The notes under the pieces are model-generated. The model saw nothing but the letters and a program-made list of their open reading frames with translations, did not search any database and was not told the origin of the DNA. The position numbers were made by a program, and so were the translations under genes. This document shows positions 1-64,000 of a DNA stretch of 64,000 bases, one piece after another; the stretch's first letter is position 1, and each line of letters begins with the position of its first letter. This DNA is from an uncultured Lachnospiraceae bacterium (GTDB lineage: Bacteria; Bacillota; Clostridia; Lachnospirales; Lachnospiraceae), in the NCBI GenBank assembly GCA_902793845.1, contig CADBFE010000001.1, forward strand, positions 19,221 to 83,220, given 5' to 3'.

Positions 1-28
1 ATTTATATCAAATATTATAAAAAAGTAC

Positions 29-57
29 TTGCATATAATTTACATAAGTGGTAAATT
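29..57 (+). promoter_or_regulatory. Putative sigma70-type promoter of the rimP-nusA-infB operon
   Basis: TTGCAT (29-34), 17-bp spacer, TG-n-TAAATT (49-57). Confidence 0.55.
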
Positions 58-81
58 ATATAAGGTATCAGTAAAGAATTA

Positions 82-107
82 AAAGAGTAGGTTTCGGCCT
101 ACTCTTT
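82..107 (+). promoter_or_regulatory. rimP leader hairpin (attenuator/terminator-like)
   Basis: AAAGAGTAGG/CCTACTCTTT perfect 10-bp stem with TTCG-type loop directly before rimP, the position of the known Firmicutes rimP leader. Confidence 0.7.
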
Positions 108-123
108 ATTGTTGGAGAATTGT

Positions 124-588
124 ATGGCAGGAAAGAAAGATTATGAATCCGAAGCTGAAAAACTCCTCGGACCGATAGCAGAGGAAAACGGCGTCAGGAT
201 ATATGATGTGGAATATGTGAAAGAGGGCAGCGACTATTACCTCAGGGCATATATAGACAAGGACGGAGGAGTCACGATAGATGACTGTGAAGCAGTCAGC
301 AGGAGATACTCGGATGTACTTGATGAAGCAGATCTGATAAAGGATCCGTATATACTCGAGGTCAGCTCACCTGGCCTTGGCAGAGCGCTTAAGAAGGACA
401 GACACTTTGAGCAGAGCATCGGTATGGATGTAGAGATAAAACTGTACGAGCCGGTGGACGGTACTAAAGAGTACGAGGGAAAACTTGAGAGTTTTGACAA
501 AGAAAGTATTGTCATAAATATAAATGACACAAAGAAAACATTTTCAAGAAAACAGATTGCAAATATCAGACTTGCACTTGATTTTTAA
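124..588 (+). CDS. rimP: Ribosome maturation factor RimP
   Basis: YxLEVSSPG motif, TIDDCEAVSR; first gene before nusA. ATG 124 chosen because GGAG lies at 114-117 (track start 109). Confidence 0.95.
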   Translation: MAGKKDYESEAEKLLGPIAEENGVRIYDVEYVKEGSDYYLRAYIDKDGGVTIDDCEAVSRRYSDVLDEADLIKDPYILEVSSPGLGRALKKDRHFEQSIGMDVEIKLYEPVDGTKEYEGKLESFDKESIVININDTKKTFSRKQIANIRLALDF

Positions 589-614
589 AAACTATTTAGG
601 AGGAGAACAGGAAA

Positions 615-1934
615 ATGAAAGGCGATTTTAAAGAGGCACTTATTGCACTTGAGAGGGAGAGAGATATCAGCAGCAGGGTTATCCTTGATGCTATCGGCAA
701 ATCCCTTGTATCTGCATTTGAAAAGCAGTACAAGAGCAAGAACAATATCCATGAGATAATAGATTATGATAACTATCAGGTAACACTTATGGCAGACAAG
801 GAAGTCGTACCCACAGAGGACGACGTAATGGATCCTGCCATTGAGATATCACTTGATGAAGCCAGAGAAGTTAAGGAAGATGCCAATGTCGGCGATATCG
901 TTGAGGTAGAGGTACAGTCTTCTGAGTTTGGCCGTATGGCTGCACAGACCGCCAGAAACGTAATCACCCAGGCAATCCGCGAGGAAGAAAAGAATATCGT
1001 ATTCAGAAGCTTCAGAGCAAAAGAAAAGGATATCATCACAGGTATCATCAAGAAAAAGAACGTATCAAACATCAGCCAGAAACAGCTTGACGAGCAGGTA
1101 AGAAAGATCCGTGAAGAGGGCGCCAGAAAGAATAAGAGTCCTGAGGAGATCGAGGCTGAGATCAAGAATATCAAGAAGACTTCTGTAAGCTACACGATCA
1201 ACCTCGGCACAGCAGATGCCATCCTCACAGAGAAAGAGATGGTATTCCCCGTAGCTTCAGGTTCAAAAGACAAGGCAAACGAGCCAAACGAATCATATGA
1301 AGTAGGCAAGAGGATGAAGTTCCTCGTACTCAAGGTTGAGAACGGAAACAAGGGACCCAGAATCCTCGTGAGCCGTACACACCCTGACCTCGTAAAGCGT
1401 CTCTTTGAGGCAGAGGTATCAGAGATAAATGACGGTACAGTAGAGATCATGAGCATCGCCCGTGAGCCCGGCAGCCGTACAAAGATGGCTGTAGTATCAC
1501 ATAATGAAAATGTTGATCCCGTAGGTTCATGCGTAGGTGTAAACGGCGCAAGAGTAAATGCTGTTGTACGTGAGCTCAATAATGAAAAGATCGATATCAT
1601 CATCTGGGATGAGAACCCCGGAAACTTTATCAGAAATGCACTTTCACCTGCACAGATAGTAAACGTATTTGCAGATCCCGAGGAAAAGACAGCCAATGTC
1701 GTAGTACCCGATGATCAGCTATCGCTTGCTATCGGTAACAGTGGCCAGAATGCCCGTCTTGCAGCAAAGCTTACAAACTACAAGATCGATATCAAGTCTG
1801 AGACCCAGGCCAAGGATGCATACGGATTCCGTATTGAAGACTACATGGATGATGACGATGAGTATGATGAGGACGAGGAGATGAACTTCGAAGAGCCCGA
1901 TACAGAAGTGGCATCAGAGGAGTCAGAAAGCTAA
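615..1934 (+). CDS. nusA: Transcription termination factor NusA
   Basis: FGRMAAQTARNVITQ, AREPGSRTKMAV, LSLAIGNSGQNARLAAKLT (S1 and KH domains). Confidence 0.97.
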   Translation: MKGDFKEALIALERERDISSRVILDAIGKSLVSAFEKQYKSKNNIHEIIDYDNYQVTLMADKEVVPTEDDVMDPAIEISLDEAREVKEDANVGDIVEVEVQSSEFGRMAAQTARNVITQAIREEEKNIVFRSFRAKEKDIITGIIKKKNVSNISQKQLDEQVRKIREEGARKNKSPEEIEAEIKNIKKTSVSYTINLGTADAILTEKEMVFPVASGSKDKANEPNESYEVGKRMKFLVLKVENGNKGPRILVSRTHPDLVKRLFEAEVSEINDGTVEIMSIAREPGSRTKMAVVSHNENVDPVGSCVGVNGARVNAVVRELNNEKIDIIIWDENPGNFIRNALSPAQIVNVFADPEEKTANVVVPDDQLSLAIGNSGQNARLAAKLTNYKIDIKSETQAKDAYGFRIEDYMDDDDEYDEDEEMNFEEPDTEVASEESES

Positions 1935-2222
1935 ATGGCAGATCAGCGCAGTGCTAAGAAAACACCATTAAGGAGTTGTGTCGGATGCGGTCAGGCAAAA
2001 GATAAAAAAGACCTCATCAGAGTGATAAGGACTCCTGAAGGAAATTTTGAGATAGACCGGACCGGCAGAAAGAACGGACGGGGCGCCTACATATGCGATG
2101 ATGTGGAATGCCTTAAAAAAGCCGGAAAAAGTAAAGGCCTTGACAGGTCCTTTAGGATGAGTGTACCGAAAGAGGTATATGAAGCGCTTGAGAAGGAGAT
2201 TCTGATTGAACAGGCAAAATAA
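1935..2222 (+). CDS. ylxR: YlxR/RnpM family RNA-binding protein (DUF448)
   Basis: PLRSCVGC...GRGAYIC motif; canonical position after nusA. Confidence 0.92.
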   Translation: MADQRSAKKTPLRSCVGCGQAKDKKDLIRVIRTPEGNFEIDRTGRKNGRGAYICDDVECLKKAGKSKGLDRSFRMSVPKEVYEALEKEILIEQAK

Positions 2223-2559
2223 GATATATTCGATGCTCGGGCTTGCGGTGAGAGCCGGAAAGATAAAGAGTGGAGAGTTTGCGACGGAGCAGAGTGTTAA
2301 GACAGGTAAATGTTATCTGTGTATGGTCGCGGCGGATGCCTCGGACAACACGAGGAAAAAATTTAACGACATGTGTACTTTCTATGAGACACCAATCATC
2401 TTTTACGGTGATAAAGAAGAGATGGGGCACGCCATGGGAAAGGACATAAGGGCAACAGCTGCCGTGTGTGACGAAGGCTTTGCAAACAGTATTTTAAAGC
2501 TTGTCAAAGAGGAAACAGGTAAAGGACAGCAGGGATTTACGACGGAGGATAAATTATGA
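2206..2559 (+). CDS. ylxQ: L7Ae/YlxQ family ribosomal-protein-like
   Basis: [25 protein letters not shown]; lies between ylxR and infB. Confidence 0.9.
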
Positions 2560-5348
2560 GAATAAGAGAGTATATTAAGACAGTTGAAGGAATTAACAAT
2601 AATGATGTAATAGAGATTCTTGCAGGCAAGGGTATCGAGGGAAAGACTCCGGCAAGCAGTATTTCCGATGAAGAAATAGCAATCGTCGAGAAAGAACTTA
2701 AAGCAAGAGGCCTTATGGGCGGTCAGAAGGCCGAGGCGCCCAAGGCGGAAGCTCCCAAGGTTGAAGTACCTAAGGCAGAGGTAAAAAAAGAAGAGCCCCA
2801 AACAGAGGCACCTAAAGCTGAGGAGCCTAAAACTGCAGAGCCTAAAAAGGATGCACCCGTTTCAGGAGAGGCGCCCAAAAAGAAAAAGAAGATAGTTATC
2901 GTAGGTCAGGCAGCATCACCTGCATCAAAGCCCCAGGGTAATCAGGGTGGTCAGGACAGAAGACCTGTAAATAACCAGAATACAAACAGACCTGAGCAGC
3001 GCGGACCAATCAAGCCAAGGACCAATATGATCGACAGGGCTGCAGAGGCATCTGCCAGAAGAGAAAACGCAGAGCGTGAGGAAAACGAGCGTTTAAGGAA
3101 AGAGCAGGAGGCCCGCAGGGAAGAAGAAAAGAGCCGGGAGAGAGAACAGGCTCCCCAGGCAAGCGTTCAGCAGCCTCAGAGAGAAAACATATTCCGTAAC
3201 AGGGAGAATAACCGTCCTCAGGGAAATAATAATAACAATCGCCGTGACGGTCATGAGAACCGCCAGGGTGGATTTAACCGTGACAATCGTCAGGGCGGAG
3301 GATTTAATAAAGACGGCAACAGAAAAGGCGGCGTGATCATTGCTCAGGGTAATGTCGGCGGCAGAGGATTTAACAAGCCCGCAAAAACCCAGAACGGCAG
3401 ATTCGATGCTGCTCCCGTTACAGCTGAAAATGACAGACACCGTGACAAGACAAACGGCAAGGAGAGAGATTCAAGAAGCAAGAAAGACCTCCTCTACGAA
3501 GATGACGATATGATGATGGGTAAGGGCAGAAACAGCCAGGCAGGCCGTTTCCAGAAACCCGTCAAGGTAAAGGAAGAGGTTGTGGAGGACGATATCAAGG
3601 TAATCGTACTCCCTGAGATGATCACTATAAAAGACCTGGCTGACAAGATGAAGATACAGCCTTCTGCCATAGTAAAGAAACTCTTTATGCAGGGCAAGAT
3701 GGTGACTGTAAACCAGGAGATATCTTTTGAAGAGGCAGAGGAAATCGCGCTTGAATATGATATCATGTGCGAGCAGGAGGAAAAGGTTGATGTAATCGCC
3801 GAGCTCCTTAAAGAAGAGGAAGAGCCGGCAGAGTCACTTGTACCCAGACCTCCGGTAATCTGTGTAATGGGTCATGTCGATCATGGTAAGACATCACTCC
3901 TCGATGCCATCAGAAAGACCAATGTAACAGATAAAGAGGCAGGCGGTATCACACAGCATATCGGTGCCTATACAGTTAATATAGACGGCAGGGCAATCAC
4001 ATTCCTTGATACACCGGGTCATGAAGCATTTACATCAATGCGTATGCGTGGTGCAAACTCAACAGATATCGCTATCCTCGTAGTAGCAGCAGATGACGGT
4101 GTCATGCCTCAGACAGTCGAGGCTATCAACCATGCCAAGGCTGCAGGTATCGAAGTGATCGTAGCTGTCAACAAGATTGATAAGCCCGGAGCAAATATCG
4201 ACAGAGTAAAGCAGGAGCTCACAGAATATGAGCTTGTCGCAGAAGACTGGGGTGGTCAGACAATATTTGCACCTGTATCAGCCAAGACAGGCCAGGGTAT
4301 CCCTGAACTCCTTGAGATGATCCTCTTAACAGCAGATGTACTTGAGCTCAAGGCTAATCCCAAGAGAAAGGCCCGTGGTCTTGTAATCGAGGCTGAGCTT
4401 GATAAGGGACGCGGTCCCGTTGCAACAGTACTCGTACAGAAGGGTACTCTCCACGTAGGAGACTTTATATCAGCAGGAGCTTCACACGGTAAGGTCAGAG
4501 CCATGGTCGATGACAGAGGACGCAGAGTCAGAGAGGCGCTTCCCTCTACACCTGTAGAGATCCTTGGTCTTGATGATGTACCTAATGCAGGTGAAGTATT
4601 TATCTGCCACGATAATGACAAGCAGGCTAAGAATTATGCTGATACATTCATTGCACAAAACAAGGCAAAGCTTCTTGAGGAGACCAAGAGCAAGATGAGT
4701 CTTGATGAACTCTACAGCAAGATTCAGGAGGGTAACCTTAAGGAACTCAACATCATCATCAAAGCTGATGTACAGGGTTCTGTTGAGGCCGTTAAGCAGT
4801 CTCTTGTAAAACTCTCTAATGAGGAAGTAGTAGTCAAGGTTATCCATGGCGGTGTTGGTGCCATAAATGAATCTGACGTAATCCTTGCTTCTGCATCAAA
4901 CGCTATTATCATTGGATTTAACGTACGTCCCGATGCAATGGCCAAGTCTACAGCAGAGCGTGAAGGCGTTGATGTAAGACTTTACAAGGTTATCTATCAG
5001 GCTATTGAGGATGTTGAGGCAGCCATGAAGGGTATGCTTGATGCTGTATTTGAGGAAAAGATCATCGGTCATGCCGAGATCCAGCAGATCTTTAAGGCTT
5101 CTGCCATCGGTAATATCGCCGGTGCGAGAGTCATCGACGGATGCATTCAGAAAGACTGCAAGGTTCGTATCACCCGTGAGGGAGAGCAGATCTTTGAGGG
5201 ACCGCTTGCATCGCTTAAGAGATTTAAGGATGATGTAAAAGAGGTTAAGGACGGATATGAGTGTGGTCTCGTATTTGAAGGCTTTGATCAGATGAAGGAG
5301 CTTGATATCGTCGAGGCATACATCATGGTAGAGGTACCCAGAGAATAA
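2556..5348 (+). CDS. infB: Translation initiation factor IF-2
   Basis: [32 protein letters not shown] GTPase motifs; low-complexity N-terminus. Confidence 0.98.
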
Positions 5349-5734
5349 TGAGAAAGAACAGTATTAAAAATACAAGAATAAACTCAGAGGTCATGAAGAC
5401 TCTCGCAGAGATAATCAGGTCTGAGATAAAAGACCCCCGTATCCCTGAGTTTACATCTGTGACCGGTGTGGAGGTTGCTCCGGATTTAAAAACATGCAAG
5501 GTGTTTGTCAGCATGCTCTGTGACGGGGAAAAGGCCCAGGATGGATTAAAGGGCCTTAAATCTGCAGAAGGTTTTATGAAGAGGGAGCTTGCAAGAGAAC
5601 TTAATCTGCGAAACACACCGGAACTCAGATTTATCCTGGATACATCAATAGAGTACGGCAATCATATGTCAAAACTCATTGAGGAAGCCAACAAAAATAT
5701 CAAACGTGATGACGAAGAATCATCCGAAGAATAA
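5348..5734 (+). CDS. rbfA: Ribosome-binding factor A
   Basis: IKDPRI, APDLK, LRNTPELRFILD; follows infB. Confidence 0.96.
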   Translation: MRKNSIKNTRINSEVMKTLAEIIRSEIKDPRIPEFTSVTGVEVAPDLKTCKVFVSMLCDGEKAQDGLKGLKSAEGFMKRELARELNLRNTPELRFILDTSIEYGNHMSKLIEEANKNIKRDDEESSEE

Positions 5735-5748
5735 TTTTTAAAAGTATA

Positions 5749-6705
5749 ATGATAAATATTATTGAAGAAGTAAAAGATGCGGGGAGCATCGGAATAAGCG
5801 GACATGTGAGACCGGACGGGGACTGTGTAGGTTCCTGTCTTGGTCTTTATTTATACTTAAAGAAAGTGTACCCGGAAAAAGAGATCGATGTTTATCTTGA
5901 GCATCCCGGTCACTGCTTTACAGGTATTCCTGCTCTTGATGATGTAAAGACATCAGCTCCGGAGGGTAAAGTGTATGATATCTTTATTCTCCTTGATACT
6001 GTTCCAAACAGACTCGGAGATTTTGAGGATCTGTTTAACAGTGCAAAAAAGACAATAAACATCGATCATCATGTGAGCAACAAAGACGGCTCGGGAGATG
6101 TAAACTATATTGTACCCGGAGCATCTTCTACGGGAGAACTGATCTATAACCTGACAGAAAAACAGTTCATGGACAGGGATATTGCGACTTTGCTCTATAT
6201 GGCTGTTGCCCATGATACAGGTGTATTCAGATTTTCAAATACTACGGCCGATACAATGCGCTGCGCCGCAGATCTCATCGGCTATGGATTTGATTTTTCA
6301 GACCTTCTCGACAAGACCTTTTATGAAAAGACATATCTTCAGAACAAGGTTCAGGGGCATGTTGTCATAGACAGTAAACTGTACTTTGGTGGCAGACTCA
6401 TCGTCGGAGTAGCTACAGGTGAGTTTATGAATAAATACGGAGCGACGACTGATGATTTTGACGGAGTAGTCAATCAGCTTCTCCTGACCCAGGGCGTCCT
6501 CTCTGCAGTATTTATTTATGAAAAGAAACCGGGAGTATTAAAGTTCAGCCTTCGCTCAAAGACAGATGATGTGAATGTATCGGCGGTATCAGTCGCTATG
6601 GGCGGCGGCGGTCATGTAAGGGCTGCCGGATTTGACTACCGTGGAGAACTTGATGAAGGCATGAATAAAGTCATAGAGCTGTTAGGAAAGCAGATTAATG
6701 TATAA
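5749..6705 (+). CDS. nrnA: DHH family oligoribonuclease / pAp phosphatase
   Basis: HVRPDGDCVGS, NIDHH, DTG and GGGGHVRAAG (DHHA1) motifs. Confidence 0.9.
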   Translation: MINIIEEVKDAGSIGISGHVRPDGDCVGSCLGLYLYLKKVYPEKEIDVYLEHPGHCFTGIPALDDVKTSAPEGKVYDIFILLDTVPNRLGDFEDLFNSAKKTINIDHHVSNKDGSGDVNYIVPGASSTGELIYNLTEKQFMDRDIATLLYMAVAHDTGVFRFSNTTADTMRCAADLIGYGFDFSDLLDKTFYEKTYLQNKVQGHVVIDSKLYFGGRLIVGVATGEFMNKYGATTDDFDGVVNQLLLTQGVLSAVFIYEKKPGVLKFSLRSKTDDVNVSAVSVAMGGGGHVRAAGFDYRGELDEGMNKVIELLGKQINV

Positions 6706-7606
6706 CGGATTGATAAATGTATACAAAGAGCCCGGATTCACATCTATGGATGTGATAGCGGTGCTCCGGGGTATACTTGGGCAAAAAAAGATTGGGCACA
6801 CCGGCACGCTGGATCCTGCGGCAGAGGGTGTGCTCCTTGTATGTCTCGGCAATGCCACAAAGCTTTGTGACATGCTTGAAAATCATGACAAGACATACAG
6901 ATGTACGATGGTCCTGGGCAGGACCACCGATACTGAGGATACAACCGGTACTGTAACAGGGGAGTATCCGGTAAATGTAACAAAAGAGAGTGTAACAGAG
7001 GCAATCAAGTCTTTTATCGGTGATTATGACCAGATACCGCCGATGTATTCTGCCATAAAGGTTAATGGCAAAAAACTCTATGATATAGCAAGGAGCGGCG
7101 GCGAGGTAGAGCGAAAACCCCGTCATATAAAGATTTTTGATATAACTGATATAGTGACAGACCTGCCTAGAGTATCATTTACGGTAAGCTGCAGCAAGGG
7201 GACGTATATCAGATCTCTTTGCAGGGATATAGGAGAGAAGCTTTCCTGCGGAGGCTGCATGGAAAAACTGATCCGCATCAAAGCAGGTGATTTTGATATA
7301 AGCACATCCCTTAGGCTTGATGAGATTAAAAAACTGGCCGTTTCGGGAGATATTAATGAATCGGTGATACCGACTGAAAAAGTATTTGAAAAGTCACCTG
7401 TCCTTAAGGTAAAGCCTGAATATGCAAAGCTTATTGATAATGGCAATCCGCTGATGACAGAGTGTGTTGAACCTGCGATCATACCTGATAAAGGTCAGCG
7501 GTTCAGAGTGTACAATACGAACAATGTCTTTGTTGCCACATATATTTTTGACACTGAGAAAAACAGGCTGATGCCTGAAAAGATGTTTTTACAATATTCA
7601 TTATGA
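6698..7606 (+). CDS. truB: tRNA pseudouridine(55) synthase
   Basis: KIGHTGTLDP, QIPPMYSAIK, CSKGTYIRSL. Confidence 0.97.
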   Translation: MYNGLINVYKEPGFTSMDVIAVLRGILGQKKIGHTGTLDPAAEGVLLVCLGNATKLCDMLENHDKTYRCTMVLGRTTDTEDTTGTVTGEYPVNVTKESVTEAIKSFIGDYDQIPPMYSAIKVNGKKLYDIARSGGEVERKPRHIKIFDITDIVTDLPRVSFTVSCSKGTYIRSLCRDIGEKLSCGGCMEKLIRIKAGDFDISTSLRLDEIKKLAVSGDINESVIPTEKVFEKSPVLKVKPEYAKLIDNGNPLMTECVEPAIIPDKGQRFRVYNTNNVFVATYIFDTEKNRLMPEKMFLQYSL

Positions 7607-8547
7607 AGATAATCAGATACGATTTATCGGAAAATAAAAAAATAGATGAATTGGACGTGGAGAGAACAGCCGTTGCCATAGGCAAGTTTGACGGAGTCCA
7701 TAGTGGCCACAGATCTATCATAGAGGACCTGATCAGTAAAAAATCACTGGGACTTACGACTGTAGTCGTCTCGTTTGAACCTTATCCTGCAGAGTATTTC
7801 GGCATCGGAGATTTTAAATATTTATCCCTTTTTGAAGAAAAAGCAGCCATGCTTAAGGAATTCGGGATTGATATACTGATACTCCTTAAGTTTGACGGAT
7901 TTTCTGCAAACGTGACTCCGGAGAAATTCATAGAAGACTTTTTTGTGGACAAACTCCATATGGCATATATTGCAGCAGGTAAAGACCTCTCATTTGGCAG
8001 TAAGGGTGCAGGTAATGTATCGTTGCTAGAAAAATACAGCGGTGCATTTGATTATAGTATTAATGTAATCCCCAAACTGTGCGATGGAGATGCGGAGATA
8101 TCATCATCCCTTATCAGAAAAATGATTGAGGACGGTGATGTAAAGAGAGCAGGAGAGTACCTTGGATATCCCTATTCATTTACGGGAGAGGTCATCAGGG
8201 GGAGGCATCTCGGTTCGTCAATCGGATTCCCTACAATCAATGTAAAGCCTGATGACAAGAAAGTAATTCCAAAGTTTGGCGTATATTATTCATCCGTAAT
8301 TGTGGACGGGATTAAGTATTCAGGTCTTACAAATGTAGGTGTAAAGCCTACGGTTGGCAGCGACGGCGTATTACTGGAGACATATATATATGATTTTGAC
8401 CGTGATATATACGGAAAAACCGTAAAGGTATCATTACATGAATTTAAGCGCCCCGAAAAGAAGTTTGAGAGTGTGGAAGAACTCAAAAAAGCCCTTTCAG
8501 AGGATATTAAAGAGGGTAAAAATAACCAAAAAGCAATTCATATTTGA
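7603..8547 (+). CDS. ribF: Riboflavin kinase / FAD synthetase
   Basis: IGKFDGVHSGH, ISSSLIR, GFPTIN, NVGVKPT, LETYI. Confidence 0.96.
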   Translation: MKIIRYDLSENKKIDELDVERTAVAIGKFDGVHSGHRSIIEDLISKKSLGLTTVVVSFEPYPAEYFGIGDFKYLSLFEEKAAMLKEFGIDILILLKFDGFSANVTPEKFIEDFFVDKLHMAYIAAGKDLSFGSKGAGNVSLLEKYSGAFDYSINVIPKLCDGDAEISSSLIRKMIEDGDVKRAGEYLGYPYSFTGEVIRGRHLGSSIGFPTINVKPDDKKVIPKFGVYYSSVIVDGIKYSGLTNVGVKPTVGSDGVLLETYIYDFDRDIYGKTVKVSLHEFKRPEKKFESVEELKKALSEDIKEGKNNQKAIHI

Positions 8548-8687
8548 TATTGTTATGTGTAATAAAGCGAAAAAGTATATTCATGCTTGTTTTGGTTTAA
8601 CTCGTTATATAAAATTATATATGTCAGAAATGTTCTTTTAGAAGATTATTTGTTAGTAAATTTTTCTTTAGTTCGTAGGTAACGGAA

Positions 8688-10340
8688 ATGATTTTAAACA
8701 GTGTTATTTCGCTTGCCGGTGGTCTCGGACTGTTTCTCCTTGGTATGAACCTCATGAGTGACGGTATCGAAAAAGCAGCCGGAGCCAAGTTGCGTTCCAT
8801 ACTCGAGATGTTCACGACAAATCGTGTTATGGGTATGATCGTCGGATGTATTTTTACCGGTATCATTCAGTCATCATCGGCTTGTACAGCCATGGTTGTT
8901 TCATTTGTTAACTCAGGTCTGATGAATCTGTATCAGGCGGCGGGAGTAATATTCGGTTCCAACATCGGTACCACTATTACCGGTCAGCTTGTTTCATTCA
9001 ATTTATCTGCATATGCACCTATCATACTTTTATGTGGTGTACTGCTCACGATGTTCTCGAAGAATCTCACAGTTAAAAGGATCGGCGATGTGATAATCGG
9101 ATTCGGTGTCTTATTTATGGGTATTAAAGCCATGAGTTCTTCCATGACATCCCTTAATGATACAGGCCGTATCACAGAGATACTGATGGGACTTAAAAAT
9201 CCGCTTTATGCCATCGTGATCGGACTTGCGGTGACTGCAGTAGTTCAGAGCTCATCCGTGACTGTATCCATCGTACTGCTCATGGCCCAGCAGCATCTGT
9301 TTGTGGATACCAATATCTGTCTGTACATAATACTCGGATGCAATATCGGTGCATGTACGACAGCCCTTATCGCATCCCTTGCAGGTAAGAAGGATGCAAA
9401 GAGAGCAGCCCTCATACATCTGCTCTTTAACATCATCGGAACGATCATCATGTTTATCATCCTTCAGATTGCCATGGATCCGGTATCAGCCATGATCCAC
9501 AAGGTATCTTCTGATGAAGGACGTTTCGTAGCTAACGCCCACACAATATTTAAGGTATTCCAGGTAATCATATTATTACCTTTCTCAACACTGATAGTTA
9601 AGATGACTTACCTCATCGTACCCGGCAAGGATCAGAAAGTCGGATACCACGAAGCATTCCAGCTTCAGTATATCGGCGACAAGGTTCTCTTTAACCCGTC
9701 AACTGCCGTAGTAGACGGTATGAAGGAGCTTGAGAGAATGGCTTCTCTTGCATATGATAACCTGAACCGCTCTATGAATGCCCTGATCACACTGGATGAG
9801 GATGATATCAATCAGGTTTATGAAGTTGAGAAAAATATAGACTTCCTGAACAATTCGATAACCCATTATTTTGTAAAGATAAACCAGTCAACACTGCCTA
9901 TCGAAGACCTTAAAGAGCTGGGTTCCCTGTTCCATGTAGCCAACGATATTGAGCGTATCGGTGACCATGCGGAGAACATAGCCGATATGGCAATGAGGCG
10001 CAAGGCACTGGGCGTAGGATTCAGTGAGGATGCCCAGTCAGAACTGGCCCAGATGATGGCGAGTGTTGATGCCATGATAGAAAAGGCTATAAAGTGTATC
10101 CTTTCATCAGGTGACAAGACCAAACTGATGCTGGAGATATCTGAGCTTGAGGGCAAGATCGACTCCATGGAAAAACAGTTCCAGCAGCATCACATAGACA
10201 GACTGACAAAACAGCAGTGTACAGCGGAAGCCGGTATGATCTTCTCTGATGTAATATCAGGACTCGAGAGAGTATCGGATCACGCACTTAATATAGTCAG
10301 ATATCTTCAGAGAAGAGATCTGGCGGAGTTGACGGAATAA
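8688..10340 (+). CDS. Na+/phosphate cotransporter family protein with PhoU-like C-terminus
   Basis: Two QSSS repeats, GSNIGTT/GCNIGAC, hydrophobic N-terminal half, DIERIGDHAENI PhoU-like helices. Confidence 0.9.
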   Translation: MILNSVISLAGGLGLFLLGMNLMSDGIEKAAGAKLRSILEMFTTNRVMGMIVGCIFTGIIQSSSACTAMVVSFVNSGLMNLYQAAGVIFGSNIGTTITGQLVSFNLSAYAPIILLCGVLLTMFSKNLTVKRIGDVIIGFGVLFMGIKAMSSSMTSLNDTGRITEILMGLKNPLYAIVIGLAVTAVVQSSSVTVSIVLLMAQQHLFVDTNICLYIILGCNIGACTTALIASLAGKKDAKRAALIHLLFNIIGTIIMFIILQIAMDPVSAMIHKVSSDEGRFVANAHTIFKVFQVIILLPFSTLIVKMTYLIVPGKDQKVGYHEAFQLQYIGDKVLFNPSTAVVDGMKELERMASLAYDNLNRSMNALITLDEDDINQVYEVEKNIDFLNNSITHYFVKINQSTLPIEDLKELGSLFHVANDIERIGDHAENIADMAMRRKALGVGFSEDAQSELAQMMASVDAMIEKAIKCILSSGDKTKLMLEISELEGKIDSMEKQFQQHHIDRLTKQQCTAEAGMIFSDVISGLERVSDHALNIVRYLQRRDLAELTE

Positions 10341-10353
10341 AATAAAAGGAAAG

Positions 10354-11808
10354 GTGGATAAAGGTATGGATATGAGAGCAAGATATGAGTCTATAGGACT
10401 CGTTGATTTAAAAGCAATGGCCAGAAACCGCGGTATCAAGATAGTGACCGGTATGAAGAAATCCGATGTAGTTGATGCCATGGTAGCCATGGACGATATG
10501 GAAGCAAAACAGAAAGCAGCAGAGGAAGCAGCAAAGGCTGCGGAGAAAACGGCTGAAAAGCCTGCAGAGGTAAAGGAAGTAAAGGAAGCACCAAAGACAG
10601 AAGGGACAGCTCCCGCACCTTTAGAGGGACAGGAGACCAGGATGGTGGCACCGTCGGGAGAGGAGTACAATCCTGCTCTTGATACAGGTGTTGAGTCAGG
10701 CGGTATCCTTGAGGTAATGGCCGACGGATTTGGATTTATCAGAGGTACGAATTACCTTCCCGGAGAGCGTGATATATATATATCCCCCGGCCAGATCAGG
10801 AGATTCGGACTCCGCACGGGAGATATGTTAAAGGGTCATCTTAAGGTAAAGGCTGCCACTGAAAAGTTTCAGGCAATGCTTTATCTGACCAGTTTAAACG
10901 GTATGCCTGTAGATCAGGCTACAAAGAGATACCAGTTTGAAAACATGACGCCTATATTCCCTAATGAGAGAATTAAGCTGGCAGTACCCGGCGCACCTGT
11001 ATCAATGCGTATCATGGATCTCTTATCTCCTGTAGGTAAAGGACAGCGTGGTATGATCGTATCACCGCCGAAAGCCGGTAAGACCACACTCCTTAAGAGC
11101 GTAGCCAAGTCAGTTCAGGTATCAAATCCCAACATGCATATGATCATCCTCCTTATCGACGAGCGTCCCGAGGAGGTTACAGATATTAAAGAAGAGGTAA
11201 TGGGCAAGAATGTTGAGGTTATCTACTCTACATTTGATGAGACTCCCGAGCATCATAAGCGTGTATCGGAGATGGTAATCGAGAGAGCGAGAAGACTTGT
11301 TGAGTATAAAAAAGATGTCATAATACTTCTTGACTCAATTACAAGACTTACCAGAGCATATAACCAGGTAATACCCCCTTCAGGCAGGACACTTTCTGGA
11401 GGTCTCGATCCTGCAGCTCTCCATATGCCAAAGAGATTCTTTGGTGCAGCCAGAAATATGAGAGAGGGAGGTTCATTAACGATCCTCGCAACAGCTCTCG
11501 TAGAGACAGGCTCCAAGATGGATGATGTGGTATACGAGGAGTTCAAGGGTACAGGTAACATGGAGATGGTACTCGACCGCAAGCTCTCTGAGAGAAGAGT
11601 ATTCCCTGCGATAGATATCGCAAAGTCCGGTACCAGAAGAGATGACCTGCTCCTGACACAGGATGAACTCGGCGTAATCAATAATATCCGCCGTGCATTT
11701 AACGATATGACAAATAATGATGCGGTTGATAAGGTACTCGATCTGTTCTCTAAGACCAAGACCAGTGAAGAGTTTATCAGAATGGCTGAAAAGATGAGGT
11801 TTTATTAA
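10354..11808 (+). CDS. rho: Transcription termination factor Rho
   Basis: GFGFIRG, GKGQRGMIVSPPKAGKTT, LIDERPEEVTD, FKGTGNME. Confidence 0.97.
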   Translation: MDKGMDMRARYESIGLVDLKAMARNRGIKIVTGMKKSDVVDAMVAMDDMEAKQKAAEEAAKAAEKTAEKPAEVKEVKEAPKTEGTAPAPLEGQETRMVAPSGEEYNPALDTGVESGGILEVMADGFGFIRGTNYLPGERDIYISPGQIRRFGLRTGDMLKGHLKVKAATEKFQAMLYLTSLNGMPVDQATKRYQFENMTPIFPNERIKLAVPGAPVSMRIMDLLSPVGKGQRGMIVSPPKAGKTTLLKSVAKSVQVSNPNMHMIILLIDERPEEVTDIKEEVMGKNVEVIYSTFDETPEHHKRVSEMVIERARRLVEYKKDVIILLDSITRLTRAYNQVIPPSGRTLSGGLDPAALHMPKRFFGAARNMREGGSLTILATALVETGSKMDDVVYEEFKGTGNMEMVLDRKLSERRVFPAIDIAKSGTRRDDLLLTQDELGVINNIRRAFNDMTNNDAVDKVLDLFSKTKTSEEFIRMAEKMRFY

Positions 11809-11810
11809 AA

Positions 11811-12815
11811 ATGCATTCAGCAAAGGTTGAACTGGAACGCTGCTTCCTCTGCTCGATTGATTCGGCAAAGGCATATGTCAGCTACAATGAATATACACTT
11901 GATCCCGGCAGTGAGATGCATCAGTATATGCTGAATCTCTTTGCCAAGAATTTTGATAATATTTCAAGCAAAAAGGCTTCTTTTTCAGGAGATTCGTTTA
12001 TATCACAGATACTCCCCGAAAATGTGGAGGGTTTTGATGCATTTGTGGATGTAGTCGCAGATGAGATCCATACCCTTGTCCAGGAAGCCGTGGACCTGCC
12101 GTCAGGTTCAGGCCTCTTTCTTTGGGCAACTGTTGAGGAACAGCCGATCATAGCTTTCTTTAAGCTTAATTATCAGAATAAATTTACATGTCTTGTAAGC
12201 GATGACAGTAAAGAGGTATCGTGGGAAAAGGTCTACAGACTGCTTCCGGCATATACCCAGAATGATTATGATTATTTCTACATAAACATATTTGACAGAA
12301 AAGTATGGATGTCAGATACAGTCTGCCATATCGAACTTGAGTCATTTAATTATATGTCAGACAGGATACTTCATATCGAGAAGCTGGACCGCTCCGAGAA
12401 AGAGGTGGTATCGGTGATCAGGGATGCTGCTGTCAGCGCCATAGAAGAGTGCTATAAAAAAGAGGCGCCCTCAAAGGTGTTTGAATACCGCAACATCATC
12501 GCAGATGCAGCCCTTGACTACGATGTGATCAAACCGGTCGAGGTAGAAAAGAAACTGTTTGCCGATAATGAAGATGCCGCAAAGTTATACAGGCAGAAAC
12601 TTAAAGAGAGGGATATCCCTGCGGACAAGCCCCAGCCTGTCAGCAAAAAGACCCAGAGGCAGCTTCAGAAAAAGCAGAAGATAGTGACTGAAAGCGGCAT
12701 CGAGATACTGGTGCCCATCGAGTTTCTTGAAGATTCCGAAGTCTTTGAGTACAAGCAGGATGAACTCGGTCATGTATCTATCACAATAAACGATACAAAC
12801 GGAACACTTAAATAA
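11811..12815 (+). CDS. Probable nucleoid-associated protein (NA37/YejK-like)
   Basis: Length and C-terminal KIVTESGIEILVPIEFL...ITIND signature resemble Firmicutes NA37 proteins (recalled); likely co-transcribed with rho (2-nt gap). Confidence 0.6.
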   Translation: MHSAKVELERCFLCSIDSAKAYVSYNEYTLDPGSEMHQYMLNLFAKNFDNISSKKASFSGDSFISQILPENVEGFDAFVDVVADEIHTLVQEAVDLPSGSGLFLWATVEEQPIIAFFKLNYQNKFTCLVSDDSKEVSWEKVYRLLPAYTQNDYDYFYINIFDRKVWMSDTVCHIELESFNYMSDRILHIEKLDRSEKEVVSVIRDAAVSAIEECYKKEAPSKVFEYRNIIADAALDYDVIKPVEVEKKLFADNEDAAKLYRQKLKERDIPADKPQPVSKKTQRQLQKKQKIVTESGIEILVPIEFLEDSEVFEYKQDELGHVSITINDTNGTLK

Positions 12816-12853
12816 AGTTGGGTGTATATATTTGTCTGCTTTGCGCAGATATA

Positions 12854-12907
12854 AAAAAACAGGGTTCGGTGCATTGAGCTAGCTCTTAGCACCGAACCCT
12901 GTTTTTT
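12854..12907. repeat. REP-like palindrome, copy 1 (bidirectional terminator-like)
   Basis: 19-bp perfect stem AAAAAACAGGGTTCGGTGC / GCACCGAACCCTGTTTTTT with 16-nt loop, between convergent genes; inverted, diverged relative of 30135 and 33546. Confidence 0.8.
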
Positions 12908-12927
12908 ATGTCTTACCTGATCTGGAA

Positions 12928-15411
12928 TTAACCCATGACAACTTCAACTTTGTGAGTCTTGCCATCTCCGAATGCAGGTACAAGGTTGCCCTCGATTGCA
13001 TTGCCGTCTACAGTGATGCTCTTAACACCCTTGCAGATGTGGTTAGGATTTGTAACCTTGATGTCGTATGTGGCATTTCTGAACTGTCTTGTTGCATTAA
13101 GTCCGTCCCAAGCAGAAGGGATAGAAGGATCAATGCGGAGACCGTCAAAGTCTGCCTGTACACCGAGGATGTACTGAGATATAGCTACCATATTCCATGC
13201 AGCTGTACCTGTAAGCCATGAGTTCTTGCCCTGGCCAAAGTTCTTGCCTGTCTGACCGATATCAGAACCTGCATCCTTACCACCGATCATCTGACCGTAT
13301 ACATAAGGCTCTGTCTTGTGGATATCAGATGTCTCCTCTGTAAATGCAGGAGCGATTTCTGAATAGTACTTAAATGCCTGATCGCCCTGGCCTGCGTAAG
13401 CAGCTGCACAGATGATCCATGCATTGTTGTGAGTGAAGATACCTGCGTTCTCCTTGTATCCGCCGGGATATGTAGAGATCTCACCGTACTGGATGTAGTA
13501 CTTTGTAAATGCAGGGTTGTTAAGTACGAGACCAAACTTCGTATTAAGTCTCTCATCGATAGCAGCGAGAGTCTTAAGGTCTGCACCCTGATCCTTGCCG
13601 ACATCTGACATGATAGCGAATCCCTGGGGCTCGATGAAGATCTGGCCTTCCTCGCATTCTTTTGATCCCATCTTTTCGCCGTTGGCATCATATGCTCTGA
13701 GGAACCAGTCGCCGTCCCAAGCTGACTCCATGATGTTTTTCTTCATCTTGTCGATCTCAGCCTGAGCTGCAGCAGCTTCGTCATCTTTACCGAGGTGCTT
13801 TAAGATAGCTACGTAGTTAGGTCCTGTATATGTAAAGAGTGTAGCAACCATTACAGACTCAGCGATCTTTGAGTAGCCGCCTTCAGCAGCAAACTTGGGA
13901 TTGGTGTATGTCTGGAATGATTCACCGGGTGTATCTGAGTAGCATGACAGGTTGATGCAGTCGTTCCAGTCAGCACGCATTGCAAGAGGGAGACCGTGAG
14001 GTCCGAGGTTGTTTACAATGTGATAGAACGATACCTTGAGGTGATCGAGCATAGGCTGAGCGATAGACATATCATTGTCATAAGGTACCATCTCATCGAG
14101 GATAGCCCAATCGCCTGTCTCCTTGATGTAAGCTGATACAGAGAGGATGAGCCAGAGAGGATCGTCTGAGAAGTCTCCTCCGATATCGGCATTACCCTTC
14201 TTTGTAAGGGGCTGGTACTGATGGTAGCATCCACCGTCAGGGAACTGAGTAGAAGCGATGTCGATGATACGCTCCTTGGCTCTGTCGGGAATCTGGTGTA
14301 CAAATCCGAGTACATCCTGGTTGGAATCACGGAATCCCATACCACGGCCGATACCTGACTCGAAGTATGAAGCAGAACGAGAGAGGTTAAATGTAACCAT
14401 GCACTGATACTGGTTCCAGATATTAACCATACGGTTAACCTTGTCATCGGGAGTATCAACATTGAGGATACCGAGGAGCTTGTCCCAGTATGCCTTGAGC
14501 TCTGCCATACCCTGAGCAAATTTCTCAGGTGTGTTGTATTTTTCGATCATAGCCTTGGCTTTAACCTTGTTGATGGTCTTGCCGTCAGCCTCGAATTTCT
14601 GATCAACAGGCATCTCTACATAGCCGAGTACAAATACGAGTGTCTTTGTCTCGCCGGGCTTAAGTGTGATCTTCTTGAAGTGAGAAGCGATAGGAGCCCA
14701 TCCGTCTGCAAATGAGTTTGTAGCCTTGTTTGCAAGTACAGCTTCAGGATTGTTAAATCCGTTGTAGAGACCGATGAATGAATCTCTGTCTGTATCATAT
14801 CCGTCGATAGTATCGTTTACTGAGTAGAATGCAAAGTGATCACGGCGGTCTCTGTACTCTGTCTTGTGGTAAAGAACAGAACCGTCAACTTCTACACGAC
14901 CTGTTGAGAAGTTACGCTGGAAGTTGTTTGAGTCATCCTGTGCATCCCAGAGGCACCACTCTGCAAATGAGAAGAGTGAGAATGATTTCTCTGCTGATCC
15001 TTCATTTGTAAGTACTACCTGCTGAACCTCTCCGTCATAATCCTGGGGAACGAAGAATGTCACATTTACTTTAAGATCGTTTTTCTTACCGGTAATTTTT
15101 GTGTAACCCATACCGTGGCGGCACTCATACTCATCAAGCTCTGTCTTGACGGGAGACCAGCCGGGATTCCAGATGGTACCGTTATCATTGATATAGAAGT
15201 AACGACCTCCCATATCGATAGGAACATTGTTGTAACGATAACGTGTGATTCTGCGAAGGCGGGCATCTTTATAGAATGAGTAACCTCCTGCTGTGTTTGA
15301 AATCAGCGAAAAGAATCCCTGAGTTCCCAGATAGTTGATCCATGGATATGGAGTTCTGGGAGTGGTGATGACATACTCTCTGTTGGCGTCATCAAAGAAA
15401 CCGAATTTCAT
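12928..15411 (-). CDS. cbp: Cellobiose phosphorylase (GH94)
   Basis: [16 protein letters not shown]...[44 protein letters not shown]. Confidence 0.9.
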
Positions 15412-15474
15412 ACCTTACTCTCCTTTGTTTTTGTATTGATATTTGTATTTGGGCGCACGAGCCCAATTAAGAAA

Positions 15475-15503
15475 ATTATATAAAAAAAGGGTAGAAAAAT
15501 CAA
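15475..15503 (-). promoter_or_regulatory. Putative sigma70 promoter of cbp
   Basis: On the minus strand TTGATT, 17 bp, TATAAT. Confidence 0.6.
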
Positions 15504-15536
15504 TTAGATATAAAAGAACCGGGCACCGGTCGTAAA

Positions 15537-16877
15537 TCAGATAATTCTCCGTACCGTAATGATGCTTGTATAGGTGGCACTGCCGACTTTGATACCGCCC
15601 GAGGGAGTACTTGCGTGGACTATCTGACCGTTGCCGATATATATGGCCACATGACCTGAGTAGCATATGATGTCTCCGGGCTGGGCATCTGCATAGGATA
15701 CTTCAGTACCGATAAATCTCTGATCATACGAAGTCCTCGGAAGTGAATATCCGAATATTGAATATATCGTCATGGTAAATCCCGAGCAGTCAGAACCGTC
15801 AGTAAGACTTGTGCCTCCGGCCCGGTAGGGATTACCTATAAACTGGCATGCGTATACGGCAATCTGTTTTCCAAGGTCACTGCCGTTTGCTCCGTAAATA
15901 GGGGATACGTCGTAGGTTGCACCTTTAGTCGTTGTGATCGTAGACGAACCGCTGCTTGGGACAGACGGAGCGGTGGAGCCGGAATCGTTATTACCTGAAT
16001 CAGATGAGTCCGTATTGTCATCATCGCTTACGTTAGAATCAGTATCCTGAGTGTCTCCTGCGTCAGCCACGAGATCTGATGATACAGTAGTATCGGTATC
16101 ATCAGGTTCATTATTTTGCGCTGCCTGAGCCGCAGCTGCCTGAGCCGCAGCCTGGGCCGCAGCAGCTTTCTGGGCCTCAATCATTGAGGCATAAGCCGCA
16201 GCCCGTGCTTTTGCATTGGCAATCTGGATTTCATAATTGTCTGATATTTCTTTTAGCTCCTCTATGGAGGCCTCGAGCTCTGACGACTGGGTTTCGTAGT
16301 CGGCCATCATTTTTTCGAGATCTGCCTTTTCGGCTTCAAGGTATGATTTGAGCTCAGTCACCTCAGCTACCGTACTTTGGTACTCAGAGAGCATATTTCT
16401 GTCATATTCATATAAATCCTTATAATAATCGGATAAAGTAACTGCCTCGGCAAAGCTTCCTGTCTTTATATAAATGGAGATGAGACTGGTGTCGCCGGCT
16501 TCATATAAATATTTAATACGTACAAGCATGGCTGCGTACTGTTCTTCCTCAAGGGCAGTAGCTTTAGCCAGGTCATCTGTCGCTGTTTCAATCTCTTCAT
16601 TAACTCTGTCAATATCGGCACTTAAAACTTCCTGCTCAGCCATTAACTGAACAAGCATGTCTGTCTTGTCCTCAATCTGGGCATCTACATCCTCCTGCTC
16701 GGCAGTCAGCGAGAGCACGTCTGTATCATAGGGATTGTCATCATCATATAGTACAGTCGGGGTATCAATAACAACCGGAGCCGGATAAGCCAGAGAATAT
16801 ATATTTGTTGCAATGCCTGCCACTACAGGGCATACAGCGCATATCATTATTTTTTTGATCAGATTTTTTTCTTTCAT
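15537..16877 (-). CDS. Secreted coiled-coil NlpC/P60 peptidoglycan endopeptidase (CwlO/PcsB-like)
   Basis: N-terminal hydrophobic segment, coiled coil, Ala/Gln and Ser/Asp linker, C-terminal DCSGF...GHVAIYIGNGQIVHAS. Confidence 0.9.
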   Translation of the reverse strand: MKEKNLIKKIMICAVCPVVAGIATNIYSLAYPAPVVIDTPTVLYDDDNPYDTDVLSLTAEQEDVDAQIEDKTDMLVQLMAEQEVLSADIDRVNEEIETATDDLAKATALEEEQYAAMLVRIKYLYEAGDTSLISIYIKTGSFAEAVTLSDYYKDLYEYDRNMLSEYQSTVAEVTELKSYLEAEKADLEKMMADYETQSSELEASIEELKEISDNYEIQIANAKARAAAYASMIEAQKAAAAQAAAQAAAAQAAQNNEPDDTDTTVSSDLVADAGDTQDTDSNVSDDDNTDSSDSGNNDSGSTAPSVPSSGSSTITTTKGATYDVSPIYGANGSDLGKQIAVYACQFIGNPYRAGGTSLTDGSDCSGFTMTIYSIFGYSLPRTSYDQRFIGTEVSYADAQPGDIICYSGHVAIYIGNGQIVHASTPSGGIKVGSATYTSIITVRRII

Positions 16878-16898
16878 AACTTCTATATTTTACCACAG

Positions 16899-16938
16899 TG
16901 GTGACAGGCACCGTTAACAAATTGTGAACAAATGTAAG
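16899..16938 (+). repeat. 40-bp direct repeat, left copy
   Basis: TGGTGACAGGCACCGTTAACAAATTGTGAACAAATGTAAG; 37/40 identical to 17499-17538. Confidence 0.9.
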
Positions 16939-17015
16939 CATATGCATTTACAGATTATGATAGAATATCCATGAATTATTTATTATTATATACGTATGAT
17001 TAAAGGATATAAATT

Positions 17016-17495
17016 ATGAAAGCAAATGATAAAACAAATGTAATGAGAATACTTGACAGCAAAAAGATCGCCTATGAGGTTCACACATACGATGCTGATC
17101 CTGCCCTAACAGGTGAAGATATTGCAAAGATTCTCGGCGAAGATCCGGATAAGGTTTTCAAGACCCTCGTCACAACAGGGAAGACGGGAGCATATTATGT
17201 ATTTGTGGTACCTGTGCCGGGAGAACTTAATCTTAAGAAAGCTGCAAAGGCTGCGGGAGAGAAATCGATAGCAATGATAAAGCAGAAAGATTTGCTGCCC
17301 CTTACGGGATATGTTCACGGAGGATGCTCACCTGTCGGGATGAAGAAGCAGTTTAAGACATTTATCCATGAGACAGCCTGCGGGTATGATAAGATATTCG
17401 TAAGCGGAGGAAGAGTGGGTGCTCAGATAGAGGTTGAGGCTGACAAACTTATTTCATTAGTCGGATGCATACCGGCTGATATAATCGGAGAATAA
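17016..17495 (+). CDS. ybaK: Cys-tRNA(Pro) deacylase YbaK/EbsC
   Basis: KTNVMRILD, VFKTLV, TGYVHGGCSPVGMKK, SGGRVG. Confidence 0.93.
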   Translation: MKANDKTNVMRILDSKKIAYEVHTYDADPALTGEDIAKILGEDPDKVFKTLVTTGKTGAYYVFVVPVPGELNLKKAAKAAGEKSIAMIKQKDLLPLTGYVHGGCSPVGMKKQFKTFIHETACGYDKIFVSGGRVGAQIEVEADKLISLVGCIPADIIGE

Positions 17496-17498
17496 GGA

Positions 17499-17538
17499 TG
17501 GTGACAGGCACCGTTGACAAATTGAGAACAAATGCAAG
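17499..17538 (+). repeat. 40-bp direct repeat, right copy
   Basis: TGGTGACAGGCACCGTTGACAAATTGAGAACAAATGCAAG, 600 bp after the left copy. Confidence 0.9.
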
Positions 17539-17566
17539 GATGTCATTTCGGTGGCGTCCTTTTTTT
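17537..17566 (+). terminator. Intrinsic terminator after ybaK
   Basis: AAGGATGTCAT/GTGGCGTCCTT stem (with G-U pairs) followed by a T run. Confidence 0.65.
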
Positions 17567-17612
17567 GATATAATTGCCGTAGTTTATTAAAAAGGGGAAA
17601 GGAGATTCATGT

Positions 17613-19190
17613 ATGTACAGCGAATCAAAAGTATTTATAGGAAAAAACGATAAAGGTGAGAGAGTAAATCTCATTCCAAAGATGGCAAACAGGCACGGAA
17701 TAGTCGCAGGTGCTACGGGAACCGGTAAGACAGTCACTCTTAAGGTATTGGCAGAGAGCTTTTCAGACATGGGCGTACCTGTATTTATGGCTGATGTAAA
17801 GGGCGATATAGCAGGTCTTGCATGTCCCGGAGAAGACAGCGAGGATATGAAAGCCCGTATCAGCAGATTCGGACTAGAGGAAGCAGGCTTTAAATATGAC
17901 AAATATCCTGTGACACTTTGGGATATATACGGAGAAAAAGGCGTAACTTTAAGAACTACAATATCTGAGATAGGCCCCTTGCTTTTATCAAGACTGATGG
18001 AACTTAATACGACCCAGTCAGACATATTAAACATTGTATTTAAGATTGCTGACGATAACGGTCTTCTATTAATAGATACAAAAGACCTTAAGTCAATGCT
18101 TAACTATGTATCAGAAAATAACAAAGAACTTGAAGCAGACTACGGCAAGATGAGTCCCCAGTCAATTGCAGCAATCGTCAGAGCGGTAGTAGCTCTCGAG
18201 CTTGCAGGTGGAGATAAATTCTTTGGTGAGCCTGCCATTAACATAATGGACTTCTTCACAGTTGGTGAGGGTGGCAAGGGTATGATAAATATCCTCGACA
18301 GTTCCGTGCTCATCAATAATACAAAACTTTACTCAACATTCCTTTTATATCTCTTATCGGAACTGTTTGAGAGACTGCCTGAAGTAGGAGACCTTGAGAA
18401 GCCCAAGGTGATATTTTTCTTTGATGAGGCACATCTATTATTTAAGGATGCTCCAAAGGCATTGACGGAAAAGATAGAGCAGGTTGTAAAGCTCATCAGA
18501 TCAAAAGGCGTAGGTGTATACTTCTGCACCCAGAATCCAAAGGATATACCTGACGGAGTACTTGCCCAGCTTGGTAACAAGATACAGCATGCGCTTCATG
18601 CATACACACCTGCTGATCAGAAGGGTGTAAAGGCTGCTGCCCAGTCATTCAGGGAGAATCCTGCCTTTGATACATATGAGACGATCATGGCTCTTGGAAC
18701 AGGTGAGGCAGTCGTTTCATGTCTTGATGAAAACGGTATGCCGATGATTGCAGAGAAGACATTTATCCTGCCTCCTGCATCAAAGTTTGGGGCCCTGGAT
18801 GAGTCAAGACGTAATGAAGTCGTAAAGGGCAGCCTGTATTACGGAAAATATTTTGAAGCAACCGACCCTGAGTCTGCATACGAGATACTCCTCCGTAAAG
18901 GCGCTGAGGAAGAGGAAGCAAAGAGGCTACTTAAAGAAGAAGAGGCTGCATTAAAACAGCAGGAAAAGGAAGCCAAAGCAAAAGCCAAGGAAGAAGAAAA
19001 GGCCAAGAAAAAGGCAGAGGCCGAGAAAAATAAAGTCGCAAAATCCGTAGGCAATACGGTGTCAGGCACGGTGGGACGTGAAATAGGAAAAAATGTGGGC
19101 AGCAGCTTCGGAAAGTTTGGCAAGACCCTTGGAGGAAATGTAGGCGCATCTTTAGGCAGAGGCATTTTCTCTACATTATTTAAGAAATAG
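17613..19190 (+). CDS. HerA-like ATPase, DUF853/YjgR family
   Basis: NRHGIVAGATGTGKTVTLK, ADVKGD, FFFDEAHLLF, IRSKGVG, TQNP, LGNKIQHAL. Confidence 0.88.
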   Translation: MYSESKVFIGKNDKGERVNLIPKMANRHGIVAGATGTGKTVTLKVLAESFSDMGVPVFMADVKGDIAGLACPGEDSEDMKARISRFGLEEAGFKYDKYPVTLWDIYGEKGVTLRTTISEIGPLLLSRLMELNTTQSDILNIVFKIADDNGLLLIDTKDLKSMLNYVSENNKELEADYGKMSPQSIAAIVRAVVALELAGGDKFFGEPAINIMDFFTVGEGGKGMINILDSSVLINNTKLYSTFLLYLLSELFERLPEVGDLEKPKVIFFFDEAHLLFKDAPKALTEKIEQVVKLIRSKGVGVYFCTQNPKDIPDGVLAQLGNKIQHALHAYTPADQKGVKAAAQSFRENPAFDTYETIMALGTGEAVVSCLDENGMPMIAEKTFILPPASKFGALDESRRNEVVKGSLYYGKYFEATDPESAYEILLRKGAEEEEAKRLLKEEEAALKQQEKEAKAKAKEEEKAKKKAEAEKNKVAKSVGNTVSGTVGREIGKNVGSSFGKFGKTLGGNVGASLGRGIFSTLFKK

Positions 19191-19203
19191 AAAAAGAGTA
19201 TTT

Positions 19204-20361
19204 ATGAGAAAATATGAGTTTATAGTCCCGTGTCATTTCGGACTGGAGGCTGTATTAAAAAGAGAAATAATCGATCTTGGATATGATGTCACTTCAGTTG
19301 AGGATGGCAGAGTCACCTTTTTCGGTGATGAGGAAGCACTGGCCAGAGCCAATATCGGCCTCAGGACAGCAGAGCGTATACTGATAAAGCTCGGCACCTT
19401 TAAGGCAGAGACTTTTGAGGAACTGTTTCAGGGTACAAAAGCCCTGCCGCTTGATGAATATATCCCAAAGAACGGCAGGTTCTGGGTGACAAAAGCATCA
19501 AGTGTAAAGAGTAAACTCTTTTCACCATCTGACATCCAGTCAATCATGAAAAAAGCCATGGTTGAGTGCATGAAAGAAAAGTATCATATCGAGTGGTTCC
19601 CGGAGGACGGGGACGATTATCCCATCCGTGTATTTATAATGAAAGACATGGTCACGGTAGGGCTGGATACATCCGGGGACTCCCTTCATAAAAGAGGATA
19701 CAGAAAGCTGACTGCAAAAGCTCCTATAGCGGAAAATCTCGCATCGGCCCTCCTTATGCTGACTCCGTGGAATAAAGACAGGATACTCATTGACCCGTTT
19801 TGCGGCAGCGGTACCTTTTGTATAGAAGCAGCCATGATGGCCTGCAATATGGCACCGGGTATGAACAGACAGTTTCCTGCATCAAAGTGGTCTCATATAG
19901 CTGCGAAATCTGTATGGGATGATGCTTATGAGGAAGCAAAAGAAGATGTGGATATGCCACAGTCATTAAATATACAGGGATATGACCTTGATCCAAAGAT
20001 GGTTAAGATCGCAAGGGAAAATGCAAAGCTTGCGGGAGTTGATCATCTCATCCATTTCCAGGAGCGGGATATAAAAGATCTGGCGAGTCCAAAGAAATAC
20101 GGATTTATCGTAACCAATCCTCCGTACGGAGAGCGTCTTGAGGAAAAGGAGGCCCTCCCGGAGCTATACAGTACTATCGGAGAGCGGTTTAAAAATATGG
20201 ATACATGGTCCATGTATCTCATCAGTTCTTATCAGGACTGCGAAAAATATATCGGCAGAAAAGCCGACAAAAACAGAAAAATATATAACGGCATGTTAAA
20301 GACCTATTTCTATCAGTTTATGGGTCCCAAGCCGCCAAAAGGAGACAGGAAAGATGTCTGA
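19204..20361 (+). CDS. THUMP-domain 23S rRNA methyltransferase (RlmL/YpsC-like)
   Basis: SLHKRGYR, DPFCGSGT, NPPYGERL. Confidence 0.9.
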   Translation: MRKYEFIVPCHFGLEAVLKREIIDLGYDVTSVEDGRVTFFGDEEALARANIGLRTAERILIKLGTFKAETFEELFQGTKALPLDEYIPKNGRFWVTKASSVKSKLFSPSDIQSIMKKAMVECMKEKYHIEWFPEDGDDYPIRVFIMKDMVTVGLDTSGDSLHKRGYRKLTAKAPIAENLASALLMLTPWNKDRILIDPFCGSGTFCIEAAMMACNMAPGMNRQFPASKWSHIAAKSVWDDAYEEAKEDVDMPQSLNIQGYDLDPKMVKIARENAKLAGVDHLIHFQERDIKDLASPKKYGFIVTNPPYGERLEEKEALPELYSTIGERFKNMDTWSMYLISSYQDCEKYIGRKADKNRKIYNGMLKTYFYQFMGPKPPKGDRKDV

Positions 20362-20971
20362 AATTAAATACATAATATTTGCCACATCAAATAAAGATAA
20401 GGTAAGAGAAATCACCGAGATGACCACAGGCAGAGACGTAAAGGTGCTGACCATTAATGATATCGGATTTAACGATGATGTGGAGGAGACAGGCACCACC
20501 TTTGAGGAGAATGCGCATATCAAAGCAAAGGCTGTTTATGATTATGTAAGATCATCCGGTAAATATGAAGACTATGCAGTCCTCGCTGACGATTCCGGAC
20601 TTGAGATAGACTATTATGACGGAGCACCCGGAGTATACAGTCACAGATGGCTCGGAGAGCGGACATATCCGGAGGCGATGACCGATGTGATGAATGATAT
20701 GAAAGATGTCCCTGATGAAAAGCGTACTGCCAGATTTGTCTGCGCCATGTCGGCAATACTGTCTGACGGCAGCGAGAAAGCATCAAAAGGTATATGCGCA
20801 GGTCGCGTGGCATACAAGATGGCCGGAGAAAACGGATTCGGATATGATCCATTCTTTTATATGGAAGAATACGGATGTACCACAGCCCAGATGACACCGG
20901 AGCAGAAAAACAGTGTAAGCCACAGAGGACAGGCACTTCGGGCCATTCTGTCACAGCTTGAAATATTATAG
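20354..20971 (+). CDS. rdgB: Non-canonical purine NTP pyrophosphatase (RdgB/HAM1)
   Basis: FATSNKDK, ADDSGL, GFGYDPFF, KNSVSHRGQAL. Confidence 0.94.
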   Translation: MSEIKYIIFATSNKDKVREITEMTTGRDVKVLTINDIGFNDDVEETGTTFEENAHIKAKAVYDYVRSSGKYEDYAVLADDSGLEIDYYDGAPGVYSHRWLGERTYPEAMTDVMNDMKDVPDEKRTARFVCAMSAILSDGSEKASKGICAGRVAYKMAGENGFGYDPFFYMEEYGCTTAQMTPEQKNSVSHRGQALRAILSQLEIL

Positions 20972-21070
20972 AAAAAAGTAGTTGCAAATTAAAAACTTCT
21001 ATGCTAAACTAAAAAAGCTGTTTGAAAAGACAAGATAATAAATTATAGATATAGAGAGGTGAATTGAGAA

Positions 21071-21277
21071 ATGAGAGAAGGAATACATCCTGAGTACTAT
21101 CAGGCAACAGTAACCTGCAACTGCGGTAATACTTTCGTAACAGGTTCTACAAAGCCCGAGATACACGTTGAAGTTTGTTCAAAGTGCCATTCGTTCTACA
21201 CAGGTCAGCAGAAGTCAGCACAGGCTCGTGGACGAATCGATAAGTTCAACAAGAAGTACGGCGTAGAGAGCAAGTAA
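21071..21277 (+). CDS. rpmE: 50S ribosomal protein L31 (Zn-binding type)
   Basis: [35 protein letters not shown]. Confidence 0.97.
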
Positions 21278-21294
21278 TTATCTTTAAGAGTTCA

Positions 21295-21333
21295 AAGGTT
21301 GAGGTAGCTGATATCTATCTCAACCTTATTTTT
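21295..21333 (+). terminator. Intrinsic terminator after rpmE
   Basis: AAGGTTGAGGTAG/CTATCTCAACCTT stem followed by ATTTTT. Confidence 0.75.
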
Positions 21334-21351
21334 CTTTTAAGGAGATAAAGC

Positions 21352-22374
21352 GTGTCTAAAAATACAAAGAAAAGCAAAAAGAACAAGCCTGTATATTCGG
21401 GTATCGGCGGTCAGGCCGTACTCGAGGGTATCATGATGAAAAACAAGAACGAGTACTCGGTAGCAGTGAGACTCCCAAACGGTTCCATTGATGTAAAGAA
21501 GTGGGAGTATAACGGAGTATTCGGTGACAACATCTTTACAAAGATACCTTTTATCAGAGGCGTGGTTAATTTTATAGATTCAATGTCGCTGGGTATGAAG
21601 ACCCTGACATATTCCGCATCATTTTATGAGGATGAGGAAGAGGAGACAAAAACCGACGGATTCATAAATAAGATATTTGGCGACAAGGCCGAAGATGTCG
21701 TTATGGGATTTACAGTTTTTATATCACTGCTGATTGCAGTCGGACTGTTTATGCTGCTACCGTATTTCATTTCGGAGTGGCTCGGCAGTATCCTGCTCAA
21801 TGATTCTCTTGTAGCCATTATTGAAGGCGTAGTCAGACTCCTGATTTTCCTCGGATATGTATTTGGCATATCTTTTATGAAGGATATCTACAGACTCTAT
21901 CAGTACCATGGTGCAGAGCATAAATGCATCAACTGTATTGAGTCCGGCAAAGAGCTTAATACGGAAAATGTAATGAAGTCATCAAGACTCCACAGAAGAT
22001 GCGGTACCAGTTTTCTCCTTATAGTAATGCTCATCACGATACTCCTGTTTTTCTTTATCAGGGTAGATGAGATGTGGCTCAAGGTATTGCTGAGACTCCT
22101 GCTCATCCCTGTGATCGCAGGCGTATCCTATGAGATACTCCGCTATGCGGGAAAGCATGACAACGGACTGGTAAAGGTGATATCTGCACCGGGCCTTGCT
22201 CTCCAGAAGATCACAACCAAGGAGCCTGATGAGAAGATAGTCGAGGTGGCCATTGCTTCCATAGAGAAGATATATGACTGGCGCGGATTTCAAAAGAAAC
22301 TTTTCGGTGTGACGAGCGAGGATACTACAGGTGACGTACAGACAGTTGCTGGAGACGGGGACCAGAATCCTTAA
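21352..22374 (+). CDS. DUF1385 family membrane protein
   Basis: GGQAVLEGIMM, YHGAEHKCIN, HRRCGTSF, TTKEPD; usual neighbour of prmC. Confidence 0.9.
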   Translation: MSKNTKKSKKNKPVYSGIGGQAVLEGIMMKNKNEYSVAVRLPNGSIDVKKWEYNGVFGDNIFTKIPFIRGVVNFIDSMSLGMKTLTYSASFYEDEEEETKTDGFINKIFGDKAEDVVMGFTVFISLLIAVGLFMLLPYFISEWLGSILLNDSLVAIIEGVVRLLIFLGYVFGISFMKDIYRLYQYHGAEHKCINCIESGKELNTENVMKSSRLHRRCGTSFLLIVMLITILLFFFIRVDEMWLKVLLRLLLIPVIAGVSYEILRYAGKHDNGLVKVISAPGLALQKITTKEPDEKIVEVAIASIEKIYDWRGFQKKLFGVTSEDTTGDVQTVAGDGDQNP

Positions 22375-23161
22375 GGAAAGCAATATAGATGAATATGATG
22401 TGGATGCGTTTGAACTGTTTGAGTATACGACAGGGATGAAGCGGGCATCATATATACTAAATACCGATGAGCAGGTCTCGGAGGCTGATAAAGAGCAGTA
22501 TCTTAATGTCATATATAAGAGAAGCACGAGATATCCCCTCCAGTATATTACCGGCACGGCATGGTTTTACGGCACTGAGTATTACGTAAATGAATCAGTG
22601 CTCATCCCCAGATTTGATACTGAAAATCTTGTGGAGTTGATTCTGCAGAATGAAAAAGAGTCGGAGAGCTTTCTCGATATGTGTACGGGATCTGGATGCA
22701 TTGCAATATCTATCAAGGATCACCTGAAAAATATAAAGGTGACAGCATCCGATATATCGGACAAGGCTCTTGAAGTCGCAAAGACAAATGCAAACGGTCA
22801 TAATGATGAGATTACATTTATCCAGAGTGACCTGTTTGAAAATATAAACGGCAAGTATGATTTTATCGTATCCAATCCGCCGTATATCGAGCGGGATGTC
22901 ATTAAAACACTTATGCCTGAGGTAAAGGATTATGAGCCTTTAAATGCACTGGACGGAGGAGAGGACGGACTTGATTTTTATAAAAAAATCATTGAGGAGA
23001 GTCCGGCGTATCTGAATAAAAAGGGCAGACTCTATTTTGAGATTGGATACAACCAGTCAGCCGATGTGAGCCGGCTGATGAGAGATAACGGATTTGAAGA
23101 TATCCTGATAAAGACCGATCTGTCGGGAAACGACAGGTGTGTAATGGGGATATTAAGATAA
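22331..23161 (+). CDS. prmC: Release factor glutamine methyltransferase
   Basis: PLQYITG, LIPRFDTE, DMCTGSGCIAIS, SNPPY, LDGGEDGLDFY. Confidence 0.96.
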   Translation: MTYRQLLETGTRILKESNIDEYDVDAFELFEYTTGMKRASYILNTDEQVSEADKEQYLNVIYKRSTRYPLQYITGTAWFYGTEYYVNESVLIPRFDTENLVELILQNEKESESFLDMCTGSGCIAISIKDHLKNIKVTASDISDKALEVAKTNANGHNDEITFIQSDLFENINGKYDFIVSNPPYIERDVIKTLMPEVKDYEPLNALDGGEDGLDFYKKIIEESPAYLNKKGRLYFEIGYNQSADVSRLMRDNGFEDILIKTDLSGNDRCVMGILR

Positions 23162-23179
23162 AGATTTACGGAGACAGTT

Positions 23180-24256
23180 ATGTTTGACAGGTTAGACGAT
23201 TTATTAAGAAGATTTGAGGAACTCTTAAACGAGCTCTCTGAGCCGGGAGTAACCGACAACCCTCAGAGATTTAAAAAACTCATGAAGGAGCAGAGCGACC
23301 TCTCACCTATAGTAGAGGCATATAAGGAATACAAGAAATGTAAGCAGGATATAGAGGATGCCGAGATGATGCTCGGTGACGAAAAAGATCCTGACATGCG
23401 CGAGATGCTGAAGGAAGAGCTCTCAAATGCAAAGAAGCGTGTTGAAGAGCTCGAGCATGAGCTCAAGATACTCCTCCTCCCCAAGGACCCTAACGATGAT
23501 AAGGATGTCGTAGTGGAGATAAGAGCAGGCGCCGGCGGAGACGAGGCAGCCCTCTTTGCAGCAGAGCTTTATCGTATGTATGCTCATTATATCGAGCAGC
23601 GTAGATGGAAGATTGATGTGGTCAATGCTGACGAGACAGGTATCGGCGGTATGAAGGAAATCGAATTCATGGTTTCCGGTCAGGGAGCATATTCCATCCT
23701 TAAGTACGAGTCGGGCGTACACCGTGTACAGCGTGTACCTGAGACTGAGTCAGGCGGACGTATCCATACATCAACAGCATCGGTAGCCGTGATCCCCGAG
23801 GCAGAAGAGGTAGACGTACACATTGACGAGAAGGATATCCGAATCGATGTAATGCGTGCATCAGGCAACGGTGGTCAGTGCGTCAACACAACAGACTCGG
23901 CAGTACGACTCACCCATTATCCTACAGGAATCGTAATCTATTCACAGACTGAAAAGTCTCAGATTCAGAATAAAGAGAAAGCATTTAACCTGCTCCGTGC
24001 AAAGCTCTATGACCTTGAGTGCCAGAAAGCCCACGATGCAGAGGCTGATGCAAGGCGCAGCCAGATCGGTACGGGAGACCGCTCGGAGAAGATACGTACA
24101 TACAACTTTCCCCAGGGCCGTGTCACCGACCATCGTATCGGACTCACACTTTACAAGCTGGATAAGATTATGAACGGAGATATCCAGGAAATAATCGACG
24201 CATGCATCGCAGCCGACCAGGCCGCAAAGCTTGTGAAGATGAATGAAGAAGCATAA
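23180..24256 (+). CDS. prfA: Peptide chain release factor 1
   Basis: [36 protein letters not shown] (GGQ motif). Confidence 0.98.
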
Positions 24257-24273
24257 ACAGAATATTGTCAATA

Positions 24274-25266
24274 TTACATAGGGATGCCAAAAGGACTTAA
24301 GGCATCCCTGTGATTTTTACGGATGCTGTCCTTAAAGAATGACGGTGTCTCGTTAGTAATCTTTCTGAATATCTTATTAAAATAGCTGGCATCATTAAAT
24401 CCGCATTCTTTTGCAAGGTCCTGAATGTTTCCGGTGAATATATCCGGGTGCTGTAAAAGGTACGCAGCCCGGGTCACACGCTCGAGATTAAGGTACTCAA
24501 AAGGCGTCATGCCTGTGACACGTTTAAAGCATCTGCAACATTCACTCTTGCTGACAGGGATACTCTCGGCGATCTCCTCAAGGGAGAGCGCTTTAGTAAA
24601 ATTATTTGTGATGAAATCGCACGCAGATTTCGTCCTCTGTTCATCAATTAATGAGTTCTCATAATTTTTATCAGGTATAAACTCACTGTTTTTAAGTACG
24701 GCATTTAACCACAGTTCACAGAGAAGGCCTTTTGTGAGCAGCTCATATCCGTACTTTTTTTCAAGTGCGGTAGTGATCGTCTTATCTATTATCTCGATTT
24801 CCTTATCGCTTTCCTCATATATCAGATACTTAAATCTGTCAGATGAGAGAGGAGCCCGGTACTTCATCGATATCATGGAACTGTCAGAAACAGAGCTTTC
24901 ACCAAATATAAAATCGGGAGCAAACATAAGAGACAGTATGGTGGCGTGATCCTCTGAAATACACTGATGGGGATGACCGCCTGAAATCAGAAGTGCTGAT
25001 CCGGCATTTAACGTAACAGTATTTCCGCCGATATTATATGTGCACGACCCTGTCCTCACGTAGTCGAGCTCGTACTCTTTATGCCAGTGGAGACGCTGGC
25101 GTCCGGTAAACATATTGTCCGGTTCACAGTAGAGTACACTGATGGGATAATCCCTGCTGACATAGCCGGAAAACATGGCTGACCAGTGATCTTCATCGGG
25201 AATATTCTTATTTGAATTCAAATTAACATTTCTGTCTGCTTTTTTGCGCATGATATTTAAGGTCAA
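24274..25266 (-). CDS. AraC family transcriptional regulator (cupin + HTH)
   Basis: LHWHKEYEL cupin motif; C-terminal GFNDASYFNKIFRK double HTH. Confidence 0.9.
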   Translation of the reverse strand: MTLNIMRKKADRNVNLNSNKNIPDEDHWSAMFSGYVSRDYPISVLYCEPDNMFTGRQRLHWHKEYELDYVRTGSCTYNIGGNTVTLNAGSALLISGGHPHQCISEDHATILSLMFAPDFIFGESSVSDSSMISMKYRAPLSSDRFKYLIYEESDKEIEIIDKTITTALEKKYGYELLTKGLLCELWLNAVLKNSEFIPDKNYENSLIDEQRTKSACDFITNNFTKALSLEEIAESIPVSKSECCRCFKRVTGMTPFEYLNLERVTRAAYLLQHPDIFTGNIQDLAKECGFNDASYFNKIFRKITNETPSFFKDSIRKNHRDALSPFGIPM

Positions 25267-25497
25267 ATCCCTCTTGTGAATAGGAAAAATAACATAAATT
25301 TCCCCCTGTAGGCCCTTATTTTATCATATATTTACAAAAAAATAAAAACATGACAATGTTCTCCTTGAAATAGGGAATTATATATTGTAGTATATGAAAT
25401 GCGCGTGAAAAACGCATATATGATATGCCTTTGATGCAATATAAAAGGCAGCTTGACTGAATGATTCAGGATTTTATATATATGGAGGAACAGGGAA

Positions 25498-25803
25498 ATG
25501 AAGAATAAAGGAACGATGAGTTTTCTTTACAAAAACGGAACGGAGAAGGTAGATATATCTCAGCTCCAGAAAAATACACAGCAGAGCGTTGTCACACAGT
25601 ACAAGAGCATCAGAAAAGGCAAGAGACTCACACAGGTTGAACTCTCTAAGCTCACAGGTATACCTCAGCCAAACATCACAAGATTTGAGTCAGACAAGAG
25701 CAATCCTACTCTTGAGATGCTCGTAAAGATGGCAGCTGCTCTTGGCAAGAAAGTAACCATCACATTAGAAGACATTGAAGAACCTTCAGATACAACAAAT
25801 TAA
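25498..25803 (+). CDS. XRE family HTH protein
   Basis: RKGKRLTQVELSKLTGIPQPNITRFES...NPTLEMLVKMAAALG. Confidence 0.88.
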   Translation: MKNKGTMSFLYKNGTEKVDISQLQKNTQQSVVTQYKSIRKGKRLTQVELSKLTGIPQPNITRFESDKSNPTLEMLVKMAAALGKKVTITLEDIEEPSDTTN

Positions 25804-26482
25804 TACAGCCATCAGGAAAAAGTACCACAGTCAGCTCTTTACGAGGTTTGCAAAATCTCTTAATCAGTACGGTATGTTAAAAGAGCATGACACAGTGATC
25901 GTGACCATAGACGATACAGCAGAGTCGGTGCTGTGTGCTTTTCTCTTCAGAGAGCTGATGTGGCATGGCAAGTTTGATTTTAATGTCATATGGCATGCCG
26001 AAAGAGAACCGGCCGGATACCTTATGGAGCTCTTTAAAGAGAACAGGATAGAGGTTGTCATTAAAGATTTTGACACTGTGATATCACAGGTAAGCGGCAT
26101 TAAACGATGTCTCTCGTATGAATGCTATGATGAGATCAATGCATATTTCCTCGGCGGCATATTAAAACGGTCAGAGATCAAATGCCTCATGCCACTTGAA
26201 AAAGAAGGGCATGAAGACTGCTATTTAATCAGACCGCTCTATCAGGTACACCGTGAGGATATTGAAAAGTTCCTGACATACTCAGGGCTTGATGATATTA
26301 AGTTAAGGGAGCTATCCCCGGAGATAGCTGATATGCAGGATCTGATCTCGGATTTAAGAGCAGATAATCAGTATATTGACAGCAACATATTTGCCGGTAT
26401 GGAGAATATAAATAAAAGTATTCTCCTTGGCTATACAGATGAAGAAGGGCATCATTCATTTCTTGAATGGTATGACAAGTAA
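25775..26482 (+). CDS. Degenerate TtcA-like protein lacking the PP-loop motif
   Basis: N- and C-termini resemble Clostridial TtcA-like proteins (LFTRFAKSLNQYGML, LIRPLYQV, ENINKSILLGY), but IDDTAES occupies the SGGKDS position. Confidence 0.55.
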   Translation: MKNLQIQQINTAIRKKYHSQLFTRFAKSLNQYGMLKEHDTVIVTIDDTAESVLCAFLFRELMWHGKFDFNVIWHAEREPAGYLMELFKENRIEVVIKDFDTVISQVSGIKRCLSYECYDEINAYFLGGILKRSEIKCLMPLEKEGHEDCYLIRPLYQVHREDIEKFLTYSGLDDIKLRELSPEIADMQDLISDLRADNQYIDSNIFAGMENINKSILLGYTDEEGHHSFLEWYDK

Positions 26483-26585
26483 ACCGACATATAATTTAGG
26501 GTTGAAAAATCGCCTTCTTTCGTTTAAACTAATAAAAGTGTTCGAAAAAATATGATATAGACTAATTTGATCAGGAGGATTTTTT

Positions 26586-27143
26586 ATGATTTCCGCAGGA
26601 GATTTCAGAAATGGTGTTACTATAGAGTACGAGAATAACGTATACCAGATCATTGAATTCCAGCATGTTAAGCCCGGTAAGGGAGCTGCTTTCGTCAGAA
26701 CAAAGCTTAAGGATATCAAGTCAGGTGGTGTAGTTGAAAAGACTTTCAGACCTACTGAGAAGTGCCCTACAGCCAGAATCGACAGAAAAGATATGCAGTA
26801 TCTTTACGCTGACGGTGAGCTTTACAACTTTATGGATGCTGAGACATATGAGCAGATCGCTCTTCCCGCTGATACAGTAGGCGATGCACTTAAGTTTGTA
26901 AAAGAAAACGAGACTGTTAAGGTTTGCTCACACAATGGTAACGTATTTGCTATCGAGCCTCCTCTCTTTGTAGAGCTTGAGATCACAGATACAGAGCCCG
27001 GATTCAAGGGAGATACAGCTACAGGAGCTACAAAGCCTGCTACAGTTGAGACAGGTGCTCAGGTAAAGGTTCCCCTCTTTGTAAACCAGGGTGAGAAGAT
27101 CAAGATCGATACCAGAACAGGCGAGTACTTAAGCCGTGTTTAA
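26586..27143 (+). CDS. efp: Elongation factor P
   Basis: [31 protein letters not shown]. Confidence 0.98.
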
Positions 27144-27178
27144 TTAACGGTATATAGCGAGTTAATATCTTAATAATT

Positions 27179-27212
27179 AAGACAGTAAACATATTTGTTT
27201 GCTGTCTTTTTT
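27179..27212 (+). terminator. Intrinsic terminator after efp
   Basis: AAGACAGTAAAC / GTTTGCTGTCTT stem followed by a T run. Confidence 0.7.
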
Positions 27213-27242
27213 GTTTTTATTTTAATTATTAAGGAGATTTAT

Positions 27243-28232
27243 ATGGATAATATGATGACTTACGAAGAATTTACAGAGAAAATCAGAAAGAGTCTGGAGT
27301 GCTATTTTGATGACGGCTCCAGTGTCAGGCTGTGCAATGTCAAAAAAAATAATGGCATTGAAAAGTGCGGGGTATCATTGTTTTCAAATAAATGCAATCT
27401 GTCGCCGACAGTTTATCTTGAGGAATATTATTCAAGATACGAGCAGGGAGAAGTGCCGGCCCAGATAATACATGAGATCATCACGATATTTGAGGACAAC
27501 AGAAACAAGGGGAATTTTGACATAAGCTTTTTTACGGAGTTTGAGAGCGTCAGTGACAGGATAATGTGCAAGCTGATAAATGCCGAAATGAATGAGGAAC
27601 TCCTCTCTATGGTGCCTCATATCAGGTATATGGACCTGGCGGTCGTATTCTTTTATCTGTTTCCCGACGATGATGCCAAAAAGACATTCGGCAGGCCGGA
27701 TATAGACAGCAGAGCCAGCATACTCATATATCAGTCCCATCTTGAGCTTTGGGGCAAAACTTTGGAGGACCTTAAAAAGGCAGCTTATGAAAACACACAG
27801 AAATTATCAAATCCTGACATGATCAAAATGGACGATCTGATGCTCAGTCTCCTTGAGAGGCGGGGATCATATACAGACTGCGAGAATCTCCTGGACCGGG
27901 AGGATACAAAACTGCCCAGGGAGATGGTCTGCTATGATCAGGTGATGCCCCAGATGTTTATCCTGACTAACAGGCAGAGACAGTACGGCGCTACCGTGAT
28001 GCTCTATGAGGGGATATTAAAAAAGGTGGCTGATAAAATAGGCTCGGGATATTATGTAATACCCTCGTCTGTCCATGAGGTGATACTGGTGCCCGACAGT
28101 CCGGAGACAAGTGTGGGATTCCTTAAAAATATGGTGAGAGAGGTCAACAGGACGGAACTGGCCAGGACGGAAGTACTGTCTGATTCGGTATATTATTATA
28201 ATCCGCTGGTGGATGAACTCAGTGTCTGCTGA
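27243..28232 (+). CDS. DUF5688-like conserved Lachnospiraceae protein
   Basis: KNNG...SPTVYLEEYY, DLAVVF, MFILTN...YGA, VIPSSVHEVILVP, LSDSVYYY (family recalled); ATG 27243 follows AAGGAG. Confidence 0.7.
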   Translation: MDNMMTYEEFTEKIRKSLECYFDDGSSVRLCNVKKNNGIEKCGVSLFSNKCNLSPTVYLEEYYSRYEQGEVPAQIIHEIITIFEDNRNKGNFDISFFTEFESVSDRIMCKLINAEMNEELLSMVPHIRYMDLAVVFFYLFPDDDAKKTFGRPDIDSRASILIYQSHLELWGKTLEDLKKAAYENTQKLSNPDMIKMDDLMLSLLERRGSYTDCENLLDREDTKLPREMVCYDQVMPQMFILTNRQRQYGATVMLYEGILKKVADKIGSGYYVIPSSVHEVILVPDSPETSVGFLKNMVREVNRTELARTEVLSDSVYYYNPLVDELSVC

Positions 28233-28297
28233 TCCGTTGCAGTGATACCCGAAAAGTAGACACTTAAGGGAGTTTATGCTAATATATTACGGTGTAT

Positions 28298-28369
28298 GCA
28301 CCCGTAGTCTAATGGATAGAACGGAGGCCTCCGACGCCTTTAATGCAGGTTCGATTCCTGTCGGGTGCA
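28298..28369 (+). tRNA. tRNA-Arg (anticodon CCG)
   Basis: Acceptor GCACCCG/CGGGTGC, anticodon arm GAGGC-CTCCGAC-GCCTT, T arm GCAGG-TTCGATT-CCTGT; CCA not encoded. Confidence 0.93.
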
Positions 28370-28423
28370 CTTACTGTAAAATATAATTTCGCAGGACTAT
28401 AAATATAAATTTCGGGTTATATT

Positions 28424-30121
28424 ATGAGCAAAAAGAAATCAAGAAATAAAAATATACGTGGTTCCCAAAGGGAGAGTGGCGGAAATGTATCCCTTAATGA
28501 GATACATGAGGCAGTGACAGAGGACGAGCTCCTGCAAAAGGAGAATGCACCCGAAAACGTACCTGGAGAGCAGGCAGTCGGAGATGTGGTCAGTGAGCAG
28601 GAGCAGGTACAGGTACAGGCGGAAGAAGACTTCCACATGCCGGAGCAGTATGAGCTGCCCCCGGAGACAGAGACCCACGTAGAGCCTGCCACATCAGGTG
28701 GTGAAGAGTATGTGGAGGTATATGGCGATTCGGACGGAGGGTACGAGTTGATCCAGGAATATGAGGACGGCGCGACAGTCAGCGACACTGAATATTTCGA
28801 GGAGGAGCCCCGGGCAGAAAAGCCTAAAAAGAACCGGTACGAAAAACGCAAAAAAAACAGCGAGAAAAATCGGTCAGATTCTGACAAAGGTCAGGACAAG
28901 AAAAAATCCGGAAAGAAAAAGAGCAATAAAAAGTGGAACCGCTTTAATAAGCTCATATCCGACATAATAAGGTTCTTTAAAAAGAATAAGATATCTGCAT
29001 ATGCCATAGCTGCAACAGCAGTCATGCTCATAGTAGTCATAATCGTACTGATCGGTGTCAGCAAAAAGAACAGAGAAGATGGCGGCAATGTCGTAAATCT
29101 CTCTGAAAATGCAGCTGTGTCGGCAGACGGCAATGTGGAGGTCACTCAGCAGGCACTCCAGCAGGATGCTTACCCCGATGTGACAAACTTTGTGGCTCTG
29201 TACTTAAGCGCCAGAGCATCCGACAATGAAGATTCGCTCCGGGCATCTGATGTAAATATAGATGATATAGAACTCGTAAAGATAAGAGTGACCAGCGAAT
29301 ATATCGAAAACTATGAAAATGTATCATGCTATACAAAGCCGGGACCCTATGACAACTCATATATCGTATACGCAGTATATGATGTAAAACTGTACAACTG
29401 GGATGTACTGGCTCCCGCCCTTATGACACTCCTCGTATGTACTGATGAGGAGGGCGGACTCTATATCTACTCCGGCAATCTCGACGAGAATATAGCCAAC
29501 TATATCTCCCAGGTATCTGAGCAGACTGATGTAAAGGATCTCATGACCAAGATTGATGCTCAGTATCATGAAGTGCTTGATGAAAATATAGAATACTCTG
29601 ATTACATCACAGAGATCAATCAGAATATAAAAGATGCTGTAGGCCAGGAGCTGGCAGCTGCAGCGATCATAGAAGATACCGAAGATGAAGAGCCGGAGAC
29701 TACTGCAGAAGACGCTCTGGCTACATTTGAGGTAAAGGTAACGGATACAGTAAATGTCAGAGCTTCCGACAGTGAGTTTGCCGACAAGGTTGACCAGGTA
29801 ACAGCGGGAACCATCTTAAACTGCTATGAGCAGCAGTCAAACGGATGGAGCAAGGTTGACTTTAACGGAGAGATAGCATATATCAGTTCCCAGTACCTTG
29901 AGAGACTGGACTTTGAGGAAGTCGACGAGAGTACGGCGATCGGTACTGTAAAGATTAAGGAGACTGTAAATATCAGATCTGAGGCAAATACAGACTCTAC
30001 GATCCTGGGTGCAGGATATGCCGGTGAGACTTATCCCCAGCTTGCCGAGGATGAAAACGGATGGACCAAGATCATCTATAATGGCAGAGAAGCTTACGTA
30101 AAGAGTGAGTATCTCGATTAG
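28424..30121 (+). CDS. Membrane-anchored protein with two C-terminal bacterial SH3 (SH3b) domains
   Basis: Acidic/basic N-terminus, one TM helix, two repeats of VNVR/VNIR...NGWSKV/NGWTKI...AYISSQYL/AYVKSEYL. Confidence 0.82.
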   Translation: MSKKKSRNKNIRGSQRESGGNVSLNEIHEAVTEDELLQKENAPENVPGEQAVGDVVSEQEQVQVQAEEDFHMPEQYELPPETETHVEPATSGGEEYVEVYGDSDGGYELIQEYEDGATVSDTEYFEEEPRAEKPKKNRYEKRKKNSEKNRSDSDKGQDKKKSGKKKSNKKWNRFNKLISDIIRFFKKNKISAYAIAATAVMLIVVIIVLIGVSKKNREDGGNVVNLSENAAVSADGNVEVTQQALQQDAYPDVTNFVALYLSARASDNEDSLRASDVNIDDIELVKIRVTSEYIENYENVSCYTKPGPYDNSYIVYAVYDVKLYNWDVLAPALMTLLVCTDEEGGLYIYSGNLDENIANYISQVSEQTDVKDLMTKIDAQYHEVLDENIEYSDYITEINQNIKDAVGQELAAAAIIEDTEDEEPETTAEDALATFEVKVTDTVNVRASDSEFADKVDQVTAGTILNCYEQQSNGWSKVDFNGEIAYISSQYLERLDFEEVDESTAIGTVKIKETVNIRSEANTDSTILGAGYAGETYPQLAEDENGWTKIIYNGREAYVKSEYLD

Positions 30122-30134
30122 AAAGATTAGAAAT

Positions 30135-30192
30135 AAAAAATATGGGTTCCGATGCTAAGCACGAGCGCAATGCATCGGAACCCATATTTTTT
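30135..30192. repeat. REP-like palindrome, copy 2
   Basis: 21-bp perfect stem AAAAAATATGGGTTCCGATGC / GCATCGGAACCCATATTTTTT, 16-nt loop TAAGCACGAGCGCAAT; between convergent genes. Confidence 0.88.
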
Positions 30193-30202
30193 TATTTACA
30201 AT

Positions 30203-30499
30203 CTATACTTCGTAATCAAAGCAGCTTCTCTGGGAAGTAAAAGGTCTGACCTTGGTATCGGCAACTTTTACATGCTCGGGATGAACTGCGTATCCCTTTA
30301 ATGAAGCCTCATCCTCAAATGTGGAGTCAAGGATCAGGTCGGCATTGGAGCTTGCAAGTCCGTCAATATAAACCTTTATGTCAGTGAGGCCGGGGACAAC
30401 ACCTTTAAGTCCTTCCAGGCCTTCCTTAATGCCCTTCTTTACAGAGTCTTTGTCTGCTATGTCGTCTTTAAGTGTCCAGATGATTACATGTTTGACCAT
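30203..30499 (-). CDS. Dabb (stress-responsive A/B barrel) protein
   Basis: MVKHVIIW, LDSTFEDEASLKGYAVHPEH, FDYEV. Confidence 0.88.
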   Translation of the reverse strand: MVKHVIIWTLKDDIADKDSVKKGIKEGLEGLKGVVPGLTDIKVYIDGLASSNADLILDSTFEDEASLKGYAVHPEHVKVADTKVRPFTSQRSCFDYEV

Positions 30500-31989
30500 T
30501 ATTTATTCTCCTTTGCGTTGTATTCCTTCATATATTCCTCGACTATCTCCTGCTCGGAGAAGTGAGTCTTTACACCCATTATATCCTGATATTCCTCATG
30601 TCCTTTACCGGCGAGAGCCACGATGTCATCCTTGCCACAGTGCTCCATGAGCCAGTGGATGGCTTTTTTTCTGTCGGTGATTATCTCATAGGGAGTATCA
30701 TATTTATCAAGACCTACCAGGATGTCCTTTACTATATCGTTTACATCCTCGTACCTGGAGTTGTCTGATGTGACCAGGACAAAGTCGGCATACTTACCGG
30801 CCATCTCACCCATCTCGTAGCGCCTTGCTTTTGGCCTGTTGCCGCCTCCGCCAAACATGACTATGAGGCGTCCCGGGTTGTACTCCTTTAATGTGAGGAG
30901 CAGGTGCTCCATACTGACAGCGTTGTGGGCATAATCAATGAGCAGGGTAGTGATAGGCGCGGCACATGTCATGAGCTGCATCCTGCCCTTTACCTGTACA
31001 TTTTTAAGGCCATCTTTGATGGCTTTCTCATCAGCACCGAGTTTAAGGGCTATGGCGGCAGCGCAGAGGGCATTGCCTACATTAAAATCACCGGGCATGG
31101 ACAGTTTGTATTCACCCTCTAATAAACCGTGACAGTTAAATTTCAGTCCAAGGATTCCGGGCTCCCATGTATTTTCAAAACCGTCTGCATAGAGATCAGC
31201 TTCTCCGTTCATTGAGACAGAAGTATATCTGTCACCTACGCCTTTTATCATTTCCTGCCATCGGTCAGCATCAATATTTACGATGGCATGGGCAGCGTGA
31301 TCAAAGAGCATGCTCTTGCAGTGGAAATATTCCTCAAAGTCGGCGTGCTCATTCTCGCCGATATGATCGGGAGTGATATTTAAAAATGCAGCTATCTCAA
31401 ACTCCAGTCCGTCGCAGCGACCTGTCTTGTACGCCTGGGACGATACCTCCATGACTACATGAGTGATACCCTCGTCTGCCATCCAGGCAAAGAGTCTCGA
31501 GAGCTCGGCTGATTCCGGAGTGGTATTGACTGTATCCTGTTTTTTGTTTCCTGCATAGGCACCGTTTGTACCTATCATGCCGACCTTCATACCGGCAGTT
31601 TCCAGGATACCTTTTATCATGTGGGCTGTAGTGGTCTTGCCCTTTGTACCGGTGATGCCTATGAGCTTTAATTTATCTGCAGGATGACCATAGAAAGCAT
31701 CGGCAACTATCCTGAGGGCGACTCTTGAGTCATCAACATAGACTACTGTGGCGTTACCCTCGTCAATTTTTTTGCTGGCAAATAATACGGATGCACCCTT
31801 TGATATACAGTCGGCAGCATAAGTATGGCCGTCACTTCTGGCTCCAACCAGACAAAAGAATACACTGCCTTCCTTAACCAGCCTTGAATCATATACAATA
31901 CTGTCGACGGACACATTGGTATCGCCAACGATATTTTTTATCACGAGACCATGGGCCCCGGCATCTTTTAACAAATCAGAAAGTATCAT
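30499..31989 (-). CDS. murE: UDP-MurNAc-dipeptide ligase MurE
   Basis: GITGTKGKTTT, TTPES, MEVSSQ, DYAHN, GGGGNRP, TSDNSR, AGKGHEEYQ. Confidence 0.9.
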   Translation of the reverse strand: MILSDLLKDAGAHGLVIKNIVGDTNVSVDSIVYDSRLVKEGSVFFCLVGARSDGHTYAADCISKGASVLFASKKIDEGNATVVYVDDSRVALRIVADAFYGHPADKLKLIGITGTKGKTTTAHMIKGILETAGMKVGMIGTNGAYAGNKKQDTVNTTPESAELSRLFAWMADEGITHVVMEVSSQAYKTGRCDGLEFEIAAFLNITPDHIGENEHADFEEYFHCKSMLFDHAAHAIVNIDADRWQEMIKGVGDRYTSVSMNGEADLYADGFENTWEPGILGLKFNCHGLLEGEYKLSMPGDFNVGNALCAAAIALKLGADEKAIKDGLKNVQVKGRMQLMTCAAPITTLLIDYAHNAVSMEHLLLTLKEYNPGRLIVMFGGGGNRPKARRYEMGEMAGKYADFVLVTSDNSRYEDVNDIVKDILVGLDKYDTPYEIITDRKKAIHWLMEHCGKDDIVALAGKGHEEYQDIMGVKTHFSEQEIVEEYMKEYNAKENK

Positions 31990-32256
31990 GTTTTTCCCCT
32001 TTTTGTTATGTTAACTACATACATTTTAAGGATACACCCGGCAAACGTATATGTCAAAGAAAGCATTTGTGAAAAATAAATGAAATATAGATGTTTATAT
32101 TGTACAAAAATAATCTGATTATGATATAACAAGGATGTTATGACGTAATTTCGAGGGAACAGTGAGTCATGGATGACGAACGCCGAGAAATTATGTTATA
32201 ATCAAAAGGTCGTTTTGCGACGGGAGAATAAAGCATTATGAAAGGTAGGAATATTC

Positions 32257-33474
32257 ATGTCTGAAATGAACACAGAGAATAACGATCAGGAAAAAGATCT
32301 TAATTCCGATATCGAGAAAGAGACAACTGAGGTTTCAGAAGATGCCGTAAAAGAGGCATCAGAGGAAAAAGGAGAAAAAGATAACAAAAAGGCACTCTAT
32401 ATAATAGAGGCATTAATCGCAGTACTTGCCATTGCGGTCATTGTGATATGTGTAGTCTTTCTGTCAAAGAAAAACAATGAAGGTGAAGGCGATGTGTCCG
32501 GCAATACCGCATCCCAGGGCCAGATCGGCACTGTATCAGGAGATGTACCGGGAGCTGCCGGCGCACCGGTAGTATACGATACAGATATATCAGCTATCAA
32601 TACCATCACAGAATCAGAGGCAGAGGCAAAGGTATCTGACGGAACGATGATGCGTATCGATACAGCAGACGGTAATTATGTATATGTAATAAACCTTGAG
32701 GACACAGATTACTTAAAGTCTCAGATTGAAGTATCTGACGAGGACGTTGAGGACTATATTTTCCAGGACCTCATGCAGTATTATACAGAGGATCCCGGAG
32801 ACAGAACTGTATGCCAGAAGTATGATACAGTCAGCATTAACTTTGCAGGATACCTTGACGGAGAACTCTTTGAAGGCGGATCTGCAGATGACCAGCAGGT
32901 AGCACTTGGTGCCGGCAATTTTATCCCCGGATTTGAGGAAGGCATCATCGGTATGGAAGTCGGCGAGGTAAAGGATATCACCGTGACATTCCCTGAGGAC
33001 TACGGTGCACCGGACCTTGCAGGCAAGGAAGCAGTATTTACAATTACATTAAATGAGATCGTATCACAGGTTTCTGAGCTCACAGATGATATCGTGGCTA
33101 CACACTTTACAGATATCACTACAGCTGATGAGTGCAGGGATTACTACAAGAGCCTCATCGTTGAGGAACAGGTATACGGTCTCGTAACAAAGGAATACTA
33201 CGTAAATCAGATCTCAGAGGAGACTGTAAAGACATATTACGATTCAACATATGACTACTACATGTCTATGGCTCAGATGTACGGTACAGACCTTGATACA
33301 CTGCTCTCATACTATGGCCAGACTACTGATACGTTCCTCGCAGACCTCATGGAGTCAGCAAAATCATCTGCATGTGTGGAGGCTATCTACAATGCGATCG
33401 GTGAGAACTACGGTATCACTGTAGATGATACAGAGGTTCAGGAACTCGCTACCCAGTATGGTTATGATCCTTGA
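32257..33474 (+). CDS. Membrane-anchored FKBP-type PPIase / trigger-factor-like protein; C-terminus apparently frameshifted
   Basis: One TM helix; FEGGSA...LGAGNFIPGFEEGIIGM...VTFPEDY...LAGKEAVF; stops abruptly at YGYDP while LDQKVLEYVTDLAK-stop continues in another frame (33470-33514). Confidence 0.8.
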   Translation: MSEMNTENNDQEKDLNSDIEKETTEVSEDAVKEASEEKGEKDNKKALYIIEALIAVLAIAVIVICVVFLSKKNNEGEGDVSGNTASQGQIGTVSGDVPGAAGAPVVYDTDISAINTITESEAEAKVSDGTMMRIDTADGNYVYVINLEDTDYLKSQIEVSDEDVEDYIFQDLMQYYTEDPGDRTVCQKYDTVSINFAGYLDGELFEGGSADDQQVALGAGNFIPGFEEGIIGMEVGEVKDITVTFPEDYGAPDLAGKEAVFTITLNEIVSQVSELTDDIVATHFTDITTADECRDYYKSLIVEEQVYGLVTKEYYVNQISEETVKTYYDSTYDYYMSMAQMYGTDLDTLLSYYGQTTDTFLADLMESAKSSACVEAIYNAIGENYGITVDDTEVQELATQYGYDP

Positions 33475-33545
33475 TCAGAAGGTACTTGAGTACGTAACAG
33501 ATTTAGCTAAATAAACTTTTGGTTCTATTCGTATAAAATGTTCGT

Positions 33546-33603
33546 AAAAAATATGGGTTCCGATGCTGAGCACTAGCGCAATGCATCGGAACCCATATTT
33601 TTT
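33546..33603. repeat. REP-like palindrome, copy 3
   Basis: 56/58 identical to 30135-30192 (loop TGAGCACTAGCGCAAT); at the left edge of the island. Confidence 0.88.
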
Positions 33604-33627
33604 ATACATCATGGTATAATTATTTTT

Positions 33628-34050
33628 ATGATAAATGAAGAACTGATCAATAAAATTAAAGAACTGGGCTTTGAGGTGACGCCGGATTTTCGAGGTGATC
33701 TGAAAGTCTTCAGTGAGGAAATACCTACAGAAGATATAATCATAAAAATCTTTCTATTGCTGACTATTGATGAAGAAATTTTTTTCTGGAGTGATATAGA
33801 CAGAGGAGGCATCGATCCGGGGTGCTATTACAGCGTATATCCTGCAGGAGACGGCATGGTATATAACCTCGGAAATCATGGATGGTCCTCAGGTTATAAG
33901 AGGGCGACTATGGATGCCATGGCACATATAATAGTAAAGAACTGGGATAAATATTATGATGCGAGGACACAGGAGTTTCGTAAATATATAATGATCAAAA
34001 AGAATATGTTCCCTAACGGAGAAAAAAACAGACTATTAAAGGTGCAGTGA
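33628..34050 (+). CDS. Hypothetical protein
   Basis: 140-aa ORF whose end overlaps the next gene; no motif recognised. Confidence 0.6.
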   Translation: MINEELINKIKELGFEVTPDFRGDLKVFSEEIPTEDIIIKIFLLLTIDEEIFFWSDIDRGGIDPGCYYSVYPAGDGMVYNLGNHGWSSGYKRATMDAMAHIIVKNWDKYYDARTQEFRKYIMIKKNMFPNGEKNRLLKVQ

Positions 34051-34529
34051 TGACATTCAGACTGATAAATGAAAATGATGATGCCGTGATGGCAGAGATC
34101 ATCAGGAGAAAACTAAAGAAAAATAAACTGGATATCCCGGGTACGGCATATTATGATGCAGGTCTCGATAAATTAAGTGAAATGTATGGAGGACCTGACT
34201 GCAATTATTACGTGGTCTGTGATGATGACGGCAGAGTAGTCGGCGGGATAGGCTATGCGAAACTACCTTTTATGAAGGATACTGCAGAACTGCAAAAACT
34301 GTATCTGGATGAATCGGTACAGGGAGGCGGATTTGCATACAGGATGGTCAGCTTCATAGAGGACAAGATGAGAGAGGCAGGATATAAAGCATCATATCTG
34401 GAGACTCATGACAACTTGCAGGCAGCCATACATATATACGAAAAGAGTGGCTACAGGGATATTGAAAAACCCAAAGAGATCGTCCACTCGGCGATGACGA
34501 GGTTTATGAAGAAAGTAATCACGGAGTAA
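34047..34529 (+). CDS. GNAT N-acetyltransferase (YjgM-like)
   Basis: AELQKLYL...QGGG, YLETHDNLQAAIHIYEKSGY. Confidence 0.85.
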   Translation: MMTFRLINENDDAVMAEIIRRKLKKNKLDIPGTAYYDAGLDKLSEMYGGPDCNYYVVCDDDGRVVGGIGYAKLPFMKDTAELQKLYLDESVQGGGFAYRMVSFIEDKMREAGYKASYLETHDNLQAAIHIYEKSGYRDIEKPKEIVHSAMTRFMKKVITE

Positions 34530-34534
34530 AAGAT

Positions 34535-35074
34535 ATGCGTGAAGGAATGAGATTAGTATTTCCTACGATAGATTATAAAGATAAAGCAATTGAATACATA
34601 AATGAGTTTTATGAATATAACTCGGAAATAAACGGCAGCGGATCACTCGATAGGTTTCTAAAGGAATCTACATATGAAAAATGGCTTGAAAAGCTGGTAT
34701 ATGCGATGGATATAGCCAATATGCAGGAAAACAAAGTACCTGATCTGACATATTTTTATGTACGTGAATCTGATGACAGAATCGTTGGGACGATAAATAT
34801 ACGATTGGCATTAAATGATTTCCTTCGTAAAGAGGGAGGACATATCGGATATTCTGTTAGACCGACAGAGAGAAGGAAAGGCTTTGGAACAGATATGCTG
34901 GCAGAAGGTATAAAGGTCTGTGAGAGTATAGGAATACATGAAGTGCTGGTGTCCTGTGATAAAGAGAATATTGCGTCATCAGGGGTAATTAAGAACTGCG
35001 GCGGAGTACTAAAAGTCGAATTCTACAGTCAGACTTACGATGAGATTCTGCAGATGTATGTGATAAAGTGCTAA
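34535..35074 (+). CDS. GNAT N-acetyltransferase
   Basis: GGHIGYSVRPTERRKGFG, CDKENIASSGVIKNCGG. Confidence 0.88.
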   Translation: MREGMRLVFPTIDYKDKAIEYINEFYEYNSEINGSGSLDRFLKESTYEKWLEKLVYAMDIANMQENKVPDLTYFYVRESDDRIVGTINIRLALNDFLRKEGGHIGYSVRPTERRKGFGTDMLAEGIKVCESIGIHEVLVSCDKENIASSGVIKNCGGVLKVEFYSQTYDEILQMYVIKC

Positions 35075-35101
35075 TTACTTTGGAATTGTATAACATGGAG
35101 A

Positions 35102-35899
35102 ATGAAAATGTTTTTCTTTAAAAGAAAGAAATCAGAACTTGATAAAAAAACAATTAAAGAAATAATTGATGCTGCCGATTGGATTATCGAATCATGTAAT
35201 AAGCCGGCTAAAACCGATTATGAAAAATCAGAAACTGAAAAAATAGAATCTGAAAAATCAAAATCATCCAATGAGGCAATTAAATATAGTTTAGCACGCC
35301 CGGTTACACTTAATACCGGATTAATTAGTGATTATTCAGAAGAACGAAAAGAAGGAATATTCAACGATTTATCTGATAAATCCGATAAAGACGTAATCGA
35401 AGAAAAAAGTGTAAATAAAGAAGCCGAATCCTCTGAATCTGAGAAAAAAAGCAATAAAAATGACGGTGTCAGGTACAGTTTAAATGATAATTATACAAGT
35501 GATTTTAATTGGCAGGACGACTACCTCGACCATATTGATAAATTATTAAAAGCATCAAAAAAAGTTGAGACATTTTCAGATAAAATAGAAAAATTTATAA
35601 AATTGAAAGGCTTAACAAGTGTTCAATTTTATAAAGCCGCAGACATAGACAGAAAAGTATATTCTGCTATGCGGAATACCCCCAATTATCAGCCTAAAAA
35701 AGAAACAGCCATAGCATGCTGTTTTGGACTGAAACTAAATCTGGAAGAGGCAGAAGATTTATTAAAATCAGCAGGGTATTCCTTGTCTACATCTATAAGG
35801 AGAGACGTTATTATCAGATATTGTCTGGATCTTAATAAATTTTCAATATTTGATATTAATGAGATTTTAGATGCAGCAGGAGAGAAGACTCTTCGGTAA
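35102..35899 (+). CDS. Putative XRE-like HTH regulator with charged low-complexity N-terminus
   Basis: C-terminal FYKAADIDRKVYSAMR...PKKETAIACCFGLKLNLEEAEDLLKSAGYSLS resembles the Firmicutes HTH domain often fused to macro domains (recalled). Confidence 0.7.
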   Translation: MKMFFFKRKKSELDKKTIKEIIDAADWIIESCNKPAKTDYEKSETEKIESEKSKSSNEAIKYSLARPVTLNTGLISDYSEERKEGIFNDLSDKSDKDVIEEKSVNKEAESSESEKKSNKNDGVRYSLNDNYTSDFNWQDDYLDHIDKLLKASKKVETFSDKIEKFIKLKGLTSVQFYKAADIDRKVYSAMRNTPNYQPKKETAIACCFGLKLNLEEAEDLLKSAGYSLSTSIRRDVIIRYCLDLNKFSIFDINEILDAAGEKTLR

Positions 35900-35920
35900 A
35901 TCATCTTTTTAGAAACAAGT

Positions 35921-35967
35921 AAGCACGGTTGAACGGCAATTGGAACCCGATAGAACCGTGCTTTTTT
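35921..35967 (+). terminator. Terminator-like inverted repeat after the XRE gene
   Basis: AAGCACGGTT (35921-30) / AACCGTGCTT (35954-63) followed by a T run; long 23-nt loop. Confidence 0.5.
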
Positions 35968-35980
35968 AGTTTCAAAATAT

Positions 35981-35997
35981 GTCTTTTTGTAAAAGAC
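35981..35997. promoter_or_regulatory. Palindrome, candidate operator
   Basis: GTCTTTT-TGT-AAAAGAC between the XRE gene and the AAA operon. Confidence 0.3.
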
Positions 35998-36022
35998 CAC
36001 TTGGAAGACCCAATGAGCTAAT

Positions 36023-36199
36023 ATGGAATTAGCAACAGAAAGGATAATGCATATGGAAACTGATTATGAAAAACAATTTATTGAAATATTGCGATCTGAA
36101 AATCTGGATTATGAATATGTGAAAAAACTTTTACATACAGTAGGGGTAAAAGGGGGAGTTATGGGATTTTTACAATTTTTATCAAAGTCCAATATATAG
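36023..36199 (+). CDS. Possible small ORF (58 aa, below the track cutoff)
   Basis: MELATERIMHMETDYEKQF...SKSNI-stop; AAGGA precedes the in-frame ATG at 36053; no motif. Confidence 0.3.
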   Translation: MELATERIMHMETDYEKQFIEILRSENLDYEYVKKLLHTVGVKGGVMGFLQFLSKSNI

Positions 36200-36241
36200 T
36201 ACATGAATATTTATATTCTAATGATGAGGTAAAGGAATTAT

Positions 36242-37342
36242 ATGAGAGCAATACAAACAGGAAGTATATTTAAAATATTCGATGATAGTCTTAAGACTTA
36301 TGATCAGTTGCCAGTAAAGACATACATGGTTGGATATACCCAGCAGGAAGGATGTTTTCTGATTCAACATCCTAATATTGTTGTGACTGAGAAAACATAT
36401 GGAATTCATAATAGTAAAGTGAAGAAGGTTATGAATTCGTTTGAAAACTATGAAAGAAGCCTTGGCATAATTCTTAGTGGTGATAAGGGTATTGGCAAAA
36501 CGATTTTTGCTAAGTTAATTTGTCAAAATGCATTATCGAAAGGTTTACCTGTGATTATCGTGGACTCATGCTTGCCTGGGGTAGCAAGATTTATTGAATC
36601 AATTGAGCAAGAGTGTGTGATTATGTTTGATGAATTTGATAAGATATTCAGAAGTGGAAGAAATCGGGATGATGATGATGATCAAGCGGCATTGCTTAGT
36701 TTGTTTGATGGAACAGCGGGTGGAAAGAAACTTTTCATTGTGACTTGTAATGAGTTATATGGTCTCAATGAGTATATTGTGAACCGTCCCGGACGTTTCC
36801 ATTACCATTTCAGATTTGAATATCCTTCTACTCAAGATATCAAAGAATATCTATCAGATAAACTAAATTCACAATATTCAGACGAAATTGAAAAAGTGGT
36901 AGGGTTTGCGCAGAAGATTAATCTTAACTATGACTGTTTGAGAGCTATTGCCTTTGAATTGAATCAGGGGATTCCGTTTAAGGAGGCTGTGGCAGACTTA
37001 AACATCCTTAATATTAACAGGGAAGAGTACAAGGTAATTCTTTATTATGAGGATGGGACTATACTTCATAATTATCATTTTTCAACAAATTTATTTGATA
37101 ACAATGGTTGCTGGACTTGGGTAGATTTATACGACGACAAAGGTGAGGAGATTGTCAGCGTGAGATATGACAAAGAACTTGCAACTTATGACATTGCTCA
37201 TAATACAACAGTGATTCAGGGAGATACATTATTGCTTGAGTATGAGTGTGATGCCGACGATGAAAAATTGTATAAGAATAAAAAGCCATTACACATCACT
37301 TTTGCTAAATGCAATGTTCGAAATTTACATTACATTGTTTAA
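36242..37342 (+). CDS. AAA+ ATPase
   Basis: Walker A GDKGIGKT, Walker B VIMFDE, NRPGRF arginine-finger region; AAAGGA RBS. Confidence 0.88.
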   Translation: MRAIQTGSIFKIFDDSLKTYDQLPVKTYMVGYTQQEGCFLIQHPNIVVTEKTYGIHNSKVKKVMNSFENYERSLGIILSGDKGIGKTIFAKLICQNALSKGLPVIIVDSCLPGVARFIESIEQECVIMFDEFDKIFRSGRNRDDDDDQAALLSLFDGTAGGKKLFIVTCNELYGLNEYIVNRPGRFHYHFRFEYPSTQDIKEYLSDKLNSQYSDEIEKVVGFAQKINLNYDCLRAIAFELNQGIPFKEAVADLNILNINREEYKVILYYEDGTILHNYHFSTNLFDNNGCWTWVDLYDDKGEEIVSVRYDKELATYDIAHNTTVIQGDTLLLEYECDADDEKLYKNKKPLHITFAKCNVRNLHYIV

Positions 37343-37355
37343 GGAGGATAACATT

Positions 37356-39098
37356 ATGCCAAATTTTATTGAACATATTGGTTTTGACGAATTTATAAAT
37401 AGAGAAAAGGATATTACTGGGTTAGTTGGCTATGCTATTGAGAATGGAAAACCAGTGATTGGATACTACGGACATCCATATATTAATTATCATGATGGGG
37501 ATGCACAATTTATAATAAGAACTCGTATTAATCAGGAAAATAAGAAAATCGAAGTTGTTGGGTTTGATACTCATGGTGATGGCAACTCTGTATGGAAGGT
37601 TAGATTGCATGAAATAAATATAGATGATAGTGATGATCCTACTAGTAAGCGTGTATGTGTAACAAGAGAAGATGGGTCAGGATTGACCGTAATAAATATT
37701 GTTAATGCTGATGTCCTGCCTAGTTTTGCCAAGGATGAAATATATAGTTTGCAGATGATAGCGTTCCCAATTGATATAAAATATTACGAGTCAAGTGATG
37801 ATTATGAGGAAGATGAAAAATTAAACGTTGATGGAAAAAATTGGCTACTTGGAGAGGGGACAGTCTTTCCTTTGGGCTTTATGTCAAATCATATGTTATC
37901 AGAAGATGGCGATATTGATGAAATAAAGAAAATTGATCCTAAACAGGATGATGTAGTAGTTGTTCGTGGAGTTGTAAAAAGTCTTTATTATGGTGTGTTA
38001 CAAAATGGAGAAGAAAAGGTTAGGGCATATATTAGATGTATTGTAGAAACCGCATATGGTGACCTTGAAATAGATCATGGATTTAACGCTGTTGATGAAG
38101 AACAACGAAAAAACATAAAAATTGGGTCAACGGTTGTGGCGATGGTTGTTTTGTCAGGAGATGCAGCTATCTACGAATATTCCGATGGTTTTGTTAAGGA
38201 TGAAGAGCATAATCTTAGACTACTTCGATATACATTTATTAATGGGGATCCTGAGAGGTTGAGATTAGTTTTATCAGAAGATGCTGAATATTATTCGGAT
38301 TCAAATGGAAAAAACTATAAGGGAAAGGAAGAGATTATTTCAAGAATTAAGTATGTTCAGGAAAATGGAAAACATAAATATTATGCACATATGGCGAAAA
38401 TAACTTCGGTTGACGATAATGGTGCTTCAGATTTAATTTATCCGGTTGGAACAAAGTGCGTGATTTTGGCATCTGAAGACAGTAATAATTTTGAATCAAT
38501 AGCGTTTGTGACAACAAATAGCCAGGGATATATTACTAAGATACATACATCTATGGATAGTAATTATCATTTTAAGGTTGAGGAATTGCCCAATATAAGT
38601 GATGATATCAAAATTCCTGAATCATACCAGGAAAGAATGATATTAAGGGCTAGATATCATGGCTTCCATGACTGTTCAACTGATGAAATGCTTGAAAAAG
38701 TACATGTTTCTAGTCGGGATGAAGAAGTAATAAAAATGTTTATTTCTGAAAAATTATTATGTAAGGGGCCGATAAAACCAGAAATTGCCGAGAATATCTT
38801 TGGATATATTTTTGCAAAAGGAATAGAAGACAATGCTTTCCCAGTAATGAATCATGTTCCATCTTTTGAAAATTGTTTTAATGCTTCAGATGGTATTTTT
38901 GATGCAAAAGCAGGGGGAAAGCTAAAAGAAAAATTGGAGTATGCGATGAACAAAGGGAAGCAATTCTTAAAGGATTACAATGATATTTCTGATTCCAAGG
39001 ATATATTTATCGATGAAATAGCAGAGGCACTCAAATATGTTTATGCTTTAGCAAAAGAATGTGCACAGAGTTATTTGAAAGAGTTGGAAGAAAATTAA
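37356..39098 (+). CDS. Hypothetical 580-aa acidic protein
   Basis: AAGGAGG RBS before ATG 37356 (the track start 37236 overlaps the upstream gene); no motif recognised. Confidence 0.8.
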   Translation: MPNFIEHIGFDEFINREKDITGLVGYAIENGKPVIGYYGHPYINYHDGDAQFIIRTRINQENKKIEVVGFDTHGDGNSVWKVRLHEINIDDSDDPTSKRVCVTREDGSGLTVINIVNADVLPSFAKDEIYSLQMIAFPIDIKYYESSDDYEEDEKLNVDGKNWLLGEGTVFPLGFMSNHMLSEDGDIDEIKKIDPKQDDVVVVRGVVKSLYYGVLQNGEEKVRAYIRCIVETAYGDLEIDHGFNAVDEEQRKNIKIGSTVVAMVVLSGDAAIYEYSDGFVKDEEHNLRLLRYTFINGDPERLRLVLSEDAEYYSDSNGKNYKGKEEIISRIKYVQENGKHKYYAHMAKITSVDDNGASDLIYPVGTKCVILASEDSNNFESIAFVTTNSQGYITKIHTSMDSNYHFKVEELPNISDDIKIPESYQERMILRARYHGFHDCSTDEMLEKVHVSSRDEEVIKMFISEKLLCKGPIKPEIAENIFGYIFAKGIEDNAFPVMNHVPSFENCFNASDGIFDAKAGGKLKEKLEYAMNKGKQFLKDYNDISDSKDIFIDEIAEALKYVYALAKECAQSYLKELEEN

Positions 39099-39125
39099 AT
39101 GTTTATAGAGATTAGGTAGAAATAT

Positions 39126-40232
39126 ATGATTGAACGAAGAGTAAATACTTCTCAGATGCCGGTTTCGAAGTTTGAGAATAAATTCGTAAATGTATATACA
39201 AAATTGATAGAATCAGGAACTTCATTTAAGCTGTTTCCGTCGGTAATGTTATGGGGGCCTCCTGGAGTTGGTAAATCTCAGGCTGTAAAGCATATTGCAG
39301 AAAAAGTTTCCGATAAAACAGGTAAAAAAGTTTCGGTTACTGACGTCAGACTTTTGCTTTTTAATCCCATAGATCTTCGTGGTATTCCGACTGCAAATGC
39401 AGATAAGACATTGGCGGTATGGCTCAAACCCAAAATCTTTCAAATGGATGATAGTAAAGATGTAGTTAATATTCTGTTCTTGGATGAAATATCTGCAGCA
39501 CCTCCATCAGTACAGGCGGCTGCGTATCAAATTGTTTTAGACAGAACAATAGGAGAACATGAACTTCCTGATAATTGTATTGTTATTGCGGCGGGAAATC
39601 GTGTTACAGATAAATCTGTAGCGTACGCAATGCCTAAAGCGTTGGCAAATCGTCTTATGCACATAGAAGTTGTGGGAGAACCACTTGGATGGCGGGAGTG
39701 GGCAACTTCCCATAATATACACCCGTATGTAATAGGTTTTATAAATTACAGTCCGGCAATGCTTATGGGATTTGATCCGTCATTGGAAGACCTAGCATTT
39801 CCGACACCGAGATCATGGGAAATGGTTAGTAATATTTTGAATTATATTTCAGATAATCTTGATGAAGTTATGCCACTTATTTCAGGATGTATTGGAAGTG
39901 ATACGGCTTATAGTCTGAAATCGTGGACTGAAATGTATGAGGTGATTCCGGAAATAACTGAGATACTTGATGGAAAACACAAGGATATTCCAACACGTCC
40001 GGAAATAGCTTTGGCTTTGATGTCTCAGATGGGAATGTATTTACGTGAACATCATAGTGTTGAAGAGGTAAAGAATGCCCTTGATTTTGTATTCAATATG
40101 CCTATTGAATACAGAAGTCAGGCCTTAGTGGATTTTCTTGCGGTAAAAGAAATCCATGGATTATTAAGAAATGATGATCGTTATTGCAACTGGTTTCTAC
40201 GTTCAGGAAGATATTGGGAAGACTATGCATGA
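39126..40232 (+). CDS. MoxR-like AAA+ ATPase (DUF2201-partner type)
   Basis: Walker A GPPGVGKS, DLRGIP, Walker B LFLDE, AAGNR, ALANR, PTPRSWE. Confidence 0.88.
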   Translation: MIERRVNTSQMPVSKFENKFVNVYTKLIESGTSFKLFPSVMLWGPPGVGKSQAVKHIAEKVSDKTGKKVSVTDVRLLLFNPIDLRGIPTANADKTLAVWLKPKIFQMDDSKDVVNILFLDEISAAPPSVQAAAYQIVLDRTIGEHELPDNCIVIAAGNRVTDKSVAYAMPKALANRLMHIEVVGEPLGWREWATSHNIHPYVIGFINYSPAMLMGFDPSLEDLAFPTPRSWEMVSNILNYISDNLDEVMPLISGCIGSDTAYSLKSWTEMYEVIPEITEILDGKHKDIPTRPEIALALMSQMGMYLREHHSVEEVKNALDFVFNMPIEYRSQALVDFLAVKEIHGLLRNDDRYCNWFLRSGRYWEDYA

Positions 40233-41602
40233 ATATGACCAAACTTCGTAGACAAAGATTGAAGTATAAAATTCAGGATGCAAGAGCAGAGTTATTGATG
40301 GAAAAGCCTTTCTATGGACTGCTACTGATGTATTTAAAATTTGTAGCTGTTGATAATATAAGGAATATTTCAACAAACGGAAGATGCGTGTATTTTTGCC
40401 CTGCATTTATAGAAAAACTTACATTATACGAATTGCAGTTTGTTCTATGTCATCAGGTTATGCATATATTAAACGGTGATATATGGCGAGATGTTGCTTT
40501 TGCTGGTGATGAGTATCACAGGGCATTTGACATAGTGATAAATCGTGAATTGCTAAAACGAGGATGGAATGTTTCAGGACTAACGCATCTTGGGAAATTA
40601 CAGTATACTATTCCACAAAGTCGGTACAAACTGGATGAACTGAATGCGTATGAGATATACCAATGTTTTCCGTTCAAATTGAAAATGCTTGATGATAGGA
40701 CTCGAAAGCGTTATATGGCAGATTCAGATTTTTGGTGGGATTATAAGGATGAAAATGGATTTGAAGGTATAACAATTATTGATTTACCGAAGATAACTAA
40801 ATGGGCCGATAAACCGATTGGCTTAAATGGTGAGACTATTGAAGATGTGGATGGAAATGCAGGAAATGGTGGTACGAGTTCGGACATTTCAGGAAGCGCA
40901 AACATAGAAATACTAAAAAGTGAACTGCTTGCTGATTTTTGGGAAAATAGAGCACAGCTTGCTATGCAGGCTTCGCGAGGTCAAAATAGAGGTAAGGGTG
41001 TAGGTGATATGCCAGATTCGGCCAAACGAGCAATGGACAAACGTCATAAAAGCAAAACTGACTGGAGAGATCTTCTCAACACTTTTGTACAGGAAGAGAT
41101 TACGGATTATTCTTTTGCTCCACCGGATAGACGATTTATGGATTCGGATTTCTTTTTACCAGATTTCAATGAAAAAGAGGCAAATATTAAAGATATTCTT
41201 TTTATGGCTGATACATCGGCTTCTATTGATCGGCATGAACTCGGAGTTGTTTATTCGGAAATTAAAAGTGCAATAGAACAATTTAATGGCAAGATTAGCG
41301 GAAAATTGGGATTCTTTGATGCGGCAGTGACTCCACCGATTTTATTTGAGAGCGTAAAAGATTTGGAGAAAATTATACCCTATGGTGGTGGAGGTACAGA
41401 TTTCAGAGCAATCTTCAAGTATATAAATAAAGAAATGCAAGATTGTTTACCGTCTGCGATAGTTATTTTTACAGATGGAGACGGACCATATCCGGAAGAG
41501 CAGGATATTCCGAATGTTCCGGTTCTTTGGTTAATTAATAATGATGAAGAAAAGCCACCATTTGGTAAAGTAGCAAGAATATTACCTGATCACTATAATT
41601 GA
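40229..41602 (+). CDS. DUF2201-like metallopeptidase-fold + vWA domain protein
   Basis: ATG overlaps the upstream TGA (ATGA); N-terminal PFYG..STNG..HQVMH; C-terminal MIDAS DTSAS, GGGTDF, FTDG. Confidence 0.85.
   Translation: MNMTKLRRQRLKYKIQDARAELLMEKPFYGLLLMYLKFVAVDNIRNISTNGRCVYFCPAFIEKLTLYELQFVLCHQVMHILNGDIWRDVAFAGDEYHRAFDIVINRELLKRGWNVSGLTHLGKLQYTIPQSRYKLDELNAYEIYQCFPFKLKMLDDRTRKRYMADSDFWWDYKDENGFEGITIIDLPKITKWADKPIGLNGETIEDVDGNAGNGGTSSDISGSANIEILKSELLADFWENRAQLAMQASRGQNRGKGVGDMPDSAKRAMDKRHKSKTDWRDLLNTFVQEEITDYSFAPPDRRFMDSDFFLPDFNEKEANIKDILFMADTSASIDRHELGVVYSEIKSAIEQFNGKISGKLGFFDAAVTPPILFESVKDLEKIIPYGGGGTDFRAIFKYINKEMQDCLPSAIVIFTDGDGPYPEEQDIPNVPVLWLINNDEEKPPFGKVARILPDHYN
41594..41599 (+). 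promoter_or_regulatory. Possible -10 box for the retron ncRNA inside the vWA gene 3' end
   Basis: Perfect TATAAT 18 nt upstream of the first inverted repeat; -35 position weak (TAGCAA). Confidence 0.4.
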
Positions 41603-41616
41603 TTAGGGTGATATAT

Positions 41617-41785
41617 ACACGGAACTCTAGTGTAGCCGGCTAGTGCTGGCATGTTCAGCGATTCGCTGTTCGTAAAATAATCTTTGTTACATTTAATGGC
41701 ATCTGCTTCAACGTAGCAGAAGGCACGCTGACACGTGCTTATCTACGCCTTCGCAGAAGCGATATATAACTGTTTTGTTCCGTGT
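41617..41785 (+). ncRNA. Retron msr-msd ncRNA
   Basis: Terminal inverted repeats ACACGGAAC (41617-25) / GTTCCGTGT (41777-85); two short msr-type hairpins (41635-50, 41656-68); long imperfect msd-type hairpin 41696-41763; ends just before the RT RBS (AAGGAGG 41796-802). Confidence 0.82.
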
Positions 41786-41810
41786 GAGACCATGAAAGGA
41801 GGGTGGAAAA

Positions 41811-42725
41811 ATGAATATGATTGTTTATAAAGAATTATCCACCCTTTGTCATGATCTTGGGTTTTCGGCAAGAGCATTATACTTTGCAAGCAATACAATT
41901 GAGAATCATTATCATGATGTTGAAATTCCAAAAGGGAATGGCGAAACAAGATTACTGCATGTACCAGATAATTTCATGAAGGCGATTCAGAGGAGTATTG
42001 CAAAAAACATTCTGTTTTATTATGAAATATCTCCTCATGCTGTTGCATACAGAGTATTAGGCAGTACAAAACTAAATGCTTTTCCGCATGTTGGTAAAGA
42101 TATGGTGATGAAATGTGATATACGAAAGTTTTTTGATCATATTACTTTTCAGATGCTTAGAAATAAGGTGTTTCCCTCTTCAGTTTATTCGGAGAGTAAT
42201 AGTATTCTTCTTTCAGTTCTTTGTACGTATAGAGGATCAATTCCTCAAGGTGCACCGACATCTCCAGTGATTTCAAATATTATATTAAGAGATTATGATT
42301 TACGTGTTGGAAAATGGTGTTCTGAAAGAAATATTTCATATACAAGATACTGTGACGATATGACTTTTTCAGGAAATTTTGATGCAACAAAGGTTAAAGC
42401 GTTTATAAAAGACGAACTGAAAAAAGAAGGATTCTTTTTAAATGGAAAGAAGACGGTTGTCCTTCATCAGGGACAAAGAATGGAGGTTACCGGTATTGTT
42501 GTAAATGAAAAGATTTCAATTCCAAGAAATTACAAGCGAAGACTTCGACAGGAATTATACTATTGTAAGAAAATTGGATGGAAGAATCATCTTAAAAAAA
42601 CAGGAATTCATGAAAATGTTGATTCGTATAGAAAGAAAATCTTGGGAAGGATTAATTATGTACTCTTAATTGAACCGAATAATAAAGAAATGAGTGAACT
42701 CAAAGATTGGGTATTAAACAATTAA
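41811..42725 (+). CDS. Retron-type reverse transcriptase (304 aa)
   Basis: IPKGNG, region X NAFPH (NAxxH), DIRKFFDHI, PQGAPTSPVISN, YTRYCDDMTFSG, region Y VTGIVVN; no maturase or endonuclease extension. Confidence 0.92.
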   Translation: MNMIVYKELSTLCHDLGFSARALYFASNTIENHYHDVEIPKGNGETRLLHVPDNFMKAIQRSIAKNILFYYEISPHAVAYRVLGSTKLNAFPHVGKDMVMKCDIRKFFDHITFQMLRNKVFPSSVYSESNSILLSVLCTYRGSIPQGAPTSPVISNIILRDYDLRVGKWCSERNISYTRYCDDMTFSGNFDATKVKAFIKDELKKEGFFLNGKKTVVLHQGQRMEVTGIVVNEKISIPRNYKRRLRQELYYCKKIGWKNHLKKTGIHENVDSYRKKILGRINYVLLIEPNNKEMSELKDWVLNN

Positions 42726-42940
42726 TTATTTCAGAAACATTTAGTATTTAACGAAAACTTTGGCGATGTTAGTCCACAAAATTTTAGACGTTGGCTTTTA
42801 TAATTTGATTATTTAAATAAAGTATTTTTAATTACTGTCACGATTGCTGTTAGAAGTATATAATAATATTTTAGATAGATATTTAATGTATGATAACGTC
42901 AATAGGGACCAATATATAGATTGGGCATAAATGAAAAAAT

Positions 42941-43777
42941 ATGGATACTATTTATTGTAGAAAATGTGGAAAACAAATATTATCGGACAGCGATTATTGT
43001 ATGTATTGTGGCGAAAAAATAATTTTTGTCACAGAAATAAAATCTAGTGATAATAATTTAGTAAATCAAAATATTAAAGAACGTATTATTAAAAAGAATA
43101 AATTTGATAAAAATAATTTTCTTTATAAAACACTTTCTTTTATAAAGAAAAATATAACTCATTTGCTATTTGGCGGATTGGTTATATTTGCTTTTATTGT
43201 ATTAATAACAACAGTAAGTATTAATATGGCTCAAACTGAGAAAAAAAGCGATAATACTCAAAATAATAATAATCAAACAAATAATACTCAAGCCAACAAA
43301 AATGATTCTCTGGAAGACGAAGAAAAAGAATTAATACCATATAATGCATATCATGGGGAAATAATAATTAAGCCTTCCTATTATAGAACATGTCCTTTTG
43401 TAGTTCATACAGATGAAGGAGAAAATTATTATATTTATCTTAAATATATAGGTGCTCCTTCTTATTCCGTTGAGAAAAGAGAAAAAAATCCAAAGGCATC
43501 AAATAATGAAAATAATATTTCTGTTTATGCAGTTGGAGGGAAAACAATTAATATTGATGTACCTATTGGAAAATATGAAATGTATTATTGTACGGGAGAT
43601 GTTTTTTATGGAAACGAAAAACGTTTTGGTGATGAAACAAGAGCCTATGTAGCAGATGATATTTTAGTATTTTATGTTGACGATAATTATTACCAAGGGA
43701 ATGAAATCACATTATATTCAGTTGTAAATGGAAATATGGACACATCAGTAATTAATATAGATGATTTTCCTAAATAA
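42941..43777 (+). CDS. N-terminal zinc-ribbon, single-TM membrane protein
   Basis: CRKC-x10-CMYC at residues 6-23, TM helix near residues 75-95, Asn/Gln linker, C-terminal beta-rich domain. Confidence 0.78.
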   Translation: MDTIYCRKCGKQILSDSDYCMYCGEKIIFVTEIKSSDNNLVNQNIKERIIKKNKFDKNNFLYKTLSFIKKNITHLLFGGLVIFAFIVLITTVSINMAQTEKKSDNTQNNNNQTNNTQANKNDSLEDEEKELIPYNAYHGEIIIKPSYYRTCPFVVHTDEGENYYIYLKYIGAPSYSVEKREKNPKASNNENNISVYAVGGKTINIDVPIGKYEMYYCTGDVFYGNEKRFGDETRAYVADDILVFYVDDNYYQGNEITLYSVVNGNMDTSVINIDDFPK

Positions 43778-43789
43778 TAAGGAGAGAAT

Positions 43790-45262
43790 ATGAGTCTTTA
43801 TAGTTTGTTTTATAATATTTTAACTGCATTATTTTGTTTATTGTCATTGAAATTTGATTTAATGATTATAAAGAGTATTTCGGTTTTTTTAGGTATAACT
43901 GCACTGTTTGCACCGATATTTGGAGCTTTATATAGATTCAAAAATAATATTAATGAAAAAAACAGTTCATCATATGATGCATTTTCAATCGCTATTGCAT
44001 TTTTCACTTTTGAATATAGTTTGAATTTGATATTAGGAACACGGGCGTTGTCGGTTGGTCTATTGTTATACGTTATTTCTGTTATAGTTTTTTTAGAAAT
44101 AAATCGAAAGGAAATAATTATAGAACAAAATTCAACCTCTAAAAAAAGAGAAAATTATAAAAGAAAAATTTCTATTTTATCGATACTATGTATGATTGTT
44201 GACATAGTATTATATTTAGTTTTTATTGTTCTATATTTTAAGAAGGTAAATGAAGCGGTTAAATATTTTTGTGTGATTTTGGCTTTTGCATCACCTTTGT
44301 ATCCTATTTTTGTTAAAAATTATAGAATTAATAATCATATACAATCAAAAATAAATAATGCATTAGAAAATATATCTGCTTGTTTTGTTTTTGTTGTTTA
44401 CTATAATTATCTTACTTATTTATTGGGGATTAAAATTTATGCTGCTTTTATTTCTGTAGCGGCAACATTGGTTTCACTTTTTTTTCATAAAAAAATATAC
44501 CCTTATTATGATGATTATAAAAAATATGAACCCTTAGTAAATGAAAATAAAAAAACATTTGAAGAAAAAGCGTTAAATATTTCAAGAGAAAATGAAATAA
44601 GCGCATTAATAAAAGAACACATAGAAGACAAAGAATATACTCCGGAAAGCTTTTTTTATGCCAGGGAAGAAGCTTTATTTGGTTTGTATAAAGACCATAT
44701 TATAAGTAAGTCTGAATGTTTATACATGGCCAAATTAGAAATAAAAACAGTTATATTAGATTTGCTTAAAACAATAATAATTACTGAAAGTGATTTTTAT
44801 AATGAATCATTTTCTGTTGATCATGCGGCTGAATATGCGTATAAGAATTGTATTACAGATATTAATAATATTGATGAATTAGAAAGTAAAATAAATCAAA
44901 AATATTCAGGATATAATTCTAGAGTAAGAGAAAAGGCAAAGATAGCATTTCCTCAGATTTATGTTATTTATAAAACATATATAAATAATATTATGGATAA
45001 ATTATCTGATATAGAAGATTCCTATAAGAAAATAGAAAAAGTTGATAAATCTTTACAATCGCAAAAACTTCCAATGAAAAAAGAAAAAATAAGTAAAGAT
45101 AATAAAGTCGAAGAACAGTTGTACGAGGATTCACTAAATAACAATTATACGAAAAATAAAACAACTAATCATGAAAAATTATATTGCAGAAAATGTGGAA
45201 CCGAACTTGTTATAGATAGTGAATTTTGTTATAAGTGTGGTACAAAAGTAATTCGCATATAA
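43790..45262 (+). CDS. Polytopic membrane protein with C-terminal zinc ribbon
   Basis: About 8 hydrophobic segments in the N-terminal half, soluble C-terminal half, CRKC-x10-CYKC at the C-terminus; very AT-rich. Confidence 0.75.
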   Translation: MSLYSLFYNILTALFCLLSLKFDLMIIKSISVFLGITALFAPIFGALYRFKNNINEKNSSSYDAFSIAIAFFTFEYSLNLILGTRALSVGLLLYVISVIVFLEINRKEIIIEQNSTSKKRENYKRKISILSILCMIVDIVLYLVFIVLYFKKVNEAVKYFCVILAFASPLYPIFVKNYRINNHIQSKINNALENISACFVFVVYYNYLTYLLGIKIYAAFISVAATLVSLFFHKKIYPYYDDYKKYEPLVNENKKTFEEKALNISRENEISALIKEHIEDKEYTPESFFYAREEALFGLYKDHIISKSECLYMAKLEIKTVILDLLKTIIITESDFYNESFSVDHAAEYAYKNCITDINNIDELESKINQKYSGYNSRVREKAKIAFPQIYVIYKTYINNIMDKLSDIEDSYKKIEKVDKSLQSQKLPMKKEKISKDNKVEEQLYEDSLNNNYTKNKTTNHEKLYCRKCGTELVIDSEFCYKCGTKVIRI

Positions 45263-45379
45263 AGTATCGTATTTGATATTATTTATCTATTTTGCTGTTT
45301 CGGCGATTTAGTTATGCTATAAGTACATTGCTCAATTGTATGTTGAGTTTATTGAGCTTGATTTATGTATAAAAAATCT

Positions 45380-45430
45380 TATATCCCTAATGATCCTACA
45401 TTGACTAAAACATTATGATGAAAAAATGAT
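45380..45430 (+). pseudogene. Short relic of an rpn gene
   Basis: TATATCCCTAATGATCC (17 bp) identical to 48194-48210 and CATTATGATGAAA identical to 48224-48236, with a 1-nt spacing shift. Confidence 0.7.
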
Positions 45431-45593
45431 TATACGTTTAACTAGTTCAGAAAGAAGGCAATCAACAGGCTAAAATAAAATTTTATTATGTGTCATACAA
45501 CTGTATTTCAGATCGTAACAATAGCAACAGGAAGACAAGCGTGTATATTGAGGGCGGTCTATTATATTTTATGAAAAATGGAGCATAGATATT

Positions 45594-45914
45594 GTGATAA
45601 AAAGATCAGAAAAGAGTCTTGAACTATTTAAAATCTTAAAGGAAAGAGGCTATTCTGAAGCCTTTTGCTATGAGGTGACTTATAATCTTAATACAGATTG
45701 GACTGCGCAGCGTATGATAGGATATTTGAGTCACTATAAAAAACTTCCAATGGAAGAGGTCGCAGATGAAGTTTTGGCAATATTAAGTCATAGAAATCAG
45801 ATTATGCAGAAAAAACATTTGGAAGATATTAATGCCCGTTGGAATCAATATCTTAATGAAGGATTCGATGAAGACATAGACGCTGAAAGGAATAGTGATA
45901 ATGTCATTTTTTAG
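45594..45914 (+). CDS. Hypothetical 106-aa protein, copy A
   Basis: GTG start after GGAG; about 94% nucleotide identity to 49021-49341. Confidence 0.8.
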   Translation: MIKRSEKSLELFKILKERGYSEAFCYEVTYNLNTDWTAQRMIGYLSHYKKLPMEEVADEVLAILSHRNQIMQKKHLEDINARWNQYLNEGFDEDIDAERNSDNVIF

Positions 45915-46302
45915 AAACAAAATGACAAGAGTTGTTTACTTAATTTTATCTGCTATTGTTCTGGGCGTAGAGATATTAATCGGTCTGTATGCACATGGAT
46001 GGATCAGGAGCTATCTTGGAGATGTTCTTGTTGTTATCCTGCTTTATTCCATTTTTAGAACAATTTTTCCTAAATGGCCGGGGAAATGGTATGTACTTCC
46101 TACGGTTATTCTCATATTTGCATTTGGCGTGGAATTTCTACAACTCTGGGGCTTCTGCGACCGATTCGGAATAACGAATCGATTGCTTCGAATTATTATC
46201 GGAACTGGATTTTCGATTGAAGATCTGGTGAGTTATTCGATTGGAATTGTGCCGTGTTATGTTGTGGAATATCTGACAATGAGGAGAAAATTCAGACATT
46301 AA
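45895..46302 (+). CDS. DUF2809-like small membrane protein
   Basis: HGWIRSYLGDVLVVILLY, VEFLQL, IIIGTGFSIEDL (family recalled); true start may be 45901 or 45922. Confidence 0.75.
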   Translation: MIMSFFRNKMTRVVYLILSAIVLGVEILIGLYAHGWIRSYLGDVLVVILLYSIFRTIFPKWPGKWYVLPTVILIFAFGVEFLQLWGFCDRFGITNRLLRIIIGTGFSIEDLVSYSIGIVPCYVVEYLTMRRKFRH

Positions 46303-46316
46303 TTATAAAAGATTAG

Positions 46317-46460
46317 GGTTTATATGGCGATGAAATTATGTCTTTGACGGCAATCATGCGAAAGATAAAAGGCTATAAAAACATAGCGGGAACATCATAT
46401 TTTACATATAAGGGAGAACCTCTTGCTGATATTGCAGCAAGAACACAATGGAAACAATAA
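46317..46460 (+). pseudogene. C-terminal fragment resembling the tail of T5orf172/GIY-YIG-type proteins
   Basis: Open frame GLYGDEIMSLTAIMRKIKGYKNIAGTSYFTYKGEPLADIA...; the SLT...AG.xYFxYKGExLxDI pattern is recalled from such tails; no 5' part. Confidence 0.4.
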
Positions 46461-46509
46461 GTCGGGTTTTAGTTGTATTTGGTGATAAATTAATTTTTTA
46501 AGAGTATAT

Positions 46510-47058
46510 ATGAAATTTCAGATTATTCCTTTTGGGAAGGGCAAAAATCGAATACTGTTTATCCATTTAAAACGCCCAATGAAAAATGGTTTTGCAGGTA
46601 TGGTCACAAGTAACATCTTTAAGGATGAACGTATCGCAATAATGGTTGATAATGAAAATACTGTAACTGATTATGATTTTGCCGGTCTGACTTTGACAAA
46701 AACGGGTTTCAGTTCGATCAATATGGATAAGGAAGTCTTTTACGGCATCAAACAGGGAAATCCTATGGCAAGAATGATTCTCTTTCATGAGTTGGGACAT
46801 TATTATTATGGAGATCTTCAAAATAAGGATTTCAAACAGGAGGAATATCAAAAGCGCAGAGAAAATGCTATAAAGAATGGGGGCGTTGTTGATGAAGAAG
46901 TTAGGGCAGATGCATTTGCCTTAAATTATTTAGATTTAGAATATGTGACGAAAGCGCTTGAGATATTGAAAGAAAAAATTCAAGAGAAATACGGTCCTGA
47001 TAAGGATGCAGAATTGATTATAGAAGAAATCAATATTAGAATGCAGAAGATATCATAA
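46510..47058 (+). CDS. ImmA/IrrE-like zinc metallopeptidase
   Basis: LFHELGH (HExxH) followed by EVRADAFA (ExxAD/N). Confidence 0.72.
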   Translation: MKFQIIPFGKGKNRILFIHLKRPMKNGFAGMVTSNIFKDERIAIMVDNENTVTDYDFAGLTLTKTGFSSINMDKEVFYGIKQGNPMARMILFHELGHYYYGDLQNKDFKQEEYQKRRENAIKNGGVVDEEVRADAFALNYLDLEYVTKALEILKEKIQEKYGPDKDAELIIEEINIRMQKIS

Positions 47059-47060
47059 AT

Positions 47061-47098
47061 AAAACCCGGATGGTGGCGAAAACTACTATCTGGTTTTT
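47061..47098 (+). terminator. Intrinsic terminator after the metallopeptidase gene
   Basis: AAAACC(C)GGATGGTGG / CTACTATCTGGTTTT stem with G-U pairs and a T run. Confidence 0.6.
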
Positions 47099-47210
47099 AG
47101 TGATTGAACAAACAAAAAAAATAAAATTCAATATTAATATGGCTACATTTTATTGTTTTTGGAGGATAATTTTTCAGCATATGCAATTATTCTTTTTTAA
47201 TATATATCCG

Positions 47211-47239
47211 TTGACTTTGGGGGCAAAAACGAGTACATT
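47211..47239 (+). promoter_or_regulatory. Promoter directly upstream of the 35-nt repeat array
   Basis: TTGACT, 17 bp, TACATT; the predicted start site falls at about 47246-47247, the first repeat base. Confidence 0.6.
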
Positions 47240-47246
47240 TTTAGTT

Positions 47247-47350
47247 GCAGAGAACCCTGCTGTGAGTGGGAACAATAAAAAGCAGAGAACCCTGCTGTAA
47301 GTGGGAACGATAAAAAGCGGAGAATCCTACCGATAAGTGGAAACGATACA
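47247..47350 (+). ncRNA. Type III TA antitoxin-like (ToxI/AbiQ-like) array of three ~35-nt pseudoknot repeats
   Basis: Units at 47247, 47282 and 47317; A-rich tails; unit 3 has two compensatory pairs (CAG/CTG to CGG/CCG; CCC/GGG to TCC/GGA) in interleaved stems; flanked by a promoter and a terminator. Confidence 0.72.
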
Positions 47351-47377
47351 GAGCTGCATTATTGCAGCTCTTTTTTC
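47350..47377 (+). terminator. Intrinsic terminator closing the repeat array
   Basis: AGAGCTGC-ATTATT-GCAGCTCT followed by a T run. Confidence 0.85.
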
Positions 47378-47412
47378 ATAATTAAGAATATAATTGAGAA
47401 AATGAATTTATC

Positions 47413-47441
47413 TTGACACGATTGCGTTAAAATAATATATT
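47413..47441 (+). promoter_or_regulatory. Near-consensus sigma70 promoter upstream of rpn
   Basis: TTGACA, 17 bp, TATATT. Confidence 0.65.
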
Positions 47442-47635
47442 CTTTATGAGAATATGAGATTTTTCATTTTGATTGTTTTTCTTTAAGGTAATTGTCTGTT
47501 TATCAACTTCTCTTTTTAAATTTGTAAAAAGCCAATTTATCGTGGCTAAGCACCTGAAAACAAGTTATAATTAAAGAGATATGAGGAATGCTCATTTAAA
47601 TGAGTTTTATTCTTATGTCTCGGAAAGGACAAATT

Positions 47636-48484
47636 ATGCATCAGAAGGATTTAGCTGAAAAGCTTCTGTTTGATTATAATGACGTCTTTGCCGATGTCAT
47701 TAATGGTTATGTATTTAAAGGTAACCAGACAATAAATGAAAACCAATTAAAAGATAGCAAGATACGGACTCAGTTTAAAGCTGATGACAGCAAGCTTCAT
47801 GAACAGGAACGTGATATACTCAAGGAGTGGTGTGATTCAGACATAAGAATCGCAATTTGTGGGATTGAAAACCAGACACTTCCCGATGAGTATATGCCAC
47901 TCAGGGTAATGAGTTATGACGGGGCTTCATATAAAAGCCAGCTAATTGATAAAAATCAAAAGCCTGTTCCCGTTATGACGGTCATTCTGTATTTTGGAAC
48001 AGAAAAAAGATGGGAGTATCCGCGTAATCTAAAAAATATTATAAATATACCACCTGAAATTGATGATTTCGTAAACGACTACAGGATTAATGTCCTTGAA
48101 GTTGCATGGATGGAAGAAAGCGAACTTGAATGTTTCAGTGGTGATTTCAAGATAGTAGCAAATTTTTTGATTAATAGGAGAAAGAATCCAGGGTATATCC
48201 CTAATGATCCGACAGTAATCAAGCATTATGATGAAATGATGAAATTGCTGACAATTGTAACAAACGATAAGAAATATGAGAAAATCATTAGTATACCGAC
48301 AGATAATAAGGAGGCGAGATCTATGTGTACTGTAGCGCAGAATTTAATTAATATTGGAAGAAATGAAGGAATAAATGAAGGTAAAAGTCAGTCTATTGAC
48401 CGTCTAACTGAGTACTTTATGAATCAGAATCCAGAAATAACGGCTGAAGAGGCCAGGGATATGGCGACTAAAATTCTTAAATAA
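47636..48484 (+). CDS. rpn: Rpn family PD-(D/E)xK nuclease (RpnL)
   Basis: NDVFADVIN, QERDILK, GIENQT, MPLRVMSYDG..Y, PVMTVILYFG, NDYRINVL, C-terminal GxxEG repeats; ATG 47636 follows GAAAGGA. Confidence 0.85.
   Translation: MHQKDLAEKLLFDYNDVFADVINGYVFKGNQTINENQLKDSKIRTQFKADDSKLHEQERDILKEWCDSDIRIAICGIENQTLPDEYMPLRVMSYDGASYKSQLIDKNQKPVPVMTVILYFGTEKRWEYPRNLKNIINIPPEIDDFVNDYRINVLEVAWMEESELECFSGDFKIVANFLINRRKNPGYIPNDPTVIKHYDEMMKLLTIVTNDKKYEKIISIPTDNKEARSMCTVAQNLINIGRNEGINEGKSQSIDRLTEYFMNQNPEITAEEARDMATKILK
48323..48484 (+). CDS. Predicted intragenic RpnS antitoxin (53 aa, in frame within rpn)
   Basis: Perfect AAGGAGG (48308-14) 8 nt before the in-frame ATG of MCTVAQNLINIGRNEG. Confidence 0.72.
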   Translation: MCTVAQNLINIGRNEGINEGKSQSIDRLTEYFMNQNPEITAEEARDMATKILK

Positions 48485-48498
48485 TATAAATAACAATT

Positions 48499-48536
48499 AA
48501 AATGACCGCCGGGACAAAGAGTCAGGCGGTTATTTT
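48499..48536 (+). terminator. Terminator after rpn
   Basis: AAAATGACCGCC / GGCGGTTATTTT. Confidence 0.7.
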
Positions 48537-48545
48537 AAATAAACA

Positions 48546-48995
48546 TTGGTGATAAAAATGATTAGTAAACTATTATCAAATTCCCCATTCTTATTCATGG
48601 GAGGTTTCGTTTTCTTATTTTCAAGATTCTTTAATATGATGCTTCAGGACCCTAAGGATTTAAAGCATACTACAGGTATTGTTACAAAAATATGGGAGCC
48701 AACCGATTCTTCTACCTATAGGGCAGAAGTAAAGTTCTTGTCGGAAACAGGCCATACAGTGTATGCCAAAATGGTTGGTCTTAGAAACGTTGAGAATGCT
48801 AATGAAGGCGATGAAATAGAGATAGATTATCACTTCGTGAAGGATGGTTCATGCTATGCCACATCAAATGATCCAAGATATGTATCAGGAATGGATATTG
48901 AAAGTGCAAAAAAATATAAAACAGGATGCCTGTGGATTTCCGGATTAACGGTTGTTTTATACATAGTGCTTACCGTTATTGAATTTATAAAGTGA
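48546..48995 (+). CDS. Two-TM membrane protein (DUF3592-like topology)
   Basis: N- and C-terminal TM helices around a TTGIVTKI...beta-rich domain. Confidence 0.6.
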   Translation: MVIKMISKLLSNSPFLFMGGFVFLFSRFFNMMLQDPKDLKHTTGIVTKIWEPTDSSTYRAEVKFLSETGHTVYAKMVGLRNVENANEGDEIEIDYHFVKDGSCYATSNDPRYVSGMDIESAKKYKTGCLWISGLTVVLYIVLTVIEFIK

Positions 48996-49020
48996 GAAAA
49001 AACGAAAGAATATACAGATT

Positions 49021-49341
49021 GTGAAAAATAGATCAGAAAAGAGTCTTGAACTATTTAAAATCTTAAAGGAGAGAGGTTATCCTGAAGCCTTCTGTTATGA
49101 AGTGACCTATAATCTTAATACAGATTGGACTGCACAGCGTATGATAGGATATTTGAGTCACTATAAAAAACTTCCAATGGAAGAAGTTGCAGATGAAGTG
49201 CTGGCTATATTAAGTCATAGAAATCAGATTATACAGAAAAAAAATTTGGAAGATATTAATGCCCGCTGGAATCAATATCTTAATGAAGGATTCGATGAAG
49301 ACATTGACGCTGAAAGGAATAGTGATAATGTCATTTTTTAG
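49021..49341 (+). CDS. Hypothetical 106-aa protein, copy B
   Basis: Near-identical paralog of 45594-45914. Confidence 0.8.
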   Translation: MKNRSEKSLELFKILKERGYPEAFCYEVTYNLNTDWTAQRMIGYLSHYKKLPMEEVADEVLAILSHRNQIIQKKNLEDINARWNQYLNEGFDEDIDAERNSDNVIF

Positions 49342-49402
49342 CAAGCTGTTTCAGAAAAATAAAACAGCATCTTTGCTTGAATAGATACGAGGGTAGTAAT
49401 AA

Positions 49403-49870
49403 ATGAAATTACGAAATTTAAGAGAAGATGAAACTGAATTACTAAAAGACTTTTTGTATGAGGCAATCTTCGTTCCGGAGGGAATTATGCCGCCTGATAG
49501 AGAGATAATAGAGCAACCTGAACTGAAGATTTACTATGAAGATTTTGGAACAGGCAGGGCGGATCACTGTATAGTGGCTGATGATAATGGGAAGGTAGTC
49601 GGAGCGGTATGGACCAGAATTATGGACGATTATGGACATGTGGATGACGAGACTCCATCCTTTGCTATTTCGCTCTATAAAGAATATCGCGGACAAGGTC
49701 TGGGAACTCAGATGATGAATCAAATGCTGATTCTTTTGAAAGATAAGGGATTTAATAAAGCATCTCTTGCCGTGCAGAAAGCGAATTATGCTGTCCGGAT
49801 GTACGAGAAGGCAGGATTTAAAACTGTGAATGAAAATGAAGAAGAGTTTATAATGGTGCGTGAACTATAA
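49403..49870 (+). CDS. GNAT N-acetyltransferase
   Basis: ISLYKEYRGQGLGT, SLAVQKANYAVRMYEKAGF. Confidence 0.88.
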   Translation: MKLRNLREDETELLKDFLYEAIFVPEGIMPPDREIIEQPELKIYYEDFGTGRADHCIVADDNGKVVGAVWTRIMDDYGHVDDETPSFAISLYKEYRGQGLGTQMMNQMLILLKDKGFNKASLAVQKANYAVRMYEKAGFKTVNENEEEFIMVREL

Positions 49871-49985
49871 GTGTTGTTATTACTGATTTTGAGACAATAC
49901 AACGTTGAACGCTTTGTTTCAGGATAATTGAGGAGTGAATGTGAAGATAGGAATGCCGTCAGAGGATAATAAGGAGGAAAAATCT

Positions 49986-50186
49986 ATGTGTACAGTAGCA
50001 CAGAATTTAATAAATATTGGCAGAAATGAAGGCCGGATTGAAGGTAGAAACGAAGGCTGGATTGAAGGAAGAAACGAAGAAAAGAAGAATGCAATTGAGC
50101 ACCTCGCCGAATTTTTTGCAAGGAAAAATCCTGAGTTGACGCCTGAACAGGCCAGGGAGATGGCAACTACTGCTCTCAAATATTAA
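49986..50186 (+). CDS. Solo RpnS-like small protein (66 aa) from a 5'-truncated rpn
   Basis: AAGGAGG (49971-77) 8 nt before ATG; MCTVAQNLINIGRNEG identical to the rpn C-terminus, with more EG repeats; rpn homology extends only about 10 codons upstream. Confidence 0.75.
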   Translation: MCTVAQNLINIGRNEGRIEGRNEGWIEGRNEEKKNAIEHLAEFFARKNPELTPEQAREMATTALKY

Positions 50187-50193
50187 CAAAGAC

Positions 50194-50239
50194 AACTAAA
50201 ATAACTGCCGGAACATAGAGCCTGGCGGTTATTTTAGTT
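50194..50239. terminator. Bidirectional terminator
   Basis: AACTAAAATAACTGCC / GGCGGTTATTTTAGTT between convergent genes; homologous to 48499-48536. Confidence 0.75.
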
Positions 50240-50241
50240 TT

Positions 50242-50811
50242 CTAATGCAAATAATCTGTCACTTTATCCATAACACCCAGAATGTTCCGAATATCATCCA
50301 GTGGAGATTCCGTTTCAAGTGAATGATTGGCTTTTTCTACTTTGTATAATTCCAGACCAAGTTCATTGCATTTAGCCTCTGCTACATCCGTACTGAACCA
50401 GGGATCAGCTGTTCCGTGAAAGACAATCCCCACATTTTGTCTTAGTCTGTCAAATGTCTGGGGAACGGGTGTAAATACAATATGTCTCGCCCCCACATTC
50501 AGTTCTCCGTCAAAATATGCAGCGATTGCAGTACCGATGCTTTTGCCTATAAAGAGGATATCATCATACTCATCAAATTGAATCCCTTTGACCTGTTCCT
50601 TGATCTGAGATACAGCAATCTCAAAAGCTTCTTTCATACGAGCCTTATCATTCATTATCTCGCGGGCCTTGTAGGGAAAGTCATATTTTAATTCTACAAT
50701 TTCATATCCCATGCTTCTTGCGATTCTCTTTGAATAATAAAGCAGAGGTTTATCTGTATGATAGCCCATACCGGGAAATACAACTGCAATTTTCTTTTCA
50801 CTCATATCCAT
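50242..50811 (-). CDS. Alpha/beta hydrolase
   Basis: FPGMGY, GKSIGT nucleophile elbow, HGTADPW, ANHSLE. Confidence 0.82.
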   Translation of the reverse strand: MDMSEKKIAVVFPGMGYHTDKPLLYYSKRIARSMGYEIVELKYDFPYKAREIMNDKARMKEAFEIAVSQIKEQVKGIQFDEYDDILFIGKSIGTAIAAYFDGELNVGARHIVFTPVPQTFDRLRQNVGIVFHGTADPWFSTDVAEAKCNELGLELYKVEKANHSLETESPLDDIRNILGVMDKVTDYLH

Positions 50812-50862
50812 ATTCTCTCCATATTTGCAGATATTGAAATATATTACATATTTCTGTCTGAT

Positions 50863-51858
50863 TCAAGATAGGGCAGGTAAGACTTTGCTCTCTATAAATT
50901 CCACACGATCAAAAATCCTTACCTTAAAAGTGCCTGTTATACCGACAGACACATTTTGCCCTTTGTTTATATAAATAATATTTCCACTGTCACCAATTGC
51001 AGCATAGACATCTTTATCATCGTATGGCTGGTACCATAAGTAGCCATAGTTCATGAAGCCAAACTTCTCGCCAAGCTTTATGTGAGATGTCAGCATGTCT
51101 TTTATGTATTCTCCGGAGATGATTCTCCTGCCACCGTAAATTCCGCCATCCAAAACAAGCTTTCCTACAGTAGCCATATCTCTTGCAGACATGCATAATC
51201 CCCAGCCGGCGGTAACACTGCCCTGGGGGTCGGAGTACCACTCATATTTTCTGGGATTCTTATTCATGAAGAAATCAAACTGATCTTCTTTTGAAGAGTC
51301 TCCATGTATAACCCGCCCGGGGAGTCCCAATGGCTCAAACAAATTTTCGTTGGCAAAATCGATGCATTTTTTCCCCGATGCTCTCTCTATTATTCCCGCA
51401 AGTATCTGAATACCAAGAGTTGCATATCTGAATTCGCCGGTTATCCCGTTCCTGCCTCCAAGGTAATCCAGGATTGCCAGAGTCCAGTTCTGCGAAGTGC
51501 ATACCTTTTTCCAAGGCTCTGACTTACCTTTATACGGAGCAGTCATTGTGAGCAGATGCCTGATTGTAACATCATATATAGTTTTCTCACCCCGCTTTAC
51601 AGTATAATCCGGAAAGAAATCCATCACCTTTTGATTCAGATCCCTGATGTATCCTTTATCCAGTGCAATTCCTGCAAGCAGTCCCATAATACCTTTGGTC
51701 ACGGAATTGACATTCATTGCATCTAAAGTGCTGAAACCATGCCAGCAATCTTCAAGCACCACCTCATTATCTTTAATGGCATAGATCTGGCAAATATTAC
51801 TCTCGTTGCCTGTATTTTCAGAAATATACCTGTGTAATTGTTCTTTATTCATAATCAA
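50863..51858 (-). CDS. Serine hydrolase, beta-lactamase/AmpC-like family
   Basis: SVTK (SxxK), TIRHLLTMT, LFEPLG, YGYLW. Confidence 0.85.
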   Translation of the reverse strand: MIMNKEQLHRYISENTGNESNICQIYAIKDNEVVLEDCWHGFSTLDAMNVNSVTKGIMGLLAGIALDKGYIRDLNQKVMDFFPDYTVKRGEKTIYDVTIRHLLTMTAPYKGKSEPWKKVCTSQNWTLAILDYLGGRNGITGEFRYATLGIQILAGIIERASGKKCIDFANENLFEPLGLPGRVIHGDSSKEDQFDFFMNKNPRKYEWYSDPQGSVTAGWGLCMSARDMATVGKLVLDGGIYGGRRIISGEYIKDMLTSHIKLGEKFGFMNYGYLWYQPYDDKDVYAAIGDSGNIIYINKGQNVSVGITGTFKVRIFDRVEFIESKVLPALS

Positions 51859-52181
51859 AAACCTCCTCTTAGAAAAAGATTCGGACGTCCTAAGAAAAGG
51901 CTAATTGAATTAAAAATCTTTTTCAAGAATAATCTTAAATTTTTTAGTATCATATTCCTATAGTATATGTTTTTTATGAATTCATTTATCATGTGGGATA
52001 ATATTAACTGTCGAAAAGGTATAGAATCTGAAGATCAGGTAATCAGAATCACAATAACTGCGGGTATTGAACCCAAGAATAAAAACATCAAGTTTAACAA
52101 ATGGATTGTGGCAGCTGATGAAAAGCTCTATATCGGAAAAACAATGGCAAAAACAGGGCAATAAAATAACCGCCTGAAAAA

Positions 52182-52928
52182 TCACTCCTCAGACTCTACA
52201 ATCTCGTAATCGACCAGTTCGAGATTCAGAGGAAGAGCGGCTGTCGTTAAACTCTCTTGAATATCCCGGGCATCTTCATAAGAATCCAGTCCTGTAATTA
52301 GTAATTGACCGTCGTTAATAGGATCAAAAACTTGGGGACTCATGATAAGCTCCCCGTCAAATACGATATAGGTAGTGTTATCTATATTTTCATTAGTGAA
52401 TTCTGAAAATTTATCGGTGCCTTTATCAGTAAATGAAACTGCTACTCCATAAAAATTATTATAAGTGGAAACATCTTCAATGGCATAGGCATCTTTTACG
52501 TCTTCCCCGGTAAGAGCAGCCTTAAACTCTTCACCCTGTGACCATAAGTTATAGTTTTCTTCATCAAGGATATACAGTTCGCAGCTTCTTCCAAGTTCAT
52601 AGACCAGATCATTCACATCATATTCTTCCGGATCCAGTTCAATTCCAAATGATATCTCATCGTCATTTACAACAAATTCGCTATGGCGTGTGTATTCCGA
52701 TATCCTGTCGGATATGATATCAATTGTTTCTTCAATATCCCTGTCGGAAGGAGTCTTATCGACAATTTTATAAGTTACGATCACACCTTCTTCTATTGTT
52801 TCCTCGGATATCTGTTCTTTCGTATCTTCATTATTGCTTGAGTCATCAGACCCTGAACAAGCAGTAAGAAAAGCGGTCATTATGAGTGAGAGTGCGAGTG
52901 TTGTTTTCTTTTTTGTAGATGATTTCAT
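52182..52928 (-). CDS. Lipoprotein with SecD/SecF P1-head-like domain
   Basis: Lipobox FLTA-C; ALTGEDVKDA, VAVSFTDKGTDKFSEFT..N, IVFDGELIMSP, AALPLNL resemble the SecD periplasmic head; no TM core. Confidence 0.65.
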   Translation of the reverse strand: MKSSTKKKTTLALSLIMTAFLTACSGSDDSSNNEDTKEQISEETIEEGVIVTYKIVDKTPSDRDIEETIDIISDRISEYTRHSEFVVNDDEISFGIELDPEEYDVNDLVYELGRSCELYILDEENYNLWSQGEEFKAALTGEDVKDAYAIEDVSTYNNFYGVAVSFTDKGTDKFSEFTNENIDNTTYIVFDGELIMSPQVFDPINDGQLLITGLDSYEDARDIQESLTTAALPLNLELVDYEIVESEE

Positions 52929-53013
52929 AATATATTAACTCTTTGAATTGAAAAATGCCCGAAAACCTTTGTATATTGGGACTTTCGAGCGTTTATAAGG
53001 CCTTGCGTGAAAC

Positions 53014-53096
53014 TGCCGGCTGCGGGACTTGAACCCGCACGTGGTCACCCACAACAGATTTTGAGTCTGCATCGTCTGCCATTCCGACAAGCCGGC
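53014..53096 (-). tRNA. tRNA-Leu (anticodon CAA)
   Basis: Minus strand: GCCGGCT acceptor, CAGA-CTCAAAA-TCTG anticodon arm, long variable arm, GCGGG-TTCAAGT-CCCGC T arm. Confidence 0.95.
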
Positions 53097-53186
53097 ATAT
53101 GATCCTGACCATTCGGTCAACATCCTTAAGAATGTTAACATAAGAAAACAACAATTACAAGTTTCATTGTGGTATAATTATACCCG

Positions 53187-53555
53187 ATGAAATCGAACTT
53201 AAAATTTACAAACATCAAAAATACAAAGGAAAAAGACTGCCGTGATTACAGGCAGCTCATCACTCCGTTTTTAAACGGAAAACTCTCTTTTGAGAGAAAC
53301 GGAGAGCTCCTCGGCCATGTGGATACATGCGAGAACTGCTATGATGAGCTGAGGACTACATACATGGTCATGGAGGGATTAAAGCGTCTCGAGAGCGGTG
53401 AGGCATTCAACCTCGGAGATGACTTTGGTAAAGTGATGAGAGATGCCAGGGCTGATTATGAAAATATCCGCCTGGCGAGAAAGGTCATGTCTACGGCTCT
53501 GTTTTCTGTCATTATATTTACTTTCGTCATTCTTATGGCAGGACTATTCGGTTAA
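53187..53555 (+). CDS. zf-HC2 (anti-sigma-like zinc finger) membrane protein
   Basis: CRDY...HVDTCENC (HxxxCxxC) and a C-terminal TM helix. Confidence 0.75.
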   Translation: MKSNLKFTNIKNTKEKDCRDYRQLITPFLNGKLSFERNGELLGHVDTCENCYDELRTTYMVMEGLKRLESGEAFNLGDDFGKVMRDARADYENIRLARKVMSTALFSVIIFTFVILMAGLFG

Positions 53556-53584
53556 TCTATTAATATTTTCAAGGGGATATACAT

Positions 53585-56338
53585 TTGGATAAATTATTAT
53601 TACTGGACGGACACAGCATATTAAACAGGGCTTTTTATGGTATGCCCCACATGACCAGCAAGTCGGGACTCCCTACCAATGCGGTATACGGATTTCTCGC
53701 CATTATGTTTAAACTGATAGACAGTGAACAGCCGACCCATATGGCTGTTGCTTTTGATACATCTGCGCCTACTTTCAGGCATGATCTCTATAAGGAATAT
53801 AAAGGAAAACGCTCACCTGCTCCCGATGATTTCAAGGCTCAGGTACCCATGATGAAGGAACTCCTTAAGCTGATGGGTATACTTGTGATTGAAAAGCCCG
53901 GGATTGAAGCTGATGATATCATAGGTACATTTGCAAAGCGTGGCGAGAGCAGAGGGATGGAGGTCATCATTTATTCAGGTGACAAGGATCTCCTCCAGTT
54001 GGTGACTGACAGGATACTCGTCAGGATACCCAAGACATCCAAGGGCACGACTACAGAATATGATTACCATGAAAAAGAGCTGATGGACGAGTATGGCGTC
54101 ACTCCAAAGGGCTTTATTGATTTAAAGGCCATCATGGGTGACTCATCAGATAACTATCAGGGTGTGGAAGGTATCGGAGAAGTAGGTGCCAAAAAACTAC
54201 TGGCAGAATACGGAGACCTGGATAATCTCTATGCCCATGTAAATGAGATAAAGGGCAAGACAGGCGAGAAACTCATCGCCTCAAAGGATAATGCTTATTT
54301 TTGCAGAAAACTGGCAACGATTCTGACTGATGCCGACGTTGAGACAGATTTTGATCTGGCACAGTTTGGCGATATCTATACAGCTGAGGCTAGAGAGCGC
54401 CTGACCGAGTGGAATATTTCCAATTTCCTGAACAGGTTTACAAATACTGATGTCAGGGACGATGATCGTACCCAAAAGATACTGGCCGGTATAACTGAGA
54501 TTAAATCAAAAAAAGAAATGTCTGACATGTTTGACGGAGCTCTAAAGGAGCCGGTGATAGGCGTCAGTGTATTAAAGGACGGTACTGCGGACTCTAATGA
54601 GGAGGAGAGCGGCCAGATGTCCCTCTTTGCAAGTGAAGAACACGCAGGCCGTATGGTTATAGCCGTTGCATTCTTAAGCGGCGCTACATATTTTGCTGAC
54701 AGTAAGGTGACGGGATGTGAACTCATAAAAGAAGGCCTTAAAAACCTTTATGATAATAATGTACTGATAGTAACAGGCGATATGAAGGAATATCTCCACG
54801 CCAGTGAGCTTGACGGTGTATATGCACGTGATATGTCAAAACATTTCTTTGACGTATCGATTGCGGCATATGTCCTCAATCCTCTTAAGTCAGAGCCGGC
54901 AGTTAAAAATATAGCCCAGTGGTATATGAATATCTATACCCCTGAGTATGATCTGAAGCCTGATAAAAAAATGGATGTCAGCGCTGCCACGAGGCCCGTT
55001 GCATTTTTATCGGATTATAAGCATGACGATTTTGTAAAGAGCACGTCTCTTGACGCTGCCCTTTCGTTATCCCTGATGGATATATTAAAGAGCAGTCTTG
55101 ATAAAGACGGAGAACTTGACCTCTATCTTGATATTGAGCTGCCTACAGCATACGTACTTTATACAATGGAAAAGATCGGTATGCCCATGGTTGTATCCGA
55201 GTTAAAGGCATACGGGGAGGAACTATCTGGCTCGATTGAGGCTATCGAGAAAAAGATACTGGATGCCGCAGGTGAGACAAAAGAGACATTTAATATCAAT
55301 TCCCCCAAGCAGCTCGGTGAACTCTTGTTTGAGCGAATGGGCCTCGAGGGAGGGAAAAAGACCAAGACGGGATATTCCACAAGTGCGGAAGTCCTCGAAA
55401 AACTGGCTGTGGACAATCCAATCTGCAGAGATATACTCGAGTACAGGACCCTGGCAAAACTAAAGAGTACATACGTGGAGGGATTATCTGATGCATGCTC
55501 GTCAGATGGCCGTATACATTCAACCTTTAACCAGACAGTTACGGCGACGGGACGACTGTCGTCCAACGATCCCAATCTTCAGAACATACCGACGAGATAC
55601 GAGCTCGGACGCAAACTGCGTAAAGTATTTGTTGCCGGAGAGGGCAGGGTATTTTGCGACGCGGACTATTCCCAGATAGAGCTCCGGCTCCTCGCCGCTT
55701 TTTCAAAAGATCCGGATCTCATAAATGCCTATAAGGAAAACGAAGATATACACAGGATCACGGCTTCAAAGGTATTTCATGTACCGTTCGATGAGGTCAC
55801 TGATTTAATGAGACGAAATGCCAAGGCAGTAAACTTTGGTATAGTCTACGGTATCAGCTCTTTTGGATTATCCCAGGATCTCTCGATCACCAGGGAAGAG
55901 GCAAAACAGTATATTGATGATTACTTTAAGACATATCCGGCCATAAAGGAGTACCTGGACGGGGTCAAGGCCGATGCAAAGGAAAAGGGATATTCCGTAA
56001 CGCTCTTTGGCAGACGCAGACCTATCCCGGAACTAAAGGACAGCAACTTTATGCGCAGACAGTTTGGCGAGAGAGTCGCCATGAATGCGCCTCTCCAGGG
56101 ATCGGCGGCAGATATCATGAAGATCGCCATGATAAATGTCCATGACAGACTGTTAAAGGACGGACTTAAATCAAAAATAGTGCTCCAGGTCCATGACGAG
56201 CTCCTGATAGAAACTCTTGAGAGCGAAAAGGACCGGGTCCTTACCGTATTGAGGGAGGAGATGGAGAGCGCAGCTGATCTGCCGGTAAAACTCGAGGTAT
56301 CCGAGTCATCGGGAGCAAACTGGTATGAGGCCAAATAG
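53585..56338 (+). CDS. polA: DNA polymerase I
   Basis: LLLDGHSILNRAFY (5'-3' exonuclease), TGRLSSNDPNLQNIP, ADYSQIELR, AKAVNFGIVYG, LQVHDEL. Confidence 0.98.
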   Translation: MDKLLLLDGHSILNRAFYGMPHMTSKSGLPTNAVYGFLAIMFKLIDSEQPTHMAVAFDTSAPTFRHDLYKEYKGKRSPAPDDFKAQVPMMKELLKLMGILVIEKPGIEADDIIGTFAKRGESRGMEVIIYSGDKDLLQLVTDRILVRIPKTSKGTTTEYDYHEKELMDEYGVTPKGFIDLKAIMGDSSDNYQGVEGIGEVGAKKLLAEYGDLDNLYAHVNEIKGKTGEKLIASKDNAYFCRKLATILTDADVETDFDLAQFGDIYTAEARERLTEWNISNFLNRFTNTDVRDDDRTQKILAGITEIKSKKEMSDMFDGALKEPVIGVSVLKDGTADSNEEESGQMSLFASEEHAGRMVIAVAFLSGATYFADSKVTGCELIKEGLKNLYDNNVLIVTGDMKEYLHASELDGVYARDMSKHFFDVSIAAYVLNPLKSEPAVKNIAQWYMNIYTPEYDLKPDKKMDVSAATRPVAFLSDYKHDDFVKSTSLDAALSLSLMDILKSSLDKDGELDLYLDIELPTAYVLYTMEKIGMPMVVSELKAYGEELSGSIEAIEKKILDAAGETKETFNINSPKQLGELLFERMGLEGGKKTKTGYSTSAEVLEKLAVDNPICRDILEYRTLAKLKSTYVEGLSDACSSDGRIHSTFNQTVTATGRLSSNDPNLQNIPTRYELGRKLRKVFVAGEGRVFCDADYSQIELRLLAAFSKDPDLINAYKENEDIHRITASKVFHVPFDEVTDLMRRNAKAVNFGIVYGISSFGLSQDLSITREEAKQYIDDYFKTYPAIKEYLDGVKADAKEKGYSVTLFGRRRPIPELKDSNFMRRQFGERVAMNAPLQGSAADIMKIAMINVHDRLLKDGLKSKIVLQVHDELLIETLESEKDRVLTVLREEMESAADLPVKLEVSESSGANWYEAK

Positions 56339-56356
56339 ATCCGGAGGCACATAAAT

Positions 56357-56956
56357 ATGATATCCATAGGTATAACAGGCGGTGTCGGAACCGGTAAAAG
56401 TGAGGCTCTGGCATATCTTAAAGATAAATACGGAGCGTTCATTCTGCTGGCCGATGAGGCAGCCCGGATGCTTGAAGAGAAAGGGATGCCTTGCTATAAT
56501 AGTTTAGTTAAGGTATTTGGCGATGTTATCCTCGATGAAGCAGGTGAAATCGACAAAAAGAAATTTGCCGATATCATATTTTCGGACAGTGAAAATGTCA
56601 AAAAAGTTAATGGCATAATCCATCCTGCTGTCAAAGAATATATATTAAACAGGATGGCTCTTGAGGAAAAAAACGGCTGCAGGATATTTATTCTGGAAGC
56701 AGCGCTTTTAATTGAAAACGGATATGGCGAAATCCTTGATGAGCTCTGGTATATTCATACATTTCCTAAGGTGAGAGCAAAGAGGCTAAGGGAAAGCAGG
56801 GGATACTCAGATGAAAAAATCCGGGATATCATGTCCCATCAGCTCTCTGAAAAAGAGTTTATCGCAGGATGTGACAGGGTGATAGAAAATAACGGTACAA
56901 CAGAAGAACTCCGCCAAAATATAGATAAGTGCGTAGCAGAAGTATTAAAGGCATAA
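56357..56956 (+). CDS. coaE: Dephospho-CoA kinase
   Basis: GITGGVGTGKS, IIHPAVK, EAALLIE; follows polA. Confidence 0.93.
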   Translation: MISIGITGGVGTGKSEALAYLKDKYGAFILLADEAARMLEEKGMPCYNSLVKVFGDVILDEAGEIDKKKFADIIFSDSENVKKVNGIIHPAVKEYILNRMALEEKNGCRIFILEAALLIENGYGEILDELWYIHTFPKVRAKRLRESRGYSDEKIRDIMSHQLSEKEFIAGCDRVIENNGTTEELRQNIDKCVAEVLKA

Positions 56957-56978
56957 ACAGAGGGAGATTTTTGATTTA

Positions 56979-59177
56979 ATGAGCGAAGAAAAGAATCAGG
57001 GACAATATGTATTTGGTCTTGATATCGGTACCAGAAGTATAGTAGGTACCGTCGGTTTCCGTGAGGGAGACATGTTTAACGTGGTAGCTCAGGTAGTAAA
57101 GGAGCATACGACGAGAGCCATGCTCGACGGACAGATCCATGATATCGGCGCTGTCGGCAATACGATAAATGCTGTCAAAAAAGCCCTTGAGAAAAAACTG
57201 GGTATCAAACTGACAGATGTATGTATAGCTGCCGCAGGACGAGTACTCCGTACCATCGAGACCCATGTAGACTGGGAACTTGATAAAGAGACAGTCATCA
57301 CCCCTGAGGAGATAGCTGCACTCACATCCATGGGTATTGAGAAAGCATACGAGCAGTTTCAGGAGACAAACGATACGGGACTTAAGTTTTACTGTGTCGG
57401 CAACTCCGTGATCAGATATTATTTAAACAATTACCAGATAGGTAATCTTGAAAATCATAAAGCAAAGACAATAGGAGAGGACATCATAGCGACTTTCCTC
57501 CCCGATGATGTTGTGGATGGTCTCTACAGAGCAGTTGAGATAGCAGGACTGACAGTTGTAAATATGACTCTCGAGCCTATTGCAGCCATTACTGTAGCTA
57601 TCCCCGAGATGTACAGGATGCTCAACATCGCCCTTGTGGACGTAGGCGCCGGTACATCCGATATCTGTATTACAAAAGACGGCTGTATCGTAGCTTATGG
57701 CATGATACCTTCTGCCGGTGACGGCCTCACGGAGGTGGTTGCCAAAAACTGTCTGGTTGACTTTGACACAGCAGAAAAGATCAAGCGCGGCATAGCTACA
57801 AAGACGACAGTTGAATACAAAGATATAATGGGCCTCCCCCAAAAGGCTGAGCGCAAAAATATATTAAAGCTCCTCGATGATCATATCGATACCATGACAA
57901 AAGATGTATCAGACAAGATCATGGAATTAAACGGTGGCAAGCCTGTCAGCGCCGTATTTGTAGTCGGCGGAGGCGGCAAGATAGCCGGATATACAAAGAA
58001 ACTGGCCGGTCACCTCGGCATCCCTGAGGAGAGATGTGCTATCCGCGGCGAGGAAGTCATGCAAAAGATCAGGTTCAGGGAGAAGATCAAGAAGGATTCC
58101 CTCCTTGTCACACCTATCGGAATCTGCCTTAACTACTACGACCAGAGCAATAACTTTATATATGTCACATTTAATGATGAGCGTATAAAACTTTACAATA
58201 ATAATTCCGTAGCAGTCGTTGATGCGGCCATGCATGCATCATTTCCCAATGACAGACTGTTTCCCAGAAGGGGCCCGGAGATCAATTACAGCGTAAACGG
58301 TGTGAGCCGTATCGCCAGAGGTCAGCTGGGAGAGCCTGCCGTGATCACAGTCAACGGCGAGGAAGTGGATATACATCATGAGATCAAGGCCAACGATGTC
58401 ATCGTCGTAAAGGATTCCACCATGGGACCTGCCGCAGTACTCCCGATATCCAAGATACCTGAGGTGAAGTCGACCATAACAGTAAAGGTCAATGGCAGCA
58501 AGATACTGCTCCCGAGACTCGTGGTCGTAAACGGCGAGCCAAAGAGTGTATATTATGACGTGCAGGACGGGGACAAGATAGTCCTCCCTGATTTCTATAC
58601 AGTAAAGCAGGTCAGGGAATTCATGGATGTCACACTTGATGAGACCATGACAGTGGTAGTAAACAACGAGGATGCTGACGATAATACTCTCGTATATGAC
58701 AACTTTACTATAGAGTGGGCTCTTAAGTCCGAGTCAAAGGGCAAAAAGAAAAAGCCTACAAAGACGGCAAAGGCCATGGCAGATGAGGATTCATTTGAAA
58801 ACCTCCCCGACTCCACTCCTGAGGAAATAGAAGAGACCAGGAGAAAGTCAGAGGAAAAGAATGCATCCATAAAAGCTGAAAAAGAAGCCGGAGAAAAAGA
58901 GGCTAAAGACGCTGAAGCTGATGACAGTAATGAGCCGGCGCCCGAAGAAAATGAAGAGAAAAAAGAGATAAGAGATCTGCATATTACCGTAAATAAAAAG
59001 CCGGTAACCCTTAAAGGCAAGGCTGAGTATGTATTTGTCGATGTGTTTGACGTAATTAATTTTGACACAAAGAATGTGAAGGGCAAAGTCCTCGTCACAA
59101 ACTTAAACGGCAAAACAGCTGAGTACCTGAAAGTGTTATCAGAAGGCGATGTGCTCGATATCTATTGGGAAAACTGA
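56979..59177 (+). CDS. FtsA/PilM-like actin-fold ATPase with C-terminal beta-grasp-like repeats
   Basis: GLDIGTRS, LEPIAA, VDVGAGTSD, VVGGGG; C-terminal repeated ITVNG...GDxI modules. Confidence 0.75.
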   Translation: MSEEKNQGQYVFGLDIGTRSIVGTVGFREGDMFNVVAQVVKEHTTRAMLDGQIHDIGAVGNTINAVKKALEKKLGIKLTDVCIAAAGRVLRTIETHVDWELDKETVITPEEIAALTSMGIEKAYEQFQETNDTGLKFYCVGNSVIRYYLNNYQIGNLENHKAKTIGEDIIATFLPDDVVDGLYRAVEIAGLTVVNMTLEPIAAITVAIPEMYRMLNIALVDVGAGTSDICITKDGCIVAYGMIPSAGDGLTEVVAKNCLVDFDTAEKIKRGIATKTTVEYKDIMGLPQKAERKNILKLLDDHIDTMTKDVSDKIMELNGGKPVSAVFVVGGGGKIAGYTKKLAGHLGIPEERCAIRGEEVMQKIRFREKIKKDSLLVTPIGICLNYYDQSNNFIYVTFNDERIKLYNNNSVAVVDAAMHASFPNDRLFPRRGPEINYSVNGVSRIARGQLGEPAVITVNGEEVDIHHEIKANDVIVVKDSTMGPAAVLPISKIPEVKSTITVKVNGSKILLPRLVVVNGEPKSVYYDVQDGDKIVLPDFYTVKQVREFMDVTLDETMTVVVNNEDADDNTLVYDNFTIEWALKSESKGKKKKPTKTAKAMADEDSFENLPDSTPEEIEETRRKSEEKNASIKAEKEAGEKEAKDAEADDSNEPAPEENEEKKEIRDLHITVNKKPVTLKGKAEYVFVDVFDVINFDTKNVKGKVLVTNLNGKTAEYLKVLSEGDVLDIYWEN

Positions 59178-59977
59178 TAATGAGAACCATGAGCATAGCC
59201 AGCGGCTCGAGCGGCAATTCGATATATATGGGTACGGACAATACCCATCTGCTCGTAGACACAGGCGTCAGCAAAAAGAAAATAGAAGAAGGCCTTAAGA
59301 AACTGGAACTGTCCGGTATGGATATAAACGGTATACTGCTTACCCATGAACATACCGATCACATCGGCGGACTGGGCGTGTTTCTGCGAAAATATCCCGT
59401 GCCTGTATATGGTACAAAGGGTACGATAGAGGCTACATTAAGATACAGCAAGCTGGGACCAGTCGATCCGGAGCTTTTTATACCGATTGAGTATGACGAG
59501 ATATTTACTATCGGAGATATTGATATAAAGCCTGTTAAGATATGTCACGATGCAGCGCAGCCCAGCGCATTCCGATTTGAGAGCGGAGATAAAAAGAGCG
59601 CTGTCATGACTGACCTTGGCTGCTACAATGATTACATAGTAGATGCCATTAAAGGGCTCGATACAGTGTATATAGAAGCAAATCATGATATCAGGATGCT
59701 TGAACTGGGGCCCTACTCGTACGATTTAAAGAGACGTATTCTGTCATCATACGGGCATCTGTCCAATGAGATGTCAGGAAAACTCCTTGACAGTATACTC
59801 CATGACGGCATCAAGCATATAGTGCTCAGCCATCTCAGCAAGGAAAACAATCTGCCGGAGCTGGCTTTTGAGACTGTACGATCTGAGGTAAATATGTCAG
59901 AGAGCAAGTACTGCATGGATGATTTTCATCTGATGGTCGCAAAACGTGACTGCCCGTCCGAGATACTGTGTTTTTAA
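59165..59977 (+). CDS. Metallo-beta-lactamase-fold exonuclease (YycJ/WalJ-like)
   Basis: SGSSGN, THEHTDH, EANHD, GHLSN, LSHLSKENN. Confidence 0.88.
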   Translation: MGKLIMRTMSIASGSSGNSIYMGTDNTHLLVDTGVSKKKIEEGLKKLELSGMDINGILLTHEHTDHIGGLGVFLRKYPVPVYGTKGTIEATLRYSKLGPVDPELFIPIEYDEIFTIGDIDIKPVKICHDAAQPSAFRFESGDKKSAVMTDLGCYNDYIVDAIKGLDTVYIEANHDIRMLELGPYSYDLKRRILSSYGHLSNEMSGKLLDSILHDGIKHIVLSHLSKENNLPELAFETVRSEVNMSESKYCMDDFHLMVAKRDCPSEILCF

Positions 59978-60005
59978 ACGATTAATATTGGAGGATTATT
60001 GATAA

Positions 60006-60278
60006 ATGAAAAAGACGATTATCACTGTAGTAGGTAAGGATACCGTAGGTATCATCGCAAAGGTATGTACATATCTGGCAGAGAACGGGATCAATATACT
60101 CGACATCTCCCAGACTATCGTACAGGAATATTTCAATATGATGATGATAGCCGATGTATCGGGGACAGAAAAGCAGTTTGGAACCATCTGCGATGAACTC
60201 GATGCCCTCGGCAAAGAGATAGGTGTCATGATCAAATGTCAGAGAGAAGAAATCTTTGACTCAATGCACAGAATTTAA
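60006..60278 (+). CDS. ACT domain protein (UPF0237)
   Basis: [32 protein letters not shown]. Confidence 0.9.
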
Positions 60279-60298
60279 TTATAAACGGAGTAAATATA

Positions 60299-61663
60299 AT
60301 GATCAGTCAATATGAAGTGCTTGAGACTAATGAGATGATCGAGAAGGAAAACCTCGATGTCAGGACAATCACCCTCGGCATCAGCCTCCTCGACTGTATC
60401 GATTCAGACCTCGGCAAATTAAAGAATAATATCTACAACAAGATCACAACCACAGCAGAAAAGCTTGTGGAGACAGGCCAGTACATTGAGAAAAAGTATG
60501 GCATCCCCATCGTAAACAAACGTGTCAGTGTGACACCGATCGCAATGGTAGGCGGAAGCGCATGCAAGACCAGCGATGATTTTGTAGAGATAGCAAAGAC
60601 CCTCGATGAAGCTGCCCACAAAGTGGGAGTAAACTTTATCGGAGGATACTCGGCCCTCGTATCAAAAGGCATGACTGCCGCTGATGAGCTCCTCATCAGA
60701 TCCATACCAAAGGCTCTAGCATCCACAGAGCTAGTTTGCAGTTCCGTTAATGTCGGTTCCACAAAGACAGGTATCGATATGGATGCAGTACGTCTCGTAG
60801 GCGAGATGGTAAAGGAGACTGCAGAGCTTACAAAGGATAATGATTCACTGGGCTGTGCAAAGTTTGTGGTATTTTGCAATGCCCCCGATGATAACCCCTT
60901 TATGGCAGGTGCTTTCCACGGTGTGACAGAAGCCGATGCGATCATTAATGTCGGTGTATCAGGTCCCGGTGTAGTAAAGACAGCCCTCGAAAAAGTCAGG
61001 GGAGAAAGTTTTGAAGTACTCTGCGAGACAATTAAAAAGACAGCATTTAAGGTTACGAGAGTAGGCCAGCTTGTTGCAAAAGAGGCATCGGAGAAATTAA
61101 ATGTACCTTTTGGTATCATCGACCTGTCCCTTGCACCGACTCCGGCAATAGGTGACTCCGTAGCTGATATTCTCTGCGAGATAGGACTTGAGTATGCCGG
61201 TGCACCCGGTACGACTGCAGCCCTTGCCCTCTTAAACGATCAGGTAAAGAAGGGCGGCGTCATGGCATCTTCATATGTAGGCGGACTCTCAGGCGCGTTT
61301 ATACCCGTATCTGAGGACCAGGGTATGATAAATGCAGTCACGGCAGGAGCCCTCACCCTTGAGAAACTCGAGGCCATGACATGCGTATGCTCCGTAGGAC
61401 TCGATATGATCGCTATCCCGGGAGATACAAAGTCTACAACCATCGCAGGTATCATAGCAGATGAGATGGCTATCGGTATGGTCAATCAAAAGACTACAGC
61501 TGTCAGGATCATACCTGTCATCGGCAAGGATGTGGGAGATACTGTTGAATTTGGCGGCCTCCTCGGATACGCTCCGATCATGCCGGTAAATAAATATGAC
61601 TGCAGTGCTTTTGTAAACAGAAAGGGACGTATCCCCGCACCTATCCACAGCTTCAAGAACTGA
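60299..61663 (+). CDS. UPF0210/DUF711 PFL-like protein
   Basis: [38 protein letters not shown]; standard partner of the UPF0237 ACT protein. Confidence 0.9.
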
Positions 61664-61673
61664 TAAATCCTTA

Positions 61674-61702
61674 AAGCATCGGATGCTTGTCCGGTGCTTT
61701 TT
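61674..61702 (+). terminator. Intrinsic terminator
   Basis: AAGCATCGGA/TCCGGTGCTT stem followed by a T run. Confidence 0.7.
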
Positions 61703-61723
61703 CATTATTATCCGGTAAATGAC

Positions 61724-62815
61724 ATGACAATCACAGCAGTAATATGCGAGTTAAATCCCGTACATAACGGTCACAAATACATATTTGAAAAAGCCAGGGA
61801 GCTGACAGGAGCTGACTACTGTATCGCCATAATGAGCGGCGATTATGTACAGAGGGGCGAGCCTGCCGTATTTGACAAGCATATAAGGAGCCGGTTTGCT
61901 CTCTTAATAGGAGCGGATGCTGTAATAGAACTTCCGGGTATTTTTGCTACCGGTTCCGCCCAGTATTTCGCCAGGGGCGCAGCAGGTATCTTAAAGAAAA
62001 TCGGTTGTATCAGTTATCTGTGTTTTGGAAGTGAATCGGGGGATATCGCATCCATAATGTCAGATGACAATGATATGCCAAATGATATTCTGGCAAGAGA
62101 GTATATTAAGGCCCTTGAATATTTGGGACTTGATATAAAGCCTGTCCCCGTAAAGAGGGAAGGGACAGATTACAATGATGACGAAAATATTTCCGGCACA
62201 ATATGTTCTGCGTCATATCTTAGGAAAAAACTGATATGTGAAAAAGATTTTGACAGAAAACTCATCCCGGATTCGTGTGTAGACGTTTTTTACGATTATA
62301 TAAATAATTATGCCCCTGTATATTTTGACGATTATTCTGACGTGTTTTACCAGTCTCTTAAGATTTTGGAGGGCAGTCTTGATACATATTTTGATGTATA
62401 CGGAGATCTTGCGGACAAGTTTGAAAACGCTCTTGACGGATTTACATCAGCAGATGAGTACTGCCATCTTGTAAAGACAAAGGAGATTGCTTTTTCACAT
62501 ATAAAGAGAGCCCTCCTGCATACAGCCCTGTCATATACTAAAGATGATGAAAAATATGCCAGGGAAAATGATTATTGTATTTATTTAAGGCTGCTTGGAT
62601 TTAATAAAGCAAAAGCAGACGTGCTTAAAAAACTTACTAAGAACGGTTCGAATCTGATATCAAAAACATCAGATGCAAGGGATATCCTGGACAGGCGGGC
62701 CCTGGAAATCTATGAAAAAGATATCTCTGCATCAATGCTCAGGGAATATATAAGACAGAAAAAGGATAAAAAGCCTGCCGTAAATGAGTATAAAAGGAGC
62801 GTGATAATCCTTTAA
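61724..62815 (+). CDS. tmcAL: tRNA(Met) cytidine acetate ligase (YlbM/TmcAL family)
   Basis: CELNPVHNGH, MSGDYVQRGEPA, FGSESG, PNDIL, SASYLR; start moved to ATG 61724. Confidence 0.85.
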   Translation: MTITAVICELNPVHNGHKYIFEKARELTGADYCIAIMSGDYVQRGEPAVFDKHIRSRFALLIGADAVIELPGIFATGSAQYFARGAAGILKKIGCISYLCFGSESGDIASIMSDDNDMPNDILAREYIKALEYLGLDIKPVPVKREGTDYNDDENISGTICSASYLRKKLICEKDFDRKLIPDSCVDVFYDYINNYAPVYFDDYSDVFYQSLKILEGSLDTYFDVYGDLADKFENALDGFTSADEYCHLVKTKEIAFSHIKRALLHTALSYTKDDEKYARENDYCIYLRLLGFNKAKADVLKKLTKNGSNLISKTSDARDILDRRALEIYEKDISASMLREYIRQKKDKKPAVNEYKRSVIIL

Positions 62816-62908
62816 ATACAAGGTTTATGTACCACCGTAAGACTTGAAAGAGAAAGGCATTTGAATTATAATTTTGAATAGTATTTGGGTTACGAAAGGA
62901 GACATAAT

Positions 62909-63916
62909 ATGTCTTACATTGATATTATCAAGGATAAAGCAAGAGCTGATAAAAAGACGATAGTCATGCCGGAGACAAATGATAAGAGAACTCTTATCGC
63001 TGCGGCTCATATCATAGAGGAAAATATAGCCGATATCATCATGGTTGGCCGTGAGGAAAAGATAAGAGACGGTGCAGGATGGCTGGAGATCGATATTGAT
63101 AAGGTAAAGGTAGTTGATCCGGAGACCACCGACAAGCTTGATGATTACATCGAACTTCTCTATGAGACAAGAAAAGAGAAGGGTATGACTCCCGAGAAGG
63201 CAAGGGAGATACTTCTTAATGATTATCTGACATTTGGCGTAATAATGGTCAAGGCAGGAGATGCGGACGGTATGGTTGCGGGATGCTGCCATGCTACAGC
63301 AGATGTACTGCGTCCGTCACTTCAGATACTGCGTACGGCACCTGGTACAAAGCTTGTATCAGGATTCTTTATCATAGATGTACCTGACTGTCAGTACGGT
63401 GAGAACGGTACATTCCTGTTTTCTGACTGTGGACTTAACCAGGATCCTACAGCAGAGGAACTTGCCGCAATCGCTGATTCGTCGGCAAAGAGCTTTAAAT
63501 CACTGGTCGGTGGCGTACCGGCCATAGCACTTTTATCACATTCAACAAAGGGCAGTGCCAAGCATCCCCTTGTAGACAAGGTGGTTGAGGCTACCAGAAT
63601 AGCCAAGGAGCAGTATCCGGATCTCTTAATAGACGGAGAACTCCAGACTGATGCGGCCATTGTGCCCAAGGTTGCCAAGACAAAGGCACCTGACTCGCCT
63701 CTTGGAGGCAAGGCCAATGTCCTGATATTCCCGAACCTTGACTGTGGTAATATTTCGTACAAACTCGTACAGAGACTCGGTAAAGCCGAGGCATACGGCC
63801 CGATGCTCCAGGGTATCGCAAGGCCTGTTAATGATCTTTCGAGAGGTTGCTCATGGGAAGATATAGTCGGTGTAGTTGCCCTGACAGCTGTTCAGGCACA
63901 GAATATCGACGAGTAG
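62909..63916 (+). CDS. pta: Phosphate acetyltransferase
   Basis: [40 protein letters not shown]; ATG 62909 follows AAGGAG. Confidence 0.95.
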
Positions 63917-63945
63917 GGGGATTTTATTTTTAGGGAGGAAAGGTT

Positions 63946-64000
63946 TTGAAGAAAAAGGTTTTAAAAGCATTTCTTAAGACAGTTGCTGTATTTACTTCAG
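63946..64000 (+). CDS. Start of a probable exported protein, cut by the window edge
   Basis: GGGAGG RBS, TTG start, MKKKVLKAFLKTVAVFTS (signal-peptide-like). Confidence 0.45.
   Translation, partial: MKKKVLKAFLKTVAVFTS

Follow-up and report, generated by a model that had tools for sequence, protein, structure and literature searches.

In a window of 64,000 nucleotides from a gut Clostridia genome, the whole stretch of DNA analyzed here, we found an Ec107-like retron arranged in one operon-like array with a MoxR ATPase and a vWA-MIDAS adaptor protein that carries a zincin domain, predicted to be dead. The retron-MoxR-vWA pairing recurs in about ten other bacteria, with varying gene orders, and for this reason we take it for a probable, so far undescribed, defence system based on a retron. 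The reading that we favour, with moderate confidence, is that of a composite retron system with a retron-MoxR-vWA core, extended in the window by a module made up of an AAA+ ATPase (AAA1) and a 580-aa protein. What is observed directly in the DNA is that the parts are present with intact motifs, that they are spaced as in an operon, that the ncRNA has a conserved structure and that the same parts are linked repeatedly, in different orders, in other genomes.

All genes of the operon lie on the forward strand. AAA1 (36242-37342) is followed, after a 13-nt gap with a GGAGG ribosome binding site, by the gene of the 580-aa protein (37356-39098; an ORF call without a Pfam match) and, after another 27 nt, by MoxR (39126-40232; Pfam AAA_3/AAA_5). 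The MoxR stop overlaps the start of the DUF2201_N+vWA gene (40229-41602) in an ATGA at 40229-40232, through which both genes are predicted to be translationally coupled. The retron ncRNA (msr-msd, 41604-41796) comes next, with 14 nt between the vWA stop (41602) and the a1 arm (41617), and the RT gene (41811-42725; Pfam RVT_1) closes the array, with AAAGGAGGG preceding its ATG. ORF calls and sequence read-out thus recovered what an earlier note on this DNA had described: five co-oriented genes with these gaps, the ATGA overlap, the 14-nt spacing and an RT ribosome binding site just after the ncRNA. No terminator-like site was found when we looked for one from the vWA gene to the RT; the note had stated this for the stretch between the vWA stop and the ncRNA. 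On the 5' side, the operon is bounded by the strong intrinsic terminator of the preceding gene (35921-35967, forward strand), a hairpin (AAGCACGGTT...AACCGTGCTT) followed by a T-run. The caveat raised in the note, a TATAAT at 41594, is present in the sequence (41594-41599) with a poor -35 (3/6 by eye), and could provide the retron with a promoter of its own.

Regarding the retron, the best PADLOC model for the RT was RT_Ec107-like (E=6.9e-122), ahead of every other retron RT model, and the protein shows the NAxxH, YxDD and VTG motifs of the retron RT lineage (NAFPH at 89, YCDD at 180 and VTG at 226). The NCBIfam model of the retron St85 family also matched it (1.9e-62), with 211 bits, which is under its 235-bit cut-off. 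The RT belongs to the 'orphan' Ec107-like clade, clade 2 of Mestre, together with Retron-Eco5 (Ec107); most of its relatives are also orphans, and the gut Bacillota hosts and the ncRNA architecture agree with what has been published on this group (Mestre et al. 2020, PMC7736814; SPIRE survey 2026, PMC13712802). An inverted-repeat search located the 9-bp arms a1 (ACACGGAAC, 41617-41625) and a2 (GTTCCGTGT, 41777-41785), and between them the ncRNA presents two msr hairpins and one long msd hairpin, all directly upstream of the RT as in known retrons. An AG after a1 (41629-41630) is invariant among 32 aligned homologues, with G 41630 as the probable branching G. The single-sequence fold was just modestly better than shuffles (z=-2.3). 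RNAalifold on 32 homologous upstream regions, which had not been selected for structure, gave 27 pairs, and compensatory changes occur in 21 of these. A covariance model built on these relatives (R1) scored 106 bits at the window ncRNA and matched upstream of the RT at 46 further loci, none used in building it; it finds the ncRNA upstream of nearly all remaining RT homologues. The PADLOC score, the motifs and the covarying pairs all point to a real retron, as the earlier note had claimed from the RT and the msr/msd, and the ncRNA and the RT should together make msDNA.

The MoxR protein has intact Walker A (GPPGVGKS at 44) and Walker B (ILFLDE at 116) motifs beside a complete MIDAS in its neighbour, as in MoxR-vWA chaperone couples. 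The vWA protein matches PF13203 (DUF2201_N, 1.9e-26) and PF09967 (3.7e-14). The MIDAS of its C-terminal vWA domain comprises D328-x-S330-x-S332, T390 and D416, and the DTSAS, T390 and D416 are invariant across 54 sequences. Foldseek searches with its AF2 model gave vWA/MIDAS matches that include MDN1 and NorQD, and a profile search matched the minigluzincin MJ1213 (4qhf). In the zincin-like DUF2201_N domain, the HExxH of a metallopeptidase is replaced by HQVMH (residues 75-79, nt 40451-40465). The catalytic Glu is changed to Gln throughout the members of this HQxxH sub-lineage that we examined, including the retron-linked ones, and to Val in L186 (HVLMH). The domain is therefore predicted to be a dead peptidase, and the proteolytic effector considered in the earlier note is unlikely.

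The DUF2201 tree separates, with 100% support, a clade of HQxxH proteins, which have no SNF2 beside them, from one of HExxH proteins accompanied by a SNF2 helicase, and the sub-lineage of the window protein combines a conserved HQxxH with an intact MIDAS and no SNF2 partner. A same-strand retron was present in 10 of the 14 informative loci of the inner HQxxH clade (the window, L100, L101, L102, L103, L007, L092, L098, L192 and L196) and missing from the other four (L104, L193, L195 and L197). The order is MoxR-vWA-ncRNA-RT in the window, L100, L101, L103, L007, L192 and L196; ncRNA-RT-MoxR-vWA in L098, where the RT and MoxR ORFs overlap by 7 nt; and ncRNA-RT-AAA1-586aa-273aa-MoxR-vWA in L092. 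MoxR orthologues 59-81% identical to that of the window (tblastn, window MoxR as reference) adjoin the retron in L007, L092, L098, L101, L103, L192 and L196. Among 399 sampled Clostridia genomes, 11 had the RT and 8 a member of the DUF2201 family; the HQxxH clade was represented in 3, and in all three of these the RT is directly adjacent (hypergeometric p ~6e-4 by our own arithmetic, with the genome of the window left out). RT identities correlate with those of MoxR (r=0.56, Mantel p=0.006) and of the vWA protein (r=0.53, Mantel p=0.002), which suggests that the three partially co-diverge; the correlation could come in part from shared host phylogeny. WYL-domain regulators, which are common near defence systems, flank several loci. 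Seen from the vWA side, physical coupling appears to be kept far beyond chance, and the conserved unit consists of ncRNA, RT, MoxR and vWA(HQxxH).

The sister clade, from gut Clostridia, keeps an intact HExxH and has a SNF2 helicase (~1,170 aa) upstream in 57 loci. Its MoxR (50-60% identity) and DUF2201 (35-39%) proteins are orthologous to those of the window and are encoded in the same overlap-coupled order, the difference being that the triad has HExxH and the helicase whereas the window has HQxxH and the retron. An adjacent retron was detected in one distinct locus among the 75 rows of this clade (L041, identical to L164), in convergent orientation. As the partner that handles nucleic acid, the retron appears to stand where the triad has its helicase, and the triad suggests a general plan: a MoxR-vWA switch into which a sensor that handles nucleic acid, be it a helicase or a retron, is plugged. 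Separately, an RT lies 3.5 kb away in L070, a partial sequence outside the DUF2201 tree.

The five genes that the earlier note had grouped together do not form the conserved unit, since AAA1 and the 580-aa protein are missing from most retron-MoxR-vWA loci (for instance L007, L098, L103 and L192). Their module is present in 3-6 loci: AAA1 co-occurs with the 580-aa protein in L092, L180, L186 and L187, and in L186 and L195 AAA1/580-aa genes accompany MoxR-vWA with no retron detected. The 580-aa protein was found in 2 of the 399 Clostridia genomes, each time within an RT/MoxR/vWA cluster, and solo homologues occur in small integrative elements. We consider both proteins an optional add-on module. 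AAA1 is a classic-clade AAA+ ATPase (PF00004, 2e-13; Walker A GDKGIGKT at residue 80, Walker B VIMFDE at 126), no family being assigned to its C-terminal half, and has PDB sequence matches to the AAA domains of AFG2/p97/Mpa. The 580-aa protein, with at least 159 homologue clusters and no match in Pfam, PADLOC, PHROG or NCBIfam, has beta-rich N-terminal domains, an NTF2/SnoaL-like domain and a helical C-terminus (AF2 model, pLDDT 88; PDB matches limited to the NTF2-like domain), and is a candidate effector. L180 contains AAA1 (88% identical), a 580-aa homologue (72%), a non-orthologous AAA_5 ATPase, a 628-aa VWA protein and an AAA_21 ATPase, followed by the same kind of ncRNA and RT; we count it in favour of the composite system, as what may be a functionally analogous swap of the MoxR-vWA part.

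The coupling that holds from the vWA side does not hold from the RT side. A MoxR/vWA pair adjoins the RT in 2 of 80 RT homologues, one co-oriented and the other convergent, while the remaining 78 have no such pair and no conserved neighbour shared at all; unrelated neighbours of close RT homologues were an observation that the earlier note had set against its proposal. The pair is missing beside the RTs that are sister to each linked RT, and 9 out of 10 orphan-retron genomes contain no DUF2201 gene anywhere. Given the 2 linked homologues and these genomes, MoxR/vWA is not the general effector of this RT clade but an optional partner, and the retron, found mostly without the pair, would be self-sufficient or have other partners. 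Since the retron evidently can also occur without the module, MoxR-vWA would be an optional output or accessory that depends on the retron, and not the reverse. One could argue that the orphan retron, MoxR-vWA and AAA1/580-aa are independent neighbours, shared cargo of variable defence/RNA-repair islands with no interaction. The extremely variable RT neighbourhoods are in line with this, as are the RT of L103, which comes from a distant RT sub-clade and indicates exchange, the possible retron promoter at 41594, and the fact that the modules occur apart (solo 580-aa homologues, the four retron-free MoxR-vWA loci, retrons alone). We nevertheless consider independence unlikely, because the same-strand, tight or overlapping arrangement is found in 10 loci and three orders, the RT is adjacent in every HQxxH genome of the 399 when each element is present in <3% of them, the 580-aa protein is confined there to RT/MoxR/vWA clusters, RT and MoxR identities correlate, and the SNF2 sister clade has a single, convergent adjacent-retron locus.

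In order to contextualize the composite system, we compared it with known ones. None of the four accessory proteins matched a PADLOC retron-effector model: AAA1 and MoxR gave weak P-loop matches alone (IetA, DolB), and the 580-aa and vWA proteins gave none. The accessory genes do not belong to the catalogued effector families (retron types I-XIII, Mestre 2020), and we found no paper or PADLOC model joining a retron with MoxR, DUF2201 or vWA, in agreement with the earlier note, whose list of retron effectors contains no MoxR/DUF2201-vWA module. Tripartite retrons of types I-XIII (Ec86, Ec78/PtuAB, Sen2) likewise combine an RT and an ncRNA with accessory genes that share their orientation and operon, and in the window it is mainly the accessory module that seems to depend on the retron, which is what one would expect if an effector is being guarded; here, however, the pair is a chaperone-type AAA+/vWA couple, and no toxin domain is recognizable in the proteins of the operon. 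The Ec107-like clade is the main retron clade without a known accessory protein, and hence without a mechanism (PMC7736814), no specifically associated protein having been reported for it (PMC7736814; PMC13712802). In the SPIRE survey of 2026 it was second in abundance, with 192 candidates, 92% host-associated and 93% from Bacillota, and its top accessory was PDH_N (n=8/192) (PMC13712802). Our loci differ from the other clade 2 orphans in being a sub-population coupled to MoxR-vWA(HQxxH), with ORFs that sometimes overlap. We tentatively propose, at somewhat less than even confidence, that a new retron type is defined by the MoxR and dead-zincin vWA pair, with or without AAA1/580-aa, as partner module of the so far 'orphan' Ec107-like retrons. 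If so, and taken with the RNA-repair operons (RtcB, Thg1, PNK, TROVE) that recur beside both the retron and the MoxR-vWA pair, these retrons would work by ATP-driven remodelling of a nucleoprotein or RNA-repair complex instead of a classical toxin. The module would then give a first handle on the function of the most abundant gut retron clade, with the coupled sub-population as a clonable system to ask what these retrons sense and control, and an AAA+ chaperone/adaptor pair, instead of a toxin, would join the retron outputs.

MoxR-vWA conflict systems (Kaur, Burroughs, Iyer, Aravind 2020, PMC7159879) resemble the window in the translational coupling of MoxR to a MIDAS-vWA, the variable third components and the variable conflict-type neighbourhoods. 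Some of them are linked to the RT of diversity-generating retroelements that mutate an effector (PMC7159879), whereas the RT of the window is that of a retron, and its vWA protein is of the DUF2201 type with a zincin domain, DUF2201 not being mentioned in the text of that work. By analogy with characterized retrons and with the 'thresholding' of these systems (Kaur et al. 2020), sensing or guarding would fall to the RT-msDNA complex. Through its MIDAS face and/or its dead-peptidase cleft, the vWA protein might bind a partner, either the RT-msDNA particle itself or some protein of the phage or host. Perturbation of the msDNA by a phage would then lead the MoxR hexamer to remodel the vWA-partner complex using ATP, and as a result growth could be arrested or the infection disturbed, a step that in the window the AAA1/580-aa module might carry out.

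MoxR-vWA pairs are established chaperone/co-chaperone couples, with precedents in NorQD, CbbQO and viral tail assembly. The pair might then not be an effector but an assembly or maturation chaperone that loads, remodels or recycles the RT-msDNA-RNA particle and, elsewhere, RNA-repair complexes. Such a chaperone role is what Iyer et al. (2021, PMC7824862) proposed for the metallopeptidase-vWA/MoxR pair of phages, and the dead zincin speaks against proteolysis as the output. Besides, HQxxH-clade pairs adjoin RNA-repair genes (RtcB, an RlaP-type nucleotidyltransferase, a PNK-like kinase with Thg1, TROVE-vWA), and the retron alone also adjoins RtcB operons (L009, L014, L043). Most Ec107-like retrons manage without the pair, so it would not be needed for basic msDNA synthesis, and we judge a pure chaperone quite unlikely.

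Finally, the genes could serve a prophage or integrative element, in replication, assembly or superinfection exclusion, and not host immunity. All four recognizable proteins have PHROG relatives (phrog_2376, 1297, 1314 and 2825), AAA1 matches the first of these at 4e-106 and has full-length homologues, ~40% identical, in lytic Herelleviridae phages, DUF2201/MoxR pairs are found in jumbo and N4-like phages, and transposases or integrases lie beside some loci. We regard this possibility as very remote, since integrase and structural phage genes are absent from the window region around the operon, whose neighbours are a Mur-family ligase, a trigger-factor-like PPIase and GNAT acetyltransferases, a viral_contigs scan with the vWA protein gave no match, and the phage DUF2201 relatives are just 23-28% identical to it. 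The jumbo-phage pair, for which virion protein processing has been proposed, is built of two genes in the same way, with MoxR beside a vWA protein that has a metallopeptidase fused at its N-terminus (Iyer et al. 2021, PMC7824862); in the window, apart from that low identity, the vWA protein has lost the catalytic Glu and is partnered with a retron. The best phage match to the window vWA protein was gp576 of phage G.

Reading out the sequence of the window, we found five co-oriented ORFs on the plus strand at 36242-42725, encoding the ATPase AAA1, a 580-aa protein, MoxR, the vWA protein (40229-41602) and the RT. The genes for AAA1 and the 580-aa protein are 13 nt apart with a GGAGG ribosome-binding site in between, the MoxR gene starts 27 nt past the 580-aa gene, the MoxR stop and the vWA start share the ATGA at 40229-40232, the a1 arm of the retron ncRNA (41604-41796) begins 14 nt past the vWA stop (41602), and AAAGGAGGG precedes the ATG of the RT (41811). 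These junctions read as described in the earlier note on this DNA, and its statement that no terminator separates the vWA gene from the ncRNA also held, with no terminator-like sites found between the vWA gene and the RT in a terminator scan. Regarding the edges, the preceding gene is closed by a strong terminator (35921-35967), so the unit starts after ~35970. On the 3' side, the RT is followed by 215 AT-rich bases with a promoter-like site (42835-42864) and then by two zinc-ribbon membrane genes (42941-45262). We considered this pair as the retron effector and rejected it: because no homologue was found in the RT, vWA or 580-aa-protein loci searched with the window proteins, and because of the promoter-like site ahead of them, both genes are probably not part of the system. 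A prophage reading of the window was rejected in view of the neighbours (Mur-family ligase, trigger-factor-like PPIase and GNAT genes), and viral_contigs scanned with the vWA protein gave no relatives. Upstream of the terminator, the C-terminal part of a 265-aa protein (35102-35899) has homologues with 42-46% identity in the comparison loci L180, L195 and L196, where they closely precede 580-aa-type genes. This protein may be one more component of the system, in loose linkage.

AAA1 belongs to the classic clade of AAA+ ATPases (PF00004; PDB matches to AFG2, p97 and Mpa) and has both Walker A and Walker B intact, and MoxR matches AAA_3/AAA_5 with intact Walker motifs, giving nothing at E<0.01 against PDB sequences. 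The 580-aa protein has no match in Pfam, PADLOC, PHROGs or NCBIfam; its AF2 model, built from a deep alignment, is confident (pLDDT 88), and the PDB neighbours of this model show an internal NTF2/SnoaL-like domain only. The vWA protein corresponds to DUF2201_N plus DUF2201 in Pfam. According to the predicted structure and alignment, its C-terminal domain has a vWA fold with a complete MIDAS site (D328, S330, S332, T390 and D416, invariant across 54 sequences), while the N-terminal domain is a minigluzincin-like zincin by profile match to MJ1213, with HQVMH in place of HExxH. The RT matches the PADLOC model RT_Ec107-like at 6.9e-122, with RT_III-A scoring behind, and carries the NAFPH, YCDD and VTG motifs; neither the vWA protein nor the 580-aa protein is covered by a PADLOC model. 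Judged by these residues, the RT, the two ATPases and the MIDAS site all have intact catalytic motifs.

Rfam at gathering thresholds gave no RNA family in the region, and the single-sequence fold of the ncRNA had only a modest advantage over shuffles (z=-2.3). When the regions upstream of 84 RTs were scanned for inverted repeats, most loci showed the a1/a2 arms in one common position, with sequences that vary yet stay complementary (GTGGAACA/TGTTCCAC, GCGGGACA/TGTCCCGC, GCAGAGCA/TGCTCTGC and CGGACGGCA/TGCCGTCCG). We then aligned the same fixed interval (-212 to -8) for each of the 32 sequences that share the window's half of the RT tree, a choice made without regard to structure. RNAalifold predicted 27 pairs spanning a1/a2, two msr hairpins and the msd tip, with compensatory double changes in 21 of them, and the AG directly after a1 (41629-41630 in the window) was invariant. 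R1, a covariance model built from this alignment, matched directly upstream of the RT on the correct strand in 46 loci of the tree's other half, with no match elsewhere in ~1 Mb. On this comparative evidence, which is stronger than the single-sequence fold, the msr/msd ncRNA that had been proposed before the RT is real.

A homologue search with the RT returned 80 homologues with 47-64% identity; with a single exception, they carry a Clostridia or other Bacillota label. MoxR-vWA was beside the RT only in L007, directly upstream on the same strand, and in L041, where the RT is convergent to the pair. None of the 80 had AAA1 or the 580-aa protein beside it, and clustering of all flanking ORFs gave no conserved neighbour, in agreement with Mestre clade 2 being an orphan branch with no associated protein (PMC7736814) and with the 2026 SPIRE survey. 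For the system as first proposed, the same-strand link in L007 counts in favour, and the rarity of the pair and the missing conserved neighbour count against. Two apparent links were discarded: L070, whose vWA fragment is of the HExxH clade and separated from the RT by 3.5 kb and four genes, was removed from the count, and L041/L164, with an RT convergent to an SNF2-MoxR-vWA triad, was taken as a chance neighbour. In the RT tree, the MoxR-vWA-linked RTs are scattered, every one with a sister without the pair, and nine of 10 genomes carrying an orphan retron lack DUF2201 relatives altogether. Taken together, the neighbourhoods, the scatter and these genomes argue that MoxR-vWA is not the general effector of the RT clade.

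Seen from the vWA protein, the linkage was different. The DUF2201 family (E<=1e-20) was present in 8 of the 399 Clostridia genomes, among them G396, whose locus L092 holds the gene set of the window, here led by the retron (ncRNA-RT-AAA1-586aa-273aa-MoxR-vWA), and G010, with WYL regulator-ncRNA-RT-MoxR-vWA in L098 and an RT ORF (7253-8218) that overlaps the MoxR ORF (8212-9321). A metagenome scan with the vWA alignment added L100, L101 and L103 (MoxR-vWA-RT), L102, whose contig stops after the vWA gene and where R1 detects the ncRNA, and L104, with no retron. A tree of 87 DUF2201 proteins showed two clades with 100% support: one of 12 rows, in which every member has H(Q)xxH and none an SNF2 gene, and one of 75 rows with HExxH, in which a ~1,170-aa SNF2 helicase precedes in 57 loci. 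Six more contexts (L192-L197), selected for the length of their contigs, were taken from a 5.8-billion-protein collection, all six with HQxxH and the MIDAS site. The ncRNA and RT were present in L192 and L196 and absent in L193, L195 and L197; L194 was left out of the linkage count as uninformative. The earlier note would have counted it against its proposal if AAA-vWA homologues were rarely next to retrons; 10 of the 14 informative loci of the inner HQxxH clade are retron-linked (the window, L007, L092, L098, L100, L101, L102, L103, L192 and L196) and four are not (L104, L193, L195 and L197).

Of the 399 genomes, 11 carry the RT and three, from three different families, carry a member of the HQxxH clade, with the RT adjacent in 3/3 (excluding the window's genome, 2/2 versus 10/398, p ~6e-4). 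Across linked loci, RT identities correlate with those of MoxR (r=0.56, Mantel p=0.006) and of the vWA protein (r=0.53, p=0.002), the outlier being L103, with an RT from a distant sub-clade. By these comparisons, the dead zincin is kept across the HQxxH clade, the coupling is operon-like and the dependence is asymmetric, MoxR-vWA(HQxxH) usually occurring with a retron and the retron usually without MoxR-vWA. One could argue from the RT-side neighbourhoods that both are mere neighbours; set beside the vWA-side counts and correlated identities, we regard this as unlikely.

The earlier note had treated the five genes as one unit, which is not the conserved one. L092 and L098 are closely related (vWA N-terminus 94% identical, RT 83%, MoxR 90%) and differ by AAA1-586aa-273aa between RT and MoxR in L092. 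The 580-aa family has at least 159 clusters, yet is rare in genomes: 2 of 399, the window's and G396, both within the RT/MoxR-vWA cluster. L180 (4295-12689) holds the nearest relatives of both AAA1 (88% identical) and the 580-aa protein (72%), followed by a non-orthologous AAA_5 ATPase (515 aa), a VWA protein (628 aa), an AriA-like AAA_21 ATPase (277 aa), and then the ncRNA with an Ec107-like RT; it is an analogous replacement of the MoxR-vWA pair. Other contexts are MoxR-vWA(HVxxH)-AAA1-577aa-...-PNK-like-Thg1 in L186, MoxR-vWA-578aa on the P0004 contig, shorter homologues (412-416 aa) upstream of MoxR-vWA in L195 and L196, AAA1-582aa alone in L187, and, in L181-L185, a 580-aa homologue as single cargo gene by an excisionase-type HTH gene. 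According to this variety and the L092/L098 comparison, AAA1/580-aa is a separable module that joined MoxR-vWA and/or the retron repeatedly, outside the minimal conserved unit. In L181 (5593-10772) and L182, the homologues (~45% identity) are the single cargo of small integrative elements, with the tyrosine integrase present alongside HTH_17/AlpA, Cys_rich_VLP, RepA_N and Fic genes, which suggests that the protein can act alone. In L092 (13952-15087, minus strand), the AAA1 homologue of G396 lies in two overlapping frames (94 aa and 284 aa), owing to either a frameshift or an assembly error. AAA1 also falls in phrog_2376 (E=4e-106), and lytic Herelleviridae phages infecting Enterococcus and Bacillus encode full-length homologues ~40% identical to it; no 580-aa partner was beside those of Enterococcus phage EF24C (gp215, L190) and a faecal phage scaffold.

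Several loci also carry RNA-repair genes. RtcB operons, made up of a WYL regulator pair, TROVE-vWA or SPFH, RtcB and a nucleotidyltransferase, are direct neighbours of the retron in L009, L014 (RtcB at 1708-2916, immediately before the ncRNA) and L043, and of retron plus MoxR-vWA in L007 and L092. In all five, which represent at least two distant RT sub-clades, the Ec107-like retron is immediately downstream. Frequent flanking genes of the HQxxH MoxR-vWA pair are WYL pairs, PNK-like kinase plus Thg1, or RlaP. Taking MoxR-vWA loci in general, the pair is followed by WYL regulators in L104, L105, L106 and L197, and by PNK-like kinase plus Thg1 in L186, L197 and probably L104, where the genes were matched by size and position. 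No RNA-repair genes were found among the neighbours of the window's operon. The RtcB/WYL/Thg1 adjacency may come from islands that these genes share, or it may mean that the systems are functionally connected with RNA damage and repair.

Zincins with an E-to-Q change are classical substrate traps. We propose that the RT-msDNA particle would be the sensing or guarding component, with the vWA protein binding a partner via its MIDAS face or a substrate-trapping cleft. Upon a trigger, MoxR would remodel the complex, and the output would be growth arrest or a phage block, for which AAA1 and the 580-aa protein are possible executors in the window. In the sister clade, an SNF2 helicase and an active HExxH would stand in for the retron and the dead zincin, which suggests a common plan of a nucleic-acid-handling sensor and a MoxR-vWA switch. 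That MoxR-vWA is a maturation chaperone and not an output sits uneasily with the many retrons that lack it; we consider it quite improbable. A functional interaction of retron and MoxR-vWA as proposed is, in our view, reasonably likely.

Full-text searches gave no paper that joins MoxR, DUF2201 or von Willebrand/vWA to a retron in the way described here. Next to the orphan status of clade 2, the nearest published statements are that jumbo phages have a MoxR plus metallopeptidase-vWA pair (PMC7824862) and that the MoxR-vWA systems of PMC7159879 are linked to DGR reverse transcriptases. Of the candidate new retron system in the earlier note, what stands is a real and conserved retron with an uncatalogued accessory module, whose function is putative; its reach narrows to a sub-population.

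The SNF2-MoxR-DUF2201(HExxH) three-gene operon is itself widespread in gut metagenomes (L107-L179, e.g. L127:5366-11305 and L160:252-8563), often followed by a ~675-aa AAA+/AAA_lid_6 ATPase, and PADLOC lacks a model for its vWA protein. Sister to the retron-linked clade, it is a candidate for a conflict system not described before.

What the first reader, a model, noticed from the sequence alone, without database searches (positions are those of the whole stretch)
41617..41785. Foldable retron msr-msd RNA not explained by any ORF
Seen: 9-bp a1/a2 repeats (10 with a G-U pair); hairpins GCCGGC-TAGT-GCTGGC and CAGCG-ATT-CGCTG; a long hairpin in which 41699-706/41753-60 and CGTAG/CTACG share one register, capped by AGGCACG-CTGACA-CGTGCTT. 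Inference: the branching G is probably 41630 or 41632, and the msDNA should be roughly 75-95 nt complementary to about 41690-41776. A compact 304-aa Firmicutes RT with YCDD is also of interest for retron editing tools.
Basis: partly seen in the sequence, partly recalled or inferred. Interest (0 to 1): 0.75.

Follow-up and report, generated by a model that had tools for sequence, protein, structure and literature searches.

The report
Ec107-type retron template RNA, confirmed
The stretch is a genuine retron template RNA (msr-msd) for the reverse transcriptase gene next to it. It belongs to the already described Ec107-like "orphan" retrons of gut Clostridia, so it is ordinary, except that here and in a minority of relatives it sits inside a MoxR/vWA operon that may be its unknown partner.

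Summary
Observation confirmed. The 9-bp a1/a2 repeat is at 41617-25/41777-85 (10 bp with a U·G pair).

The same architecture lies directly upstream of the RT gene in all 80 homologous loci. Covariation is strong: 88.8% of cells paired against 32-44% in slid controls, and 38 of 44 pairs changed on both sides. An independent set of 28 sequences gave the same helices de novo.

A41629/G41630 are invariant in 80/80 loci and G41632 in only 58/80, so the branching G is 41630.

The 304-aa RT has the NAxxH, YCDD and VTG motifs. Its best match is PADLOC RT_Ec107-like (6.9e-122). This is the "clade 2 / Ec107-like" stand-alone retron lineage of Mestre 2020, which a 2026 SPIRE survey found abundant in gut Bacillota. 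It is therefore a new member of a known kind. This scan has already noted Ec107-type orphan retrons in two other genomes.

One extra result concerns the neighbours. Most relatives have no conserved neighbour, but the MoxR AAA+ / DUF2201 (peptidase-like + vWA) pair upstream recurs next to this retron type in several gene orders and in dispersed RT lineages. That makes it a candidate partner.

The parts
41579..41614 (+). Leader hairpin just 5' of a1. It is a 14-bp stem with the TATAAT 41594-99 in its loop, and its 5' arm and loop overlap the last codons and stop (41600-02) of the DUF2201 gene.
   Evidence: Fold. The same hairpin is found in L113 and L007 (as the coding tail of DUF2201) and in L009/L014 (non-coding). 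Its role is inferred.
41616..41625 (+). a1 inverted repeat: ACACGGAAC, plus T41616 pairing with G41786.
   Evidence: Helix 1 is 94.9% paired and all 8 pairs covary.
41630..41630 (+). Predicted branching (priming) guanosine, in the invariant AG of the TAG motif.
   Evidence: A41629/G41630 are invariant in 80/80 loci and in 40/40 sequences of A1. The priming role is inferred from retron biology.
41635..41650 (+). msr hairpin 1: GCCGGC-TAGT-GCTGGC.
   Evidence: Helix 2 is 89% paired and 4 of 5 pairs covary.
41651..41673 (+). msr hairpin 2, with core CAGCG-ATT-CGCTG at 41656-68. The family consensus is CCGGCAGCG-AGU-CGCUGCCGG with a near-invariant GCGAGUCGC. It is the likely RT recognition hairpin.
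   Evidence: helix 3, 95% paired. The window has two U·U mismatches and U instead of the G that is at least 90% conserved in the loop.
41690..41772 (+). msd, the template for msDNA. The long stem is 41699-706/41753-60, then 41712-16/41743-47, with the tip at 41721-27/41734-40. G41772 is at least 90% conserved and lies just 5' of the family a2.
   Evidence: (helices 4, 5 and 7). The 5' boundary of the copied part is not determined.
41777..41786 (+). a2 inverted repeat: GTTCCGTGT plus G41786. In family register a2 starts at 41773.
41613..41789 (+). Whole msr-msd ncRNA as matched by covariance model R1.
   Evidence: 97 bits, E 1.5e-23. It is the only copy in the 2.44-Mb genome.
41811..42725 (+). 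Retron reverse transcriptase, 304 aa, with RBS GGAGG at 41798-41802.
   Evidence: PADLOC RT_Ec107-like 6.9e-122 and Pfam RVT_1. Nearest solved structure is the retron Ec86 RT, E 5.7e-33.
39126..41602 (+). MoxR-type AAA+ ATPase (39126-40232) and DUF2201_N/DUF2201 peptidase-like + vWA protein (40229-41602). This is a candidate, not proven, partner module of the retron.
   Evidence: Pfam. Recurrent linkage with this retron type.
36242..39098 (+). AAA ATPase (36242-37342) and a 580-aa protein with no family match (37356-39098). Both are also present in the retron operon of genome G436.
   Evidence: L112 carries homologues at 54-66% and 38% identity, downstream of its RT.

Best explanation
Region 41613-41789 encodes the msr-msd non-coding RNA of a retron of the Ec107-like (Mestre clade 2) lineage. 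The 304-aa RT gene starts 25 nt downstream of it.

Proposed mechanism:
1. The transcript folds so that a1 (41616-25) pairs with a2 (41777-86).
2. The RT binds the msr hairpins. The near-invariant GCGAnUCGC hairpin 2 is the best candidate for the recognition element.
3. The RT primes from the 2'-OH of the invariant G41630 and copies the msd from about 41771-41772 leftwards to somewhere around 41690.
4. This yields a branched, hairpin-forming msDNA of roughly 75-85 nt.

What is shown: the sequence elements, their conservation and covariation, and the RT family. What is inferred from retron biochemistry: priming at G41630, the template start, the msDNA length, and that msDNA is made at all.

Like most of its clade, the cassette looks self-contained (ncRNA + RT). 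The biological output of this clade, presumably phage sensing with an unknown or trans-acting effector, is unknown. In this locus the adjacent MoxR/DUF2201 operon is the only candidate partner.
For: - The MFE fold forms a1/a2, two msr hairpins and the long msd hairpin.
- The RT matches RT_Ec107-like at 6.9e-122 over its full length, against 5.3e-97 for the next model, RT_III-A. NAFPH, YCDD and VTG are in the translation.
- The 80 homologous RT loci (47-64% identity, almost all gut or rumen Clostridia MAGs) all carry the same RNA at the same place (81/81 sources). 13 further RT loci from a class-wide genome sample were searched and 10 gave a hit.
- Covariation: 88.8% paired against 32-44% in slid controls, 38/44 pairs changed on both sides, 0/500 shuffles as high. 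An independent set reproduces it: 28 of 33 pairs with compensatory change.
- A41629/G41630 are invariant in 80/80 loci.
Against: - There is no direct evidence of transcription or msDNA.
- The window copy scores lower than most relatives: 97 bits, about rank 58 of 81.
- Its hairpin 2 has two U·U mismatches. Its loop is AUU where at least 90% of relatives have AGU. It also lacks about 11 nt of the msr-msd linker. Reduced activity therefore cannot be excluded.
- No convincing promoter of its own. The TATAAT at 41594-99 has no -35 and was not listed by the scan, unlike many relatives with consensus promoters.
- Rfam has no match.
- I could not run Mestre's own Ec107_like model or compare with E. 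coli Ec107 itself. blastn against E. coli genomes found nothing.
Confidence: 0.88

Rival explanations
1. The retron is not an orphan here. It is a dedicated component of a multi-gene system with the MoxR AAA+ ATPase and the DUF2201 peptidase-like/vWA protein, plus the AAA ATPase and the 580-aa protein. This would be analogous to retrons that have co-opted other defence modules. The RT-msDNA complex would sense phage attack and gate, or be remodelled by, the MoxR-vWA chaperone pair.
For: - In an evenly drawn sample of 399 genomes of the class, the RT family is in 14 and the DUF2201 subfamily in 8 (both counts include the window's genome). Both occur together in 3, and each time in the same gene cluster.
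- G050 (L111): promoter, ncRNA, RT, MoxR, DUF2201, with the MoxR start overlapping the RT stop.
- G436 (L112): ncRNA, RT, AAA366 homologue, 586-aa homologue of the window's 580-aa protein, 273 aa, MoxR, DUF2201. This is the window's gene set in a permuted order.
- In DUF2201-centred metagenome loci, 7 of 52 with at least 1.3 kb of downstream flank carry the ncRNA + RT. In six it lies 0-386 nt after the DUF2201 stop on the same strand. L137 and L150 look like duplicates.
- L113, the closest relative (RT 70%, DUF2201 66% identical), keeps the window's arrangement.
- Linked loci are scattered over the RT tree: 6 changes needed, and dispersed again.
- In the window the ncRNA starts 14 nt after the DUF2201 stop, and the leader hairpin overlaps that stop.
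Against: - About 90% of Ec107-like RT loci have no such neighbour: 77 of 80 lack MoxR/DUF2201 within 6 kb.
- 11 of 13 other RT-bearing genomes in the class sample have no DUF2201 homologue at E<=1e-30 anywhere. The retron therefore does not need this module.
- Most MoxR/DUF2201 pairs have no retron.
- These genes also sit with RtcB, RlaP, DUF2828 and WYL genes, so co-residence in a conflict or RNA-repair island, or repeated recombination at a shared sequence, could explain the proximity.
- The loci are not phylogenetically independent, and no formal test was done.
- The SPIRE survey reports no recurrent accessory module for this clade.
Confidence: 0.35
2. The cassette is a decaying or inactive retron relic: the ncRNA and RT are recognisable but no longer make msDNA.
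For: Deviations from the family consensus in hairpin 2 (two U·U mismatches, loop AUU instead of AGU), a shorter msr-msd linker, a below-median model score, and no clear promoter of its own.
Against: - The RT ORF is intact and full length against the HMM (residues 3-302 of 304), with all catalytic and retron motifs.
- The invariant AG, a1/a2, the msd stem and the RBS are all intact.
- Relative L113 shares the short linker and the same a1, so these are lineage traits rather than decay.
Confidence: 0.06
3. The structure is a cis-regulatory leader or a terminator of the upstream operon, or an RNA of another kind, and is only coincidentally retron-like.
For: It lies between two co-oriented genes. 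A strong hairpin (41579-41614) overlaps the upstream stop codon.
Against: - The RNA travels with the RT gene whatever lies upstream: variable or divergent neighbours in 80 loci.
- It has the retron-specific layout with an invariant AG after a1.
- No Rfam family matches.
- No terminator-like site was found there.
Confidence: 0.02

Closest known systems
Retron-Eco5 (Ec107) branch of RT clade 2, also called 'clade2_Ec107like' stand-alone retrons (Mestre et al. 2020, PMC7736814; SPIRE survey 2026, PMC13712802)
   Same: - The RT's best match is the RT_Ec107-like model.
- The cassette is ncRNA + unfused RT of about 300 aa.
- Most relatives have no conserved effector gene.
- Hosts are gut or rumen Clostridia, matching the published 93% Bacillota and 92% host-associated figures.
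- The ncRNA has two msr hairpins and a long msd hairpin.
   Different: - In this locus the cassette lies at the 3' end of a MoxR/DUF2201 operon, a linkage not reported in either paper.
- I could not compare directly with E. coli Ec107 or with the published Ec107_like covariance model.
Type III-A retrons (RT + PRTase-like effector + winged-helix protein), e.g. Retron-Eco11
   Same: Sister RT lineage. RT_III-A models are the second-best hits (5.3e-97).
   Different: PADLOC and Pfam matched no PRTase-like or winged-helix family in the four upstream and two downstream neighbour proteins. The Ec107-like model scores 80 bits higher.
Retron Ec86 (Retron-Eco1, type II-A), the best characterised retron and the nearest solved RT structure
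   Same: - The general mechanism is expected to be the same: a1/a2 pairing, and a branching G directly after a1 and opposite a G that precedes a2. The Ec86 details are from my memory.
- RT fold: 7v9u, E 5.7e-33.
   Different: Different RT clade and ncRNA sequence. Ec86 has an NDT/DNA-binding effector, and none is present here.
Retron Ec78 / type I-A (retron joined to the Septu PtuAB ATPase-nuclease; PMC12819146 abstract)
   Same: It is a precedent for a retron cassette attaching to a pre-existing ATPase-based module. This is the model for the MoxR/DUF2201 hypothesis.
   Different: Unrelated partner proteins. The linkage here is facultative (about 10% of loci) and functionally untested.

Membership tests
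Retron (msr-msd ncRNA + retron RT) | RT of the retron clade with YxDD plus the retron-specific NAxxH and VTG motifs | tested here: met
   PADLOC retron RT models from 6.9e-122. NAFPH, YCDD and VTG are seen in the translation. NCBIfam retron_St85_RT scores 211 bits, below its 235-bit cut-off.
Retron (msr-msd ncRNA + retron RT) | Inverted repeats a1/a2 enclosing the msr hairpins and a long msd hairpin, directly upstream of the RT on the same strand | tested here: met
   Conserved in 81/81 sources with covariation.
Retron (msr-msd ncRNA + retron RT) | Conserved branching G at the end of a1 | tested here: met
   G41630 is invariant in 80/80 loci. Its chemical role was not tested.
Retron (msr-msd ncRNA + retron RT) | Production of 2'-5' branched multicopy single-stranded DNA | not testable with these tools
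Retron (msr-msd ncRNA + retron RT) | Linked effector gene (tripartite system) | tested here: inconclusive
   No neighbour is conserved across the 80 loci. MoxR/DUF2201 is linked in a minority.
Clade 2 Ec107-like stand-alone retrons | RT best assigned to the Ec107-like profile and separable from type III-A | tested here: met
   404.6 bits against 323 bits for the best RT_III-A model. Same result for the genome-wide search.
Clade 2 Ec107-like stand-alone retrons | ncRNA matches the published Ec107_like covariance model | not testable with these tools
   The published model is not available here. My own model R1, built from loci of the same RT family, matches at 97 bits.
Clade 2 Ec107-like stand-alone retrons | No specifically associated protein cluster | tested here: inconclusive
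   True for about 90% of relatives. The window's own locus is in the minority linked to MoxR/DUF2201.
Type III-A retron | Adjacent PRTase-like effector and winged-helix DNA-binding protein | tested here: not met
   No PRTase or winged-helix family among the Pfam and PADLOC matches of the six neighbour proteins scanned, 36242-45262.
Rfam RNA families | Match to any curated covariance model | tested here: not met
   Only chance-level hits (E 2.3-7.2) elsewhere in 40000-44000, and none in 41600-41810.

The most novel reading that the evidence does not exclude
A subset of the supposedly effector-less Ec107-like retrons, including this one, forms a conserved operon with a MoxR AAA+ ATPase and a DUF2201 peptidase-like/vWA protein. 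Here and in genome G436 the operon also has a second AAA ATPase and an uncharacterised protein of about 580 aa, and it is often next to RtcB/RlaP RNA-repair genes. This would be a new retron type whose partner is a chaperone/vWA module, and it would be the first lead to what Ec107-like retrons act through.
Probability: 0.35. Interest if true: 0.8.

Novelty: new member of a known kind. Interest (0 to 1): 0.45.

Why it matters
As an RNA, this is one more member of a family that is already catalogued and has a published covariance model. The msr-msd finding itself adds little beyond a well-supported structure and a pinned branching G (41630) for a compact 304-aa RT.

It matters more as an entry point. 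Mestre 2020 explicitly leaves open what Ec107-like orphan retrons work with. They are the second most abundant retron group in the SPIRE survey. This locus, together with G050, G436, L007, L113, L115, L116, L125 and L137, shows the cassette repeatedly wired into MoxR/vWA operons. That gives a concrete, cloneable 6.5-kb test system.

Tried and rejected
- Rfam scan of 40000-44000 at E<=10: nothing in the region.
- blastn of a family ncRNA against 5,426 E. coli genomes to reach Ec107 itself: no match.
- The downstream zinc-ribbon membrane proteins (42941-45262) as effectors: rejected. They have no homologues in any of the 80 RT loci. A 215-nt AT-rich gap with its own promoter-like site (42835-42864) separates them from the RT. 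About half of the relatives have a convergent gene downstream.
- PRTase / type III-A effector: none among the neighbours.
- First metagenome scan with the single DUF2201 protein: no relatives found. The repeat with a 4-sequence alignment worked.
- R1 search of the 10 DUF2201 loci from genome searches, each with only 1.5-kb flanks: no hit. The two linked cases (G050, G436) appeared only when larger regions were fetched.
- The TATAAT at 41594-99 as the retron promoter: not accepted. It has no -35, lies in the loop of the conserved leader hairpin, and was not listed by the scan.
- My extraction of the L112 RT for the second tree failed (empty translation), so G436 is not placed on that tree.

Full report
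**What is in the sequence**

Between the stop of a DUF2201-family gene (TGA 41600-02) and the start of a 304-aa ORF (ATG 41811, RBS GGAGG 41798-802) lies a 208-nt spacer.
- a1 ACACGGAAC at 41617-25 and a2 GTTCCGTGT at 41777-85, plus a U·G pair at 41616/41786.
- Hairpin GCCGGC-TAGT-GCTGGC at 41635-50.
- Hairpin CAGCG-ATT-CGCTG at 41656-68.
- A composite long hairpin: 41699-706/41753-60, then 41712-16/41743-47, with tip 41721-27/41734-40.

RNAfold forms exactly these helices. With a further 14-bp leader hairpin (41579-41614) the fold has a z-score of -4.67. No ORF explains the region, and Rfam has no match.

**The gene next to it**

The ORF is a retron reverse transcriptase.
- Pfam RVT_1.
- PADLOC RT_Ec107-like at 6.9e-122 over residues 3-302. 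RT_III-A models come next at 5.3e-97.
- NAFPH, YCDD and VTG are visible in the translation.
- The nearest solved structure is the retron Ec86 RT.
- It is the only such RT in the 2.44-Mb genome, and the RNA is the only copy.
- The RT was not found in the 24 same-genus species searched, so it is an accessory element.

**Comparative test of the RNA**

A scan of species-representative genomes gave 80 loci with RT homologues at 47-64% identity. Almost all are gut or rumen Clostridia MAGs.
- Most show an a1/a2-type inverted repeat at the same distance from the RT start, with different sequences.
- A MAFFT alignment of 40 upstream regions shows invariant and compensatory columns.
- RNAalifold finds a1/a2, both msr hairpins and the msd tip. 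With ribosum scoring it also finds the long msd stem.
- Counting that structure gives 88.8% paired cells against 32-44% when partners are slid. 38 of 44 pairs have changes on both sides, and 0 of 500 shuffles are as good.
- A covariance model from this alignment (R1) finds one strong hit just 5' of the RT in all 81 sources. About half of them were not used to build it. Further loci gave hits as well.
- An independent set of 28 non-training sequences folded de novo gives the same helices, with 28 of 33 pairs showing compensatory change.

The data clearly fail to meet it.

**Branching G and template**

In the model-based alignment A41629 and G41630 are invariant in 80/80 loci. G41632 is G in only 58. 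So 41630 is the predicted priming G.

In family register a1/a2 runs right up to this G. For example, GGAACAATA-G pairs with TATTGTTCC in many loci. A G that is at least 90% conserved (41772) precedes a2. By analogy with Ec86 (from memory), copying would start at about 41771. The msDNA would then be about 75-85 nt if synthesis stops near 41690. The 3' end cannot be predicted.

The near-invariant GCGAGUCGC hairpin is the obvious candidate for the RT recognition site (inference).

The window copy has three peculiarities: two U·U mismatches in that hairpin, AUU instead of AGU in its loop, and a shorter msr-msd linker. Its closest relatives, L113 and L001, share the short linker.

**What is already known**

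Mestre et al. 2020 describe this group as the Retron-Eco5 (Ec107) branch of RT clade 2. [quoted passage not shown] They leave open whether it uses unknown trans effectors.

A 2026 SPIRE survey counts 192 clade2_Ec107like retrons. They are 93% Bacillota and 92% host-associated, the Ec107_like RNA model is frequently detected, and they are rated "known-like/minimal expansion" with no recurrent accessory modules.

Earlier notes of this scan reached the same classification for two other genomes. The RNA and RT are therefore a new member of a known kind.

**Neighbourhood**

Clustering all ORFs within 6 kb of the 80 RT genes shows no neighbour family conserved across loci. About half have a convergent downstream gene. 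Many loci show a consensus sigma-70 promoter ending 4-8 nt before a1 (examples). The cassette is generally autonomous.

The window's downstream zinc-ribbon membrane genes have no homologues in any other locus. They are not supported as effectors.

**The exception that may matter**

The window's upstream MoxR AAA+ and DUF2201 (peptidase-like + vWA) genes recur next to this retron type.
- In the RT-centred set they are present in L007 (same order as the window), L041 (convergent) and L070 (3.5 kb away).
- In an evenly drawn sample of 399 genomes of the class, the RT is in 14 and the DUF2201 subfamily in 8. Both counts include the window's genome. Both occur together in 3 genomes, always in one cluster.
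- G050 has promoter, ncRNA, RT, MoxR, DUF2201, with MoxR overlapping the RT stop.
- G436 has DUF2828, RtcB, RlaP, then terminator/promoter, ncRNA, RT, AAA366 homologue, 586-aa homologue of the window's 580-aa protein, 273 aa, MoxR, DUF2201, RNase T-like exonuclease. This is the window's gene set, permuted.
- In 80 DUF2201-centred metagenome loci, 7 of the 52 with enough downstream flank carry ncRNA + RT. In six it lies directly after DUF2201.
- The nearest relative, L113 (RT 70%, DUF2201 66%), keeps the window's order.
- Linked loci are scattered over the RT tree.
- RtcB, SPFH, DUF2828, RlaP and WYL genes accompany several of them.
- In L009 and L014 the leader hairpin sequence persists as non-coding DNA behind an RtcB terminator and a promoter. 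Elsewhere the same sequence encodes the DUF2201 C-terminus. This suggests an ancestral DUF2201-retron junction in that clade.

Against a functional link: about 90% of these retrons lack the module, most MoxR/DUF2201 pairs lack a retron, and island co-residence is not excluded. I put a real functional coupling at about 0.35.

**Limits**

There is no direct comparison with E. coli Ec107. The transcription start in the window is unresolved. Association counts come from non-independent loci and have no formal phylogenetic test.

**Verdict**

The element is a new member of the known Ec107-like orphan retron family. Its interest is moderate and comes mainly from the recurrent MoxR/DUF2201 linkage, which is worth a dedicated test.

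Noticed in passing
window 39126-41602; L007, L041, L070, L111 (G050), L112 (G436), L113, L115, L116, L125, L137, L150, L190: The MoxR AAA+ / DUF2201 (peptidase-like + vWA) pair recurs next to Ec107-like retrons in at least four different gene orders. The published surveys I read report no accessory module for this clade.
   Followed up: partly
window 41579-41614; L113 about 1190-1225; L007 about 5770-5795; L009 5386-5410; L014: A hairpin sits just 5' of a1. In the window, L113 and L007 its 5' arm encodes the last residues of DUF2201 (R-I-L/I-P...). The same sequence (ATTATACCTG...CAGGATAA) is non-coding in L009 and L014, behind an RtcB terminator and a promoter. It may be a remnant of an ancestral DUF2201-retron junction, or part of the ncRNA.
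   Followed up: partly
L007, L009, L014, L043, L112; also L117, L121, L124, L139: RtcB RNA ligase, RlaP nucleotidyltransferase, DUF2828/DUF7788 vWA, SPFH and WYL-domain genes accompany the retron and/or the MoxR/DUF2201 pair. The window's own genome has its RtcB on another contig (C120).
   Followed up: partly
L112 8952-10087 (minus strand): The homologue of the window's 366-aa AAA ATPase is split into 94-aa and 284-aa ORFs that overlap by 4 nt. This could be a frameshift, an assembly error or a real split.
   Followed up: no
window 37356-39098; L112 7180-8940; L114 6646-7866: The 580-aa protein has no Pfam, NCBIfam or PADLOC match. It has homologues (38% and 30% identity) in two other MoxR/DUF2201 clusters, so it is a recurring uncharacterised component.
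   Followed up: no
window 42941-45262: Two zinc-ribbon membrane proteins lie in the most AT-rich part of the region (24-25% GC). They have no homologues in any of the 80 retron loci, so they are probably an unrelated cassette.
   Followed up: partly
window 35000-50000: A low-GC stretch (24-38% against 45-46% at 28000-32000, upstream of it), consistent with an acquired island that contains the retron operon.
   Followed up: no
L011: One RT + ncRNA locus is labelled Bacteroidaceae, while nearly all others are Bacillota. This could be horizontal transfer or mis-binning.
   Followed up: no

What the first reader, a model, noticed from the sequence alone, without database searches (positions are those of the whole stretch)
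47211..47377. Orphan type III toxin-antitoxin-like RNA: three pseudoknot repeats with internal covariation but no toxin
Seen: promoter (TTGACT-17-TACATT), then units GCAGAGAACCCTGCTGTGAGTGGGAACAATAAAAA, GCAGAGAACCCTGCTGTAAGTGGGAACGATAAAAA and GCGGAGAATCCTACCGATAAGTGGAAACGATACA, then a strong terminator. Four of the five substitutions in the aligned core of unit 3 versus unit 2 form two compensatory pairs (3/15 A-U to G-C; 9/24 C-G to U-A) in interleaved stems, i.e. an H-type pseudoknot. Established: ToxI and AbiQ antitoxins are 34-36-nt pseudoknot repeats with A-rich cleavage sites, followed by a terminator and then the toxin. Here only ATG-AAT-TTA-TCT-TGA and a new promoter for rpn follow. 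Inference: a stand-alone antitoxin that neutralises a ToxN/AbiQ RNase in trans (an anti-addiction decoy, like phage pseudo-ToxI), a remnant after toxin loss, or an RNA partner for Rpn.
Basis: partly seen in the sequence, partly recalled or inferred. Interest (0 to 1): 0.85.

Follow-up and report, generated by a model that had tools for sequence, protein, structure and literature searches.

The report
ToxI antitoxin RNA without its toxin
This is a real ToxI-type RNA antitoxin array (three 35-nt pseudoknot repeats with their own promoter and terminator) whose ToxN toxin gene has been deleted, most likely a recent evolutionary leftover, although toxin-less arrays of this family are common enough elsewhere to deserve a functional test.

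Summary
Window 47246-47349 carries three tandem 35-nt units. A sigma-70-like promoter precedes them (47211-47239) and a strong terminator follows (47350-47377).

The array belongs to a large family. A two-unit pattern found at least 119 loci in other genomes, mostly Clostridia. In 63 of 101 arrays that could be assessed, a full-length ToxN/AbiQ-family ORF follows the terminator. The partner toxins are closest to Bacillus thuringiensis ToxN (PDB 4ATO).

The window has no ToxN remnant in any frame of 45001-52000. The genome's only toxN lies on another contig and has its own unrelated 41-nt repeats. No other locus of the family has an Rpn gene, so an Rpn partnership is rejected.

Toxin loss is recurrent: 14 further arrays have degraded toxins and 24 have none. 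One syntenic pair shows a clean toxin deletion. A sample of the window's own bacterial family shows a decay series.

Best reading: a recent relic of a toxIN module, probably still transcribed. A retained trans-acting role is not excluded. Orphan arrays keep promoters and terminators, and other genomes hold tandem antitoxin-only cassettes.

The parts
47066..47100 (+). Terminator of the upstream gene (46510-47058, weak Peptidase_M78/IrrE-like match). It separates that gene from the RNA unit.
47211..47239 (+). Promoter of the antitoxin RNA: TTGACT-17-TACATT. The -35 context ATTGACTTT and these hexamers recur in relatives with an intact toxin, for example L037.
47246..47280 (+). Repeat unit 1 (TGCAGAGAACCCTGCTGTGAGTGGGAACAATAAAA)
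   Evidence: model R1 E 6.4e-12
47281..47315 (+). Repeat unit 2 (AGCAGAGAACCCTGCTGTAAGTGGGAACGATAAAA)
   Evidence: model R1 E 5.4e-14
47316..47349 (+). Repeat unit 3, the variant with G-C in stem 1 and UCC...GGA in the pseudoknot stem. The same variant third unit occurs in relatives with an intact toxin (L053, L038, L070).
   Evidence: model R1 E 8.3e-10
47350..47377 (+). Intrinsic terminator (9-bp stem, 5 G-C pairs, loop 4, T6). In intact loci it sits between the antitoxin and the toxin.
47378..47635 (+). The place where the toxin gene should be. It holds only a 5-codon ORF (47402-47416) and a promoter-like site for rpn (47413-47441). No ToxN-like coding remnant in any frame.
47636..48484 (+). 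Neighbouring Rpn/YhgA-like (Transposase_31) gene. It is not part of the module.

Best explanation
The array is the antitoxin half of a toxIN type III toxin-antitoxin module of the ToxN/AbiQ family, in the branch nearest Bacillus thuringiensis ToxIN. Each 35-nt unit should fold into a small H-type pseudoknot. Stem 1 pairs unit positions 3-6 with 14-17. Stem 2 pairs the loop CCC (UCC in unit 3) with the downstream GGG (GGA in unit 3). A-rich linkers (AUAAAAA) join the units. In intact systems ToxN cuts such linkers and each ToxN binds one unit.

Here the toxin gene has been removed by deletion, and the promoter-repeats-terminator unit is left intact. The RNA is probably still made, as an unprocessed transcript of about 130-140 nt. 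It has no cognate toxin in this genome. It is therefore most likely a recent, functionless leftover in a variable defence-gene region.

Shown: homology to toxin-linked arrays, covariation, absence of the toxin, and recurrent toxin loss in relatives. Inferred: transcription, the fold details, the lack of a present function, and that the loss is recent.
For: 1. Homology to functional systems. A two-unit pattern found at least 119 loci. Of 114 arrays, 63 are followed by a single open ToxN-family ORF covering at least 150 of 174 profile positions and starting about 40-120 nt after the last unit.
2. Toxin family. The relatives' remnant ORFs hit Pfam ToxN_toxin (E 3e-14 and 4e-13). A toxin from the nearest intact locus (L053, Oribacterium sp. 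NK2B42) matches ToxN of PDB 4ATO (E 2e-17), 2XD0 and 7D8O, and AbiQ 4GLK.
3. Array integrity. The window array matches L053's three units almost base for base, including the variant third unit. Model scores of 37-48 bits are in the range of arrays in other loci.
4. Covariation supports both stems.
5. No toxin. The toxin profile finds nothing in six frames of 45001-52000 (best E 2.4). The genome holds one ToxN only, on contig 7, behind its own 41-nt x 2.8 repeats. Model R1 does not recognise those repeats.
6. Loss is the common fate. 14 arrays have degraded toxins and 24 have none. L069 differs from L136 by a clean deletion of the toxin ORF at the same syntenic site.
7. Decay series in the window's family. 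In 150 genera sampled, the real loci are G000, G073 and G132 (no toxin), G050, G043, G005 and G007 (truncated toxin, some with decayed units), and G141 (intact).
Against: - The promoter, all three units and the terminator are intact. A neutral relic should eventually decay, so the loss must be recent or the RNA is kept.
- Toxin-less arrays elsewhere have promoters and terminators as good as toxin-linked ones. Promoters: 83% against 85%, with 5% in controls. Terminators: 83% against 77%, with 7% in controls.
- Tandem antitoxin-only cassettes with conserved flanks and diversified units exist in other genomes.
- The assembly is 94.9% complete in 146 contigs. A cognate toxin on an unassembled replicon cannot be excluded.
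Confidence: 0.6

Rival explanations
1. Retained trans-acting antitoxin. The array is kept by selection because its RNA neutralises a ToxN made elsewhere. That could be a cognate toxIN arriving on a mobile element (anti-addiction or immunity), or the resident contig-7 ToxN as a back-up or competing substrate.
For: - The transcription unit is intact.
- Orphan arrays in 22 other species-level genomes have no ToxN anywhere in the fetched locus yet keep good promoters and terminators.
- Antitoxin-only cassette islands exist in L048, L056 and L096. In L048 the promoter plus leader is 84-95% identical between cassettes 0, 1 and 3, while the arrays are only 54-69% identical.
- The resident ToxN is 42-51% identical to toxins that pair with window-type arrays. 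Its own linkers also contain AUAAAA.
- Butyrivibrio sp. INlla16 repeats the combination of a window-type orphan array and a 41-nt-unit toxIN.
Against: - The resident ToxN has its own complete array, which is unrelated in sequence.
- ToxI-ToxN pairs are reported to be selective, with no cross-talk between the Pectobacterium and Bacillus systems (review PMC5086642).
- The array is not conserved in the same-genus genome G005. That genome has a separate, decayed copy at a non-syntenic site.
- The pattern search required two good units, so decayed orphans were not sampled. The good promoters may therefore reflect young age only.
- The one orphan lineage that could be roughly placed in time (L069) lost its toxin after splitting from its close relative L136.
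Confidence: 0.28
2. The cognate toxin still exists but lies elsewhere, on an unassembled contig or plasmid. This would be a split toxIN system rather than an orphan.
For: The genome is a 146-contig draft, 94.9% complete.
Against: - Searches of the whole assembly with Pfam ToxN and with the L053 toxin find only the contig-7 gene, which has its own array.
- In all 63 intact loci the toxin follows the array directly.
- No split arrangement was seen. ToxN genes found elsewhere in orphan-bearing genomes each had their own array.
Confidence: 0.05
3. The RNA is a partner or regulator of the downstream Rpn nuclease: a new RNA antitoxin for Rpn, or a leader controlling rpn.
For: The two are adjacent (about 260 nt apart) on the same strand, in a region with other defence-type genes.
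Against: - tblastn with the window Rpn finds no homologue in any of the other ~119 loci carrying this RNA family.
- A strong terminator ends the RNA, and rpn has its own 11-of-12 promoter-like site.
- The family is linked to ToxN instead.
Confidence: 0.03
4. It is something else: a tandem riboswitch (for example preQ1-I-like small pseudoknots), another known sRNA, or a chance repeat.
For: The units are small H-type pseudoknots with A-rich tails, which superficially resemble small aptamers.
Against: - No Rfam family matches the repeats, even at E up to 10. The listed hits overlap only the terminator or the region downstream of it.
- The terminator is followed by nothing that could be regulated.
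- More than 60 homologous arrays are coupled to ToxN.
- A chance repeat is excluded by TRF score 139 and model E-values down to 5e-14.
Confidence: 0.02

Closest known systems
ToxI of Bacillus thuringiensis ToxIN (pAW63-type plasmids; complex solved as PDB 4ATO)
   Same: - The partner toxins of this RNA family have ToxN of 4ATO as their best solved match (E 2e-17).
- The unit length is the same class: 34 nt x 2.9 for ToxI_Bt (review PMC5086642) against 34-36 nt x 3 here.
- The layout is the same: promoter, repeats, terminator, toxin.
- Read by eye, the ToxI_Bt unit on a B. thuringiensis plasmid (ATTGGTGTAACTCTACCGTAGTGAGTACCAAAAA) aligns with the family consensus AGCGGTGnACCCTACCGTnAAGTGGGAnCTAAAA.
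- The pseudoknot triplet changes in a compensating way: CCC/GGG here, CTC/GAG and CCT/AGG in ToxI_Bt.
   Different: - Model R1 does not score ToxI_Bt (best E 0.89), so the relation is distant.
- The plasmid toxins are under 40% identical to this clade's toxins.
- The window copy has no toxin at all.
ToxI of Pectobacterium atrosepticum ToxIN and antiQ of Lactococcus AbiQ
   Same: Same toxin superfamily (PDB 2XD0 at E 4e-15, AbiQ 4GLK at E 2e-4). Tandem 35-36-nt pseudoknot repeats processed at A-rich sites, with a terminator before the toxin (the cleavage details are from my own knowledge).
   Different: No detectable sequence similarity of the RNA. Repeat number differs (5.5 in ToxI_Pa). Those systems are complete and plasmid-borne.
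Type III loci with repeats and terminator but shortened toxin genes (Blower et al. 2012, PMC3401426)
   Same: [quoted passage not shown] The G050, G043, G005 and G007 relatives here are in that state.
   Different: That search started from toxins, so arrays with no toxin at all could not be found. The window is at the end point of that series.
Phage pseudo-ToxI (phage TE escape mutants)
   Same: A ToxI-like repeat RNA without a linked toxin that can suppress ToxN in trans.
   Different: That RNA is phage-borne and arose under selection to escape abortive infection. This family was not found in 2.9 million viral contigs or in the phage and plasmid collections. The window region shows no phage genes among those scanned.
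Lactococcus plasmid pUCCL632E toxIN (annotated ToxN/AbiQ-family toxin)
   Same: Its 36-nt x 3 array (AGCGGTGAATCTCYACCATCAAGTGAGAATCAAAAA) is recognised by model R1 (E 1e-8 to 8e-8). Its toxin is the best plasmid match to this clade at 39% identity.
   Different: It is plasmid-borne and complete. The pseudoknot triplet is different (TCT/AGA).

Membership tests
ToxI-type antitoxin of ToxIN (type III TA, ToxN/AbiQ family) | Tandem direct repeats of about 34-36 nt, about 2-6 copies | tested here: met
   35 nt x 2.9, TRF score 139. 90 of 122 family arrays have 3 units.
ToxI-type antitoxin of ToxIN (type III TA, ToxN/AbiQ family) | Own promoter upstream and a Rho-independent terminator between the repeats and the toxin | tested here: met
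   Consensus scans only: promoter 47211-47239, terminator 47350-47377. The same elements occur in relatives.
ToxI-type antitoxin of ToxIN (type III TA, ToxN/AbiQ family) | A toxN/abiQ gene immediately downstream | tested here: not met
   No ToxN-like sequence in six frames of 45001-52000. The next gene is Rpn-like. This is why it is filed as an orphan or relic of the family and not as a TA system.
ToxI-type antitoxin of ToxIN (type III TA, ToxN/AbiQ family) | Sequence homology to repeats that are coupled to ToxN elsewhere | tested here: met
   At least 119 loci. 63 have an intact ToxN ORF. Model R1 E-values for the window units are 5e-14 to 8e-10.
ToxI-type antitoxin of ToxIN (type III TA, ToxN/AbiQ family) | Each unit folds as a pseudoknot | tested here: met
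   Covariation: pair 4/16 is GC 58, AU 20; pseudoknot pair 10/27 is CG 79, UA 9 with no exceptions. 0 of 500 shuffles reach the observed covariation score. Pairs 3/17 and 6/14 are only partly supported. The search pattern fixed most CCC/GGG columns. No probing or 3D data.
ToxI-type antitoxin of ToxIN (type III TA, ToxN/AbiQ family) | Processing by ToxN at an A-rich site, and neutralisation of ToxN | not testable with these tools
   AUAAAAA linkers are present. Activity needs an experiment.
Any curated Rfam family (including type III antitoxins, riboswitches and sRNAs, if present in Rfam 15) | Match to the family covariance model | tested here: not met
   No hit over the repeats at gathering score or at E up to 10.
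Rpn-associated RNA (hypothetical) | Co-occurrence of the RNA with rpn across genomes | tested here: not met
   No tblastn hit of the window Rpn in any other locus.
Phage-borne ToxI mimic (pseudo-ToxI-like anti-defence RNA) | Carried by a phage or prophage | tested here: not met
   0 matches in viral contigs. No blastn match in the phage collection. Neighbouring genes are AAA ATPases, a reverse transcriptase, GNATs, Rpn and hydrolases, with no phage structural genes among those scanned.

The most novel reading that the evidence does not exclude
Toxin-less ToxI arrays, this one included, may be expressed 'immunity RNAs' that bacteria keep, and in some genomes multiply and diversify as tandem antitoxin-only cassettes. 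Their role would be to neutralise ToxN toxins encoded elsewhere or arriving on mobile elements. That would be an RNA counterpart of orphan immunity-gene clusters. In this genome the target could be an incoming cognate toxIN or the resident contig-7 ToxN.
Probability: 0.22. Interest if true: 0.8.

Novelty: new member of a known kind. Interest (0 to 1): 0.45.

Why it matters
For this window the result is mainly a clean annotation. An unannotated 170-nt element is identified as a ToxI-family antitoxin RNA whose toxin is gone. This also removes a spurious 76-aa ORF call.

The wider value comes from the comparison set. In a toxin-independent search, about a quarter of assessable arrays of this family have no toxin at all, and another 14% have broken toxins. 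Toxin-centred surveys cannot see this. It gives a concrete picture of how type III TA modules die: toxin first, antitoxin transcription unit last.

The comparison also turned up antitoxin-only cassette islands, which neutral decay does not readily explain. If orphan arrays do protect against ToxN in trans, they would be a new layer in the conflict between defence systems and mobile elements. They would be easy to test by rescue assays in E. coli.

Tried and rejected
- Rfam at gathering and at E up to 10: nothing over the repeats. Only weak hits on the terminator and the region downstream.
- Toxin remnant search. A toxin profile built from 60 downstream ORFs found nothing in six frames of 45001-52000. 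Sensitive blastn of the window flanks against the flanks of subfamily loci gave only chance-level matches of 18-26 nt. The 5-codon ORF and the 'GAGAAAATGAA' before it loosely resemble the RBS and start of relatives' toxins. That is too short to call.
- Rpn link: no Rpn in other loci.
- Resident toxIN as partner. Its 41-nt units are not recognised by model R1. I could not align them by eye in any register.
- Phage and plasmid origin: no pattern match in viral contigs and no blastn match in phages or plasmids.
- Strain variation. An exact-protein look-up of the upstream gene returned one 1552-nt Logan contig identical to the window. The Rpn protein is not on record. No polymorphism data resulted.
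- Synteny. The window flanks match no other locus of the family. The same-genus genome G005 has a decayed copy elsewhere, not syntenic.
- Selection test on orphans. L030 and L069 are 93.9% identical over the RNA unit, against 51.6% in the adjacent spacer and 54% at third codon positions. However, L069's close relative L136 still has the toxin. The conservation can therefore date from the toxin-bearing period, and I do not count it as evidence for a function of orphans.
- Whole-transcript MFE folding: only the terminator is robust (z -2.6). Pseudoknots are not modelled.
- Literature: no paper in the library pairs ToxN with 'orphan antitoxin'. Absence from this library is not proof of novelty.

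Full report
**1. What is in the window**

Positions 47246-47349 hold three head-to-tail units of 35, 35 and 34 nt. Tandem Repeats Finder reports 47247-47348, period 35, 2.9 copies, score 139, the top score of the 64-kb window.

A sigma-70-like promoter (TTGACT-17-TACATT, 47211-47239) ends 7 nt before unit 1. A 9-bp G+C-rich hairpin with a T6 tail (47350-47377) follows unit 3. The upstream gene (46510-47058) has its own terminator at 47066-47093. After the array come a 5-codon ORF (47402-47416), a second promoter-like site (47413-47441, 11 of 12) and a Transposase_31/YhgA-like (Rpn) ORF.

No Rfam family matches the repeats, even at E up to 10.

**2. The array belongs to a large family that is coupled to ToxN**

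BLAST in 200 genomes of the same family found two relatives, G050 and G043. In both, the array and terminator are followed by an ORF that Pfam calls ToxN_toxin but that covers only profile positions about 80-156 of 159. These are toxins with their N-terminal halves deleted.

A degenerate two-unit pattern was then scanned over one genome for each of 185,579 species. By my own rough information-content estimate, about two would be expected by chance. The loci are mostly Lachnospiraceae and other Clostridia, with some Erysipelotrichaceae, Spirochaetia, Synergistales and Anaerolineae.

I built a toxin profile from 60 of the downstream ORFs and classified 114 arrays:

| State of the toxin | Arrays |
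|---|---|
| Single open ToxN-type ORF right after the terminator | 63 |
| Fragmented or truncated toxin | 14 |
| No toxin within 1.3 kb | 24 |
| Not assessable (contig end) | 13 |

For 22 of the 23 toxin-less loci, no ToxN-like sequence exists in any frame of the whole fetched locus, up to 8 kb.

The toxin of the nearest intact locus (L053, Oribacterium sp. NK2B42) matches solved ToxN structures. These are B. thuringiensis 4ATO (E 2e-17), Pectobacterium 2XD0 (4e-15), E. coli 7D8O (8e-14) and, weakly, AbiQ 4GLK.

On a B. thuringiensis plasmid the ToxI_Bt units can be aligned by eye with the family consensus, with compensating changes in the pseudoknot triplet. My covariance model does not score them, however. 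A lactococcal plasmid toxIN array is scored, at E about 1e-8.

**3. Structure**

In an alignment of 88 distinct units (A1) I tested stem 1 (columns 3-6 with 14-17) and a crossing stem 2 (columns 10-12 with 25-27).

- Pair 4/16 is GC 58, AU 20, GU 1, other 9.
- Pair 10/27 is CG 79, UA 9, with no exception.
- The covariation score is 0.148, against 0.098 +/- 0.006 in shuffles (0 of 500 reach it) and at most 0.068 for slid partners.

Two caveats apply. The search pattern fixed the CCC and GGG of at least two units per locus, so the informative variation comes from the unconstrained units. Pairs 3/17 and 6/14 are only partly canonical.

The variant third unit (UCC...GGA with G-C in stem 1) is a conserved feature of the window's subfamily. 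It is also present where the toxin is intact, as in L053, L038 and L070.

**4. The toxin is absent here and there is no cognate toxin in the genome**

The toxin profile finds nothing in six frames of 45001-52000 (best E 2.4).

The assembly has 146 contigs and is 94.9% complete. It holds one ToxN gene, on contig 7 (Pfam E 1.5e-41). That gene sits behind its own 41-nt x 2.8 repeats and terminator. Model R1 does not recognise those repeats. Model R1 finds no further array in the genome.

The resident ToxN is 42-51% identical to toxins that pair with window-type arrays.

**5. The Rpn idea fails**

No homologue of the window's Rpn occurs in any other locus of the family. The array ends in a strong terminator, and rpn has its own promoter-like site.

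**6. How toxins are lost**

L136 (intact) and L069 share flanking genes at 95% amino-acid identity. They differ by a clean deletion that runs from just upstream of the toxin RBS to the last dozen or so codons. Promoter, units and terminator are untouched. L025, L127 and G050 show internal deletions that leave only the ends of the ORF.

I scanned 150 genera of the window's own family with model R1. This scan is unbiased by the two-unit pattern. The real loci form a decay series:

| State | Genomes |
|---|---|
| No toxin | G000, G073, G132 |
| Truncated toxin (units also decayed in G005 and G007) | G050, G043, G005, G007 |
| Intact toxin | G141 |

G005 is in the same genus as the window genome. 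Its copy is not syntenic with the window.

This is what the asymmetry of a toxin-antitoxin pair predicts. Losing the toxin is harmless, while losing the antitoxin first is lethal.

**7. Relic or retained?**

Points in favour of retention:
- The window's promoter, units and terminator are intact. Its hexamers equal those of L037, which has an intact toxin.
- Orphan arrays elsewhere have promoters and terminators as good as toxin-linked ones. Promoters: 83% against 85% with at least 10 of 12 matches, and 5% in controls. Terminators: 83% against 77%, and 7% in controls.
- L048 carries four tandem cassettes of about 270-330 nt. Promoter plus leader is 84-95% identical among cassettes 0, 1 and 3, but their arrays are only 54-69% identical. 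A fifth array follows, and there is no toxin in 8 kb. The same genome has three arrays ahead of its single toxN.

Points against retention:
- Ascertainment required two good units, so old decayed orphans were not sampled.
- The one orphan lineage whose loss I could roughly place in time (L069) lost its toxin after splitting from its close relative L136.
- ToxI-ToxN pairs are reported to be selective.
- The family is absent from the viral, phage and plasmid collections searched.

I therefore favour a recent relic (about 0.6) over a retained trans-acting RNA (about 0.28).

**8. Context**

The neighbours are AAA/MoxR-type ATPases, a DUF2201 vWA-like protein, a reverse transcriptase, zinc-ribbon membrane proteins, DUF2809, an M78-like protein, Rpn, GNATs and hydrolases, up to a tRNA at 53014-53096. 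I verified only the Pfam assignments.

**9. Literature**

Blower et al. 2012 noted type III loci with full repeats and terminators but shortened toxins. The 2016 review gives unit sizes, selectivity and the phage pseudo-ToxI case. I found no paper describing toxin-less type III antitoxin arrays in bacterial chromosomes. That is a limit of the searchable library, not proof of novelty.

**10. Verdict**

The element is a new member of the ToxI antitoxin family in an orphan state, most likely a leftover of toxin deletion. Interest is moderate for this locus and higher for the family-wide pattern of orphan arrays and antitoxin-only islands.

Noticed in passing
L048 (CALZUA010000002.1, uncultured Clostridia MAG), minus strand about 2380 to 1000: Four tandem antitoxin-only cassettes of about 270-330 nt. 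Among cassettes 0, 1 and 3 the promoter plus leader is 84-95% identical, but each cassette carries a different subtype of repeat units (arrays 54-69% identical among those three). A fifth array and another kind of repeat follow. No ToxN-like ORF in any frame of the 8-kb locus. Neutral decay of duplicated relics does not predict conserved flanks with diversified units.
   Followed up: partly
L056 3307-4896; L096 323-748; L146 1790-2529: More multi-array clusters. L056 has three arrays (12 units) and L096 two arrays (7 units), both without any toxin. L146 is in the same genome as L048 and has three arrays in a row ahead of a single toxN.
   Followed up: partly
G000 contig 7, L009 1304-2052: The genome's only complete toxIN: 41-nt x 2.8 repeats (AAATAGGAACTTTATCAGATGGGAGCCTTACCATATAAAAC), a terminator, and a 186-aa ToxN. 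The repeat family is unrelated in sequence to the window array. The same 41-nt type occurs in Butyrivibrio sp. INlla16, which also has a window-type orphan array, and directly downstream of an orphan array in L091.
   Followed up: partly
L011 (G050 contig 129) 229-430, opposite strand to the truncated toxN: A second, convergent type III-like module: promoter, about 46-nt repeats (TCAAATGTTTGT...), terminator, then a 198-aa ORF starting MDNGHFYFINDQYF. It has no significant Pfam match (best E 0.24). It overlaps the 3' end of the truncated ToxN and is possibly a CptN-like or other type III toxin family.
   Followed up: no
L048 about 1000-880 and L056 about 4950-5150: After the last array comes another repeated motif (AAAAATTCACCCCAAGAACTAACTCGGAGCGAAA-like units). 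It may be a further, different antitoxin-like RNA family.
   Followed up: no
window 47070-47300: A 76-aa ORF is called as a gene on an identical Logan contig (L143). It runs through the promoter and repeats and is an artefact of translating the array.
   Followed up: yes
window 36242-45262: Upstream operon: an AAA ATPase, a 620-aa protein with no Pfam match, a MoxR-like AAA, a DUF2201 metallopeptidase-like/vWA protein, then a reverse transcriptase (RVT_1) and two zinc-ribbon membrane proteins. Only the Pfam assignments were checked here.
   Followed up: partly
L168 (G141 contig 19) about 1430-2067: An intact ToxN-family ORF preceded by what looks like a single R1-type unit (GCTGGTGAGTTCCTACCATAAGTGGAAACTGAAAAAAG) plus a terminator. 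This is fewer repeats than the 1.8-2.5 reported as the minimum for antiQ and ToxI.
   Followed up: no
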